This document shows, in pieces, positions 1 through 64,000 of a stretch of DNA of 64,000 bases. Location of the stretch: contig NIVC01001830.1 in NCBI GenBank assembly GCA_002269645.1, positions 1-64,000 of the forward strand, written 5' to 3'. The stretch comes from Macrostomum lignano (Eukaryota). The stretch's first letter is position 1. Each line of letters begins with the position of its first letter. The notes below the pieces were generated by a model, which ran no database searches, had not been told where the DNA came from, and saw only the letters and a list, made by a program, of their open reading frames with translations. Both the position numbers and the translations under genes were made by a program.

Positions 1-234
1 AGCTGTAAAATCCACGTCGTTGTTTGCAACTGTGAAAATTCATTGCCAAAAGCAGAAGGCAAAATACATTGTTCTCAGAGATCTGGCCAAATAAATACAG
101 AGAGAGATTATATATTTACTCCAAAAAGCAGTTGATGATTATAGATTAACTCTTGAAGAGGTTCAAGCAGCTACTGCAATTTATTCAGAATACAGAGAGA
201 AAAGAGATCAATTGTTAGACGCCGGTTGCGCCTG
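1..234 (+). CDS. 3' end of an unknown ORF in element A (77 codons, open from the window edge)
   Basis: Frame 1 is open from base 1 to TGA at 232-234 (SCKIHVVVCNC...LLDAGCA*); no recognisable motif. Confidence 0.35.
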
Positions 235-453
235 AAGAAGTTAACCATTCGGAAGTCGTTGATAAAATTCTCAAAGAGAGTAGACTTGGTCATTCAGCGA
301 AGGAAAAAATTAAAAAGGAACTGCTGAGAAAGATCTGAGAGAAAAATTGGGTCTAGCCGATAAGCCAAAAGAGTACTCGGCAACACTCAATCTTCAATCA
401 AATGCTCCAAGTGCACCCCCTACTTAGTATTTTGTATAATTTTTTTTCTAAAA

Positions 454-3400
454 ATGGAAAGGAAAATACCAGCGGCCTCTTATGAATATGATCTCGACTC
501 CGTTGAAGAAATTCGCGTTTAATCTCCCCAATTCTTTCGCGAATATTTGATGGCTAGAGATTCAATAAAATACAGAATTTCCTTTGTCGCAGAATTTTAT
601 AAGGAACTACCGACAGTTGGATTGAGTTCCAATATCATTCAAAGTATCGAACTTTGTTAAATCTTCTCCAAGTGGAAACTAGTATAGAAAGTACAATTCA
701 GGATGTTCTGGATGAATTCGATGGATGGAAGGATAGTTTTAATGAAAGGGGATCAGGATATTATTTTGTTAAGTTAGTAAAATTGTGTTGAAAGTTGTTG
801 GCATTAATCAGTTGAAAGGAGGAACTTATATTCTAATTCCAATTAAATCAAACGCATTAGTAAATGTTAAGAACACTAAAGACAATAGGTGCTTTCTCTG
901 GTCTATTTTAGCAAAGCTCCATCCTGTGAAGGAACATAGATATAGAGTTGGTAAGTATACACAGTATATAAATGAAATAAACTTAGGAGACGTTAAATTT
1001 CCAGTGGACATTCGAGATATCTCTGAGATTGAAAAGTTGAACAGTCTTCATATAAATGTGTTTGGATTGAGGGATATAAATACTAAAGAGTCAATATATT
1101 CTATTCGTCTGACAGAAGATTACGACAACCCCAATGTTATTGATTTACTACTTGTTGAAAATCATTATTGCTTAATAACAGACTTGTGTATTCCTCACGT
1201 CCCAAAATTACAACAGGGTTTTTCTTTGTCGAAAGTGTCTTCAAGTCAAATACTCCCAGGATGCACTGGATAATCATAAAGCAATCTGTAATGACTTCAA
1301 AGTGTCAATTGAAGTTCCAAAGATTGATAAGAGGATATTAAAGTTTAAAAACTACCACATGAGTGTAAGAAAACCATTTGTGTTTTATGCAATATTAGAT
1401 TATGTAACGATGGATGATAAATCACTAGAGCTATCACAATGGACACTTTTACTAGTTCCGACTATGAGGACATTATAAAATCAAATATTATTTTAAATAC
1501 TACAGTGGAATCATTCGTTGAAACCGTAATAAAAAAGTTTGAGCATATAAAAAATGAAATGGATAGATATAAACATCCAAGATTAAGTGATGTCGAAGAG
1601 ACTGATTACAAAGCGGCAGAACAATGTTTTCTCTGCTCAAGGCCATTTGTAGATAGTAAAAAAATTCGAGAGCATAATCACTACAATGGTAAATATCGCG
1701 GCGCAGCATGTCAATCATGTAATACCAAGGAGGGCAAGGCGAATCAAACGTACCGTTGTTTCTCCTGAATGAATCTGGAAAAGATCTAAACTATTTGATA
1801 GTTCCATTAACACGAATAAAGAATACAGCTTATAAATTGGATTTCATTTCTAAAACATCGGAAGACCATGTTGCAATTAAGTGGGGAATTATACCAGTGG
1901 TGTTGTGTTTTTAGATGGATCTAGGTTTTTGGAACCACCATTTACACTCTCTGAAGAAGAAATAAAATATTTGCCACCCAGTGATACAACAGCAGTAATT
2001 AGAAAGATTTACTCATTTGTCAACGCTTTTGAGAAGTTTCGATCAACATTTTTGAAATATTTCAAGATAGATCCTGCGTATTGCTTTTCCCTTTCTGGAT
2101 TATCGTGGGCATGTGGGTTGAAATATACTAATGTGGAATTGGAATTACTTGGTGATAAAGAAATGATATCCATGGTAGAAAGTGGTATTCGCGGCGGTTT
2201 CTCTGGAGTTCTTGGAGATCGATATAAAAAAATGAATAACAAGTATTTAGAAAGTTATGACAGCAATTCTGAATCGTCGTACATGCTATACTTGGACAAG
2301 AATAATTTATATGGTGAAGCAATGATGAAAAATCTACCTGTGGGAGATTTCAAGTTTGAAAATGATCTAGAGTATCACAAGAATATTCCTAATGGCAGGG
2401 GTTGTTTTCTTGAAGTTGACCTTCAATATACAGAGGAATGTAAGAAAGCTACAAGTAAATATCCACTGGCTCCTGAGAAACGAACAACTAGGTTTGAGGA
2501 TTTATCTGATATACAGAAGCAATATCGAAGTCGAAAAGAAAAAGTTTGTTCAATCCAAGTTGATGTTGACATTTTACAACAAGGAGAAATATGTTTTACA
2601 TCACAGACTACTTGAGTTTTATGAGAAGATGGGCATGCGAGTTATGAGAGTTCATAGAATTCTTTCATTCAAAGAGTCAAACTGGTTGAGTAAATACATC
2701 GAATTTAATACCAGGCAGAATGGAAGCAAAAACTAAATTTGAGAAAGACCTGTGGAAACTACTGAACAATTCATTCTACGGTAAAACAATCGAAAATGTA
2801 AAGAATAGGTCGAACTTTCATCTTGTAGCTGAAGAAAAAACTGCAAGGCGTTATTTTTCCAAACCAAATTTCAAAGATTTCATTATGTTTAGTGAGGATG
2901 CAGTTGGTGTCCAAATGTACAAAAAGACAATTGCGTGTGACAAGCCAATTTATTTAGGAATGGCTATTCTGGATTATGCAAAAATGCTAATGTACGATTG
3001 CTATTACAATTTTATTGAGAAGAATTGGAACAGCTGTCAATTGCACTATTCTGATTGTGATTCGCTAATATTCTCAGTGATTACTCAGATGTTTATAAGG
3101 ATCTTGAAAAAATTAAAGAACACTTAGACACATCGGATTATCCAAGAGAGCATCCACTATACTCCGAGACGAACAAGAAAGTTATTGGAAAGTTGAAAGA
3201 TGAAATGAATGGCTCAATAATTTCCGAAGCTGTATTCCTGCGGTCAAAGGAGTATGCTTTCACTACAGTTTCAGGGAGTGTGTTACGATCAAGGGGGTTG
3301 ATAAAAGCAGTACAAATATAAATTTGAAACTTTAAAAACATACTATTGACAGATTACAAAGATATTCAAAGAGGTAGAGTAAGTATGACTGTATCTGAAA

Positions 3401-3507
3401 AAAATAAAATATATATTCGTGAGATTATGAAACAAACAATGAGTCCGTTAGATGATAAAAGATATTATTTGGATCCTATCAGATCTATTCCTCATCAGCC
3501 AATGTAA
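454..3507 (+). pseudogene. polB: Protein-primed family B DNA polymerase with embedded EndoVII-like Zn/HNH segment; several frameshifts
   Basis: ORF pieces 785-1273, 1439-1768, 1881-2615, 2392-2736, 2720-3127 and a tail to TAA 3505-3507. Motifs YLDKNNLYG, KLLNNSFYGK, YSDCDS, KKVIGKLKDE, DDKR. EndoVII-like CFLC...HNHYNGKYRGAACQSCN. Start at TAAAAATG 449-456. Confidence 0.92.
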
Positions 3508-3528
3508 TCTCATTGATAACATCTTCGT

Positions 3529-5972
3529 TTATTTTTTTACACAGTAAAACAGAACATTTCTAGTTTCTTGCTGTTTACCATCTATCCTACGCCTATATCT
3601 ATCCTTATAATACTTACAATAGTCATTGTGATTCTTGAAGAAATCTGTTATGTATTGTTGTTGGAATTCACGTTTCTCACGTTGGGCTAGAGTCCTATAG
3701 TATTCACTCTCTGTTGCGGCAGTGTAAATTTCTCTAATAAGCAAAAATGTTTTTTCCTCAGTTTCTAAAAATTCATAATTCTCTTCAAAGAAGTGAGCAA
3801 ACCAATTACAATTCTGTATGAATTCATTAGTGTTTTCAATTACGCTTTTCGATCGATATATTTCACCCTTTGTTTGCTTGAAAATTTCTAGTAGGTGTTT
3901 CATCTCAGCAAACTTATATTTATTCTTAAACTCCTCGGTCTTAAGATATGAATCGGCTTTATAAATGTGTTTCGCATGATCAATGATGTCGGTATCTGCT
4001 GTATATTTACATGGGTAATTAATATTTATAATTCGTCTTTTTTCTGCATCTCCAATATTTTGTCTAAAGTCAGGCTTGTTATTACATTCGACTATCAGAG
4101 TTGTGTAAAACGACATTACACTGGCTTGAATATAAATTTCTAGCTTGGATAACCCCACCACCAGTTAGTAATTTTATTGATGCATTGTTCAAGACACCAC
4201 TTACTTCTTGACTGATAACCAACCTCTTTTTATTAATTTGTGCTAGGGCTGGTTGTGGCCTGTCTATTCTTATTGGTAAATTCAAAACATCAGGACTCAG
4301 TGGTGCTGCATAATCAGACCCTAGAGTTCTAAGAAGTAGGTTGTCCTCAACTCCCTTGCCATTTCCACCAGCGCCATCAAACATTATAAAGTTTTCAACA
4401 TTCTTACCCATTAGAGCTGTGGCTATAACGGATTCCCAACTTTTTCTATTTTCTGGATCGGGATGAATTTGGTTATGCAGATTAACAATGAAGCCATAGT
4501 CGTAATCACTCACTCCAAGTACATCCGAGTAATTATATCCCACCGATTTAGTAACGTAATCGTCATATCTATACTCGCGAAACTCACCTGTAAGGAGGTC
4601 GTATACTCCATCGTTAAACCCTAGCAAATTCCATTTCATGTCGAATTCAATTTCATTGTTAGTAAACCTCTCTTTGAACAAAGTAGTTACCTGTTTGAGT
4701 TTGTTGGCTCCTTGTATTGAATTTATATTTATTGTACTCTGTAGTTTCTTTTCAAGTGCTTTTAACTTCTCTTTATCATCAGCCGCCTTCTTAATTGCAA
4801 TTTCGAGTCTAGTCTTTCGGTGGTTTAACTCACTGCTAACAAGTTCTGATATTTTAAGAAATATGTCATTTATACTACTTAGTTCTCTCCACTTATCATC
4901 ATCAAAATAGTAAATACCATCGCTATTGTAAATTATATTATTCTTCTTATATTCATAAACAAAGTTGGTTATGTTAACGTCAGTGAAATTATCATCAAGA
5001 AACTCAATCCTACCATAATAATCATATTTGCTTTTCCATTCCTTATATTTACAATAATTTTCTTCACTAGCCCATTTCTTCAACGTACCGATAGTAAGTC
5101 TGTCCTGTGCATCAGCAGAGCTGGTATTGGTGCTATTCCACACATTTTTACATGCCTCGGAATCGAACTTATCATAATTTACTTTTGACCAATCAGTGAA
5201 TACTTTGTACATTTCATCACCACTGTCTATGTCGCGGAGTATAAGTGCACCTTGTACCAAGAATCATAGTCTTGGTTTTTGTGTTGTATTATACTTAACA
5301 ACTTTGAAGCTCCTTCACAACTGGGTGATGGAACGGTGCTTTTTAGTGCCTGTTTATCTTGTTCTTGGATTTCATTTTTATCCGTGGCTTTATTAATCTA
5401 TTTATCTCATCAAGAATTACATCTGCATGTCTATTAAGTCGCACTTTGTACGTTTGTATTCCTATTTCACCATCCACATAATAGAAACCTGGTGGAGCAA
5501 ATACTAAGCGGAATATCAAAACCCACACTTTGTTGAATCGTTACTTTCAATCCATCTACTTTGTTAAAGTAAAAGTGGTGTCCCTTGTTTGTCTGAACAA
5601 CCCAATCACAATGAGTCATACACAGTTCATTCAACTCAGGGCATAGGTCAGCATTATCAATATCGATTACGGTTATATTTGAGTTTCTAGTATCTATCCA
5701 AATCATGTTGTCTACCTGGTCGAAATGGTGGGAGGTTGAATTCCTATCTGCTTTGTTGGCATTCCTGACGGTATTTTTTTCTTTGTTTTACTATTCCATG
5801 TTACACTGCAACTTCCGAATTAAAATTAAGTTCTCATAGAGATTAATTAGTTTATCGTACGATTTTGTTTGTTTTAAATTTGTCAATCTTGGTGGTGGGC
5901 ATCATGTTTTGAAGCGGATCCTGTACGATCACAGGAGAGAAACTTGAATCGTTTTGATTTTTTCTTTCCATT
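3529..5972 (-). pseudogene. Prim-Pol/PriCT-2/D5-like superfamily 3 primase-helicase, frameshifted
   Basis: Pieces 5467-5706 (VIDID...TNKGHHFYF), 4082-5260 (FTDWS, LTIGTLKKWA, FNDGVYDL, Walker A GAGGNGKG) and 3529-4161 (PDF...AEKRRIININYP). Putative start TAAAATG at 5972. Confidence 0.85.
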
Positions 5973-6802
5973 TTATTTAAAATAAATTTAACAATATAAT
6001 TCATCAGTTTCAATGTACTTCTCAAGGGTTATGGGGAGTTTGAAAATGTTCAACTTAAGCATGACGAAAAATTCATCATTCCTTATGTGCTGTCTCGAAA
6101 TCAATGCCCATTTATCAACATGTGCAAGATATACTCTGAATGAATACAAATAAGGGGGCATTTACAATCGGTGTGTTTTAATATTTCTGCTTTATATTCA
6201 TCGTAAGCTTTATCAATTTCTTCAATTAGTCGAGCCTTTCGAGTGGTGTTTTTATTTGAGAGAAATTTATAATAGAATCATAATACTTTTGTGGCAGTGC
6301 ATTTCGTACATTTGGGTTAGCTTCCATTTTTCTATGAAAAATTTAACATTTTTGCTTTCTTTTGGGCAAATTTCTATAGATAATCCAACTTTAGCATTTT
6401 CTGTGTATCATTATACTTTGTCTTCTTAATTTTTCGCTACTTTTGCGCCTACTTCATTGGCAGCTTTTTTATTATTGACTGTCTTTGCGATTCCGGCTGC
6501 ACCTGCCTGTCTTATGAGAGGTAGATTGTCTTTTAGTAAGTTGGAATGGTGCTTCTAGTATCAAAATACCTCTCCATTGTACTCTAGGGCTCACCTATTG
6601 TATACTCTCTTAGCTTGCGTGGATCTGTAACGGGGCACATTTTTGTCTATTTTTAGAAACAGAAAAATAAACACAGGAACAGAAAGACTTTCAGACACCA
6701 AAGGCCAAACTCCATTGGGCTAAATGTGGCCTGCTCAAAGCGGTGATATATTTGTTTAAATTATTACCTTAATAAATGTTTGATATCAAATCATGTTGAT
6801 AA

Positions 6803-7378
6803 TTATGGCGCATTAGATGGTTCTATATCAGCGCGGCATGTTGGGCACCTAACCATGTTGCCCTCTTGAATTCCAGTGCGATAACATATTTCACAAACTA
6901 CAGCTCGACAACATGCCATGGTAACGTTTGGTGGCCGTGGTTCGTGTTGGCAGATTGGACAAAGCCCTTGATTATTCCCCGGCTGAGCTGGATGGTTCTG
7001 TACTTGAGTCGGGTTATCCTCTGGTTGAATATCAGCTAGTTGGTGCTCCATATCTTGGCGATAAGCAACCAAGCGCCTCTCTGCTTCTTGAACGCGACGT
7101 TTTTGAAGATAGTAGTTCTAGGAAAGGGTTTGGTGCGCTCGTATATGATTTTTGTAAACTAAAACCTTATAATGTAAAAACACTTTTTAACTAACCTTTA
7201 GCTGATTAAAGAAGCGCTCTTCATTAGCCAAATTTTGTGGGTTATACTCCAAAAAGATGTTGATGGCAATATCTCTAAACATTGAGTTCCTATGGTGTTG
7301 TCGCAAATTTCGCTCTCGAATTCTAAGAGTTGCTCTAGCGGCAGTAAGCCTCTCGTGCAAATTCGAGAAAGAAGGCAT
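6803..7378 (-). CDS. RING-finger protein (putative E3 ligase); probably one disrupted gene spanning ORFs 7187-7378 and 6803-7072
   Basis: CPIC-x9-CC-x3-CEIC-x11-CPTC in 6803-7072; the upstream helical piece lies in another frame. Confidence 0.65.
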
Positions 7379-7486
7379 TGTAGGAATGATAATTTGTAAG
7401 AAGGTAAAGTTAGTAGAGAAAAATTACTAGACCTTGCCGCTCGTGGCCATTCATTTATATATTTTTATGACAAAACGTCAGACCCC

Positions 7487-7587
7487 GCATTCCATTCAGA
7501 CCAAAACACGAGACCAATTTTTATCTTTTTATTTTTCGAAATTTTCTTCTCGCGTTTTGGTCTCGCGTTTTGGTCTGAATGGAATGC
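7487..7587. repeat. 30-bp inverted repeat with a 41-nt T-rich spacer
   Basis: gcattccattcagaccaaaacacgagacca (7487-7516) versus tggtctcgcgttttggtctgaatggaatgc (7558-7587), one mismatch. Confidence 0.9.
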
Positions 7588-7596
7588 ATGACTCAG

Positions 7597-8074
7597 TGTA
7601 GCAAGAGTATAAGATAAAAAATATAAAACCCCGAATTCCTGTGTTAGTCATCGAGTGAAGTTTGCCTACTTGCTTTGCTATCTTGGTCGGACAATAGCCG
7701 ACCATATTGTTGCGGTGCGAGCTTGCTTCTGTGTAGCAAGAGTAGATGAAAAATATAAAACCCCGAATTCCTGTGTTAGTCATCGAGTGAAGTTTGCCTA
7801 CTTGCTTTACTATCTTGGTCGGACAATAGCCGACCATATTGTTGCGGTGCGAGCTTGCTTCTGTGTAGCAAGAGTATAAGATAAAAAATATACAACCCCG
7901 AATTCCTGCGTTACTCATTGAGTAAAGTTTGCCTACTTGCTTTGCTACGGTGGTTGGACAATAGCCGACCATATTATTGCTCTGCGAGATTGCTTCTGTG
8001 TGTAGCAAAAGTAGATGAAAAATATACAACCCCGAATTCCTGCGTTAGTCACTGAGTGAAGTTTGCCTACTTGC
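7597..8074. repeat. About 3.5 tandem copies of a 132-135-bp unit containing two hairpins
   Basis: The atata(a/c)aaccccgaattcc motif recurs at 7621, 7753, 7888 and 8022. Internal stems GGTCGG/CCGACC and CTTGCT/AGCAAG. Confidence 0.9.
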
Positions 8075-8170
8075 CAGCTTCCTAAGATAGTAATTTTTTG
8101 TTTATTGACCCCGTTGGGAGTTTTTGTACTTATGTTGTGTTTTTAATGGTGACTATGGTATTATGTCTAA

Positions 8171-9549
8171 TTATGTGACAATTATGTCTAAAATCGGATA
8201 AAGTTGAAAGCCTGAAACAATAAGAACAGTTGATCCTTCAGTGGCTGAATTAATATGCACTCTATAACCGGAGAATTTTTCGGTGGAAGCTACTTCAAAA
8301 TATTTCATCACTCCAGGAACTAAACCAGCATTTTCGGTAGAAAAAATATTCCTAAAGTCTCTCTTGTTATTGCTCCCTTTCAGAATAAAACTTTTTGGTT
8401 GATTTTTTATAATTTCACTACCTACTGCTTTGGTTCCTTTCAATCCGAATTTCCAAATTTGAATAGATTCAGGAAGTTGTACTTCAATGTAAGAATTGGG
8501 TTCATTCCTCGATGCCCATTCTGAATTAGATACTATATAACCCCAATTATCTGACGTTTCAAATGCTCCTGATGACGCTACATTGAAACCCCTTTCTCTA
8601 TAGTTTTGACGTGTTGCTAGTGAGGGAATATATCCTGTATAAGATTTGAAACCTAGTCCCCGCCTTAGTCGCAGCTCCACTGATTCAAGTGCATTGTCTA
8701 CGTATAGCTTTGGTACAGCTTGAAGTCTATCTATAGGCCACACTAAATCATTAACCACTGTTTGTCTCTCAAGTAATTCAACTTTTGTAAGCTTTACGGA
8801 ACCAGAAAAATTAAGAGAATAATGGAAATAATATGAGGGTTTGGGTATTTTTTTCCTAAGATGTGCATTGCCCTTCGTAGTTCAATGGGTGCACTTTGTT
8901 CAACAGGTGTCCAGTTTGTTCCATTTAGGCTCACACTAACAGACCAACCAGGCCACACCTCTCCTTCCAACTTTATCTCTACAACTTTCCTAGCTCTTTT
9001 CAAAAATTGAAATCGTATCCACTTGTCTGAGTCATCTGCACTGCTCCATTCTGAAGCCGGGTTTGAATCTGCAACATGATATGCTGCTGAAGAGTTATGA
9101 GAAGCGGTCACTTTCATGTCAGGATGGGAAGCGTTTGAAGTCAGTAATGAAAGAATATTGACTAATTTCGAACTCTCTGTACCTCCCGCAGTACCTTGCC
9201 TTTCTGCTAACAAAGTGTCAATCTCAGTTTTAGAATACATCTTAGTGTCAATTTCGGTTTTAGAATACATCTTAGTGTCAGTTTCGGTTTTTGTGTAGAC
9301 ATTGTTTACGCGCCCATGAGCATCGTCAATTAATTGTAGCATGGTGATATTCATTGCGTCACTATCTTCCTTTGAATAAGAGTCTGAAACATTTCTCTTT
9401 GCTAACAATAAATTATCTATTTCCTCTCTCTTATATCCTTCATTTTCATTGATGTATCGATCATCAGCTAACGCTATTGTTATTCCAGGTGCTATATCAT
9501 TTGAATTTGACGAGTAACCAAATTGATTAGCAGTATTCTTGTAACTCAT
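8171..9549 (-). CDS. Fibre/receptor-binding protein with YxKxExD shaft repeats and two F5/8-type C (discoidin)-like domains; one frameshift near 8.8 kb
   Basis: 8794-9549 has YTKTETDTKMYSKTEIDTKMYSKTEID repeats, then W-rich ...EWSS...WIRFQF...SLNGTNW. 8171-8758 has a second such domain (EWAS...YIEVQLP...PKSFILKGSN). Confidence 0.65.
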
Positions 9550-9977
9550 TTTAATTGCTGCAAAATTTCATTATAGCTATCTCCTTTATCGATTCGATGT
9601 AAAAAGTACAGCGACATTTGACCACAAAATTTCTTATCTAAAGTTTGAATTTGTTCTTCCATGTCTCCACATATTCTATTCTTTGTGTGATTAAACTTTT
9701 CCATAATTTCCAGTGTGGGCGGTAGTGCATAGGAATCAAAAAAATAAACCTTATCATGAGCTGAAAAGATAGCTGAATGATGTATACCCCGTTCTTTCGA
9801 AGTGTGAATATTTGTCATAAAGTAACCATACTGTGGTAAATCAACAATTTCATCTCTCATGGCATAGCGAAATGGTTTTAACTTGAGATATTTTGCCCAA
9901 TTTATCAGATCAATATTAGTCGTAGTGTCAGTCCCAAACTTTTGTTTAAATGCATTCCATGTCTCAGCTTCGCTCAT
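9546..9977 (-). CDS. Adenain-like cysteine protease (virion maturation)
   Basis: His (GIHH), Asp (YFFDSY), Gln (QIQ) and Cys (FCG) in Polinton/adenain order. ATG in TAAAAATG at 9977; the stop overlaps the next ATG (ATGA). Confidence 0.88.
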   Translation of the reverse strand: MSEAETWNAFKQKFGTDTTTNIDLINWAKYLKLKPFRYAMRDEIVDLPQYGYFMTNIHTSKERGIHHSAIFSAHDKVYFFDSYALPPTLEIMEKFNHTKNRICGDMEEQIQTLDKKFCGQMSLYFLHRIDKGDSYNEILQQLK

Positions 9978-9986
9978 TTTTAACAC

Positions 9987-10778
9987 TCATATTTGTCGTA
10001 CGTGTAGATTTATAAATATTTCCTCGCCATCAAAGTCGTATAGAACACCAGACTCATCTTCGATGACAAAGTCGAATGTGCTCAACATGTTTGTAGTTAG
10101 TGGTAGGTACACAGGATTTGCAGGCTCTTGAATAATTTTACTTCCCATTGGGACAGAGAACGATGGAATTGAAAGAAGTATTTGCTTATCAATTAAATGA
10201 TTTCCATTGGCTGGATCAGTGATAAAACCCCCTTTGATATTGAGACAACGAACCATGATCGCACTTCTAGCTCCGTCTATCCGAGCTGGATTTGGAGCTC
10301 TCTCAAATGGTTTCAAATACACTTCCGAATTGAATCCCAACAGTCTTCTAAAGTTATTGGAATGTGCATCCCTGAAATCAACTTGATACTCTGTGGCTAA
10401 CCGTAACTCAACCCTACGCGTGTCTAGGCTTGCACTGAAAACAATAGCCCCCTCTTTCCAATCATTTGCAGCTGTTAGCAATCTTTGAATCTCGCTTGAC
10501 AGACTTTTAACTTCCCAAGATCCTGCTTGAATCTTTATTTTCTTCCATGTTCTACCACTATCCCTCGAGTATCGCAACTCATTATTGCCTCCTTCAATAT
10601 TGTTAATAGCATCAAAGACTGCAAACTTTTTTATACCAGCTTCGTATTCTCGATCTTCATACAAATTTATCGGAGTGCCTAGAGTTTGTCGAAATGGGTT
10701 TTTAATTGAAAAGAAGTCAAATGTGCGTTGAAACTTTTTACTCAAGAGGATGTTGACTTTTTCTATTTCTTTTTCCAT
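9987..10778 (-). CDS. Minor capsid protein (penton), element A
   Basis: 263 aa; AVFDAINNI..NNELRY, LLGF, IIQEPANPVYLPL, DESGVLYDFDGEEIFINLHV resemble Polinton mCP motifs; homologous to 22440-23303. Confidence 0.8.
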   Translation of the reverse strand: MEKEIEKVNILLSKKFQRTFDFFSIKNPFRQTLGTPINLYEDREYEAGIKKFAVFDAINNIEGGNNELRYSRDSGRTWKKIKIQAGSWEVKSLSSEIQRLLTAANDWKEGAIVFSASLDTRRVELRLATEYQVDFRDAHSNNFRRLLGFNSEVYLKPFERAPNPARIDGARSAIMVRCLNIKGGFITDPANGNHLIDKQILLSIPSFSVPMGSKIIQEPANPVYLPLTTNMLSTFDFVIEDESGVLYDFDGEEIFINLHVRQI

Positions 10779-10780
10779 TT

Positions 10781-11512
10781 TTAAGCAAGTAATTCTACTA
10801 GCTCTTTATCAACATTGTTATGTCCCTCTGCTTTTGCGGCTAGTAATGTCAACACTCTTTCACTGAGTCCAGATCCCGGTTTTACTCGATATCCTGGTGG
10901 ATTATCTTTCAATATCCTTACTGCTTGCTTATAATTCCCACTTGATTTGGCCGCTGGATTTTTACAGTGTTCAATGAGGTTAACATAATCCTGCAATGTT
11001 TGCATCTTGAATTGCTTCAGCTCTTCACCATTTTCAGTTACTTTAGGCATTTTGAACAACTCTTCAAGATCTTCAGAAAATGGCATTCGGAATTCGTTGA
11101 CAATGATGTCCCGACCTTGTTCATGGAATTCAACCTCTATTACAGATGATCCAAATATATATCCAGCATCAGTTTTTTGAATCCGTATACTAGGCGCTGG
11201 TCTTTGAGTTATTGGAATCTTTCCAATTTCTTCAATTATTTTGTCAAATACTTCCAGAGGTTCAAATCGTCCTTTTGGTGTACTTAATTGCGGAACTGGA
11301 ACTTTTTGATTCTGAAGTTTATCAACAAGGTTGGCATTGAAATCAATAAATTCATCAAGCTTTTCTGTGACAGGTTTTTGAGCTAATGGAGCCACTCTTG
11401 CATATAAACTCTCTTCTCCAATTTTCAAATAGCGTTGAGCATCATTTCTGGATTTGTACGTTTCTCGCTGCTTTGCTAAATTAATGAGTTCTCTTATATA
11501 TTCATTAGTCAT
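10781..11512 (-). CDS. Conserved Polinton virion-associated protein (PY-like), element A
   Basis: 243 aa; C-terminal GSGLSERVLTLLAAKAEGHNN...ELVELL pattern; a similar protein spans 19880-21093. Confidence 0.55.
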   Translation of the reverse strand: MTNEYIRELINLAKQRETYKSRNDAQRYLKIGEESLYARVAPLAQKPVTEKLDEFIDFNANLVDKLQNQKVPVPQLSTPKGRFEPLEVFDKIIEEIGKIPITQRPAPSIRIQKTDAGYIFGSSVIEVEFHEQGRDIIVNEFRMPFSEDLEELFKMPKVTENGEELKQFKMQTLQDYVNLIEHCKNPAAKSSGNYKQAVRILKDNPPGYRVKPGSGLSERVLTLLAAKAEGHNNVDKELVELLA

Positions 11513-11514
11513 TT

Positions 11515-12288
11515 TTACAATGGGATTTTAGTTAGAACATCCTTATACAAATCTTGCTCATCCTCATCAGCTCTTGTATTTATATAGATATAGCCATACT
11601 TCTTTTTCCAAGCCTCTCTACATTTAGCCTTGAATATAGCGGGTTCATAATTCGTTTCTACATTTCTAGCAATGTGATTTAAGTTTGTATCTTTTTGTTT
11701 AAAGATTATGTAACATGTCGTATTCTCCCTGACAGTATTGCGATCTAGTTTGGTAAAATTTTGAGCTAGATAAAAACCACAACAGTTTCCATGCCTGCCT
11801 CTCTGAAACAGACTTTCCTGAAATTTTTGATTAGCCTCTCCCAAAACATCGTCCAATATCACACATGTCTTTAGTCCATTATGAAAAATTTCTTCATTTG
11901 GAGTATGGGAAAGAGTGACAGGAATTTTCTCTATTACTTCTGAATTTTCTGATGTGCTTTGCACTCGACCAGGGTTGGCTGCCTCTCGACAAATATGTCT
12001 AATATCTTCAGTAGATGCATCCTCACTCACCTGGTAGACATGATAGAGTGAGTTGATAAGAGAAGGTGGGAGACCATTTTCAAAGCCATATTTTAGAAAC
12101 TGATACTCTGGATCCATTTGAGATGCTCTGGGAACATATAAAACTAACTCATTAAAGTCAACTAGTTTTTCAGGACTTGTAAGAATATGGAATAGTAAAT
12201 ATGTTTTACCCGTATTTGTAGCGCCGATAATACAACATAAAAGAGGATTAGGGAAAATAGGATCATGCTGAAATTTTACTTTGGGCAT
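11515..12288 (-). CDS. A32/FtsK-like genome-packaging ATPase, element A
   Basis: Walker A GATNTGKT, Walker B VILDD, RGRH motif, YLAQ, C-terminal YGYIYIN. Confidence 0.9.
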   Translation of the reverse strand: MPKVKFQHDPIFPNPLLCCIIGATNTGKTYLLFHILTSPEKLVDFNELVLYVPRASQMDPEYQFLKYGFENGLPPSLINSLYHVYQVSEDASTEDIRHICREAANPGRVQSTSENSEVIEKIPVTLSHTPNEEIFHNGLKTCVILDDVLGEANQKFQESLFQRGRHGNCCGFYLAQNFTKLDRNTVRENTTCYIIFKQKDTNLNHIARNVETNYEPAIFKAKCREAWKKKYGYIYINTRADEDEQDLYKDVLTKIPL

Positions 12289-12309
12289 TTAAAAAAAGAA
12301 AAAATGACC

Positions 12310-13673
12310 TTATTCGACGCGGGTCATTTGATATTCACTGGTAACTTTTATTACATTCTTTGTTTGTTCAAGAATTAGTGCAAAAGCAGTCAGCTCAACA
12401 TTTGTTGACTTCTTGATAAATAATTGAATATTCACTCCACTCTTGACCAGAAACTCATCTTGAGCTGTTAGATCAAAGCAAAAGATTGGATAGATGGTTA
12501 GAAAGTCTTGTTTATTGAATGGAGGAGTTACACCGAAACGGCTGCAGATGTCTTCGTACATTTCATACGCTCTGTGAATGTCTTGAGCTACTGGATCAAT
12601 TTCAACATAATCATTCGGATACATCACCTGATTTAATCTGACTTGAAGCTGGGTTATTTTCACTGCATTTGCTCCAGTTTTGTAAGACACATACTTGTGA
12701 TCATTAACTATATATGATGGGTTGTTTACGTCATATTTGAAAGCTACAAAGATTGCAAGTGGCATATTGGAGATGTTGGCTATGTTCCATGTATATGGAC
12801 TTCCTTGAATGAGTTGTGGTGGAACCGTTACCCTCTCTGGAAATGATACTGTAATGTCCTTGTTGAGTGATTTTAGAAAAGCTGCTTCAGCACTGGGTGA
12901 CAAAGTAATAGCAGGGATCCAAATCTCAAAGCTATTAATAGTTAACTTAGCTTCCGTCCCGGCAGCTCCAAAGAAAATTTCAGCATCGTTAGTCTTTCTT
13001 GTCCATGTGAATTTATATTTAATTCCTTTGCTAATCTTCTGCCAATCAAGGAACCCAATGAGAGGTGTTAATGATAGTTTGATTGTTCCACCTCTGTTTG
13101 GAGCATTAGTGACATTGTTATAATTTTCAAGCCTCCTAATGTATCCAGTATTCGAATCCTTCTTATTGAGTCTATTTTTCATAGCGATTGCTGCAGTTCT
13201 CACAGCTTCAGCATCTGCGTTGTTTGCTAGAGGTATATCAGAAACAGTCCCAGCATCTCCAGTGTCTGGAATCCATCCGTATGCTTCTCCAACTTCATTC
13301 ATTAATTTTGAGTACATTACGGACTTTAAGATTGTGTCATACTCTCCAGGATCATTATAGACTTTCTTTGTTCCTCCAATGTCAACTATGAGTTGAGAGA
13401 AAAGTCTCATAGGCCAATTATGTTCTAGAGTAATGTTCGTATTCAAGTCGGTGTTATCTCGTTGTGTTATTGAGTATTTTATACAACCGAATGCCTCTGA
13501 CATGAGAATGTATGACTCTGTTGAATTGACTTCATGAACTATTTGACCTCCTGCAACATTGAGATTATTAGTGCTACCTGGAGTTGAGAAATCTTAATAT
13601 AGTCTTCTTTCTTTTTGAAAAAGCTAAAAGTTTTGTCCTCATATATGCTCAGTATATCCTTTTTGTTCTCCAT
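12310..13673 (-). CDS. Major capsid protein (double jelly-roll), element A; one frameshift near 13590
   Basis: 397-aa ORF plus an out-of-frame N-terminus starting at TAAAAATG 13673. Motifs LFSQLIVDIGG, FVAF, QVRLNQVMYP, YPIFCFDL; homologous to 21125-22411. Confidence 0.8.
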
Positions 13674-13693
13674 TTTTATAAGAGAAATTTCAA

Positions 13694-14146
13694 CTAAGCT
13701 TCATGAGGTCTAAGAATTATCCCATTACCCTGTTTCTCCTTTTCAACTTTAAAAGTCTTTAGCAGCCACTTGACTGCTTCGCTGGGTACTTGTTCGACTC
13801 TTTTAGCCGCATCAACTAATACTCCACTCCCTTGAGCCTTTTTCAACTCTTCTAGTTTTTGCCGTTCAATGCTTTCTATTGTCTTATTATGTTTAGCATT
13901 GTTGGCTGTATTAACACTTTTTGCAATCATTGTACCAACTCCTGAGGCTGCTCCGATACCACCCAAAATTGCTGGTAGTAAGCCTAATAGAGGAATTATT
14001 CCACCTTCATGTTCTTTCTGTTTCTCTTGCAATTCTCGAATCTTCTCTTTAGAAAGATATTGCTTTTGCTTATTTACAGTAACATATCTTGGTTTTCCCT
14101 CTCGAACATATCGATTGAGTCTTGCTTCAGTGTTTTTCTCGCTCAT
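13694..14146 (-). CDS. Putative core protein with an adenovirus pX/mu-like hydrophobic segment
   Basis: GGIIPLLGLLPAILGGIGAASG after a basic N-terminus; GxG-hydrophobic motifs QGSGV and QGNGI. Confidence 0.5.
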   Translation of the reverse strand: MSEKNTEARLNRYVREGKPRYVTVNKQKQYLSKEKIRELQEKQKEHEGGIIPLLGLLPAILGGIGAASGVGTMIAKSVNTANNAKHNKTIESIERQKLEELKKAQGSGVLVDAAKRVEQVPSEAVKWLLKTFKVEKEKQGNGIILRPHEA

Positions 14147-14154
14147 TTTTAAGG

Positions 14155-14577
14155 TCAGAATTTCTTCAAACCATTGCCTTGTCTCAAAGACACTTGAGAC
14201 TGTTCTGCTGTTCCTAGAGCCTTTTTAACAATATCTTGAATAGCCTTATTTGATTGAGAAGCTATCTGTTGCTCTTCTTCCATTCTTTTCTTTGCTTCTT
14301 TATCTCTACGTTTCTTTTTAATATATTCCAGTTCCTCACCTGCTTTAGACATGTCACTGTATGATTTCTTCGCATCGAATATGTTCTTCGCTGTGGTAGC
14401 TGTTTTACCTATTGCATCAGCTCCACTCACAATTTTACTTCCATGATTTGATAAAAAGTTTGTGACACCACTGATCATATCACCAATTCCTTCACCCTCT
14501 TTATCAGCTAGTAGTTGTGAATCAGACGTTTCAATCTGACCTTTCGCCCGTTTGCAGTTTGTTCGATAGGCGCTCAT
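14155..14577 (-). CDS. Putative core/membrane-lytic protein (pVI-like amphipathic helix), element A
   Basis: Likely start TAAAAATG at 14577 (MSAYRT). GEG-IGDMISGVTNFLS amphipathic stretch and terminal QGNGLKKF; similar to 19486-19863. Confidence 0.45.
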   Translation of the reverse strand: MSAYRTNCKRAKGQIETSDSQLLADKEGEGIGDMISGVTNFLSNHGSKIVSGADAIGKTATTAKNIFDAKKSYSDMSKAGEELEYIKKKRRDKEAKKRMEEEQQIASQSNKAIQDIVKKALGTAEQSQVSLRQGNGLKKF

Positions 14578-16769
14578 TTTTAGTTGAAAAATTTGCTGGT
14601 AGAAGCTGGGATTTGTAAAATGATCCAATGATTTCTTCTCCATTCTCATCCTCAATAATGTAGGTTATGGGATTGGAGTAAACTATTTTCTTTATCCTAA
14701 ACACTTCTGAAATTTTCCAATATCCTCTTCGACCCTTTTCAAAGTGCTCCTTATATCTATAGATATGAACTTTGTCACCTACTTTGAAGTTTGGTTTCTC
14801 ATTTGAATACTCGAAAGTTGGCTTTGGTACTCGCTCAGGATGTTTAGATGCTTCTGAAGGAGTTATCAGAATCTCAGAATGGATTGTGTTGTTGTATTTT
14901 TCAACAATAGCTGGCAATGTGTGGAGCCACTTCTGATTACCCTGTAGATCAAATTCAAACCAGAGTTTATTTGTGAGAGTACGATTGAACCTCTCAATCA
15001 TTGCATTCTTGGACTCGCCATAAATTGAAAACATCTTGTTAATATATTCACCCCTTTCATCCTTCTTTCTAATGTTGTCTTTTGAAAACGAGTATAGCTT
15101 GTACATATGCTGATTATAAAACTCCTTGCCTTCATCTACACAAAGTCTCTCTGATCGTCTTCCTGATTCCTTAAATACTTTTTGGAAAGCTTCTGCAACT
15201 TCCGCTCCCGTCTTTGTTTTCAAAGGAACTGCCCAGGCGTAACGTGTAAAACCATCTATGATAGTTAGAGCATATTTGTAACCTCTTTCGGGCGGTAGGA
15301 TAATGATATCTGCATGCCAAATTGTGTCTTTTGCATAGTGAATCATTTTTCTAAATACTCTTGGCTTTCGATATTCTTTATGCAATTTTACTGCATCTTC
15401 ATAGCTAAGACCCTTACCATAAATTGTTAGACAGTCAATACAATTGTTGGGGTTGTGAGTATGAATGCCTAATCCAAACCGAACTTTAGCCTTGATAATA
15501 CGCTTTACTAGATTTCGAATGAGTCTCTCTTTCACAGACAAGTCACTGGTTGGAATAGCATCTAAATCAGCTATCATTTTTTCATCAGCTATATGCTTCT
15601 TTGCTAGAGCTTCCTCTGGATTTGAAGAAGTGTTTTCAGCATCTCTATAGTTTTTGTCATGATAGTAAGCAGTCCAATCGATTGGGTTAATTGGTAGACT
15701 GTCATACCGAGGCCGGTCTGTAATTGGATTGAGTCTCTTGTCTAAATTTGTACCCGGCAGTTGTTCCTCAATCTTTCGAAAGAGGCTGGACTTTATCTTA
15801 AGGCTTCATCAGGATTGACCAGATCCTTCAGCCCCACCCCCATTAAGTCTCTGAACCTTCTCCATATCCTTGTCAACTTCGTTCGGACTTAGGAGCTTGG
15901 CTGCGGATTTCCACCATGTCCTCAAGCTTGTTACCATCGAACCATAGGTTCGCGGACGAAGTCCGATTGGGAACAGGAATTACCTGTGTTCCTTCAGAAG
16001 ATTTCTCAACTGAAGTGGTACTTGAGGCTGTTATTGACGTACTAGAATCGGACGGAGTTCCCGCAATTTGAAGGTGTCGCCAATCACTAAGCACTTGTTT
16101 AATGTTGGTTATAATGTTTTTGTATTGATCACCATAAAGAAATTTCAATGCAAATTCTCCTGTTATAAGGGCGATTCCATTGTCTAGTAAAATATTCTTA
16201 GGTTCCTTTGTAGTTTTATTGATGCATACATAATACAACTGATAGATGGGATAAGAATTTTTATAGTCTAATAGTTTCTGATAATTCCTTTCACGACTTG
16301 ATGAACTGTCCGTGTTATCAGAAGATTTAAGCTCTAATGCAATCTTTCGCTCAACGTGAACCAGGTCAATCTTTTTTACCTTCTCGAATCCAAAATAATT
16401 TTCTGCTAATATTTCATATAGTCTGCCTAGTCTCATTTGAATAACTTTAATCTTGTGTGAAATTATTAACTCTTCTTGGAAAAGATCATGAAGAATTTGA
16501 TCATGCCCAACCTTATCATCAATTGGTTTCAGAAGAATTTCTCGAATTGTTTGCTCCATTTTTACTATAGAAACTTTAACAAGTGCTTATTTGATGACTA
16601 GCAAGGACATTGACTTCCTCACTCAGGCCACTACGTAACCTGCAAAAGAATACCCTGGAATATGAAGTTCTCCTGGGTATTTTCCAGTGGCGAAGATGGG
16701 TGGTAGTTTTGTTATAGCTGACTGAATATCTAAAGCATTTCCTAGAAATAATGGTTTACTGAAGGCCAT
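14531..16769 (-). CDS. PLA2-integrase fusion, spliced: join(16769..16638, 15757..14531), 452 aa
   Basis: Exon 1 is 44 codons ending GELHIPGYSFAG. Exon 2 starts PGTNLDKRL...PINPIDWTAYYHD (parvovirus-type PLA2) and stays in frame into the rve integrase (WHAD, CVDEGKEF, AMIERFNRTL; C-terminal PITYIIED..GEEIIGSFY). Confidence 0.9.
15758..16637 (-). ncRNA. Group I self-splicing intron, subgroup IC1 (880 nt)
   Basis: 5' exon ends in U with a U-G pair in P1 (CAGGU/GCCUG); terminal G at 15758. P AAAUUGCGGGAA 16069-16058, Q AAUCCGCAGC 15909-15900, R GUUCAGAGACUUAA 15856-15843, S AAGAUAAAGUCC 15799-15788. P2-P9 pairings are present and removal restores the frame. Confidence 0.96.
15873..16559 (-). CDS. 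Intron-encoded PD-(D/E)xK restriction-endonuclease-like protein (Eco47II-like; putative homing endonuclease), 228 aa
   Basis: QMRLGRLYE...KIDL...IALELKSSDNTDSSSS...YQKL pattern. Starts in the P2.1 loop at TAAAAATG. Family assignment is from remembered motifs, not a search. Confidence 0.7.
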   Translation of the reverse strand: MEQTIREILLKPIDDKVGHDQILHDLFQEELIISHKIKVIQMRLGRLYEILAENYFGFEKVKKIDLVHVERKIALELKSSDNTDSSSSRERNYQKLLDYKNSYPIYQLYYVCINKTTKEPKNILLDNGIALITGEFALKFLYGDQYKNIITNIKQVLSDWRHLQIAGTPSDSSTSITASSTTSVEKSSEGTQVIPVPNRTSSANLWFDGNKLEDMVEIRSQAPKSERS

Positions 16770-17200
16770 TTTATATATATAAAATTTACTATCGTTGAAT
16801 TGGATGACACTTTCATATTGTATATACCTGAAATTGCATTAAATTGACCCGAGGATCCAACCTTTCTCATGGTTTTAGAGCTGGAATCGTGAAAATTGCA
16901 CTTTTTAAAAAAAAATAGAAAATCACAAAAAATCGCTGTTTTCAGACCATTTTCACCTGTTTTTAGTCATTTTTCAGTTATTTTTAGTGATTTTCAAAAT
17001 GAGTGAGGGCATGAGGGCGAGGGCACCCCCCCTTTTTAAAAGTATAAAAAATCCGGAAATTCTGTCTTCTGAGAAATATACCACAGGCCAATGCCCCCCA
17101 CATGCCCTCACCCTCAACACCCTCAGTCACAGATATATGTATATTTATATATTTTTTTATATTTATCACACACACACACTTGAATCCATGACCACCTGGT

Positions 17201-17299
17201 AGTAGTAGTATGTTATAAGGGGCTGAGTCATCCAGCGAGCTGGCGCGTAATGCGCCCGAGCGATAAGTGTGGCGCAGCCCCTTATAACATACTACTACT
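17201..17299. repeat. 99-bp fold-back with 25-bp perfect arms starting (AGT)3; probable element terminus or mini-element
   Basis: agtagtagtatgttataaggggctg (17201-17225) and cagccccttataacatactactact (17275-17299). Confidence 0.9.
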
Positions 17300-17565
17300 G
17301 ATCCAGATAGAACAGACACAGATCCTAGAATCATATTGCTGTAGTCGAAAAATTTACAGTGGCTTTCATAGCGTTTAATTTTCTTTGTGTTGTGGAAAAT
17401 ATTTTTTTCAAGATCATCTCGCATTTTTTGAATCTCTACCAGTCGAAACTGTTGAGAGTTACAAGTAATGACGGGGTAGAGTTTTTGTTGCTCATATTGG
17501 GGTGCACTAGGTGCACTAGGTGTTGTGGGAGCATTCGGATCATAAAGAGAATTTTGAGCATCCAT
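17300..17565 (-). pseudogene. Truncated Polinton membrane-type protein (N-terminal ~88 aa)
   Basis: MDAQNSLYD...QQFRLVEIQKMRDDLEK...KRY...MILGSVSVLSG is protein-like up to 17300, then runs into the fold-back and low-complexity DNA. Confidence 0.55.
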
Positions 17566-17676
17566 TTTTTTAAAGAAATTTTTAAAAAAATAATCGGCAA
17601 CTAGTTGGTGGTGGTTAGATTTGTTTTACGGTTGATTGCTTCGTCTGCAGTGACGGCAACAGGTCTCTGAATCTGC

Positions 17677-18420
17677 CTATTCATTATCTGTGAGCTCCAT
17701 TCTACGCATGATCTCAAACAAGTCGGTTGGATCACTTGTTTCCCTTGTGGTCTGTGGTGCCTCTTCAGCGTCAATGTTTTTGAGATTATGCAAGCGTTCA
17801 AGACGACCGATTCTTCTCACCGATTTCTGCCATTCGGTAAAAACTAAATCTACAAAGACTTTAATTGCAGTAATTCTTACTTTGATTTGATCATGCAACG
17901 CTGTTGACTGAGTCATGAACTCTTCTAAATTCCTCACTTTACATGTGTTGGTTGCGACGTTTTCTTTAATTCTATCATGCAATGCTGTTGACTGGTTCAT
18001 GAACTCTTCTAAATTCCTCACTTTAACTGTGTTTGTGAAAACTCCTTCTTCAAGAATGCGCATCCGCCTATCAATGGAGTTTCTCAGAAGATTAATTGTC
18101 GATGCTAAATTTGTTCTTAAACCGTTGATTTGCGAGACTGCCGAAGTTATTTCTGACCTAAGTTCATTAGTTGCGTTTAACAACGGCACATAAAGCTTAT
18201 CACTTTCAAACTTCTGCCTAGCTACTTTAAGCCTGAGATCTTCCATGTTTATTTGCAACTGGTGCATGGAGCGCTCCAGGGCTTTCAGTCTGTTTTTATT
18301 CAGTTTGATCTCTGGGATCTTTTCGTCGCTGTTGATATATCGCCTGTCAAGTATGGATATTTGAGCTGATGTAAGAGCGCTGTTGCCAGAAATGGATTCA
18401 CCTGCAAAGTTTATTGACAT
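17677..18420 (-). CDS. Coiled-coil fibre-like protein, element B
   Basis: N-terminus MSINFAGES...DRRYIN parallels MSYKN..QFGYS...DDRYIN of the element A fibre; heptad-rich with an internal duplication (KVRNLEEFMxQSTALHD twice). Confidence 0.5.
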   Translation of the reverse strand: MSINFAGESISGNSALTSAQISILDRRYINSDEKIPEIKLNKNRLKALERSMHQLQINMEDLRLKVARQKFESDKLYVPLLNATNELRSEITSAVSQINGLRTNLASTINLLRNSIDRRMRILEEGVFTNTVKVRNLEEFMNQSTALHDRIKENVATNTCKVRNLEEFMTQSTALHDQIKVRITAIKVFVDLVFTEWQKSVRRIGRLERLHNLKNIDAEEAPQTTRETSDPTDLFEIMRRMELTDNE

Positions 18421-18436
18421 CTTTTAATAGCAAATT

Positions 18437-19237
18437 TTAAATTACAGTTCTTTTTTCTTTGCTGATAATCACAAACTGGTAAGGCTGATTCCACTTGTCA
18501 TAGCAAAGATTAACGAATTCCTCTTGTGAAATCTTTCTGCTTGAGTTTTTTGTTGGATTTATGAAATAGGCAGGCGCAATGACCTCATTGTAAAATCTTT
18601 TTAACCTGTCCTGTGGAATGGTTGGAAACAGGAGAATCAGATTGCAGTTCCCACGAATTGTTTTGTTCGGGAGCTCGAACCAGTTCTGTGCAATGTAAAT
18701 TACATTACAATTGTTATGTCGTCCTCTTGTAAAATAGTTTTCTATCTGCTTCTGTGGGCCTGTCATACAATCATCAAAGACGATCAAATGCTTTCTCCCC
18801 TTTTCTAGCTCATCTGGTTGGGGTAGAAGTTTGGTCTTTGGATCAGCCTGTGGATCTCCATAGGTGAACACTTTAATGTTCTGCCATTTTTCATTGTCTT
18901 TGAGGTGCTTTGCATATTCGGCAGCTACAATTTCAGGGTTACTGGGAAGGCTCATTTGGTTATTAAAACATGCAATAATGTCCTCTTTGTTCAGCTTGTT
19001 TTGAAGCCCTGCAATCAGCATTCTATACTCATCTTGATACAGTGTGGGAGAGTAGATGTGCAGAGTGTCATAGTCGATAAAGCCAGGTCTAAGAAGCATG
19101 TTAAAGACTCTGAATGTTTTACCTGAACCTGATGAACCAACAACAATGCATCTGAAGTGACTCGGGATTGACTCATGATGAGAAAACTTAATCTGATTAC
19201 GTGTCCAGTGAGGATTGAAGTCGTTTGAAAAGTCCAT
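18437..19237 (-). CDS. A32/FtsK-like packaging ATPase, element B
   Basis: Walker A GSSGSGKT, Walker B IVFDD, RGRH, YIAQ, IRGNCN. Confidence 0.9.
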   Translation of the reverse strand: MDFSNDFNPHWTRNQIKFSHHESIPSHFRCIVVGSSGSGKTFRVFNMLLRPGFIDYDTLHIYSPTLYQDEYRMLIAGLQNKLNKEDIIACFNNQMSLPSNPEIVAAEYAKHLKDNEKWQNIKVFTYGDPQADPKTKLLPQPDELEKGRKHLIVFDDCMTGPQKQIENYFTRGRHNNCNVIYIAQNWFELPNKTIRGNCNLILLFPTIPQDRLKRFYNEVIAPAYFINPTKNSSRKISQEEFVNLCYDKWNQPYQFVIISKEKRTVI

Positions 19238-19276
19238 TTTTTCTATGATGAAAAAAATTTAAATAATAAATAATGT

Positions 19277-19445
19277 AGATGTGTCATTTCGGGACTTAGA
19301 TGTGTCATTTTGGGACTTAGATGTGTCATTTTGGGACTTGGATGTGTTATTTTGGGACTTAGATGTGTCATTTTGGGACTTAGATGTGTCATTTTGGGAC
19401 TTAAATGTGTCATTTTGGTACTTAATTGTGTCATTTTGGGACTAG
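19277..19445. repeat. 21-bp minisatellite, about 8 copies
   Basis: gatgtgtcattttgggactta repeated. Confidence 0.9.
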
Positions 19446-19485
19446 TCTTGTACCTTTACATTTCTTGTACCCTCGGAAAGTACCT

Positions 19486-19863
19486 TTAGTCAAATTTGAA
19501 ACCACTTCCTTTTTTAATGCTAGCTCTCATCTTCTCATAGACTGCAGGGTCCACACTGTCTGGATTTGGGGCCAGCGGGGCCAGCGGTTGAATCTCTTGT
19601 TTAGGTGTTACAGTATCCTTTATCTTTTTGGCTGCTGTGGCTACACTGCCAGCCGCTTCGGCAACGTTCTTGATGTTCTCTTTGTTCTCTCCAATGACCT
19701 TAAAAATCTTAGCCCCCTGAGCGATCAAATCAGCAAGGCCATTCCCAGAGCGTTCTTTTCTTGGATAGTGGCCTGCAGGGAAAAGTCCAGATCCGCGTTT
19801 AATGAGATTAAGTTCCTCTTTGTCATAGTATTTGTCAATGTCTTTTTCGAAAATAATTGGCAT
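19486..19863 (-). CDS. Putative core/membrane-lytic protein (pVI-like), element B
   Basis: RGSGL, SGNG-LADLIAQGAKIFKVI, AGSVATAAKKIKD, KGSGFKFD; layout parallels 14155-14577. Confidence 0.45.
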   Translation of the reverse strand: MPIIFEKDIDKYYDKEELNLIKRGSGLFPAGHYPRKERSGNGLADLIAQGAKIFKVIGENKENIKNVAEAAGSVATAAKKIKDTVTPKQEIQPLAPLAPNPDSVDPAVYEKMRASIKKGSGFKFD

Positions 19864-19879
19864 CTTTTTAAATAGAAAT

Positions 19880-21093
19880 TTATTTTTTGTTAAACCGTGA
19901 AAGCAGAAGCTCTCTCGCCCTCTTATCGATGTATTTTCTCTCAAGCATTTTATTGAGGATGTGAACGAACTCTTTTCTATTCTCATCTTTCATTCCGGTC
20001 TTTGCTGCTCCTAGAAGAACCGCTACTCGCTTGTAGATTTCAGCTATTCCTTTTCCAGTTGAAGGCGGTTGGTCTTGAGGTTGTGGAGTTGGTTGGGCTT
20101 GTGGCTGCTGGGGAGGTGATGCAAAAGACTGCTCACTTTCAGAGATGGAACTGTCATGTGGTGCCTGTCTCTGTTGAGGTGTGAAAACTCTTTGCTTGAT
20201 TCTGTTCATTCGATCTGGGGAGTGTTGTTCTAAGTGTTGCCAGTCTGTTGGGTTTTGTTTCTTATATTCAGCTACTTTCAAAGGGTCTAACTGCTCGAGA
20301 TGACTGAGTACTTGTTCTTCTGTGGAATGTTGCTGCTGTTGTGGCGGTCGTTGTTGTTGTTGTGGTTGCTGTTGCTGTTGTTCTAGATATTTCATCTGAT
20401 CAATGACTTCCCCTGATCTGGCAAACCAAACCATTGTTTAAAGTGCTTGTACTTTTTGAAATTAGTCAGGTTGACACCGCCATCGTACATGTGTTTCAGA
20501 ACTTCTGGGACCTTTAGTATTTCTATATCTCTAGCAAGAGAAAAAATCACTAGATCTCTGTAGTTCTTTAGCTGTTTGTCCGAGATTCTCTCTTGGTTCT
20601 TGGTCATAAAATTCAGTAAGGTTTCTGTGAAAGGAATGCTCTTAGTTTCCGAGCCTTTGACAACAGAAATATGTTTCTTATTTATGTCGATATAATATTC
20701 CACTGGTTCATTATAAATGTTTCTTCTCCACATACTTATTCCAAATACATATTTCCCATCATGTTCTACACGCTCTACTGGTCCAAAAATGTTATCTGTC
20801 ACTTTTAGTTGCTGTTGTGGTTGTGATTGTTGTGGTTGCGGCTGTATCTGTGGTGCTTCTGGAATTTTGCCCAAAACCTTTTGCACTTGGGTTTCCTGTA
20901 TGTCGTCGATAGTTTCTTTGACCTGATCAATATTTTTCTTAGCTTCTCCATACCCGGGTTTATGAAACTCTGTGGCTGCTTGGACAAACTCATTGTAGGA
21001 TTGTTGCTCCTTATTTATTAGCTTGGTAACTCTCTTTTCTGCCTGCGCCAGCTTTTCTAGTTCAGATATCTGCTGTGTACTTTTTCGCTTCAT
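19880..21093 (-). CDS. PY-like Polinton protein, element B; frameshift near 20400 and a Gln-rich linker
   Basis: 20392-21093 plus 19880-20434; C-terminal GKGIAEIYKRVAVLLGAAKTG...EFVHIL matches the C-terminal pattern of 10781-11512. Confidence 0.5.
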
Positions 21094-21124
21094 TTCTTAT
21101 TTTATTTTATTTTTAGTTAAAAAA

Positions 21125-33509: not shown

Positions 33510-35085
33510 AGATAACCATGGTATTAGCATCCAGAGAAGTCCATGGTCGCTTAGCATCTAGAGAAGTCCATAGTCGCTTACGCTTAGCATCCAGAGAAGT
33601 CCATGGTAGCTTAGCATCCAGCTAGAGAAGTCCATGGTAGCTTAGCATCCAGCTAGAGAAGTCCATGGTAGCTTAGCATCCAGCTAGAGAAGTCCATGGT
33701 AGCTTAGCATCCAGCTAGAGAAGTCCATGCTAGCTTAGCATCCAGCTAGAGAAGTCCACGGTAGCTTAGCATCCAGCTAGAGAAGTCCATGGTAGCTTAG
33801 CATCCAGCTAGAGAATTCCATGGTAGCTTAGCATCCAGCTAGAGAAGTCCATGGTAGCTTAGCATCCAGCTCGAGAAGTCCATGGTAGCTTAGCATCCAG
33901 AGAAGTCCATGGTAGCTTAGCATCCAGCTAGAGAAGTCCATGGTAGCTTAGCATCCAGCTAGAGAAGTCCATGCTAGCTTAGCATCCAGCTAGAGAAGTC
34001 CATGGTAGCTTAGCATCCAGCTAGAGAAGTCCATGGTAGCTTAGCATCCAGCTAGAGAAGTCCATGCTAGCTTAGCATCCAGAGAAGTCCATGGTAGCTT
34101 AGCATCCAGCTAGAGAAGTCCATGGTAGCTTAGCATCCAGCTAGAGAAGTCCATGCTAGCTTAGCATCCAGAGAAGTCCATGGTAGCTTAGCATCCAGCT
34201 AGAGAAGTCCATGGTAGCTTAGCATCCAGCTAGAGAAGTCCATGGTAGCTTAGCATCCAGCTAGAGAAGTCCATGGTAGCTTAGCATCCAGCTAGAGAAG
34301 TCCATGGTAGCTTAGCATCCAGAGAAGTCCATGGTAGCTTAGCATCCAGCTAGAGAATTCCATGCTAGCTTAGCATCCAGAGAAGTCCATGGTAGCTTAG
34401 CATCCAGCTAGAGAATTCCATGCTAGCTTAGCATCCAGAGAAGTCCATGGTAGCTTAGCATCCAGCTAGAGAATTCCATGGTAGCTTAGCATCCAGCTAG
34501 AGAAGTCCATGGTAGCTTAGCATCCAGCTCGAGAAGTCCATGGTAGCTTAGCATCCAGCTAGAGAAGTCCATGGTAGCTTAGCATCCAGCTCGAGAAGTC
34601 CATGGTAGCTTAGCATCCAGCTAGAGAAGTCCATGGTAGCTTAGCATCCAGCTAGAGAAGTCCATGCTAGCTTAGCATCCAGCTAGAGAAGTCCATGGTA
34701 GCTTAGCATCCAGCTAGAGAAGTCCATGCTAGCTTAGCATCCAGAGAAGTCCATGGTAGCTTAGCATCCAGCTAGAGAATTCCATGGTAGCTTAGCATCC
34801 AGCTAGAGAAGTCCATGGTAGCTTAGCATCCAGCTAGAGAATTCCATGGTAGCTTAGCATCCAGCTAGAGAAGTCCATGGTAGCTTAGCATCCAGCTAGA
34901 GAAGTCCATGCTAGCTTAGCATCCAGCTAGAGAATTCCATGGTAGCTTAGCATCCAGCTAGAGAATTCCATGGTAGCTTAGCATCCAGCTAGAGAATTCC
35001 ATGCTAGCTTAGCATCCAGAGAAGTCCATGCTAGCTTAGCATCCAGAGAAGTCCATGCTAGCTTAGCATCCAGAGAAGTCCATGG
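33510..35085. repeat. 31-bp minisatellite with 27-bp variants
   Basis: agagaagtccatggtagcttagcatccagct repeated. Confidence 0.95.
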
Positions 35086-35669
35086 TAAAATCACATTCAG
35101 TCAATGCTTCTACATTAGTCTATGGTCAAAACACCGTCTATGGTCTGTGGCCAAGGCACAGACAGAGCACTGAATTAGACATAAAGCAATCAAATTCAGA
35201 CAAGTCATGCCCGCCGTGCAAATGAAGCTGCAGAGTCCACCAGATGAACTCAATCCACAGGATTGGCCTTCCATGGTAACTGCAGAGAATTGCGGAGTTA
35301 AGCGTGGATGTCATCTCGGTTGCCAAAGAGTGCAGACTGGTTTGCTCACTCACTGCGCGCTTCCTGCCTCGCTGCTTGGCATGTGAAAACATCTGACAAT
35401 TTAGTTGCAGTTGCTCAGCAGTAATGTACATTAGCCAGTCCACTGAAATGTACATGGCAGCTTTAGGCTGGAATTCCGAGAAAGGCAATAAAAATTGGGG
35501 TGGGGCGGGGGTAGTGTGGAAAGGCGCGGTTGGAGGAGGGTTTAAGCTGGGGGTAAGAACCTATAAATGGGCCTTGGCTTAAATAATATATTAAAATGCT
35601 TACTACTTACTACTGAACTGAAAGTAGCTTACACGCAAATGTGCTGAGTGGCCCATCTAGTTATTCTAG

Positions 35670-36177
35670 TATTGGTTTTGTCAGCCTAACTGAGAATAAA
35701 GCCATCCAAAGTGAGAATCCTGCCTACGCTGACTGTAAAGGGCCTGGCTGCGTGCAGCCTTAGTCTATGGGCCATAGACTATAAAGGACAAGCAAAGTGA
35801 TAAAAAGCCATCCAATGTGAGAATCCTGCCTACGCTGAATACGAAGGGCCTGGCTGCGTCCAGCCTAGTCTATGAGCCATATGAGTCTAGGATTTTAACT
35901 CTTTACTTTACTGTACTGTATCATCCAGTGTGTTCCTGTTTCCGTTATTCCGTTCAAGCTATTGGCTAGTCATATGGCTCAGAAGGTATAAAAATAAAAG
36001 AATACGACGCATAGACCAATCGATTCTCACATTGGATGGCTTTTTATCACTTTGCTTGTCCTTTATAGTCTATGGCCCATAGACTAAGGCTGCACGCAGC
36101 CAGGCCCTTCGCAGTCAGCGTAGGCAGGATTCTCACTTTGGATGGCTTTATTCTCAGTTAGGCTGACAAAACCAATA
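35670..36177. mobile_element. MITE/fold-back-like element with ~156-bp inverted arms
   Basis: 35670-35825 is the near-perfect reverse complement of 36022-36177; no target-site duplication identified. Confidence 0.6.
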
Positions 36178-37277
36178 TCTGTGGGTACAACTAAATACTT
36201 CAAATAGTCCTTGACCTTGGTTAAAATTCTAAATTCAACTGCTCGATGTCTTCAATTCAATGCATGCACTTTCCATAGTCAGTTTTGGCCATAGACAATT
36301 GGCGAAGGTTATTGGTTGAGCAGCCCTCGTATTTGTGCTGTTTCGGCCCTAGGAAGCATAGACATATTCCTATTGTGTCATACTTCGCGGGCCGCATCAC
36401 TTCATTTCGGCCCGCTCCTATAGATGCAGGGCTAAGCAAAGTATGCAGTTTTCGATATACCATCTTTACCATAGACTATAATCCCGGGCCGAATCGTTGT
36501 TTCTGCCCGACAGACATTTTAACCATAGATAAAATCAACCAGAGTCTGACTACAGTTAAGTAGTGGATATCAGAATTCTTTTCATTCTGAATTAAACTTC
36601 GTTTTTTGTCAACCTGCCGAGCTAGAGACAAATGATCAATCTGTCAAGAATTGCGACTGGAGATATCTCCAGACTTGACACTCTATGGATGAAATCAAGG
36701 CTGTAACAGGTCAGTGTTGTTTTTGTAGTGTGCTAAGTTATAGGTTATAGCATCACTCTAAAGAAACCGATTTTTTGTAGGTCATCGCCACGATGAATCC
36801 GTCAATTGATACACCAAGCGCATCTCTGAGAAGAGAAAGATCCAGGTTTCTCGCAGTCTCACGGAAGCATTGCACTCAGAGTCGAAGATGTCGAAGGTGC
36901 AATGGAGCACCGCCAGACGGAGTACAATGAGCCTGGCCCGTCGCGCAACCCAATAGCTACTCTGGAGAAGGATGGAGCTAAAATTAGCTTCTTCTTGTAA
37001 AAGAGGCAAGCGGTGAATGGAAGCAAGATGTGAACCTGTAACGGACAATGAATTTTGCTAGCAATATATGTGACAATTACATTTAATGGTTATTTGTTAC
37101 AAATTTTAAGTATACGTTAATTACGAGTACATATTTTATACTCAATCGTTCTGGCAAAAGTTTGGCCATAGACTAGCCTCACATATCCTCATTTCGGCCC
37201 GCGATGTGGCCTGTGAAATCTAGACGCAATATGTTCTTGAATTGAATTCTGATATAGTTTCTCAATAAGTTCTTCAG

Positions 37278-39864
37278 AGACAATCAAAAGACGAAGGTTG
37301 GCAAAGAGATGAGCGCCGTTTTCGAGCCGGCTGGCCGTGGCGTCGAGCTGTCCATCAGCTGGCTAAAAAACGATTTCGACGCCCAAGAGCTGATAGCTGC
37401 ATTCCGCTGTGAGGCCTTCATGCCGCTGTTTGATGGCAGCGACTGGCCCGTGACAACGCAGCACCAGACCAAGTTGGAGTCCGCGGAGTTTGCCACTTTC
37501 GACACCAGGTGGAAATTTGAGCACTTTGTCAGGTGAGAACTGGCCCGGTTGTATCTGTTACGACTACAATTTTTTAAATTTCTTTTCAAACTAACTTTAT
37601 TATAAAACTTTAAGAAAACTGTAAGAATATGTTCTCTGAGGCACGAAATATGTTCTCCGAGGCACGAAATATGTTCTCTGAGGCACGAAATATGTTCTCC
37701 GAGGCACGAAATATGTTCTCCGAGGCACGAAATATGTTCTCTGAGGCACGAAATATGTTCTCTGAGGCACGAAATATGTTCTCCGAGGCACGAAATATGT
37801 TCTCTGAGGCACGAAATATGTTCTCCGAGGCACGAAATATGTTCTCCGAGGCACGAAATATGTTCTCTGAGGCACGAAATATGTTCTCCGAGGCACGAAA
37901 TATGTTCTCCGAGGCACGAAATATGTTCTCCGAGGCACGAAATATGTTCTCCGAGGCACGAAATATGTTCTCCGAGGCACGAAATATGTTCTCCGAGGCA
38001 CGAAATATGTTCTCCGAGGCACGAAATATGTTCTCTGAGGCACGAAATATGTTCTCTGAGGCACGAAATATGTTCTCTGAGGCACGAAATATGTTCTCTG
38101 AGGCACGAAATATGCTCTCTGAGGCACGAAATATGTTCTCTGAGGCACGAAATATGTTCTCCGAGGCACGAAATATGTTCTCTGAGGCACGAAATATGTT
38201 CTCTGAGGCACGAAATATGTTCTCTGAGGCACGAAATATGTTCTCTGAGGCACGAAATATGTTCTCTGAGGCACGAAATATGTTCTCTGAGGCACGAAAT
38301 ATGTTCTCTGAGGCACGAAATATGTTCTCTGAGGCACGAAATATGTTCTCTGAGGCACGAAATATGTTCTCTGAGGCACGAAATATGTTCTCTGAGGCAC
38401 GAAATATGTTCTCTGAGGCACGAAATATGTTCTCTGAGGCACGAAATATGTTCTCTGAGGCTCCAGAAAAAACCAATATTTTGAATCCAGCCCTGGCCCT
38501 ACCTCAGCCCTAGTTCTAACCCTAACCCTAGCCCTAGCCCTAGCCCTAGCCATAGCCCTAGCCCTAGCCCTAACCATAGCTTTAACCCTAACCATAGCCC
38601 TAGCCCTAGCCCTAGGCCTAATCCTAACCCTGGTCATAGCCCTAATCATAACCCCAGCCCAAGGCCTAACCCTAACCCAAACCATAGCCCTAGTACTGGC
38701 CCTAACCTTAGCCCTAACCATAGCCCTAGCCTTAGCCCTAACTCCAATGCTAAACCCTGCTTTACTCAACTAACTCAGAGGGGTTTATGTCGGCCGGACC
38801 CAAGTGGGCAATGACTGGCGCATCGGCACAGTGTTCCACGACAGAGGCGACCTGCTGAGGGAGCTCGTGGATCGCAAGGATTTAAAGCGTTTTAGTGTGC
38901 CTCCAATGCTGCTAATGGGAACAGAAGGCAGAATACTAAAAGACAGTTACGAGGCGAGTTGTTATGCGCTGATTTTAATGTACTTTTCTTACTTTTAAGT
39001 CTAAGTTCGAGACAAACAACTATTCATGGGTGACACAAACGCCTTTAGCACCTGGATGAGGCACTTGGGACTGGGGACACACAGGGGCGAGAAACTTCGT
39101 AAGACATCTGTGCACATGGAAAGACACCTGTAGAGACACCTGAAGAGCTACCCTTTAAGACACTTTTTATAGACACCTGTAGAGATACCCGTTAAGACAC
39201 CTGTATAAACACCTGTATAGACACTTGTAGAGACACCTGTAGAGTCACCTGTAAAGATACCTGTCAAGACACCTGTATAGACACCTGTATAGACACCTGT
39301 ATAGACACTTGTAGAGACACCTGTAGAGTCACCTGTAAAGATACCTGTCAAGACACCTGTATAGACACCTGTATAGACACTTGTAGAGACACCTGTAGAG
39401 TCACCTGTAAAGATACCTGTTAAGACACCTGTAGAGACACCTTTAGAGACACCTGTAGAGACACCTGTAGAGAGAAACCTGTAGAAATTCCAGGGGCCGA
39501 CACCCTCGAAGGCAATATGAATTCTAAAGTAGCCATTGTACTTTTGTTGCCCCCCCAGCAGATTCTACGCCGCACTTCAATCGGCAGTTTCCTTGGCCAG
39601 CCGGTGCGCTGGCAGCCGTGGCGCGGCTGCTCCGAGGCTCCGCCAAACGCGCTGATCAGCGGCTGCGAGTCCGACAGGCCGCTGTACACCGCCAGGACCA
39701 TCTTGAACGGCCATCCGCTAGCTGGGGAGTTCGCACCGCACAGAGGCACTGCTCAGTTTGTTAGCAAACAGCTGACCGGATACCAGTGCAGCAGCGGCTT
39801 CGAGGTGCTGGTGTTTGCTGAACAATCTGTGCACCCGGATATTGCCAAGGTGTTCCGCGTTTGA
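37278..39864 (+). CDS. Probable DM9-repeat (DUF3421-like) protein; exons ~37278-37532, from ~38779, and 39562-39864
   Basis: VYVGRTQVGNDWRIGTV and WQPWRGCSEAPPNALISGCESDRPLYTARTILNGHPLAGEF...FEVLV resemble DM9 repeats; GTGAG donor at 37533 and CAG acceptors. Confidence 0.5.
37625..38462. repeat. 21-bp minisatellite, about 40 copies (intronic)
   Basis: gaggcacgaaatatgttctc(t/c) repeated. Confidence 0.95.
38485..38760. repeat. Degenerate telomere-like hexamer array (CCCTAA/CCCTAG/CCATAG)
   Basis: Direct reading. Confidence 0.75.
39120..39490. repeat. gacacctgta(g/t)a 12-bp-based minisatellite
   Basis: Direct reading. Confidence 0.85.
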
Positions 39865-39959
39865 CAGGCTCGATTCTGTTCACAGGGGGCGTAGCCAGAC
39901 AATTGCCTAGTTGTCTGGCAATCAGCTCTTATTGCTCTTGCAGCCAGATTGGGTGCCTG

Positions 39960-42815
39960 GGTGGAGGGGAAGTGGAGAAAGGAGAGAAGGAAAAGGAGAG
40001 AGGAGAGAGGCAGCCTAATCCCGCCAGAAAGAGGAGAGAGTAGAGAGGATAGAATATAGAGGAGAGAGGGGAGAGGAGAGAGGCAGTCTAACCCCACCAG
40101 CAAGAGGAGAGGGGAGAGGGGAGAGAGGGGAGGGAGAGAGGGGAGGGGAGAGAGGGGAGGAGAGAGAGGGGAGGGGAGAGAGGGGAGAGGAGAGAGGAGA
40201 AGGGAGAGAGGAGAGACGAGAGAGGGGAGAGGAGAAAGGAGAGGGGAGAGAGGGGAGGGGAGAGAGGGGAGGGGAGAGAGGAGAGACGAGAGAGGGGAGA
40301 AGAGAGAGGAGAGGGGAGAGAGGGGAGGGGAGAGAGGAGAGAGGAGAGAGGAGAGAGGAGAGAGGGGAGAGGAGAGAGGGGAGAGGAGAGAGGAGAGGGG
40401 AGAGAGGAGAGAGGGGAGAGGAGAGAGGAGAGGGGAGAGAGGGGAGGGGAGAGAGGGGAGGAGAGAGAGGGGAGGGGAGAGAGGGGAGAGGAGAGAGGAG
40501 AAGGGAGAGAGGAGAGACGAGAGAGGGGAGAGGAGAAAGGAGAGGGGAGAGAGGGGAGGGGAGAGAGGGGAGGGGAGAGAGGAGAGACGAGAGAGGGGAG
40601 AAGAGAGAGGAGAGGGGAGAGAGGGGAGGGGAGAGAGGAGAGAGGAGAGAGGAGAGAGGAGAGAGGGGAGAGGAAAGAGTGGAAAGGAGAGGGGAGAGAG
40701 GGGAGGGGAGAGAGGGGAGGGAGAGAGGGGAGAGGAGAGAGGAGAGAGGGGAGAGGAGAGAGGCAGTCTAACCCCACCAGCAAGAGGAGAGGGGAGAGGG
40801 GAGAGAGGGGAGGGAGAGAGGGGAGGGAGAGAGGGAGGAGAGAGAGGGGAGGGAGAGAGGGGAGGAGAGAGAGGGGAGGGGAGAGAGGGAGAGGAGAGAG
40901 GGGAGGAGAGAGAGGGGAGGGGAGAAAGGGAGAGGAGAGAAGAGAGAGGAGAGAGGAGAGGGGAGAGAGGAGAGAGGAGAGAGGAGAGAGGAGAGAGGAG
41001 AGGGGAGAGAGGGGAGGGGAGAGAGGGGAGGGGAGAGAGGGGAGAGGAGAGAGGAGAGAGGGGAGAGGAGAGAGGAGAGGGGAGAGAGGAGAGACGAGAG
41101 AGGGGAGAGGAGAAAGGAGAGGGGAGAGAGGGGAGGGGAGAGAGGGGAGAGGAGAGAGGAGAGAGGGGAGAGGAGAGACGAGAGAGGGGAGAAGAGAGAG
41201 GAGAGGGGAGAGAGGGAGGGAGAGAGGAGAGAGGAGAGAGGAGAGAGGGGAGAGGAAAGAGTGGAAAGGAGAGGGGAGAGAGGGGAGGGGAGAGAGGGGA
41301 GGGGAGAGAGGAGAGAGGAGAGAGGAGAGAGGAGAGAGGGAGAGGGGAGAGAGGGAGAGGGGAGGGGAGAGAGGGGAGAGGAGAGAGGGAGAGGAGAGAG
41401 GGGAGAGGAGAGAGGAGAGAGGAGAGAGGGGAGGGAGAGAGGGGAGAGGGAGGGGAGAGAGGGGAGAGGAGAGAGGGGAGAGGAGAGAGGAGAGAGGGGA
41501 GAGGAAAGAGTGGAAAGGAGAGGGGAGAGAGGGGAGGGGAGAGAGGGGAGGGGAGAGAGGGGAGAGGAGAGAGGAGAGAGGGAGAGGAGAGAGGCAGTCT
41601 AACCCCACCAGCAAGAGGAGAGGGGAGAGGGGAGAGAGGGAGGGGAGAGAGGGGAGGGAGAGAGGGGAGGAGAGAGAGGGGAGGGAGAGAGGGGGAGAGA
41701 GAGGGGAGGGGAGAGGGGAGAGGAGAGAGGGGAGGAGAGAGAGGGGAGGGGAGAGAAGGGAGAGGAGAGAAGAGAGAGGAGAGAGGAGAGGGGAGAGAGG
41801 AGAGAGGAGAGAGGAGAGAGGAGAGAGGAGAGGGGAGAGAGGGGAGGGGAGAGAGGGGAGGGGAGAGAGGGGAGAGGAGAGAGGAGAGAGGGGAGAGGAG
41901 AGAGGAGAGGGGAGAGAGGAGAGACGAGAGAGGGGAGAGGAGAAAGGAGAGGGGAGAGAGGGGAGGGGAGAGGGGAGAGGAGAGAGGAGAGAGGGGAGAG
42001 GAGAGACGAGAGAGGGAGAAGAGAGAGGAGAGGGGAGAGAGGGGAGGGAGAGAGGAGAGAGGAGAGAGGAGAGAGGGGAGAGGAAAGAGTGGAAAGGAGA
42101 GGGGAGAGAGGGGAGGGGAGAGAGGGGAGGGGAGAGAGGAGAGAGGAGAGAGGAGAGAGGAGAGAGGGGAGGGGAGAGAGGGGAGAGGGGAGGGGAGAGA
42201 GGGGAGAGGAGAGAGGGGAGGGGAGAGAGGGGAGAGGAGAGAGGGGAGAGGAGAGAGGAGAGAGGAGAGAGGGGAGGGAGAGAGGGGAGAGGGGAGGGGA
42301 GAGAGGGGAGAGGAGAGAGGGGAGAGGAGAGAGGAGAGGGGAGAGAGGGAGAGGAGAGAGGGGAGAGGAGAGAGGGAGGGAAGAGAGGGGAGGGGAGAGA
42401 GTGGAGAGGAGAGAGAGGAGAGGAAAGAGTGGAAAGGAGAGAGGAGAGAGGAGAGAGGAGAGAGGGGAGGGGAGAGAGGGGAGAGGAGAGAGGGGAGAGG
42501 GGAGAGGAGAGAGGGGAGAGAGTGGAAAGGAGAGAGGAGAGAGGGGAGAGGAGAGAGGGGAGAGGAGAGAGGGGAGGGAAGAGAGGGGAGGGGAGAGAGT
42601 GGAGAGGAGAGAGGGGAGAGAGTGGAAAGGAGAGAGGAGAGAGGGGAGAGGAGAGAGGGGAGAGGAGAGAGGGGAGGGAAGAGAGGGGAGGGGAGAGAGT
42701 GGAGAGGAGAGAGGGGAGAGAGTGGAAAGGAGAGAGGAGAGAGGGGAGAGGAGAGAGGGGAGAGGAGAGAGGGGAGGGAAGAGAGGGGAGGGGAGAGAGT
42801 GGAGAGGAGAGAGAG
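39960..42815. repeat. Homopurine (G/A) low-complexity tract with higher-order units
   Basis: Nearly pure G/A on the + strand; gcagtctaaccccaccagcaag recurs near 40083, 40763 and 41594. Confidence 0.9.
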
Positions 42816-43035
42816 GATAGTCTATCAGTTAAATTCTTAATATTGTTATTGTTATCCCGAAGTGTTAAATGTTGTTATCATGATAATTGCCAGTGAATAG
42901 CCGTGGAAAAAGAATAAAACACAAATTGAATTTACCAATAGCAAAAAAAGCCCTCTTTAGTGCCAATGACTTTTTAATTTGAAATAAAAAATAATGATTT
43001 GCTCTAATAGCCATTTAGTGGGGCAGATTGAGAGT

Positions 43036-46000
43036 CACGGTTAGGCTGGGCACTGATATTGAGGAAAAAACTGCCACAAGACGGCACCTATGTGCCATTA
43101 AACTACTGCCTTTCTGTAGTTTGGAAAGCCCACTCATTAAAATTCATGTGCCTATCTTTGCTGTGTATGGCACTATATGTTTCGGTACACTTTAAAACAA
43201 AATATTTTATTGCTCTAATAGAATTTTTGCTAATCAGATGATAATTATGAATAGACCACAAAGGACTTTGGGAGTAAATATTGCCCCATATCTGCTTGAG
43301 CAATAAAACGCTGCACCACAGGTAGCTTATGCCTTATAATTGCAGTCATAAAGAGGAATTTATCAATAGTAATAACACAGTAGTATCTTATCTATAATTG
43401 CTTTGTAATATTTCTGCCAGGTGCGTTAACTTGGTTATCATACTGCTCAATTTACTTATAAAGGTTTGATCTAGTTCTATTTGATCTAAAACAAGCGAGT
43501 GCCTGAACTGAAAGAGTTGTTTGCATAGCTTGTACTGTCTACAATGCCAACGACAAAAAAAACTCATAACGAGAACAGGCAAAGTTTGTGCCTGCTCTGC
43601 TTGAGACGAGCTTCTGCGCTGATTTCTTCTTGCTCTAATTTCGAATCCGTGGCAGCCGACTTGTTCCAGGACTACGAGGCAGTGCGGCACTTTCTACCTG
43701 AAGGAGTTTGCCAGGGCTGCAGGCGCGTTTTATCGTCACTAAGAAGTCTGACGCCTCGTGCTCTGCCACCGCGACCAGATTACGAGAAGATAATAGCCGA
43801 CATGAAGAGTCTGCCTCCAGCCACCAGAAGCAGACCGGATTGCAACTGCCAACTGTGCGAAATGGCTCGTGGCAATCACCACAAAGGCAGCGATCCAAAG
43901 ACGCCTTACACAACAGGTCCTGCTCGAGCCCCACCTGGTCGACCACGCGAAAGATCCCCAGCACCAGCTGAAGGAGCAACGGCTGTGCTTTCCTGCTCAT
44001 ACTGTCATTCTCCAGTTGGGCGTGGCAAACAGCACAAATGCAACTCGACAGCTAAGGTGACTAACATTGAGCAAACAGTCAGCCCAAGGACAAGGGAGAT
44101 GCTGGCCAGCAACTGCATTGCCGAAAAGACGGGTGGGTCGACGGCGGATTCGAATTCGATCACTCTGGCCAGACATCGAGGCGGCCATCCGATTCGAGTT
44201 GCTGTGCATGTTGCTCAAAACAGCAGTGCGAGCTTTCCTCCAACGAGGACGGACACTATGATGCACTTGAAAACAACTCTGAATCTGAGCAACAATCAAG
44301 TGCTACAGGCTGCTCAAGTGCTTCGTGCTGGCGCGAGCTCATCTCGTGCAGTCGAGTCAAACTTGAAGAAAATTTTGGTACAGCAAAATCGAGCATTAGA
44401 GGATTACTTCGACATCCAGAATCTCCAGTTCTCGGAGCTGACCTCGACTGCCGCAACAGCCGACACTATTTGCCGCCCGACTGTTGTCTGCAACGACTCG
44501 GTCAAACTCATTGCACATGTTGCTCAGCAACGCAGTTTCAATGATTTTCACTGTCTGCTGGGTCTCGATGGTGGCGGCGGATTTTTTAAAGTTTGCGTTT
44601 CGATAATTGGCTCTAACGCAAAACCCGAAATCGGAACTCGAGGAGCCAACAGCAGGAAATTCTGTGACACGGGTGTCAAGAAGATCCTGTTGCTTGCGAT
44701 CGTCAACGACGTTCCTGAGACTTACGGAAATATTCAGGCTCTGCTAGAGGCGATCGCTGTCAACGAACTTCAAATCCCAGTCACTGCAGATATGAAAGTT
44801 GCAAACATCATCTGCGGACTGCAACCTCATTCCTGTACACATCCGTGCCCCTATTGCGAAGCTCTGGCTCCTCTTACAGAAAATGGTGTGCCAAGAACTC
44901 TTGGGAGAATTCGGCAGTTTGCTCAGCAGTTTCAAGCAGCTGGCCAAGTTCGTGCAAAGGCAAAGAACTTTAAAAACTGTGTCAACATGCCACTGCTACC
45001 AGGCGATGATGACAAAGAAGTTTTGATGCTTCTGCCGCCACCTGAGCTGCACCTGCTCCTTGGAGTCAGCAACCGACTGCTGGACAAGCTCAACGAAGCT
45101 TGGGGTGCGAATCGCGCGTTCGAGTGGGCTCATCAGCATGGCATTATTCGAGCTGATTACAGAGGTGGCATGATGGAAGGAAACGCCTGCCGCCAGCTGC
45201 TCCGCAAATCACCGCAGCTTCACGCTGATCTGCCTCCACCATTACAGCCGTACGGGGCGTGTCTGATGGCGTTCGATCGGCTGGTCAGCAGCGCCTTTGG
45301 AACCGAATTGGCGGCAGACTTTGAAGAGGCAATTGAGAATTTTCGACTGGCCTACATGAGCTTAAGCTTACCTGTCACCCCAAAAGTTCACGTTGTCTTT
45401 TGCCATGTTGGAGAGTTCTGCCGGCGGACAGGGCAAGCGCTTGGCAGCTGCAGCGAGCAAGCAGTGGAGAGTGTTCACTCTGATTTTGCCAAAACGTGGT
45501 CACGGTACAGCCTGCCAGCGCACCATGCTGAGTTTGGCCAAAATCTTTTGCGCGCCGTGGTTGCTTACAACAGCCACCACATTTAATCCCGGTAACTCGG
45601 TTTTCTGCTTTACTGGTAAAAGAAATGGCAGTGGTTGTTAGTCTTACAGTAAAGTAGTATTCAAAGGACCCTATAAATTTAAAATACTAAAATTTTTGCA
45701 AGCTCCCGTACTGTAGAAAGCTTTCATACTTTTGCTACTTTATATGCTAATACGAGCGTACCTTGCAATATTATTGCAGAAATGCATGTAGTTCTGGTTA
45801 ATATTTGAGGAACTTGCTACACAAAAAGAATATAGTTATTTCGAAATTTTTCTATAAAACCCATGCTGTTTCTGAGTATTTAAATGTAAACAATTTGTAA
45901 TGTTAGAAATCGTAAAATTATTTAACTTACTAACTTACAAGCTAGTTAACAAGTAAAACAAGCAATAATACTACACAAACATTAACCTAAATAAACTTCT

Positions 46001-46242
46001 TGTAATCTTGTACTCTTTTTTGTACAAGTATACATTAAGTCTGTCACTTGCTAAAAATTTCTGCTTGTCTTATTAACGAGAGCAATTAATGAGAGCAATT
46101 GTACACAGATTGTACACAAAGATAGGCACATGAATTTTAATGAGTGGGCTTTCTGAACTACAGAAAGGCAGTTAGTTTAATGGTACATAGGTGCCATCTT
46201 GTGGCAATTTTTTCCCCAATATCAGTGCCCAGCCTAACCGTG
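43036..46242 (+). mobile_element. Chapaev-type (CMC) DNA transposon, full length
   Basis: CACGGTTAGGCTGGG...CCCAGCCTAACCGTG termini; ~125-bp imperfect TIRs; 4-bp TSD GAGT at 43032-43035 and 46243-46246; a single transposase ORF. Confidence 0.88.
43544..45586 (+). CDS. Chapaev-like transposase (680 aa)
   Basis: N-terminal H-x7-C-x2-C...P-x3-C-x2-C zinc motif; LGLDGGGGFFKV, ADMK...CPYC, PELHLLLG, TPKVH..H and SEQAVESVH (RAG1/Transib/Chapaev-like catalytic layout). Confidence 0.85.
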   Translation: MPTTKKTHNENRQSLCLLCLRRASALISSCSNFESVAADLFQDYEAVRHFLPEGVCQGCRRVLSSLRSLTPRALPPRPDYEKIIADMKSLPPATRSRPDCNCQLCEMARGNHHKGSDPKTPYTTGPARAPPGRPRERSPAPAEGATAVLSCSYCHSPVGRGKQHKCNSTAKVTNIEQTVSPRTREMLASNCIAEKTGGSTADSNSITLARHRGGHPIRVAVHVAQNSSASFPPTRTDTMMHLKTTLNLSNNQVLQAAQVLRAGASSSRAVESNLKKILVQQNRALEDYFDIQNLQFSELTSTAATADTICRPTVVCNDSVKLIAHVAQQRSFNDFHCLLGLDGGGGFFKVCVSIIGSNAKPEIGTRGANSRKFCDTGVKKILLLAIVNDVPETYGNIQALLEAIAVNELQIPVTADMKVANIICGLQPHSCTHPCPYCEALAPLTENGVPRTLGRIRQFAQQFQAAGQVRAKAKNFKNCVNMPLLPGDDDKEVLMLLPPPELHLLLGVSNRLLDKLNEAWGANRAFEWAHQHGIIRADYRGGMMEGNACRQLLRKSPQLHADLPPPLQPYGACLMAFDRLVSSAFGTELAADFEEAIENFRLAYMSLSLPVTPKVHVVFCHVGEFCRRTGQALGSCSEQAVESVHSDFAKTWSRYSLPAHHAEFGQNLLRAVVAYNSHHI

Positions 46243-46451
46243 GAGTGTATTAAGTAACTAAGGCCCAGCCAAGCACTTTTTTCGGGATAAAAATATGAGG
46301 GAAGTAACTGAAAAGAGGAATACATCCTATGAATTATAAATAGGAGCATAATATGACACACTTCTGATCCAATAAAATAAAATACAAAGTTAATTTTCAA
46401 GCCTTTTGGCCTTATATACCTGTACTTACATGGTGAGATGTTTTAATTTTA

Positions 46452-46940
46452 ACTGAATATAATCACAGTCAAGATAATCACAGTCAAGATAATCACAGTC
46501 AAGATAATCACAGTCAGGATAATCACAGTCAGGATAATCACAGTCAAGATAATCACAGCCAGTATAATCTCAGTCAGGATAATCTCAGTCAGGATAATCT
46601 CAGTCAGGATAATCACAGCCAGGATATTCTCAGTCAGGATAATCTCAGTCAGGATAATCTCAGTCAGGATAATCTCAGTCAGGATAATCTCAGTCAGGAT
46701 AATCTCAGTCAGGATAATCACAGCCAGGATAATCACAGTCAGGATAATCACAGTCAAGATAATCACAGCCAGTATAATCTCAGTCAGGATAATCTCAGTC
46801 AGGATAATCTCAGTCAGGATAATCTCAGTAAGGATCATCTCAGTCAGGATAATCTCAGTCAGGATAATCACAGCCAGGATAATCACAGTCAGGATAATCA
46901 CAGTCAAGATAATCACAGCCAGTATAATCTCAGTCAGGAT
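46452..46940. repeat. 15-bp minisatellite
   Basis: aggataatc(a/t)cagtc repeated. Confidence 0.9.
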
Positions 46941-47144
46941 AAATGATTTTAACGTTAGTTACTGCATCGAGATAATCAGCCTATATAATCATTGTGCATT
47001 TTTTAGTTGGTGCAATTGAGAAAATCAAATGGTGAAGTATTTTTTTACAATGCTAAAATTGTTTATAAATAACAGTCCTACATCCTGCAGTTCACAGTGC
47101 ATTCCACTCTGATATCTCAGGGGGGAATCATCATTCCATATTTA

Positions 47145-50100
47145 TTAAACGGCTTTCTCTTGCTCGTCGTCTTCAGCCTGGGCGAGCTCTTCGAGGTCCA
47201 CGGCCGTGGACATGCGGCTGCGTCGACGCAGTCGGATGGTCTCCTCCAATTTCTGCTCGGGCAGCAGGTCGTCCAGCAGGCGGAGCTCATTCCTGGTGAA
47301 CACGTAGTCCAGCAGCTTGCGGGCGAAGCACAGTGACAGCACCATCAGTGGGAAGGCGATGCTGATCAGGGAGATCTTCTTGACGACCCACAGCAGAGCG
47401 AAGCAGCCCAGCTGGATGCCGGTGAACAGGTGCACTCGCCACAGCTTCACCTCTCTGAGGGCCGGCCGGGGTGAAGTCACTCTCAGATAGTCACTCTCAA
47501 TAATTCTCTGTCAGATAGTCACTCTCAATAAGTCACTCTCAGATAGTCACTCTCAATAATTCTCTGTCAGATAGTCACTCTCAATAAGTCACTCTCAGAT
47601 AGTCAGTCCCGATAAGCCACAGTCAGTTAGATACTACTCTCATCCTCATCCAACCTAATCACTCCAACCCGGTCACTCCAACCCAGTCACTCCAACCTAG
47701 TCACTCCAACCTAGTCACTCCAACTTAGTCACTCCAACCTAGTCACTCCAACCCAGTCACTCCAACCTAGTCACTCCAACCAAGTCACTCCAACCCAATC
47801 ACTCCAACCCAGTCACTCCAACCCAGTCACTCACCGCAGGCATGCCATATCGGGCTGGTTCTTTCTCGGCTGCAGCAGCAGCAGGAACCGGTCGAACAGC
47901 TGCATGCCGTTAAGCGAGGCGACGCCCATGAACAGGAACACTCCGTACAGCACTGGCATGGGGATGTGGCGCAGCAGCGGCGACATGAACACCGACAGGC
48001 CGATGCACAGGAACACCAGCAAGCCGGTCACTCGGTTCTCCCGGCAGCCGAGCAGCACGGGCCTTTCGCCTGGCGCGGTGCACTCACTCTCCTCGCGCAG
48101 GCTGAGCACGTGATTGATTGACAGCACAGTGGCGGCTACGAACCACGGCAGGCCCAGGGCCGAGTTGATGGCTATGCATACCGCCACAACCTGAGGGATT
48201 GAGCAGTTGCTGGGTTGCAGATTGCTGGGGCTTCGGATTAGTGGGTTGCGGATTAGTGGGTTGCGGATTAGTGGGTTGCGGATTAGTGGGTTGCGGATTA
48301 GTGGTTTAGGGTTTGTGGGTTGCGGATTAGTGGGTTGCGGATTAGTGGTTTAAGGATTAGTGGGTTGTGGATTAGTGGGTTGAGGATTAGTGGGTTGCGG
48401 ATTAGTGAGTTGCGGATTAGTGGATTGTGGATTAGTGGGTTGCGGATTAGTGGATTGTGGATTAGTGGGTTGAGGATTAGTGGGTTTCGGATTAGTGGGT
48501 TGTGGATTAGTGAATTGTGGATTAGTGGGTTGCGGATTAGTAGGTTGTGGATTAGTGAATTGTGGATTAGTGGGTTGCGGATTAATGGGTTTTGGATTAG
48601 TGGGTAGTGGATTAGTGGGTAGTGGATTGGTGGGTTGCGGATTAATGGGTAGCGGTTTAGTGGGTTGTATGGATTAGAGAGTTGCGGATTAGTGGGTTGT
48701 GGATTAGTGGGTTTGGATTAGTGAGTTTTGGATTAGTGGGTTGAGGATAAGTGGATTGCGGATTAGTGGGTTGTATGGATTAGAGAGTTGCGGATTAGTG
48801 GGTTGTGGATTAGTGGGTTGCGGATTAGTGGGTTGCGGATTAGTGGGTTGCGGATTAGTGGGTTGCGGATTAGTGAGTTGCGGATTAGTGGATTGTGGAT
48901 TAGTGGATTGTGGATTAGTGGATTGGGGTGATCTAAAGTGCAGCTGCAGCCTTACCAGCAGATCCAGGTGAAAGCCAGCACCCTTGCGCATTTTGTTTTC
49001 GCGCCTGTTGACAATCACGCTGGTGATCTGCTGGTCCAGAAACACCAGGATGGTGGCGAGCAAGGCGGGGCCGATGGCGATGAGCGACGTGAACCAGGGA
49101 TTGTTGCCAAAGGGGCGAACCACCCAGCCGCGGTAGGTGTAGCCCAGGGTCGGCTCGAAACTCACTGGGATCAGCAGCTTCGGGGTGTGCAGATCTGGCA
49201 CCGTGAGCAGTTCGAGTGGGTCAGCGGTGATGGAGCAGCTTTGCTATTCACAGCATTGTCCAATGTCCATTCACAGCTTTGCTATTCACAGCATTGTCCA
49301 ATGTCCATTCACAGCTTTGCCATTCACAGCATTGTCCATTCACAGCTTTGCCATTAACAGCATTGTCCAATGTCCATTCACAGCTTTGCCATTCACAGCA
49401 TTGTCCATTCACAGCTTTGCCATTCACAGCATTGTCCATTCACAGCTTTGCCATTCACAGCATTGTCCAATGTCCATTCACAGCTTTGCCATTCACAGCA
49501 TTGTCCATTCACAGCTTTGCCATTAAAAGCATTGTCCAATGTCCATTCACAGCTTTGCCATTCACAGCATTGTCCATTCAAAGCTTTGCCATTCACAGCA
49601 TTGTCCAATGTCCATTCACAGCTTTGCCATTCACAGCATTGTCCATTCACAGCTTTGCCATTAACAGCATTGTCCATTCACAGCTTTGCCATTCACAGCA
49701 TTGTCCAATGTCCATTCACAGCTTTGCCATTCACAGCATTGTCCATTCACAGCTTTGCCATTCACAGCATTGTCCAATGTCCATTCACAGCTTTGCCATT
49801 CACAGCATTGTCCATTCACAGCTTTGCCATTCACAGCATTGTCCAATGTCCATTCACAGCTTTGCCATTCACAGCTTTGCCATTCACAGCATTGTCCAAT
49901 GTCCATTCACAGCTTTGCCATTCACAGCATTGTCCATTCACAGCTTTGCCATTAACAGCATTGTCCAATGTCCATTCACAGCTTTGCCATTCACAGCATT
50001 GTCCATTCACAGCTTTGCCATTCACAGCTTTGCCATTCACAGCTTTGCCATTCACAGCTTTGCCATTCACAGCTTTGTCCATTCACAGCATTGTCCATTC

Positions 50101-53100
50101 ACAGCTTTGCCATTCACAGCATTGTCCATTCACAGCTTTGTCATTCTCAGCTTTGTCATTCACAGCTTTGTCATTCACAGCAATGCTCATTCACAGCTTT
50201 GTCACTCACAAATGCTTCTCACAGAGCTCACAGTTCGAGCAATAGGCTGTGAGCTCCAACCCCGTCAGCTTCAACCTCTTAGCTCCAACCTTTTAGCTCC
50301 ACCCCCTCAGCTCCAACCCTCTCAGCTCCAACTCCTCAGCTCAAACTCCTCAGCTCCAACTCCTCAGCTCAAACTCCTCAGCTCAAACTCCTCAGCTCAA
50401 ACTCCTCAGCTCAAACTCCTCAGCTCAAACTCCTCAGCTCCAACTCCTCAGCTCCAACTCCTCAGCTCCAACTCCTCAGCTCAAACTCCTCAGCTCCAAC
50501 TCCTCAGCTCCAACTCCTCAGCTCCAACCCTCAGCTCCAACCCCCTCAGCTCCAACTTCTCAGCTCCAACTCCTCAGCTCCAACCCCCTCAGCTCCAACC
50601 CCCTCAGCTCCAACTTCTCAGCTCCAACTCCTCAGCTCCAACCCCCTCAGCTCCAACTCCTCAGTTCCAACCCCCTCAGCTCCAACTCCTCAGCTCCAAC
50701 CCCCTCAGCTCCAACCCTTGAGCTCCAACTCACCCATGATGTAGTCGACGGAGGTGACCACGCAGATGGCGATCATGACGGCAAAGTCGGAGATGAGGCG
50801 GCGGACGAAGGTGGGGAACAAACTGCTGGCCCGGGCCTTCTTCAGCGTGTAGCAGAGGAAGAACGTGGCAATGAAAAGCAGGCAGGAGAAGAAGAAAACG
50901 TCCGGCACGTTGAAGAGTCCGCAGCCGCGGCCGACCCAGACTCCGCCGTATTTCGGACAGGTCCTCCAGAACAGGTCGTGGTCCCAGGAATAGTAGTCCA
51001 TGGCGCTGAAGTTCGCCACGGTGACGTTGCCGTCCCGGTAGGTCGGCAGCTGGCGGGCCATCTTGGGCGGCACGGGGATGAGCTCGGTGAGGTTGTCATT
51101 GGGCAAGCACTCGCACTCCACTATGACCTCCTGCTTCGGGTGCCAGTACTTGTTCACCGGGTAGTCCGACGAGATCTTGAACAGCTTGGCGAGCGCCTCG
51201 TAGACGAAGATGACAGCTATGAGCAGGGCGAAGCTCTCCTCCGTGAACCTGGTGATGTACTTCACCAGGTAGCTGAGGTCAAGGGCGACCGTCACCAATA
51301 GAAGGAGAGCCGTCCACATGCCGATCCACCAGCGGAATGGCAGGTAGTCCCAGTGGTAGCGGTCGCACATTTTGAATACTATGGTTTCAAAAACCAGCAC
51401 CTGAGAGAGGAAGGTGGGGGGGGGCGATCTGTGTCTCATTGCAATGTATCTGGGTCCGCCTAGGACAGCTAAATCATAGAAATAATCCAGCCAACATCCT
51501 GGATTAGGCCAACAACGATCTTATTAATACATGTGTATCATTTTACGCCATCAGCATCCTTAAGTAACATCAAAATCCTTGAGCAGCATCAACATCCTTG
51601 AGCACCATCAATATCCTTGAGCACCATCAACATCCTTGAGCACCATCAACATCCTTGAGCACCATCAATATCCTTGAGCACCATCAATATCCTTGAGCAC
51701 CATCAATATCCTTGAGCACCATCAGCATCCTTCCGCAACATCAAAATCTTTGAGCAGCATAAACATCCTTGAGCAGCATAAACATCCTTGAGAACCATCA
51801 GTATCCTTGAGCACTATCAACATCCTTGAGCACCATCAGCATCCTTGAGCACTTATCAACATCCTTGAACACCATTGATCAGCATCCTTGAGCACCATCA
51901 GCATCCTTGAGCACTATCAAAATCTTTCAACACCATTGATCAGCATCCTTGAGCACTATCAGCATCCTTGAGTAGCATCATCAAACATCCCTGAGCATCA
52001 TCAGCATCCTTGAGTAGCATCATCAAACATTCCTGAGCATCATCAGCATCCTTGAGTAGCATCATCAAACATTCCTGAGCATTATCAGCATCCTTGAGTA
52101 GCATCATCAAACATTCCTGAGCATCATCAGCATCCTTGAGTAGCATCATCAAACGTCCCTGAGCATCATCAACATCCTTGAGTAGCATCATCAAACGTCC
52201 CCGAGGACCATCAACATCCTTGAGCACCATCAGTATTGCCTGTAACAATCCCTAACCATCCCCATCCTCACCGGTCCCGTAGATCCCAGAATGGTGAGCG
52301 GTTGTCCAGCAAACAAAGCGTATGAGACGCCGCAGATGAGGCCGGAGAGGATGCTCTCCATGGCGCCAAGGTAGCCGTTTGTGGCGTCGCTCAGCATGCC
52401 ACCGAAGGTGATGATGGGGGCGATGCAGGCAAAGTAGATGAAGAAAAACGAGCCGATCGTCTGGGGATGCAGCGCGTCCAGGAAGTCGCTTTTGTACCTG
52501 GAGTAAGGGGGGCGATTTGGTTTCATGGGGCGACTGATCACCTGCCTAATACTTCACCCTGTCTGTCACTCCAGGTCGGTCACTCTAATCTGTCACTCTG
52601 ATCTGTCACTCCAATCTGTCACTCTAATCTGTCACTCACTTTGATCTGTCACTCTAATCTGTCACTCCAATCGGTCTTCAAATCTGTCTCTCCAATTTGT
52701 CACTCCAATCGGTCACTCAAATCTGTCACTCCAATCGGTCACTCTAATCGGTCACTCATATCGGTCACTCCAATCGGTCACTCTAATCTGTCACTCTAAT
52801 CTGTCACTCACTTTGATCTGTCACTCTAATCTGTCACTCCAATCGGTCTTCAAATCTGTCTCTCCAATTTGTCACTCCAATCGGTCACTCAAATCTGTCA
52901 CTCCAATCGGTCACTCAAATCGGTCACTCCAATCGGTCACTCAAATCGGTCACTCCAATCGGTCACTCTAATCTGTCACTCCAATCGGTCACTCAAATCG
53001 GTCACTCAATCTCTCACTCTAATCTCTTGCTCTGATCTGTCACTCACTCTGATCTGTCACTCAAGCCTTACTCAAGCCTTGTCACTCGACTTACCAAGGC

Positions 53101-55424
53101 GCTCGGCGCTTTATGTCTTGAACCAGGCCGCCAAAGAGACGGCCAGTTCGCTGGAGCCCCTCAGCCTCGCCGTGCTCCACCACCGCCGGCTCCTGCGGCT
53201 CCTTCTGATCCGCGTGGCGGTGCTCGGTGTTCGGCTTCTCCATCGGCGGTGGAATTCGATCGGTCAGGGAGCAGCCGATGGGGGGCAGGATGCTGGAGCA
53301 CTTCAGGAACTCGTCCACACCAGCGATGAGCTCCACCTGCGGAGTTTTTCAATTCTAGCACTCCTGAATATTGTCACTCTCTCTCTGTCTGGCACTCCTG
53401 AATATTGTCACTCTCTCTCTGTCTGGCACTCCTGAATATTGTCACTCTCTCTCTGTCTGGCACTCCTGAATATTGTCACTCTCTCTCTGTCTGGCACTCC
53501 TGAATATTTTCACTCTCTCTGTCTGGCACTCCTGAATATTGTCACTCTCTCTCTGTCTGGCACTCCTGAATATTGTCACTCTCTCTGTCTGTATTTGGCA
53601 CTCCTGAATATTGTCACTCTCTCTGTCTGTATTTGGCACTCCTAGACACTGTCGCTCCTTCAAGAGACTCTCAAAGCCTTAAAATTTGCCCATTCCACCT
53701 CAGACACGTGAGGACTCTCTGACACAAAATTCATATCGATTAGGCAACTTTGTCACCCAGAGTGCCTTTTCGTTTCCCTCTGTTGTCCCTCAGACCCTGT
53801 CACTCACCTTGCTATTGGCCAGATAGGCCACCTTGTGAAATATTTCGTCAGTCATCAGGGTGGCAACCGCCTTAGCAACCAACACGAGGTCCGACAGGGC
53901 GCTGGGCTTCGGACCCAACAGCAGGTAGAGAAACCGGATGGGCAGATCGATTTCCATCAGCGGCTCGTCCTTCAGCGGCTGCTCCAGCCTGACGAACACC
54001 GAGACGGGCGCTCGGAGAGTCTGCACCGCGCCCACCATGATCGAGCAGCCCTCCGCATCTTTGTGCACCTTCTTTCTGTACTTCTTGTTCGTCTTGCGCC
54101 CGGCATTCTCCTCGTCCTCTGCAATGGTAGTTGAAGTTCTAGACTGGTCACTCTGTTCTAGACTGGTCACTCTGTTCTAGACTGGTCACTCTTTTCTAGA
54201 CTGGTCACTCTGTTTTAGACTGATCACTCTGTTCTAGACTGGTCACTCTGTTCTAGACTGGTCACTCTGTTCTAGACTGGTCACTTTGTTCTAGACTAGT
54301 CACTCTGTTCTAGTATGGTCACTCTGTTCTAGTCTAGTCACTGTTCTAGACTGGTCACTCTGTTCTAGTCTGGTCACTCTGTTCTAGACTGGTCACTCTG
54401 TTCTAGACTGGTAACTCTGTTCTAGACTGGTCACTCTGTTCTAGTCTGGTCACTCTGTTCTAGACTAGTCACTCTGTTCTAGACTGGTCACTCTGTTCTA
54501 GACTAGTCACTCTGTTCTAGTATGGTCACTCTGTTCTAGACTGGTCACTCTGTTCTAGACAAGTCACTCTGTTCTAGACTGGTCACTGTTCTAGACTGGT
54601 CACTCTGTTCTAGACTGGACACTCTGTTCTAGACTGGTCACTCTTTTCTAGACTGGTCACTCTGTTCTAGACAAGTCACTCTGTTCTAGACTGGTCACTC
54701 TGTTCTAGACAAGTCACTCTGTTCTAGACTGGTCACTCTGTTCTAGACTGGTCACTCTGTTCTAGACTGGTCACTCTGTTCTAGTATGGTCACTCTGTTC
54801 TAGACTGGTCACTCTGTTCTAGTATGGTCACTCTGTTCTTGACTGGTAAGTCTGTTCTAGTCTGGTAATTCTGTTCTAGACTGGTCACTCGGTTCTACAC
54901 TGGTATGCTCTAGACTGGTCACTCCAGAATAGTCACTCTGACTGTCACTCACTGTCCTCAACTTTCTCGACGAAGTTGATGTGCCGGGTGAGCAGCAGCC
55001 GCTTGACCTCCTCAGCGGCGTCCGTGCCCAGCCGGCTGACCAGGTTGGCTTCGACCTCCTCGGCGATGCGCTTCAGTCCGCCCGCTGCCGCGGGTCCGTC
55101 GTCGCTGTCAACCTTCATCAGCAAGGTGAGCCCACTGTCCAGCTGCCGGCGAGCCTCCATCACTGAGAAAGGCGACAGCACCGGCACGTAGGGGACGCTC
55201 CATCGATTGCCGGTCACCTCGAGCTCCTCTTCGAATTTTATCCAGCGAAACTTTTCCCGCCAGACCTGCGTGAGGGACAGGCCGTCCGGGCCCGGCACCG
55301 AGTTCAGCTGGTCCAGCTGGCAGAACAGCGGCCTGACGGAGGTGGCCTCGCAGCAGGCCTCCTTGGCCAGCAGGTCGCGAACGAACTCGGCTGGGTCTGG
55401 TGGGGGCGGGCGGCGACGCAATAA
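47145..55424 (-). CDS. SLC4: SLC4-family (Na+-coupled-type) bicarbonate transporter; at least 8 exons: ~55424-54953, ~54140-53809, ~53340-53095, ~52500-52272, ~51401-50733, ~49195-48955, ~48192-47834, ~47470-47145
   Basis: Band-3 cytoplasmic motifs ([20 protein letters not shown]), [65 protein letters not shown]; cysteine-rich extracellular loop; GT-AG junctions. First exon not resolved. Confidence 0.93.
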
Positions 55425-55860
55425 CTTGTCACTCTAGGCTATCTTGTCACTCTAGGATATCTTGTCACTCTAGGCTATCTTGTCACTCAAGGCTATCGTG
55501 TCACTCTAGGCTATCTTGTCACTCTAGGCTATCTTGTCACTCTAGGATATCGTGTCACTCTAGGCTATCTTGTCACTCTAGGCTATCTTGTCACTCTAGG
55601 CTATCTTGTCACTCTAGGCTATCTTGTCACTCTAGGCTATCTTGTCACTCTGACGAAGCTCGTACGAGATGTTTTCAATCGTTTAAATCTGTTAATCTCA
55701 TGAGTCTTATCACTCTTCTAGATCTGGTCACTCTTCTAGATCTGGTCACTCTTCTACGAGCGTAGATCTGTTCACTCTTCTACGAGCGTAGATCTGTTCA
55801 CTCTTCTACGAGCGTAGATCTGTTCACTCTTCTACGAGCGTAGATCTGTTCACTCTTTAG
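47480..55860. repeat. Series of distinct intronic minisatellites within the SLC4 gene
   Basis: Arrays at ~47480-47830, 48210-48930, 49240-50200, 50270-50720, 51570-52230, 52560-53060, 53350-53640, 54140-54940 and 55430-55860. Confidence 0.9.
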
Positions 55861-56373
55861 AATTTTTTCACTCGCATAACTCTTGTCACTCTAAGGAATC
55901 TTGGGACTCCTCTGAATGGCATCACTCGTATGCTATTATTAATTTTTTGTCACTCTCTATGACGGACGCAAGTAAGCAATAATGGCATCAATGTACGAGT
56001 ATAAAAACCATACCAGTGGTCGACTGCTGCTGTGGCTGCTGTGGCTGCTGTGGCTGCTGTGGCGGCTGTGAAGGATCAACAGATGCAACCCGGAAGTAAG
56101 CCGGCTTGTAGCTTGACATGACAAGTAAATTCACAGATAGCTAATTACTATTGAAATAATTTACTAAACTGAGGCACCCCAGTGTTTTCTATCGTCTTTT
56201 TTTATTGTCTTCTCGCGTCAGTCGGTTGAAAACGTTTGAGTAGCTCCAGGCCTTGAGCTGTGTATGCATGCCCCTGTGTATATATAGTGCTCACATCTCG
56301 CCGTCCGCGAGCACCACCCGCCTGCCTGCTCAGACCTGCTCCGGAGCGGTTTGAAGTGGAGAACGGTCGAGCG

Positions 56374-56429
<56 letters not shown>

Positions 56430-56849
56430 CAAAGTCTAGATTTTCCTAGAAGTTAAGACAGCAAACTGGCAGCAGCTCTGTGTGTCAGTCAGGCAATGTT
56501 TTCTGGGCATTATAGAACGGCACAATAGCATTGATGAGCAGTTGCTCCCTGCCTTTACACATCAGCGACCCCCCCCTACTCTTCAACTACTGTTTTTGGG
56601 TGTGCGGTGTGCACGGAGTCACAGGCTGACAGCAGGTGGTTTTACCTTTCAGAGAGACTTGCCCCGTATACTGTGCAACTCTGTACCTGTCCAGGTGTAG
56701 GCAATGCAGCTCGTATATTGTTGTCTTTGATTCATTCATTCTCTATGGCTTAAGCTCAATTTGCTTGGCCTGGTCTTTAAGTAGGACTTTAGTGCCAAGC
56801 TTTTTATTGTGCCTGTTATACTGTGAATAGCTAGAAATGGACGCTATGA

Positions 56850-57350
56850 CAATGATTAGGTCAGTATCAGAGCACAGAGCACCACTATGACACACTGATT
56901 AGGTCAGTATCAGAGCACAGAGCACCATTATGACACACTGATTAAGTCAGTATCAGAGCACAGAGCACCACTATGACACACTGATTAGGTCAGTATCAGA
57001 GCACAGAGCACCACTATGACACACTGATTAGGTCAGTATCAGAGCACAGAGCACCACTATGACACACTGATTAGGTCAGTATCAGAGCACCACTATGACA
57101 CACTGATTAGGTCAGTATCAGAGCACAGAGCACCACTATGACACACTGATTAGGTCAGTATCAGAGCACCACTATGACACACTGATTAGGTCAGTATCAG
57201 AGCACAGAGCACCACTATGACACACTGATTAGGTCAGTATCAGAGCACCACTATGACACACTGATTAGGTCAGTATCAGAGCACAGAGCACCACTATGAC
57301 ACACTGATTAGGTCAGTATCAGAGCACCACTATGACACACTGATTAGGTC
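56850..57350. repeat. 43-bp minisatellite with 36-bp variants
   Basis: gattaggtcagtatcagagcac(agagcac)cactatgacacact repeated. Confidence 0.9.
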
Positions 57351-57684
57351 AGGTATATCCAGGAAAAGCACTACAAACAGATAAACAATGAAGCAATTAA
57401 TTTAAACACGAATACTTTGCTTAGGAATTAATTTGGCTCTATTGTTCTCGAGCCGAACTGGTCACCTGCCAGTTTGAAAAGCTGCAGTTTTAAACTCTCT
57501 GCTATTTTTAGAATTTTTATTAATAAAGAGCAGCTTGACCCTCGGACTCGAATCAAACCAGAAAAGTTGCCTCCATCATCCTTCGACTCTACCCACGGAC
57601 AATGGCAGGGCTCAATTTCATCCAGTGGTTGGGCTGGACAAAAGTATAGAAATGCAGGCTAATTCTAAATCAACTTGCAATTCA

Positions 57685-58830
57685 GGGAGAAGAGAGGGAG
57701 AGAGTGGGAGAGTGGAGAGAGGGGGAGTGAGGAGAGGGAGAGTGAGGAGAGGGAGAGTGAGGAGAGGGAGAGTGAGGAGAGGGAGAGTGGAGAGATGGAG
57801 AGTGGAGAGTGGGAGAGTGGAGAGAGGGAGAGTGGAGAGAGGGGGAGTGAGGAGAGGGGGAGTGAGGAGAGGGAGAGTGAGGAGAGGGAGAGTGAGGAGA
57901 GGGAGAGTGGAGAGATGGAGAGTGGAGAGTGGGAGAGTGGAGAGAGGGGGAGTGAGGAGAGGGAGAGTGAGGAGAGGGAGAGTGGAGAGATGGAGAGTGG
58001 AGAGTGGGAGAGTGGAGAGAGGGGGAGTGAGGAGAGGGGGAGTGAGGAGAGGGAGAGTGAGGAGAGGGAGAGTGAGGAGATGGAGAGTGGAGAGAGGGAG
58101 AGTGGAGAGAGGGAGAGTGAGGAGAGGGAGAGTGAGGAGAGGGAGAGTGAGGAGAGGGAGAGTGAGGAGAGGGAGAGTGAGGAGAGGGAGAGTGAGGAGA
58201 GGGAGAGTGGAGAGATGGAGAGTGGAGAGTGGGAGAGTGGAGAGAGGGGGAGTGAGGAGAGGGGGAGTGAGGAGAGGGAGAGTGAGGAGAGGGAGAGTGA
58301 GGAGATGGAGAGTGGAGAGAGGGAGAGTGGAGAGAGGGAGAGTGGAGAGAGGGGGAGTGAGGAGAGGGAGAGTGAGGAGAGGGAGAGTGAGGAGAGGGAG
58401 AGTGGAGAGAGGGAGAGTGAGGAGAGGGAGAGTGAGGAGAGGGAGAGTGAGGAGAGGGAGAGTGAGGAGAGGGAGAGTGGAGAGATGGAGAGTGGAGAGT
58501 GGGAGAGTGGAGAGAGGGGGAGTGAGGAGAGGGAGAGTGAGGAGAGGGAGAGTGAGGAGAGGGAGAGTGAGGAGAGGGAGAGTGAGGAGAGGGAGAGTGA
58601 GGAGAGGGAGAGTGGAGAGAGGGAGAGTGAGGAGAGGGAGAGTGAGGAGAGGGAGAGTGAGGAGAGGGAGAGTGAGGAGAGGGAGAGTGGAGAGATGGAG
58701 AGTGGAGAGTGGGAGAGTGGAGAGAGGGGGAGTGAGGAGAGGGGGAGTGAGGAGAGGGAGAGTGAGGAGATATAGAGTGGAGAGAGGGAGAGTGGAAAGA
58801 TAGAAATTGGGTAGAGGGAGAGTGGGAAGA
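57685..58830. repeat. Purine-rich 15-bp-based repeat
   Basis: gagagggagagtgag variants repeated. Confidence 0.9.
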
Positions 58831-59454
58831 CTCACTTTATGCTATGTGAGCTATGGTGCTCACAGTTGCTATGGTGCACAAGATAGAAATAAGCGCGACT
58901 ATTCAGAGTTTCTTAATCAGCTAATATTAGCTGCATAGCAACTGTCCTCATTGATGTGAAATATAAAGCAATGTGATGGCTATATTTTCACAAAGAAATG
59001 TGAACAAATCAAAAGCAGATTAAGACTGACGGTAGAGCATCAAAAGTGCAACGAATTCTTTATTAGGGAGGCAGATTGCGCGGGGTCGAAAGCCTCATCA
59101 GGCGAGCGCATTTTCAGCGCATTGATGAGGCTGCAAGTGAGGCAGCCGACTCACAATGTGCTTGCAGGCCCTTCACACAACTGCGGGGCGGCGGCGACGG
59201 CTCCAGAGCGAGCTGCCGAATGCATTGTGTCAAAACAACTGTTTACTTCGGACGCAATGCCAGCATGAACTGTGGTCAGGCATGAGGCTCTTCTTCTCTC
59301 TGCGCCTCTGGAAACGGCTTCAAACGAAAGCCTAGCCTAAAGCTGGTTTGACTATTGCCACAGAAGGAGCAGTTGTTTACAAGCTGAGTGAGCTGAGAGC
59401 TCGGCTTTTATGGAGCTTAAAGTGAATAAGTTCTGTTTGTTCTGCATCTATATG

Positions 59455-60180
59455 ACCATTCTATTCCTTCATTGATGTAGGCTAGATTAGCAATTCATTC
59501 TATTCCTTCACTGGTGTAGGCTAGATTAGCAATCCATTATATTCATTGGTGTAGGCTAGATTAGCAATCTATTCTATTCCTTCATTGATGTAGGCTAGAT
59601 TAGCAATCCATTCTATTCCTTCACTGATGTAGGCTAGATTAGCAATCCATTCTATTCCTTCACTGATGTAGGCTAGATTAGCAATCCATTCTATTCATTG
59701 GTGTAGGCTAGATTAGCAATCCATTCTATTCCTTCATTGATGTAGGCTAGATTAGCAATCCATTCTATTCCTTCATTGGTGTAGGCTAGATTAGCAATCC
59801 ATTCTATTCCTTCATTGATGTAGGCTAGATTAGCAATCCATTCTATTCATTGGTGTAGGCTAGATTAGCAATCCATTCTATTCATTGGTGTAGGCTAGAT
59901 TAGCAATCCATTCTATTCCTTCACTGATGTAGGCTAGATTAGCAATCCATTCTATTCATTGGTGTAGGCTAGATTAGCAATCCATTCTATTCCTTCATTG
60001 ATGTAGGCTAGATTAGCAATCCATTCTATTCCTTCATTGGTGTAGGCTAGATTAGCAATCCATTCTATTCCTTCATTGATGTAGGCTAGATTAGCAATCC
60101 ATTCTATTCATTGGTGTAGGCTAGATTAGCAATCCATTCTATTCATTGGTGTAGGCTAGATTAGCAATCCATTCTACTCT
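59455..60180. repeat. 39-43-bp minisatellite
   Basis: tgtaggctagattagcaatccattctattc(cttc)attg repeated. Confidence 0.9.
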
Positions 60181-60204
60181 ATCAATGATTCAGGCCAGAT
60201 CAGC

Positions 60205-63200
60205 TCAGTGCTCAGTGTCGCCCAGCAGAGCCCGGAGGCTGTCCTCGAACAGCGCGATGACCAACATGGTGCCGACGCCGGTGGCGATGCCAGCATTTTG
60301 CAGGGCGAAGTGGGCCAGCCGGGACTCGCCGGATTTCACGTGAACGAGGTTGAGCTCCGGCAGCTGGTCAAGGCGGGGTGGGGAGGCAGGGAGTGCGGCT
60401 GAGTGGATCAAATATGGGTTGGGTGGAATATTTAGTAAGTAGCTGACCAAGCAGCTGAGTAAGTAGCTTACTTAGGATAGGATGTGAGTGAGTAGTTGAG
60501 TGAGTAGCTGAGTGAGTAGCTGAGTGAGTAGCTTAGTGAGTAGCCGAGTGAGTAGCCGAGTGAGTAGCTGAGTGAGTAGCTTAGTGAGTAGCTGAGTGAG
60601 TAGCTGAGTGAGTAGCTGAGTGAGTAGCTGAGTGAGTAGCTTAGTGAGTAGCCGAGTGAGCAGCTGAGTGAGTAGCTGAGTGAGTAGCTTAGTGAGTAGC
60701 TGAGTGAGTAGCTGAGTGAGCAGCTGAGTGAGTAGCTGAGTGAGCAGCAGAGTGAACAGACGAGTGAGCAGCTGAGTGAACAGATGAGGGAGCAGCTGAG
60801 TGAACAGATGAGTGAGTAGCTGAGTGCAAAGATGAGTAAGTAGCTGAGTGAGCAGCTGAGTGAGTAGCTGAGTGAGTAGCTGAGTGAGCAGCTGAGTGAG
60901 TAGCTGAGTGAGTAGCTGAGTGAGTAGCTGAGTGAGTAGCTTAGTGAGTAGCTGAGTGAGTAGCTAAGTAAGCAGCTGAGCAGGAGCAAGAAGACAGGCT
61001 GGGTTCGGTCAGCCGGCCTTACCATGTCTACCAGCGAGATGTACACGAAGATCCCCCCAGTCACGGCGAAGATCCAGTAGCTGGCGTTCGTAGCGTTCCC
61101 GGCGCAGACGCCCACCGCGGCACCTGCGGCGGCCAGGGCTGAGGAGAGCGCGTTGCACAGCAGGGCGCGGCGCGGCGGCATCCCCGTCTTCAGCAGCACC
61201 GCGAAGTCGCCTGGTCGAGACAGAGCGGGATCTGGACTCTCAGCCTGCGGCTTTAAACCCTCAGCCTCCGGCTTTGGACTCTTAGCCTGCAGCTTTGGAC
61301 TCTCAGCCTGCAGCTTTGGACTCTCAGCCTGCGGCTTTGAACTCTCAGCCTGCGGCTTTGAACTCTCAGCCTGCGGCTTTGGACTCTCAGCCTGCGGCTT
61401 TGGACTCTCAGCCTGCGGCTTTGGACTCTCAGCCTGCGGCTTTGAACTCTCAGCCTGTTGCCTTGGACTCTGACACCTCATAGCTACGGACTCTCACACC
61501 TCACAGCTACGGACTCTTACACCTCATAGCTAAGGGACTCTCACACCTCACAGCTACGGACTCTTAAACCTCATAGCTAAGGACTCTCACACCTCACAGC
61601 TAGGGACTCTCACACCTCACAGCTAGGGACTCTCACACGTCACAGCTAGGGACTCTCACACCTCACAGCTAGGGACTCTCACACCTCACAGCTAGGGACT
61701 CTCACACCTCACAGCTAGGGACTCTCACACCTCACAGCTAGGGACTCTCACACCTCACAGCTAGGGACTCTCACACCTCACAGCTAGGGACTCTCACACG
61801 TCACAGCTAGGGACTCTCACACCTCACAGCTAGGGACTCTCACACCTCACAGCTAGGGACTCTCACACCTCACAGCTAGGGACTCTCACACCTCACAGCT
61901 AGGGACTCTCACACCTCACAGCTAGGGACTCTCACACGTCACAGCTAGGGACTCTCACACCTCACAGCTAGGGACTCTCACACCTCACAGCTAGGGACTC
62001 TCACACCTCACAGCTAGGGACTCTCACACCTCACAGCTAGGGACTCTCACACCTCACAGCTAGGGACTCTCACACCTCACAGCTAGCTAGACTCTCACAC
62101 CTCACAGCTAGCTAGACTCTCACACCTCACAGCTGGGACTCTCACACCTCTTAGCTAGCTAGACTCTCACACCTCTTAGCTAGCTAGACTCTCACACCTC
62201 ACAGCTAGGGACTCTCACACCTCACAGCTACGGACTCTCACGCCTCGGACTCACCCAGCTCGTGCGGCAGCTCGTGGCACAGCACCGCCAGGCTGGTGGA
62301 CAGCCCGCCAGCCAGGCTCTGCGCGAAGGCGGCTCCAATCGCCATGCCGTCAGCGAAATTGTGCAGCCCATCGCCAAGGACCACCATCCAGGCCATTGAG
62401 GCTAGTTGTCCTTGACCCCCGTGGCTGTGACCATGTTTGCGATTATCGTCTGCAACGCTGTTGCGAACATCAATCTGGACTTCGTCTGCGGCTGAGTTAG
62501 CGACGTCGGCGGCGGAGGAGTCTCGGTGGTTGTTGAATTCGACCTCTTCGAGTTCGCAGAGTTCGACAAGATTTCGAAAATTGTCGATACTTCTCAGGGC
62601 TGCGGATTAAAGATTCAGTGGTATCTCTTCTAAGTAAATTGCTAGCAATTAGATAGATTCTTTGGCACCTGGGTATCTGGATATATCTTTAGGTACCTGG
62701 GTACATTTTTAGGTACATGGGTACATTTTTAGGTACTTGGGTACATTTTTAGATACCTGGGTACATTTTTAGGTACTTGGGTACATTTTTAGGTACCTGG
62801 GTACATTTTTAGGTACTTGGGTACATTTTTAGGTACCTGGGTACATTTTTAGGTACTTGGGTACATATTTAGGTACTTGGGTACATTTTTAGATACCTGG
62901 GTACATTTTTAGGTACATGGGTACATTTTTAGGTACTTGGGTACATTTTTAGGTACTTGGGTACGTTTTTAGGTACCTGGGTACATTTTTAGGTACTTGG
63001 GTACATTTTTAGGTACCTATACAATTATGTTTGTCCGGGTACAATCTTAGGTACCTGGGTACAATCTTAGGTACTTAGGTACAATTTGGGTACCTAGATG
63101 CAGTTTCAGGTACTTGGGGTACAAGCGTGGGTAAATATGAGTAGAATTTCGAGTAAATTTCGGGTATATTATAAGCTACCTAGTGTGGCAGGCGCGCTGT

Positions 63201-63755
63201 CGCGTACTTCAGTTCACACCAGTACTGTATGTACATTGTAGATATAATTATTAAGTAATGAAAATCTAATGATCCCCACAGCAGGAAAACCCCATGCTTA
63301 AAATTATTCCAGCGCTAAAGCATGCGAGCGAGTTGTGCCTTCGCCAGGCTAATCAAGAAGGCTCGCCCTCGGCCCCAGGGAATCCGCTTCGAAAATTCGT
63401 TTCTCATCCCGCCACAAGGAACTTCTTTCCTCTACTCCCGCCTAATTATTAGGATCCGCCGGGGGAAGCGAGCGCGAGATATTTGCGCGAGAAAATTATG
63501 ATGAAACAGCTTTGAAACCCTGAAAGCGTCAGTGGCATTTTCTGCTTTCACTCTCTGATTAGATACTTTAATTATATGGCCGAGTTGCACGCGGGCTACA
63601 AGTGAGACTCTCAGCTCACCCTTGCTGCCGAGCCCAGTGGTGATCAGCTCGTCGCAGGATTTTTCGCCGTACATTCGAGAAACTCGACGCCTCTGACGGT
63701 CTAAAACAGCCAAGCCGTCGGTTGGAGCGCTGTCTGGTTCAGCTTGCAGCTGCTC
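60205..63755 (-). CDS. SLC39: SLC39 (ZIP) LIV-1-subfamily zinc transporter, 3' part; exons ~63755-63620, 62599-62255, ~61214-61023, ~60370-60205
   Basis: HGHSH loop, [33 protein letters not shown]|DFAVLL signature, [11 protein letters not shown]|LPEL; splice phases at 63620/62599 are compatible. 5' exons lie beyond the window. Confidence 0.92.
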
Positions 63756-64000
63756 CTAGATTGGGCAGGATCAGGGAGTGAGGTGGGCGGCGGTGTACAT
63801 TGATTCAGATTGGTTAGTGAGGTGGGCGGCGGTGTACATTGATTCAGATTGGTTAGTGAGGTGGGCGGCGGTGTACATTGATTCAGATTGGTTAGTGAGG
63901 TGGGCGGCGGTGTACATTGATTCAGATTGGTTAGTGAGGTGGGCGGCGGTGTACATTGATTCAGATTGGTTAGTGAGGTGGGCGGCGGTGTACATTGATT
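60480..64000. repeat. Intronic minisatellites in the ZIP gene
   Basis: gagtgagtagct (60480-60980), 21-bp gactctcagcctgcggcttt (61230-61470), 25-bp gactctcacacctcacagctagg (61490-62240), 20-bp ggtacatttttaggtacttg (62690-63020) and a 36-bp unit (63775-64000). Confidence 0.9.

Follow-up and report, generated by a model that had tools for sequence, protein, structure and literature searches.

The window, by which we mean the whole 64,000-nucleotide stretch of Macrostomum lignano DNA analyzed here (contig NIVC01001830.1), contains a Polinton/adintovirus-like element with a D5 primase-helicase gene, two DJR capsid genes, two A32-like ATPase genes, and PLA2 and rve integrase domains (Table 1). Fragments at 1.4 to 3.1 kb, called from sequence motifs, presumably derive from a B-family polymerase; they gave no Pfam polymerase match. 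An 82-bp array lies near the right end of the element. On its left side the element extends beyond the contig. No target-site duplication is readable. The element may be a chimera of two Polinton families.

Table 1. Features of the interrupted PLA2-integrase gene, its intron, and the host element (positions in the window)
Feature	Position	Strand	Description
Polinton/adintovirus-like element	1..26566		Left end off contig; host flank from 26567
Exon 1, PLA2-integrase gene	16638..16769	-	44 codons, ends YSFAG
Exon 2	14531..15757	-	408 codons, starts PGT
Group I intron	15758..16637	-	880 nt, terminal G
P1 helix	16624..16642	-	Exon CAGGU / intron GCCUG, 2-3 bp extension
P2 hairpin	16601..16622	-	4/7 pairs with changes on both sides
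P2.1	16079..16602	-	Basal stem plus 12-bp stem 16589-16578/16099-16088
Catalytic core	15788..16076	-	P3, P4-P5-P6, P5abc, P7, P8
P9.0, P9, terminal G	15758..15787	-	P9 loop GAAA; no P9.1/P9.2
Intron ORF	15873..16559	-	228 aa; residues 1-160 predicted nuclease, last 68 codons read through ribozyme core

The last codon of exon 1 of the interrupted gene encodes the Gly of xGPGT, a loop motif of PLA2, and exon 2 encodes the remainder of the PLA2 domain fused to an rve integrase. In a Pfam profile search, the integrase part of exon 2 matches PF00665 (E value, 5.9e-10) and the PLA2 part matches PF08398 with an E value of 0.0012, which is below the cut-off by itself. The unspliced RNA has an in-frame stop 5 codons inside the intron. 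Removal of the insert joins the two exons into a 452-codon frame and restores YSFAG-PGT, as the original prediction had claimed, and its coordinates and junction motifs are exact. Intron-less PLA2 alleles, for which it had proposed a search in this and related genomes, were found. Four of them (L247, L248, L249, and L251) run on through GPGT and define the exact intron ends for both host-gene families described below; no interruption is present at the exon 1/intron boundary in the L249 allele or in the homolog P0216, and the xGPxT motif is continuous in 30 of the 71 protein homologs. The insert is thus a precise interruption relative to natural intron-less alleles. Because exon 2 shows few non-synonymous changes (none in three of the six within-genome comparisons and a dN/dS ratio of 0.10 in a fourth), the interrupted gene is under selection.

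The insert is a group I intron, with a pseudoknotted P3-P7 core and a P4-P6 domain supported by covariation. The covariance-model check bears this out, since RF00028 matches positions 15767-16150 of the minus strand with 88.9 bits (gathering score, 50; E value, 2.2e-21); it is the sole Rfam match in the window. Every helix of the earlier helix list is present in the sequence (P1, P2, P3, P4, P5abc, P6/P6a, P7, P8, P9.0, and P9), as are the terminal G and the 12-bp stem of P2.1, the two strands of which are perfect complements. P1 has a U-G pair at the 5' splice site, and the in-frame stop of the unspliced RNA lies inside the P1 region. P5abc carries an A-rich bulge and a GAAA loop, the core holds the CCUAAG/UAUGG receptor and the guanosine-binding site of P7, and the P2.1 loop of about 480 nt contains the putative nuclease ORF. 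Across 11 core sequences, which are a subset of the copies from the two intron families of this genome and one metagenome contig (about three lineages, so that counting by cell exaggerates the number of independent events), pairing holds in 98.0% of cells, and both sides have changed in 19 of the 63 core pairs, including 4 of the 6 pairs of P7; the G-C binding site after the P7 bulge is found in all 11. None of 500 shuffles reaches the observed covariation, and slid partners pair in only 39-51% of cases. In a set of 15 sequences, which is likewise a subset from about three lineages, P1/P2 pairing is 96% and the five pairs of P1 are invariant; the U-G pair occurs in 15/15, these rows having been picked by a P1 pattern. 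Single-strand folding gave a z score of only -1.9, to which we give no weight as proof.

P9.1/P9.2 periphery and P13 are features of IC1 introns, and P5abc also occurs in IB introns and alone is not diagnostic of IC1. The subgroup of the original prediction, IC1, agrees with P5abc and its A-rich bulge, the GAAA L5b, the 11-nt receptor, and P2.1, but P9.1 and P9.2 are absent, only 8 nt separating the end of P9 from exon 2. Because of this absence, and because it was scored with the general RF00028 model alone, we do not file the intron as IC1. It shares with Tetrahymena-type IC1 rDNA introns P2/P2.1, P5abc with the A-rich bulge and GAAA, and the 11-nt P6a/b receptor, whereas it differs from them in lacking P9.1/P9.2 and in having a protein gene as its host.

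The ORF starts in the P2.1 loop and then runs into the core. The original prediction was right about the intron; it missed this 228-aa ORF, the ORF-less intron family, and the published protist PLV introns, both described below. Residues 1-160 match PF09553 (Eco47II) with 26.3 bits against a cut-off of 25.9 (whole ORF, 25.2 bits), and 29 of 32 aligned homologs match this family at an E value of 0.01. The PD-(D/E)xK residues are E49, D65, E76, and K78, of which E76 and K78 are invariant and D65 is conserved in at least 90% of the 32 homologs. The predicted structure of residues 1-160 (pLDDT 94.6) has EcoO109I as its best fold match (Z score, 9.3; rmsd, 3.9; 156/160 residues; next Z score, 6.2), and Foldseek also lists EcoO109I and AvaII. 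By this structural model, the ORF encodes an Eco47II-like PD-(D/E)xK nuclease fold. The predicted 160-aa fold has no additional DNA-binding domain. The ORF has no match among the homing-endonuclease Pfam families, and no known homing endonuclease is among the listed fold matches, which leaves room for a likeness to one. The nuclease profile gave 0 matches in a PDB sequence search, and NCBIfam gave 0 matches for the nuclease; in a direct BLAST comparison, the similarity to a bacterial protein annotated as Eco47II is weak (28% identity over 50 aa; E value, 1e-4). In four of six within-genome comparisons, the dN/dS ratio of the nuclease is 0.22-0.34; it is 0.9-1.0 in the two closest comparisons, where there are few changes. 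The catalytic motif is intact and, judging from these substitution patterns, under purifying selection.

Distant relatives of the nuclease (25-39% identity) are found in viral contigs, many of them labelled giant-virus assemblies. A C5 methyltransferase is present in the fetched flank of 60/60 viral loci and 74/80 metagenome loci, and one relative, from a bacterial plasmid, bears the annotation of an Eco47II endonuclease and adjoins a cytosine methyltransferase. A closer relative occurs on the metagenome contig Ga0224502_10072777 (L142), which has a group I intron (80.6 bits) at the same site with an ORF 54% identical to that of the window. No C5 methyltransferase was found at L142 or among the 27 window proteins scanned. 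Translated group I core is present at the C terminus of 14 of the 64 database proteins in our nuclease tree, the window's own included; all 14 fall in one 29-row clade (SH-aLRT, 85), which is nested in a 39-row clade (SH-aLRT, 96) without any methyltransferase-linked row. This is a quick tree with a midpoint root, which excludes proteins shorter than 125 aa, includes 15 of the 60 viral loci, and gives no direction of transfer. The close relatives look intron-borne, and the nuclease is kin to the methyltransferase-linked viral enzymes. In the viral contigs, the intron 5' pattern has 15 loci, with no RF00028 match in the 10 that were scanned, and the P4-P5b pattern found nothing; a PLA2 query found a single locus, which is intron-less. 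A blastn search against phages also found nothing. Nothing here points to the rDNA source that had been suggested for the intron; its nuclease points to the restriction-modification systems of giant viruses instead.

The intron is present in many copies in the genome assembly (764 Mb), which form two families. Family A, with the ORF, has 43 BLAST matches and 28 RF00028 matches, and the ORF is intact (at least 211 aa) in 15 of the 28 copies. The genome-wide RF00028 search, in which 28 of 29,353 candidates scored, missed family B, which was then caught by a P1 pattern for intron-bearing 5' ends (152 matches versus 11 in the control). Seven of the eight fetched loci of this pattern are ORF-less introns of 299-333 nt (60-67 bits), in which P2.1 is closed by a short loop; the remaining one has decayed and contains a tandem expansion. 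Family B occupies the same codon position as family A, in a second PLA2-integrase family. The cores of the two families are 81-85% alike and their exons 58-68% alike, a difference that core constraint could explain. Near-equal-score GPCR genes often occur two to three times, indicating that the assembly retains haplotype duplicates, and the intron copy counts are therefore probably inflated two- to threefold. A hand count of 98 intron 3' ends (21 of family A and 77 of family B) shows a terminal G in the window and in 21/21 of family A, whereas family B has A in 59/77 and G in 18/77. A terminal A reportedly has a precedent in a bacterial rRNA intron. The available text of PMC4990558 contains no statement of such a precedent. 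A core-motif pattern was also tried (89 matches); its majority motif, inspected at three loci, does not represent a group I intron. The genome also has at least 150 PLA2 genes that belong to another family and are uninterrupted, and pattern matches identify about 28 intron-less relatives of the interrupted gene.

An exact skip of the 880 nt is missing from the four runs, out of 24, that were examined. All four consist of contigs, which cannot show absence; for three of them an RNA origin is only a guess, and no run is recorded as RNA. Contigs of one run (X1) cross both splice sites unspliced. Two joints resembling spliced products were rejected: that of X3 across the intron shows four other letters and corresponds to an intron-less allele present in the genome (C293 and C1178), and that of X9 and X19 belongs to an intron-less ACT-GGC-CCA family, which is also seen in a DNA run. 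Ribozyme splicing of the mRNA, which the original prediction had proposed, was thus not seen as an exact junction in these four contig-level runs. Two-step guanosine splicing is suggested by the anatomy of the ribozyme and by the selection on the interrupted gene.

The position of the intron bears on the possible function of its nuclease. Its insertion point divides a Gly-Pro codon pair, GGT|CC, and Gly-Pro codons always contain GGNCC. EcoO109I recognizes RGGNCCY and AvaII recognizes GGWCC. Eco47II homologs have been tied to GGNCC “without certainty” (PMC10305163). From this association, from the GGNCC core common to EcoO109I and AvaII, from the intron's position within that core, and from the following comparisons of alleles, we infer homing. 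Among the intron-less PLA2-type pattern matches, the Gly codon is GGC in 24/28, while 4/28 have CAGGT; four further intron-less matches share one motif, and the one that was fetched is not PLA2. The intron-less L249 allele of family A and the window differ at 5 of 10 bases around the site versus 7% elsewhere (P = 3e-4, for a window chosen post hoc). The last 29 bases of exon 1 are identical in four divergent intron-bearing copies, as co-conversion would give. A clean intron-only transfer was considered for L074 and L075 and downgraded, since their discordance between intron and exon 2 extends into exon 1 (88%), which shows recombination near the 3' end instead. Discordance between intron and exon distances is a mark of recombination and no proof of homing.

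Among 256 patterns, GGNCC shows the strongest depletion in the element, with an observed/expected ratio of 0.39 versus 0.57-0.72 in the controls. The depletion is not significant under synonymous shuffling (190/500) and, by the controls, is partly generic; we have downgraded GGNCC avoidance to weak evidence. The element retains 12 GGNCC sites in 23.7 kb, and a plain 5-bp specificity without a methyltransferase would cut both the element itself and the host, so that either a longer specificity or a confined expression is required. Known homing enzymes read long sites (PMC3943268). Moreover, plain GGNCC cutting fails to explain the survivors with GGC-CCN, because those intron-less alleles still contain GGNCC; homing would thus require a longer site. 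The intron-less alleles may simply be separate lineages.

We favor the reading, to which we assign a probability of roughly 70%, that a mobile group I intron with a restriction-derived homing nuclease resides in the PLA2-integrase gene of animal Polintons. The RNA would fold, bind guanosine at P7, and cut at the U-G of P1; joining of the exons at the terminal G would then yield a PLA2-integrase of 452 aa. That the ribozyme is active in the life cycle of the element is highly likely. The ORF in the P2.1 loop would be translated, most simply by reinitiation on the unspliced RNA after the exon 1 stop, a guess based on its AUG context, AAAATG, which is common to most genes of the element and to L142. 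The nuclease would target alleles that lack the intron, cutting them at a site built around GGNCC, and repair from an intron-bearing copy would copy the intron in, either among co-replicating Polintons or between integrated copies. We consider it probable that the nuclease works as a homing enzyme and, with a little less assurance, that its target includes the GGNCC at the intron site. The ORF-less introns at the same site would have lost the nuclease and would persist, possibly with help in trans. A further-reaching version, in which a type II restriction enzyme of a giant virus was captured by a ribozyme and founded a new homing family that targets Gly-Pro GGNCC and drives the intron through animal Polintons, with ORF-less, terminal-A dependants still splicing, is tentative and, in our judgment, somewhat short of an even chance.

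The alternatives differ in the part of this reading that they replace. The nearest to it keeps the splicing and makes the nuclease mainly a weapon or addiction factor with short GGNCC-type specificity, which would damage DNA viruses that co-infect the cell or reside in it; the intron itself would spread through inheritance and ordinary recombination. Such a role is compatible with homing and has a precedent in an intron endonuclease that acts in phage interference (PMC11620839). It would suit an enzyme whose nearest characterized kin are restriction enzymes and whose 160-aa predicted fold has no added DNA-binding domain, and both the scarcity of GGNCC in the element relative to the controls and the recombinant nature of the copies agree with it. 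However, it does not account for an intron that lies exactly inside a GGNCC or for surviving intron-less alleles that differ at the site, and it is also opposed by the 12 GGNCC sites kept in the element and by the lack of a methyltransferase among the 27 window proteins scanned. We regard this role as the principal one only as an unlikely alternative. Less likely still is a passenger role, in which a virus would have acquired the intron in a non-animal host, splicing would not occur in animal cells, and the copies with the intron would have been amplified by means of PLA2-integrase supplied in trans by intron-less Polintons. The lack of a spliced junction in the four contig-level runs, the 59/77 family B 3' ends without a terminal G, the abundance of uninterrupted PLA2 genes and intron-less relatives, and the group I introns known in protist PLVs (PMC12220804) all fit a passenger. 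Against it, compensatory changes separate families A and B, both of which are in this genome, exon 2 is under selection in the comparisons given above, and intron-bearing 5' ends outnumber intron-less alleles.

Two other explanations concern the identity of the insert and of the DNA itself. Removal by the spliceosome via the CAG|GT near the 5' end, where a GT lies two bases upstream of the group I cut, has hardly any probability: the insert does not end in AG, the nearest upstream AG fails to restore the frame, and a conserved ribozyme core would be left unexplained. Contamination of the assembly by a protist, a fungus, or a free virus gains what plausibility it has from the missing left end of the element and the unreadable target-site duplication, and it is very improbable. 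Of the 147 scored rhodopsin-family GPCR matches in the assembly, some share contigs with intron copies (C10, C67, C506, C528, and C939), and the one receptor that was checked, on C67, is of the aminergic type; because of these shared contigs, the host is an animal. In addition, the DNA from position 26567 on matches two other contigs (C1482 and C845) at 98%, and 19 runs from seven studies under one organism code hold at least half of the sampled words. The element is thus integrated in animal chromosomes. The concern that the contig is a contaminant is largely refuted by the GPCR and flank matches, and the central claim of the original prediction, that a Polinton integrated in an animal nuclear genome has its PLA2(-integrase) gene interrupted by a group I intron, is supported. 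The mobile intron with a homing nuclease remains our preferred reading.

Group I introns have been described in PLVs of Rhodomonas lacustris, Paulinella micropora, and Desmodesmus armatus (PMC12220804). As in the present case, integrated viruses of the Polinton type have protein genes interrupted by RF00028 introns, which measure about 300-380 nt in those protists. In the available text of that source, their host gene is short and lies upstream of the one for the capsid, no endonuclease is annotated, and the introns are based on Rfam calls only; here, the host is an animal, the interrupted gene is a PLA2-integrase gene, a nuclease ORF is present, and the ends are fixed by intron-less alleles. 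A protein gene interrupted by a group I intron is likewise known from another eukaryotic DNA virus, an algal giant virus, which is not integrated in an animal. A parvovirus-like PLA2 in animal Polintons is known from the adintovirus PLA2X genes (PMC8502044), for which the available main text mentions no intron; unlike these, the PLA2 of the window is fused to an rve integrase and interrupted. The literature searched as full text, with few subscription journals, yielded no description of group I introns from animal Polintons; animal elements may be listed in tables S11-S12 of PMC12220804. The earlier statement that none had been reported in an animal Polinton therefore stands within this scope, but group I introns of protist PLVs were already published (PMC12220804).

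The nuclease can be compared with I-Ssp6803I (PD-(D/E)xK) and I-Bth0305I (EDxHD), which are likewise restriction-fold nucleases in group I introns (PMC3943268 and PMC3424549). According to these sources, as far as available, both belong to groups separate from Eco47II in the PD-(D/E)xK classification, have long targets, and come from cyanobacteria and a phage, whereas the ORF described here matches PF09553. The Pfam family, catalytic motif, and fold are those of the Eco47II restriction-modification systems of bacteria and giant viruses; the intron-borne clade differs from them in lacking a cognate methyltransferase (in the window and at L142), in being shorter, and in lying inside a ribozyme. 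Its ORF sits in a peripheral loop and runs into the core, as in homing-endonuclease introns, and the overlap of an ORF with the ribozyme core is a described layout (PMC3984707). Full-text literature with few subscription journals contained no report of an Eco47II-type homing endonuclease, and this nuclease family is not listed among homing enzymes.

Reviews confine nuclear group I introns to rRNA genes and consider group I introns absent from metazoans, except for mitochondria of basal lineages and putative introns in shark ITS spacers (PMC10964413 and PMC8393795, available text). The present family is a structurally supported, many-copy group I intron family in protein genes of a eumetazoan nuclear genome. 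If the further-reaching version of our reading is true, animal nuclear mRNAs would be matured by ribozymes and homing would take place inside an animal germ line. With this family, two questions become testable: the ability of group I ribozymes to function in nuclear pre-mRNA of animals, and the route by which a restriction enzyme with a short site becomes a homing enzyme. The family also provides compact ribozymes of natural origin, terminal-A variants among them, with a possible adaptation to animal cells. The annotation of Polintons would be affected as well, as these PLA2-integrase genes are truncated by gene callers (P0215 and P0217).

PLA2 is joined to an rve integrase in a single gene of the window (14531-16769), and PLA2-rve integrase fusions of 440 to 470 amino acids that carry no interruption were found in other assemblies. 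A third PLA2 family, which is large (150 scored matches) and is marked by a YCGPL motif, is uninterrupted in all 30 loci read (L021-L050), and the equivalent site in these 30 loci is GGG-CCT.

The family-B introns, which reside in the second PLA2-integrase family of the animal genome assembly G000, are about 300 nt long, lack an ORF, and share an identical insertion site with the ORF-bearing introns of family A (e.g., L239:156-458, L240, L241, and L245). Their P7 binding pair is standard, and the terminal base is A, not G, in 59 of the 77 family-B 3' ends of G000. There are two explanations for the terminal-A introns: either splicing with a terminal A is tolerated, or they represent an inactive lineage that has been copied widely.

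Within the intron core, some family-A and some family-B copies have an optional 30-nt P5abc element (window 15930-15960, minus strand; also in L245), which other copies lack. Its patchy occurrence in both suggests exchange between the two families. The P6b loop varies as well: in the decayed intron copy L244, it has grown into a tandem array with units of about 22 nt, and at another locus, L070, it holds one insert related to this unit.

In the element that hosts the window intron, DJR capsid genes and A32-like ATPases each occur twice (window 11515-13503 and 18437-22411). The best matches of the element's right arm (22.9-23.9 kb) are 40 scored Polinton ends, mostly located off the contigs with family-A introns. 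The window element is possibly a chimera or a set of nested elements.

Additional features of the window element
Feature	Window position	Location
Endonuclease VII-like motif	1439-1768	In the polymerase region of the element
RING-finger gene, small	6803-7051	Within the element
132-bp repeat	7596-8074	Between the primase and structural genes of the element
82-bp tandem array, 33.6 copies	23774-26524	Within the element, close to its right end

Because relatives of the intron-encoded nuclease and of the PLA2-integrase are recorded on contigs of equal length (protein pairs P0159/P0215, P0168/P0235, P0190/P0243, P0200/P0238, and P0194/P0246), there is a hint that other assemblies share the arrangement seen in the window. 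Among the nuclease clusters is one of 30 proteins, not all of which are full length. The pairing of an Eco47II-like nuclease with a C5 methyltransferase is common across viral contigs (L082-L141), many of which are labelled as giant-virus assemblies.

Follow-up and report, generated by a model that had tools for sequence, protein, structure and literature searches.

The window, by which we mean the whole stretch of 64,000 nucleotides that was analysed, begins with an endogenous virus-like element that is wholly covered by a tract free of the pentamer GGNCC (positions 1..18755). The element encodes a fragmented pPolB, a D5-like primase-helicase, a RING protein, fibre/discoidin proteins, a penton-like protein, an A32 ATPase, a DJR capsid protein and an integrase. 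Hallmark domains were recognized as DJR-like_dom (1.8e-13), Pox_A32 (2e-6) and rve (7e-10), and the pPolB-like fragments carry polymerase motifs together with an Endonuclease_7 domain. With a DJR capsid, an A32-type ATPase, an rve integrase and a protein-primed PolB, the element meets the criteria for polinton-like viruses (PLVs) and Polintons. Its gene order is identical in two related elements, L006 and L007. A search for terminal inverted repeats of the element inside the window was negative, as was a tRNA search. As its polymerase gene is fragmented, this insertion may possibly be a decaying relic. A second PLV-like gene set lies adjacent to it in the same window.

One gene of the element, on the minus strand, is interrupted by an intron. 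Exon 1 (16638..16769, 44 codons) encodes MAFSKPL...HIPGYSFAG and has GCA GGT as its last codons; exon 2 (14531..15757) encodes PGTNLDKRL...HDKNY, which completes the phospholipase A2 (PLA2) domain, then the rve integrase core and a C-terminal domain. The spliced product matches Phospholip_A2_4 (3.1e-9) and rve (7.1e-10) in Pfam, and this 452-aa host gene is a PLA2 and rve integrase gene of an endogenous PLV. The intron itself (15758..16637, minus strand, 880 nt) extends from the first base after the exon-terminal U to a terminal G, its ends having been set from an alignment with five other copies and from comparison with intron-less homologues. The 5' exon terminates in ...TTT GCA GGT at 16638, the 3' exon begins with CCG GGT ACA at 15757, and joining them at GGT/CCG produces one unbroken ORF. 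The junction peptide HIPGYSFAG/PGTNLDKRLNP is the same in the intron-less homologue P0163 (76% identity overall); the intron-less junction therefore reads GGTCC and is destroyed by the insertion. An alternative 3' splice site located 9 nt earlier (15767, FAG-EQL-PGT) is also in frame and is ruled out by the intron-less homologues. The Rfam alignment likewise stops 9 nt early, at 15767, and puts P1 and P2 within the intron ORF.

The intron core matches Rfam RF00028 at 15767..16150 (minus strand) with 88.9 bits, the gathering score being 50; the corresponding scores are 65.3 bits for L003 and 80.6 bits for L009. Rfam missed the intron in L001, L002, L004 and L008, even with permissive filters. 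The cores of these four introns nevertheless align to that of the window and covary with it, so Rfam counts underestimate this group of introns. Across seven copies, compensatory changes affect 23 of the 65 predicted core pairs. P1 is formed by the exon sequence CAGGU and the internal guide sequence GCCUG (16624..16628, minus strand), with a G.U pair at the splice site. It covaries, CAGGU facing GCCUG in the window and in L003, and UUAGGU facing GCCUAA in L001, L002 and L004. The P2 hairpin (GAGGA...UCCUU, 16603..16620, minus strand), which was read off the alignment of copies, is replaced by the compensated pairs CUAUA...UAUAG in the equivalent position of L001. Between P2 and P3, a long-range helix, P2.1, is found in six copies differing in sequence. 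RNAduplex, applied to these six copies, pairs its 5' strand (GCUAGUCAU...AAGCACUUG, 16580..16602, minus strand) with a 3' strand (CAAGUGCUU.A.GUGAUUGGC, 16079..16097, minus strand) situated within the intron ORF at codons ~155-161. Covarying P2.1 pairs are AAGCACUUG/CAAGUGCUU in the window, AAAAUCUUUUAC/GUAAAAGAUUUU in L001 and GUUGCUCUU/AAGAGCAAC in L003. P2, P2.1 and an extended P5 are present as peripheral elements of the ribozyme, and its core, P3-P9 with the P5 extension, occupies 15758..16078 (minus strand). The RF00028 threshold, the P1 G.U pair, the terminal G and in-frame exon joining are all satisfied, and the intron is a group I intron, its self-splicing activity being inferred.

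The loop of P2.1 contains the start of a 228-aa ORF (15873..16559, minus strand) with the motifs KIDL...IALELKSSDNTDSSSS...YQKL, whose start codon lies in a conserved AAAAAUGGA context. Its first 165 residues (16065..16559, minus strand) constitute an Eco47II-family nuclease domain with D65, E76 and K78 as the PD-(D/E)xK motif. Taken in isolation, this domain matches Pfam RE_Eco47II (PF09553) with 26.4 bits (cut-off 25.9), and the whole ORF scores slightly below the cut-off (25.2 bits). The alignment covers profile positions 53-186 of 202. PF09553 is also matched by all 11 members of the nuclease clade at E<=0.01 (best 2.6e-8) and by 128 of the 150 best relatives retrieved in an exhaustive HMM search. 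A Pfam scan of the ORF at E<=10 returned RE_Eco47II alone, with no LAGLIDADG, GIY-YIG, HNH or His-Cys box. All 11 clade members retain the catalytic D, E and K, and G45, D65, E76, K78, N85, L96 and N114 are at least 90% conserved in the 150 relatives. AlphaFold (AF2) gave a model of the domain with a pLDDT of 89.4 and a pTM of 0.82 (H21-55, E66-68, E73-78, H87-102, E107-112). The model has a PD-(D/E)xK fold and places D65, E76 and K78 on strands 2 and 3, as in the alpha-beta-beta-beta-alpha-beta core of that superfamily. The leading Foldseek matches are PD-(D/E)xK nucleases, the top PDB match being EcoO109I (E 1e-4, probability 1.0, TM 0.68). The original prediction, made from sequence alone, had described this ORF and its motifs, placed its start in the P2.1 loop, noted the absence of the four usual homing-nuclease motifs and proposed a resemblance to Eco47II. 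All these claims held, as did the fold for which it had suggested AlphaFold and Foldseek as a check.

The nuclease ORF has a dN/dS of ~0.19 and is under purifying selection. One copy, that of L002 (P0008), is frameshifted. There is no NCBIfam model for the family, no match below E 3e-3 among the BFVD viral structures and no relative of the nuclease in IMG/VR contigs. A JGI metagenome scan yielded a single locus (L009). When the full ORF was compared with PDB chain sequences, the only matches were chance ones to its low-complexity tail. The C-terminal tail (aa 166-228; 15873..16064, minus strand) runs for about 65 codons through P2.1', P3, P4, P5 and P6 and overlaps the Rfam core; the residues conserved in it (TPS.ASSTTS.EK..EGT) fall on conserved RNA helices, and copies differ in the position of the stop. 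The tail is likely to be a read-through of the ribozyme, lying outside the enzyme fold. None of the sizeable ORFs in the element contains a methyltransferase domain, so that the criterion for a type II restriction-modification system, the presence of such a partner, is not met. One relative of the nuclease is joined to a C5 methylase, such fusions being limited to distant bacterial-type relatives.

Eco47II and Sau96I share 33% identity (PMC3045609), and an Eco47II homologue has been described as a GGNCC cutter (PMC10305163). Sau96I also cleaves GGNCC, and EcoO109I recognizes RGGNCCY (cut RG^GNCCY). The assignment of GGNCC to the window nuclease should be treated with caution, since its PF09553 match is remote (25-26 bits) and restriction-enzyme families can shift specificity.

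Indirect support for this specificity comes from the composition of the element. GGNCC is absent from 1..18755, where 20.0 occurrences are expected (P=2e-9), and ranks first for depletion among 136 gapped tetramers. In 300 order-3 Markov simulations, the mean was 12.7 and the minimum 4. Low GC content or codon use can be rejected as the cause, first- to third-order Markov runs giving 12.7-19.6 sites (minimum 4), and so can composition, since the similar words CCNGG and GGCC do occur. The purge concerns every flanking context and thus extends beyond RGGNCCY. Related elements are also devoid of GGNCC (0 observed versus 5.1 expected in L002, 4.8 in L003, 4.7 in L004, 5.9 in L008 and 6.8 in L010); the intron-bearing L001 has one internal site, at 5457. 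For these metagenome loci, the AT-richness of the DNA keeps the expected counts low (3-7), and the bounds of the GGNCC-free tracts were chosen after viewing the site positions. In contrast, the adjacent PLV-like gene set of the window (11 versus 6.9 expected) and two distant PLVs (33 versus 39.5 in L011, 11 versus 16.1 in L012) are not depleted. Flanking DNA has a normal GGNCC density in four of the five cases tested, the flank of L010 being low (4 versus 11.2). A host-wide cause was rejected in view of the undepleted neighbouring element and flanks, and the loss of GGNCC is specific to this virus lineage. A single Gly-Pro pair occurs in the 4026 aa of element proteins (7.8 expected), and it is the spliced junction.

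The intron-less sisters L005, L006 and L007 have one GGNCC each, which is the Gly-Pro codon pair of the PLA2 motif at the insertion site. A single assembly yields both intron-bearing (L001, L008) and intron-less (L006, L007) elements, ~99% identical outside positions -24..+2 of that site. Over 9 kb, L008 and L006 share ~99% identity; they are set apart by 11 synonymous changes clustered in this patch, and the patch is common to the members within each class. Presence and absence of the intron at the same site in homologous genes, a criterion for homing endonucleases, is thus observed. The predicted site occurs in intron-less alleles and is destroyed by insertion, and its allele-specific cleavage is inferred. 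It remains possible that the intron-less sisters stem from precise intron loss and are not naive targets. Other close relatives replace G-P-G by G-A-Q, G-T-G, G-L-D or G-A-N. In L013, a free-standing nuclease gene is located directly upstream of an intron-less PLA2-integrase gene with the motif G-V-G.

We consider it likely that the locus harbours a mobile group I intron carrying an Eco47II-family homing nuclease in the PLA2/integrase gene of a PLV. The intron, its splice junction, the family membership and fold of the nuclease, the purifying selection, the lineage-specific loss of GGNCC, the single site retained at the insertion point and the presence or absence of the intron among near-identical elements are shown. 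Cleavage of GGNCC, homing by break repair and the way in which the ORF is translated are inferred, and without biochemical data the specificity rests on family, fold and site avoidance. In the mechanism that we propose, the ribozyme would excise itself from the transcript using the P1 pairing (CAGGU with GCCUG) and the terminal G at 15758, and splicing would restore the PLA2 Ca-loop motif F-A-G/P-G-T. The P2.1 loop encodes an Eco47II/Sau96I-family enzyme of ~160 residues, without partner methyltransferase, that would cleave the 5-bp palindrome GGNCC. The lineage would be protected by the purging of all GGNCC from its ~17-kb genome instead of by methylation. The only site out of reach of synonymous change is an essential Gly-Pro pair, since every GGN CCN combination contains GGNCC. 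The 'GPG' motif of PLA2 would be such an unremovable pair, and an intron-less relative would therefore offer exactly one cut site. Break repair from an intron-bearing genome would copy the intron in, with co-conversion of ~25 nt of upstream exon, and the carrier would be immune since the insertion splits GGT/CC. Fragmentation of unrelated co-infecting viruses and of host DNA, both rich in GGNCC, would be a likely side effect.

The original prediction had gone from the family resemblance to a GGNCC specificity, to the splitting of GGTCC by an insertion that destroys its own target, and to a homing nuclease of a new type. The splitting held, through the spliced ORF and the intron-less homologue, and the destruction of the target held at the sequence level, with no GGNCC left in the element. 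The specificity is strongly backed, indirectly, by the lineage-only purge and the single retained site, cleavage being inferred; the homing role is supported by comparative evidence, nuclease activity and homing being likewise inferred. The claim of a new type held only in part. A homing endonuclease with a restriction fold is already known (I-Ssp6803I), and the novelty lies in the use of the Eco47II family, in the shortness of the site and in the purging of the genome.

A bolder reading is that a methylase-less 5-bp restriction enzyme acts as a homing endonuclease in a carrier lineage that has purged the site genome-wide, with the Gly-Pro pair (GGN CCN) as its unique target, that it shreds co-infecting viruses and host DNA, and that Pro-loss variants and the free-standing gene represent escape alleles and a precursor, respectively. 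Taken jointly, we favour these propositions by a narrow margin. Two points weigh against the homing mechanism proposed above: a 5-bp cutter would also strike host DNA (99 sites in the 40 kb adjoining the element), and there is no known route by which a eukaryotic cell would translate an ORF within a group I intron, whether the intron has been excised or is still in the transcript.

Alternatively, the nuclease could be a conventional long-site homing endonuclease of restriction-enzyme ancestry, GGNCC having been lost under pressure from another enzyme, encoded by the host or by a helper or competitor giant virus. In favour of this explanation, the site recognized by I-Ssp6803I, a known PD-(D/E)xK homing endonuclease, is 17 bp long (PMC3424549), and the exon around the insertion site is conserved for protein reasons, which makes a longer site available. 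However, a long-site enzyme gives no motive for a GGNCC purge, and the depleted word is exactly the Eco47II/Sau96I site, contained in the EcoO109I site. A host or helper enzyme should also deplete all PLVs of the same host, which is not the case for the neighbouring gene set or for L011, from the same assembly. We thus regard this alternative as unlikely.

It also seems improbable that the enzyme is chiefly a weapon against host, giant-virus and rival PLV DNA, with the intron as a mere vehicle and the intron-less sisters as products of intron loss. GGNCC sites are indeed numerous in non-relatives and in host DNA, and chloroviruses turn short-site restriction enzymes on host DNA. Moreover, an unpartnered restriction enzyme needs total self-avoidance in its carrier genome, and the gene is not confined to introns, as L013 shows. 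Yet this explanation leaves three facts unaccounted for: the gene occupies precisely the only GGNCC that the genome cannot avoid; it stays beside the PLA2 motif even in L013, where it is free-standing; and a synonymous patch at -24..+2 divides intron-bearing from intron-less alleles in elements otherwise ~99% identical. A weapon role could coexist with homing as a second function. Finally, that the ORF is an inactive remnant, an RNA maturase or a structural helper of an intron no longer mobile is very unlikely: the partial overlap with the ribozyme, the frameshifted copy and the broken polymerase gene could point in this direction, but the low dN/dS, the invariant catalytic residues, the intron polymorphism among near-identical elements and the maintenance of the GGNCC-free state all argue against it.

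Homing endonucleases are thought to need sites of 14-40 bp to spare their host, and restriction enzymes to require a methylase. If the inferred specificity of the intron-borne nuclease is true, both rules are broken: specificity would be supplied by the genome, through site purging, and not by the protein, and the target would sit at a position from which the genetic code does not allow the site to be removed. Homing as a selfish process, the exclusion of competitors in the manner of restriction and an arms race with Pro-loss escape alleles would be combined in a single system, whose enzyme may be a very small GGNCC cutter (~160 aa). The system offers a testable bridge from restriction enzymes to homing endonucleases and a route for intron mobilization of which both the free-standing and the intron-embedded stages are observed. 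It also suggests a function for group I introns of PLVs that had so far remained without annotation, and a possible explanation of competition among integrated viruses of protists.

In the literature that we searched, no paper describes a GGNCC-purged lineage with an intron-borne Eco47II-family nuclease. The closest enzymes are the type IIP R.Eco47II and R.Sau96I, which share with the window nuclease the PF09553 family, the D...ExK motif and a small size, and whose known site is the target inferred here. In contrast to them, the window nuclease has no cognate C5 methyltransferase, its apparent self-protection being site avoidance; its gene lies inside a self-splicing intron carried by a eukaryotic virus-like element, and the protein is shorter and remote in sequence. 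EcoO109I (PDB 1wtd/1wte), the nearest structure to the predicted fold, recognizes a site that includes GGNCC. The two proteins have only 13% sequence identity, and the EcoO109I active site is shifted (EPD-xxK; PMC3424549), whereas that of the window nuclease is canonical (D-x10-ExK). I-Ssp6803I, from a cyanobacterial tRNA group I intron, is likewise a restriction-enzyme fold serving intron homing, but it belongs to PF11645, has a 17-23 bp target, is bacterial and is not associated with a genome-wide site purge. Chlorovirus restriction-modification provides another case of eukaryotic viruses encoding short-site type II enzymes able to attack non-self DNA; there, self-protection relies on methylation, and the enzymes are not intron-encoded and have no homing role.

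Group I introns of PLVs were reported in 2025 in Rhodomonas lacustris, Paulinella micropora and Desmodesmus, as RF00028 matches of 309-376 bp in PLVs with rve integrase and cysteine protease (PMC12220804). These introns adjoin an unannotated 'short ~50 aa protein', which is comparable to the 44-aa exon 1 of the window, and they probably belong to the same intron family, although that report mentions no PLA2-integrase host gene, Eco47II-like ORF or GGNCC depletion. A last parallel is the 'collaborative homing' of phages, in which free-standing nucleases are involved (F-CphI, at the psbA intron site of cyanophages; Bonocora and Shub, 2009). It concerns phages and another nuclease family, whereas our elements are eukaryotic PLVs. 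L013, with its free-standing nuclease beside a presumed target gene carrying a resistant motif, resembles this arrangement, and L013 and the window together correspond to two stages of the pathway proposed for collaborative homing.

The gene that the intron interrupts is part of a polinton-like virus (PLV) integrated in a eukaryotic genome. This element also encodes a DJR capsid protein (12310..13503), an A32 ATPase (11515..12288), a penton-like protein, discoidin-domain fibre proteins, a D5-like primase-helicase (4082..5260) and, on the plus strand, a protein-primed PolB that also carries an Endonuclease VII domain (785..3127), and its GC content is 0.35-0.39 vs 0.45-0.50 in the flank. The upstream exon of the interrupted gene (16769..16638, minus strand; 44 aa) ends with TTT GCA GGT, and the downstream exon (15757..14531, minus strand) starts with CCG GGT ACA and runs into the rve-integrase ORF. 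Once joined, they encode a single uninterrupted protein of 452 aa carrying a parvovirus-type phospholipase A2 (PLA2) domain (Pfam, 3.1e-9) and an integrase core (7.1e-10). P0163, an intron-less homologue (76% identical overall), contains the junction peptide HIPGYSFAG|PGTNLDKRLNP as an exact continuous sequence, and the junction also matches H-[LI]-P-x-[YH]-x-[YF]-x-G-P-G-T, a motif of dozens of intron-less PLA2-integrases.

The group I intron is the sole RNA family matched by Rfam in the whole window (RF00028, 15767..16150, minus strand; 88.9 bits for a gathering score of 50). This match is limited to the catalytic core; alignment with five related loci from public assemblies (L001-L004 and L008) sets the complete intron at 16637 -> 15758 (880 nt). 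The 3' end of the Rfam match, 9 nt short and an in-frame alternative splice site, is excluded by the intron-less homologues. Helix P1 is supported because exon and guide covary between copies, the window and L003 pairing exon CAGGU with guide GCCUG, and L001, L002 and L004 pairing UUAGGU with GCCUAA. Compensatory changes affect 23 of the 65 predicted core pairs across seven intron copies. The element thus carries a structurally conserved group I intron inserted at GGT|CC. RF00028 misses the introns of L001, L002, L004 and L008, even at E<=0.01 with relaxed filters; their cores nevertheless align to that of the window and covary. The numbers of group I introns published for PLVs are probably too low.

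The original prediction placed a 228-aa ORF with a nuclease-type catalytic motif in the P2.1 loop. Both the ORF and its motifs held (15873..16559, minus strand), and the location is right because the P2.1 strands enclose the first ~155 codons. P2.1, a long-range helix between P2 and P3 (16602..16580 / 16097..16079), was found in each of the six copies examined, its sequence differing markedly between them (AAGCACUUG/CAAGUGCUU in the window, AAAAUCUUUUAC/GUAAAAGAUUUU in L001, GUUGCUCUU/AAGAGCAAC in L003). The last ~65 codons traverse P2.1', P3, P4, P5 and P6; there, the apparent conservation of the peptide falls on conserved RNA, and the position of the stop codon varies among copies. We took the enzyme as residues 1-165. 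The context of the start codon is conserved (AAAAAUGGA).

RE_Eco47II is the only Pfam match of the ORF: residues 1-165 pass the cut-off of 25.9 bits (26.4 bits), the whole ORF falling just below it (25.2 bits). As had been claimed, no LAGLIDADG, GIY-YIG, HNH or His-Cys domain was detected in the ORF by Pfam. RE_Eco47II is matched by the whole intron clade (11 of 11 members, best E 2.6e-8) and by 128 of the best 150 among the 298 relatives that came out of an exhaustive profile search covering 1.84 billion representatives; one of these 150 is fused to a C5 cytosine methyltransferase. Within the clade, D65, E76 and K78 (D-x10-E-x-K) never vary, and they are conserved at >=90% in the best 150. 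The AlphaFold2 model (pLDDT 89.4, pTM 0.82) supports the fold, with the predicted alpha-beta-beta-beta-alpha-beta core of PD-(D/E)xK nucleases, and its nearest solved structure is EcoO109I (E 1e-4, probability 1.0, TM 0.68). EcoO109I recognizes RG^GNCCY, which includes GGNCC. Eco47II and Sau96I are homologues with 33% identity (PMC3045609), and an Eco47II homologue has been described as a GGNCC cutter (PMC10305163); Sau96I also recognizes GGNCC. Pairwise dN/dS in the nuclease domain is ~0.19 (dN 0.095 and dS 0.50 for L001 vs L004). No methyltransferase was found among the genes of the element. The P2.1 loop therefore hosts an Eco47II-family PD-(D/E)xK protein that evolves under purifying selection without a methylase.

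Positions 1..18755 of the window contain no GGNCC where 20.0 are expected (P = 2e-9); of the 136 strand-symmetric gapped tetramers XXNXX, none is as depleted, the margin being five orders of magnitude. The loss extends to each of the four central bases (expected 5.3, 4.0, 3.6 and 7.1), and Markov simulations of order 1-3 gave means of 19.6, 18.2 and 12.7 sites, with a minimum of 4. The choice of boundary has little effect on this figure, since a region delimited only by gene content (about 785..16769) is likewise devoid of GGNCC. A second PLV-like gene set just past 18755 serves as a control, with 11 sites vs 6.9 expected. The host flank (23501..64000) is mildly depleted (99 vs 142.5), but AGNTC, GANCC and many other words are far more depleted there, and we read this shortage as compositional heterogeneity rather than site avoidance. 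Of five related loci whose flanks were tested, four have a normal GGNCC density there and one, L010, a low one (4 vs 11.2). Among intron-bearing loci, L002, L003, L004 and L008 lack GGNCC across 4.8-14.5 kb and L001 has one. In contrast, distant PLVs sharing the integrase type are not depleted (L011, 33 vs 39.5; L012, 11 vs 16.1); L011 shares its assembly with several intron-bearing loci. In the metagenome loci, tract boundaries were chosen after site positions had been seen and expected counts are small. The total loss of GGNCC is lineage-specific.

In each of the intron-less sisters L005, L006 and L007, exactly one GGNCC is left within the element, formed by the Gly-Pro codons of the PLA2 motif (GGG CCA, GGG CCA and GGA CCC), precisely where the intron inserts in its carriers. 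As Gly is encoded by GGN and Pro by CCN, an essential Gly-Pro keeps GGNCC despite synonymous change. In the element proteins (4026 aa), Gly-Pro occurs once vs 7.8 expected (P = 0.003), at the spliced junction. Across 76 homologues, Gly is present in 75 and Pro in 68; of the eight homologues lacking Pro, six (G-A-Q three times, G-T-G, G-L-D and G-A-N) belong to the closest relatives of the intron-bearing clade. Ala, Thr or Leu replaces Pro in the intron-less proteins P0167, P0172, P0178, P0184, P0188 and P0196. The locus encoding P0178 (L010, 8871..10280) has no GGNCC in 13.7 kb. Such motifs resemble escape alleles and are possibly nuclease-resistant; whether their PLA2 remains active is not established.

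Two loci of one assembly, L008 with the intron and L006 without, are ~99% identical across 9 kb and do not differ at all between +100 and +1100 of the integrase, revealing a recent presence/absence polymorphism. Eleven substitutions, all synonymous (S-Y-N-Y-L-G-P), crowd at -24..+2 of the insertion site, one version of the patch being common to both intron-bearing loci and the other to both intron-less loci. This is the trace expected from homing co-conversion; it could just as well be exon sequence demanded by the guide. L013 encodes a nuclease homologue (393..920; 51% identity) that is free-standing and overlaps the start of an intron-less PLA2-integrase gene (910..1698) whose Ca-loop, YKYLGVGNPLD, carries G-V-G. 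Intron, GGNCC and Gly-Pro are all absent from L013, the last ~80 nt of which are GC-rich and may be chimeric. This arrangement fits the pathway proposed for phage introns, in which a free-standing endonuclease comes first and intron capture later.

The PolB gene of the window element is broken up among five or more overlapping ORFs that lie in different frames, the Endonuclease VII domain (6.8e-9) lying on the piece 1439-1768; this copy appears partly decayed, or else the gene contains further unrecognized insertions. A tandem repeat (7596..8074; 132 bp x 3.6 copies, 90% matches) yields a repetitive 166-aa ORF and adjoins a 31-nt inverted repeat (7487-7587). The second gene set (17677..23303), adjoining the GGNCC-free element, encodes a 247-aa coiled-coil protein, an A32 ATPase (18437-19237, minus strand) preceded by a 21-bp tandem repeat (19276..19443; 8 copies, 93% matches), a DJR capsid protein (21023-22411, plus strand) and a penton-like protein (22440-23303, plus strand). 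Since a comparable PX-ATPase-249-aa set lies upstream of the intron-bearing integrase in L004, the two sets may be adjacent insertions with a site preference or a single composite element. Between them, an inverted repeat (17201..17299; 30 nt, 93% complementary, 39-nt loop, GC-rich centre) with a CA-repeat and AT-rich DNA on its flanks is possibly a small foldback element or an element terminus. Further downstream, 40001..42000 is extremely purine-rich on the plus strand (GC skew 0.93, AT skew 0.96, GC 0.63), a simple-sequence tract typical of eukaryotic nuclear DNA. Retrotransposons (RT/RNase H/rve, LINE-like RT) and DDE transposases abut or interrupt related elements (L001 6343..9694, L006 3036..5738); the 'metagenome' contigs are therefore eukaryotic nuclear DNA with endogenous virus copies.

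Our inference is that the nuclease cuts GGNCC. An intron-less relative would receive a single cut and then be repaired from an intron-bearing genome, and many cuts would be made in unrelated viruses and in host DNA. The carrier itself would be immune, because the insertion splits the site and none remains elsewhere. We consider this explanation, a GGNCC-cutting intron homing nuclease in a site-purged virus, as likely; cleavage and homing are inferred, and our confidence is limited by the absence of biochemistry.

Group I introns were already known in PLVs, but unannotated. A 2025 survey reported RF00028 matches in PLVs of Rhodomonas lacustris (cluster C3/GKS1), Paulinella micropora and Desmodesmus, located in a gene whose ~50-aa product was left unannotated (PMC12220804), which fits exon 1 here (44 aa). 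Eco47II is not mentioned in that survey or in its supplements examined, and no link between the Eco47II family and introns was found in the literature searched. The nuclease resembles homing endonucleases in its presumed working, but its sequence family is that of restriction enzymes; lacking a methylase, it does not qualify as a restriction-modification system. I-Ssp6803I, which reads a long site, unlike the short one inferred here, was already known as a homing endonuclease with a restriction fold. What appears new is the Eco47II family in this role with a putative short site, together with two further inferred features: the purging of GGNCC from the genome, which would provide both self-protection and target uniqueness, and a Gly-Pro locked by the genetic code as the chosen target.
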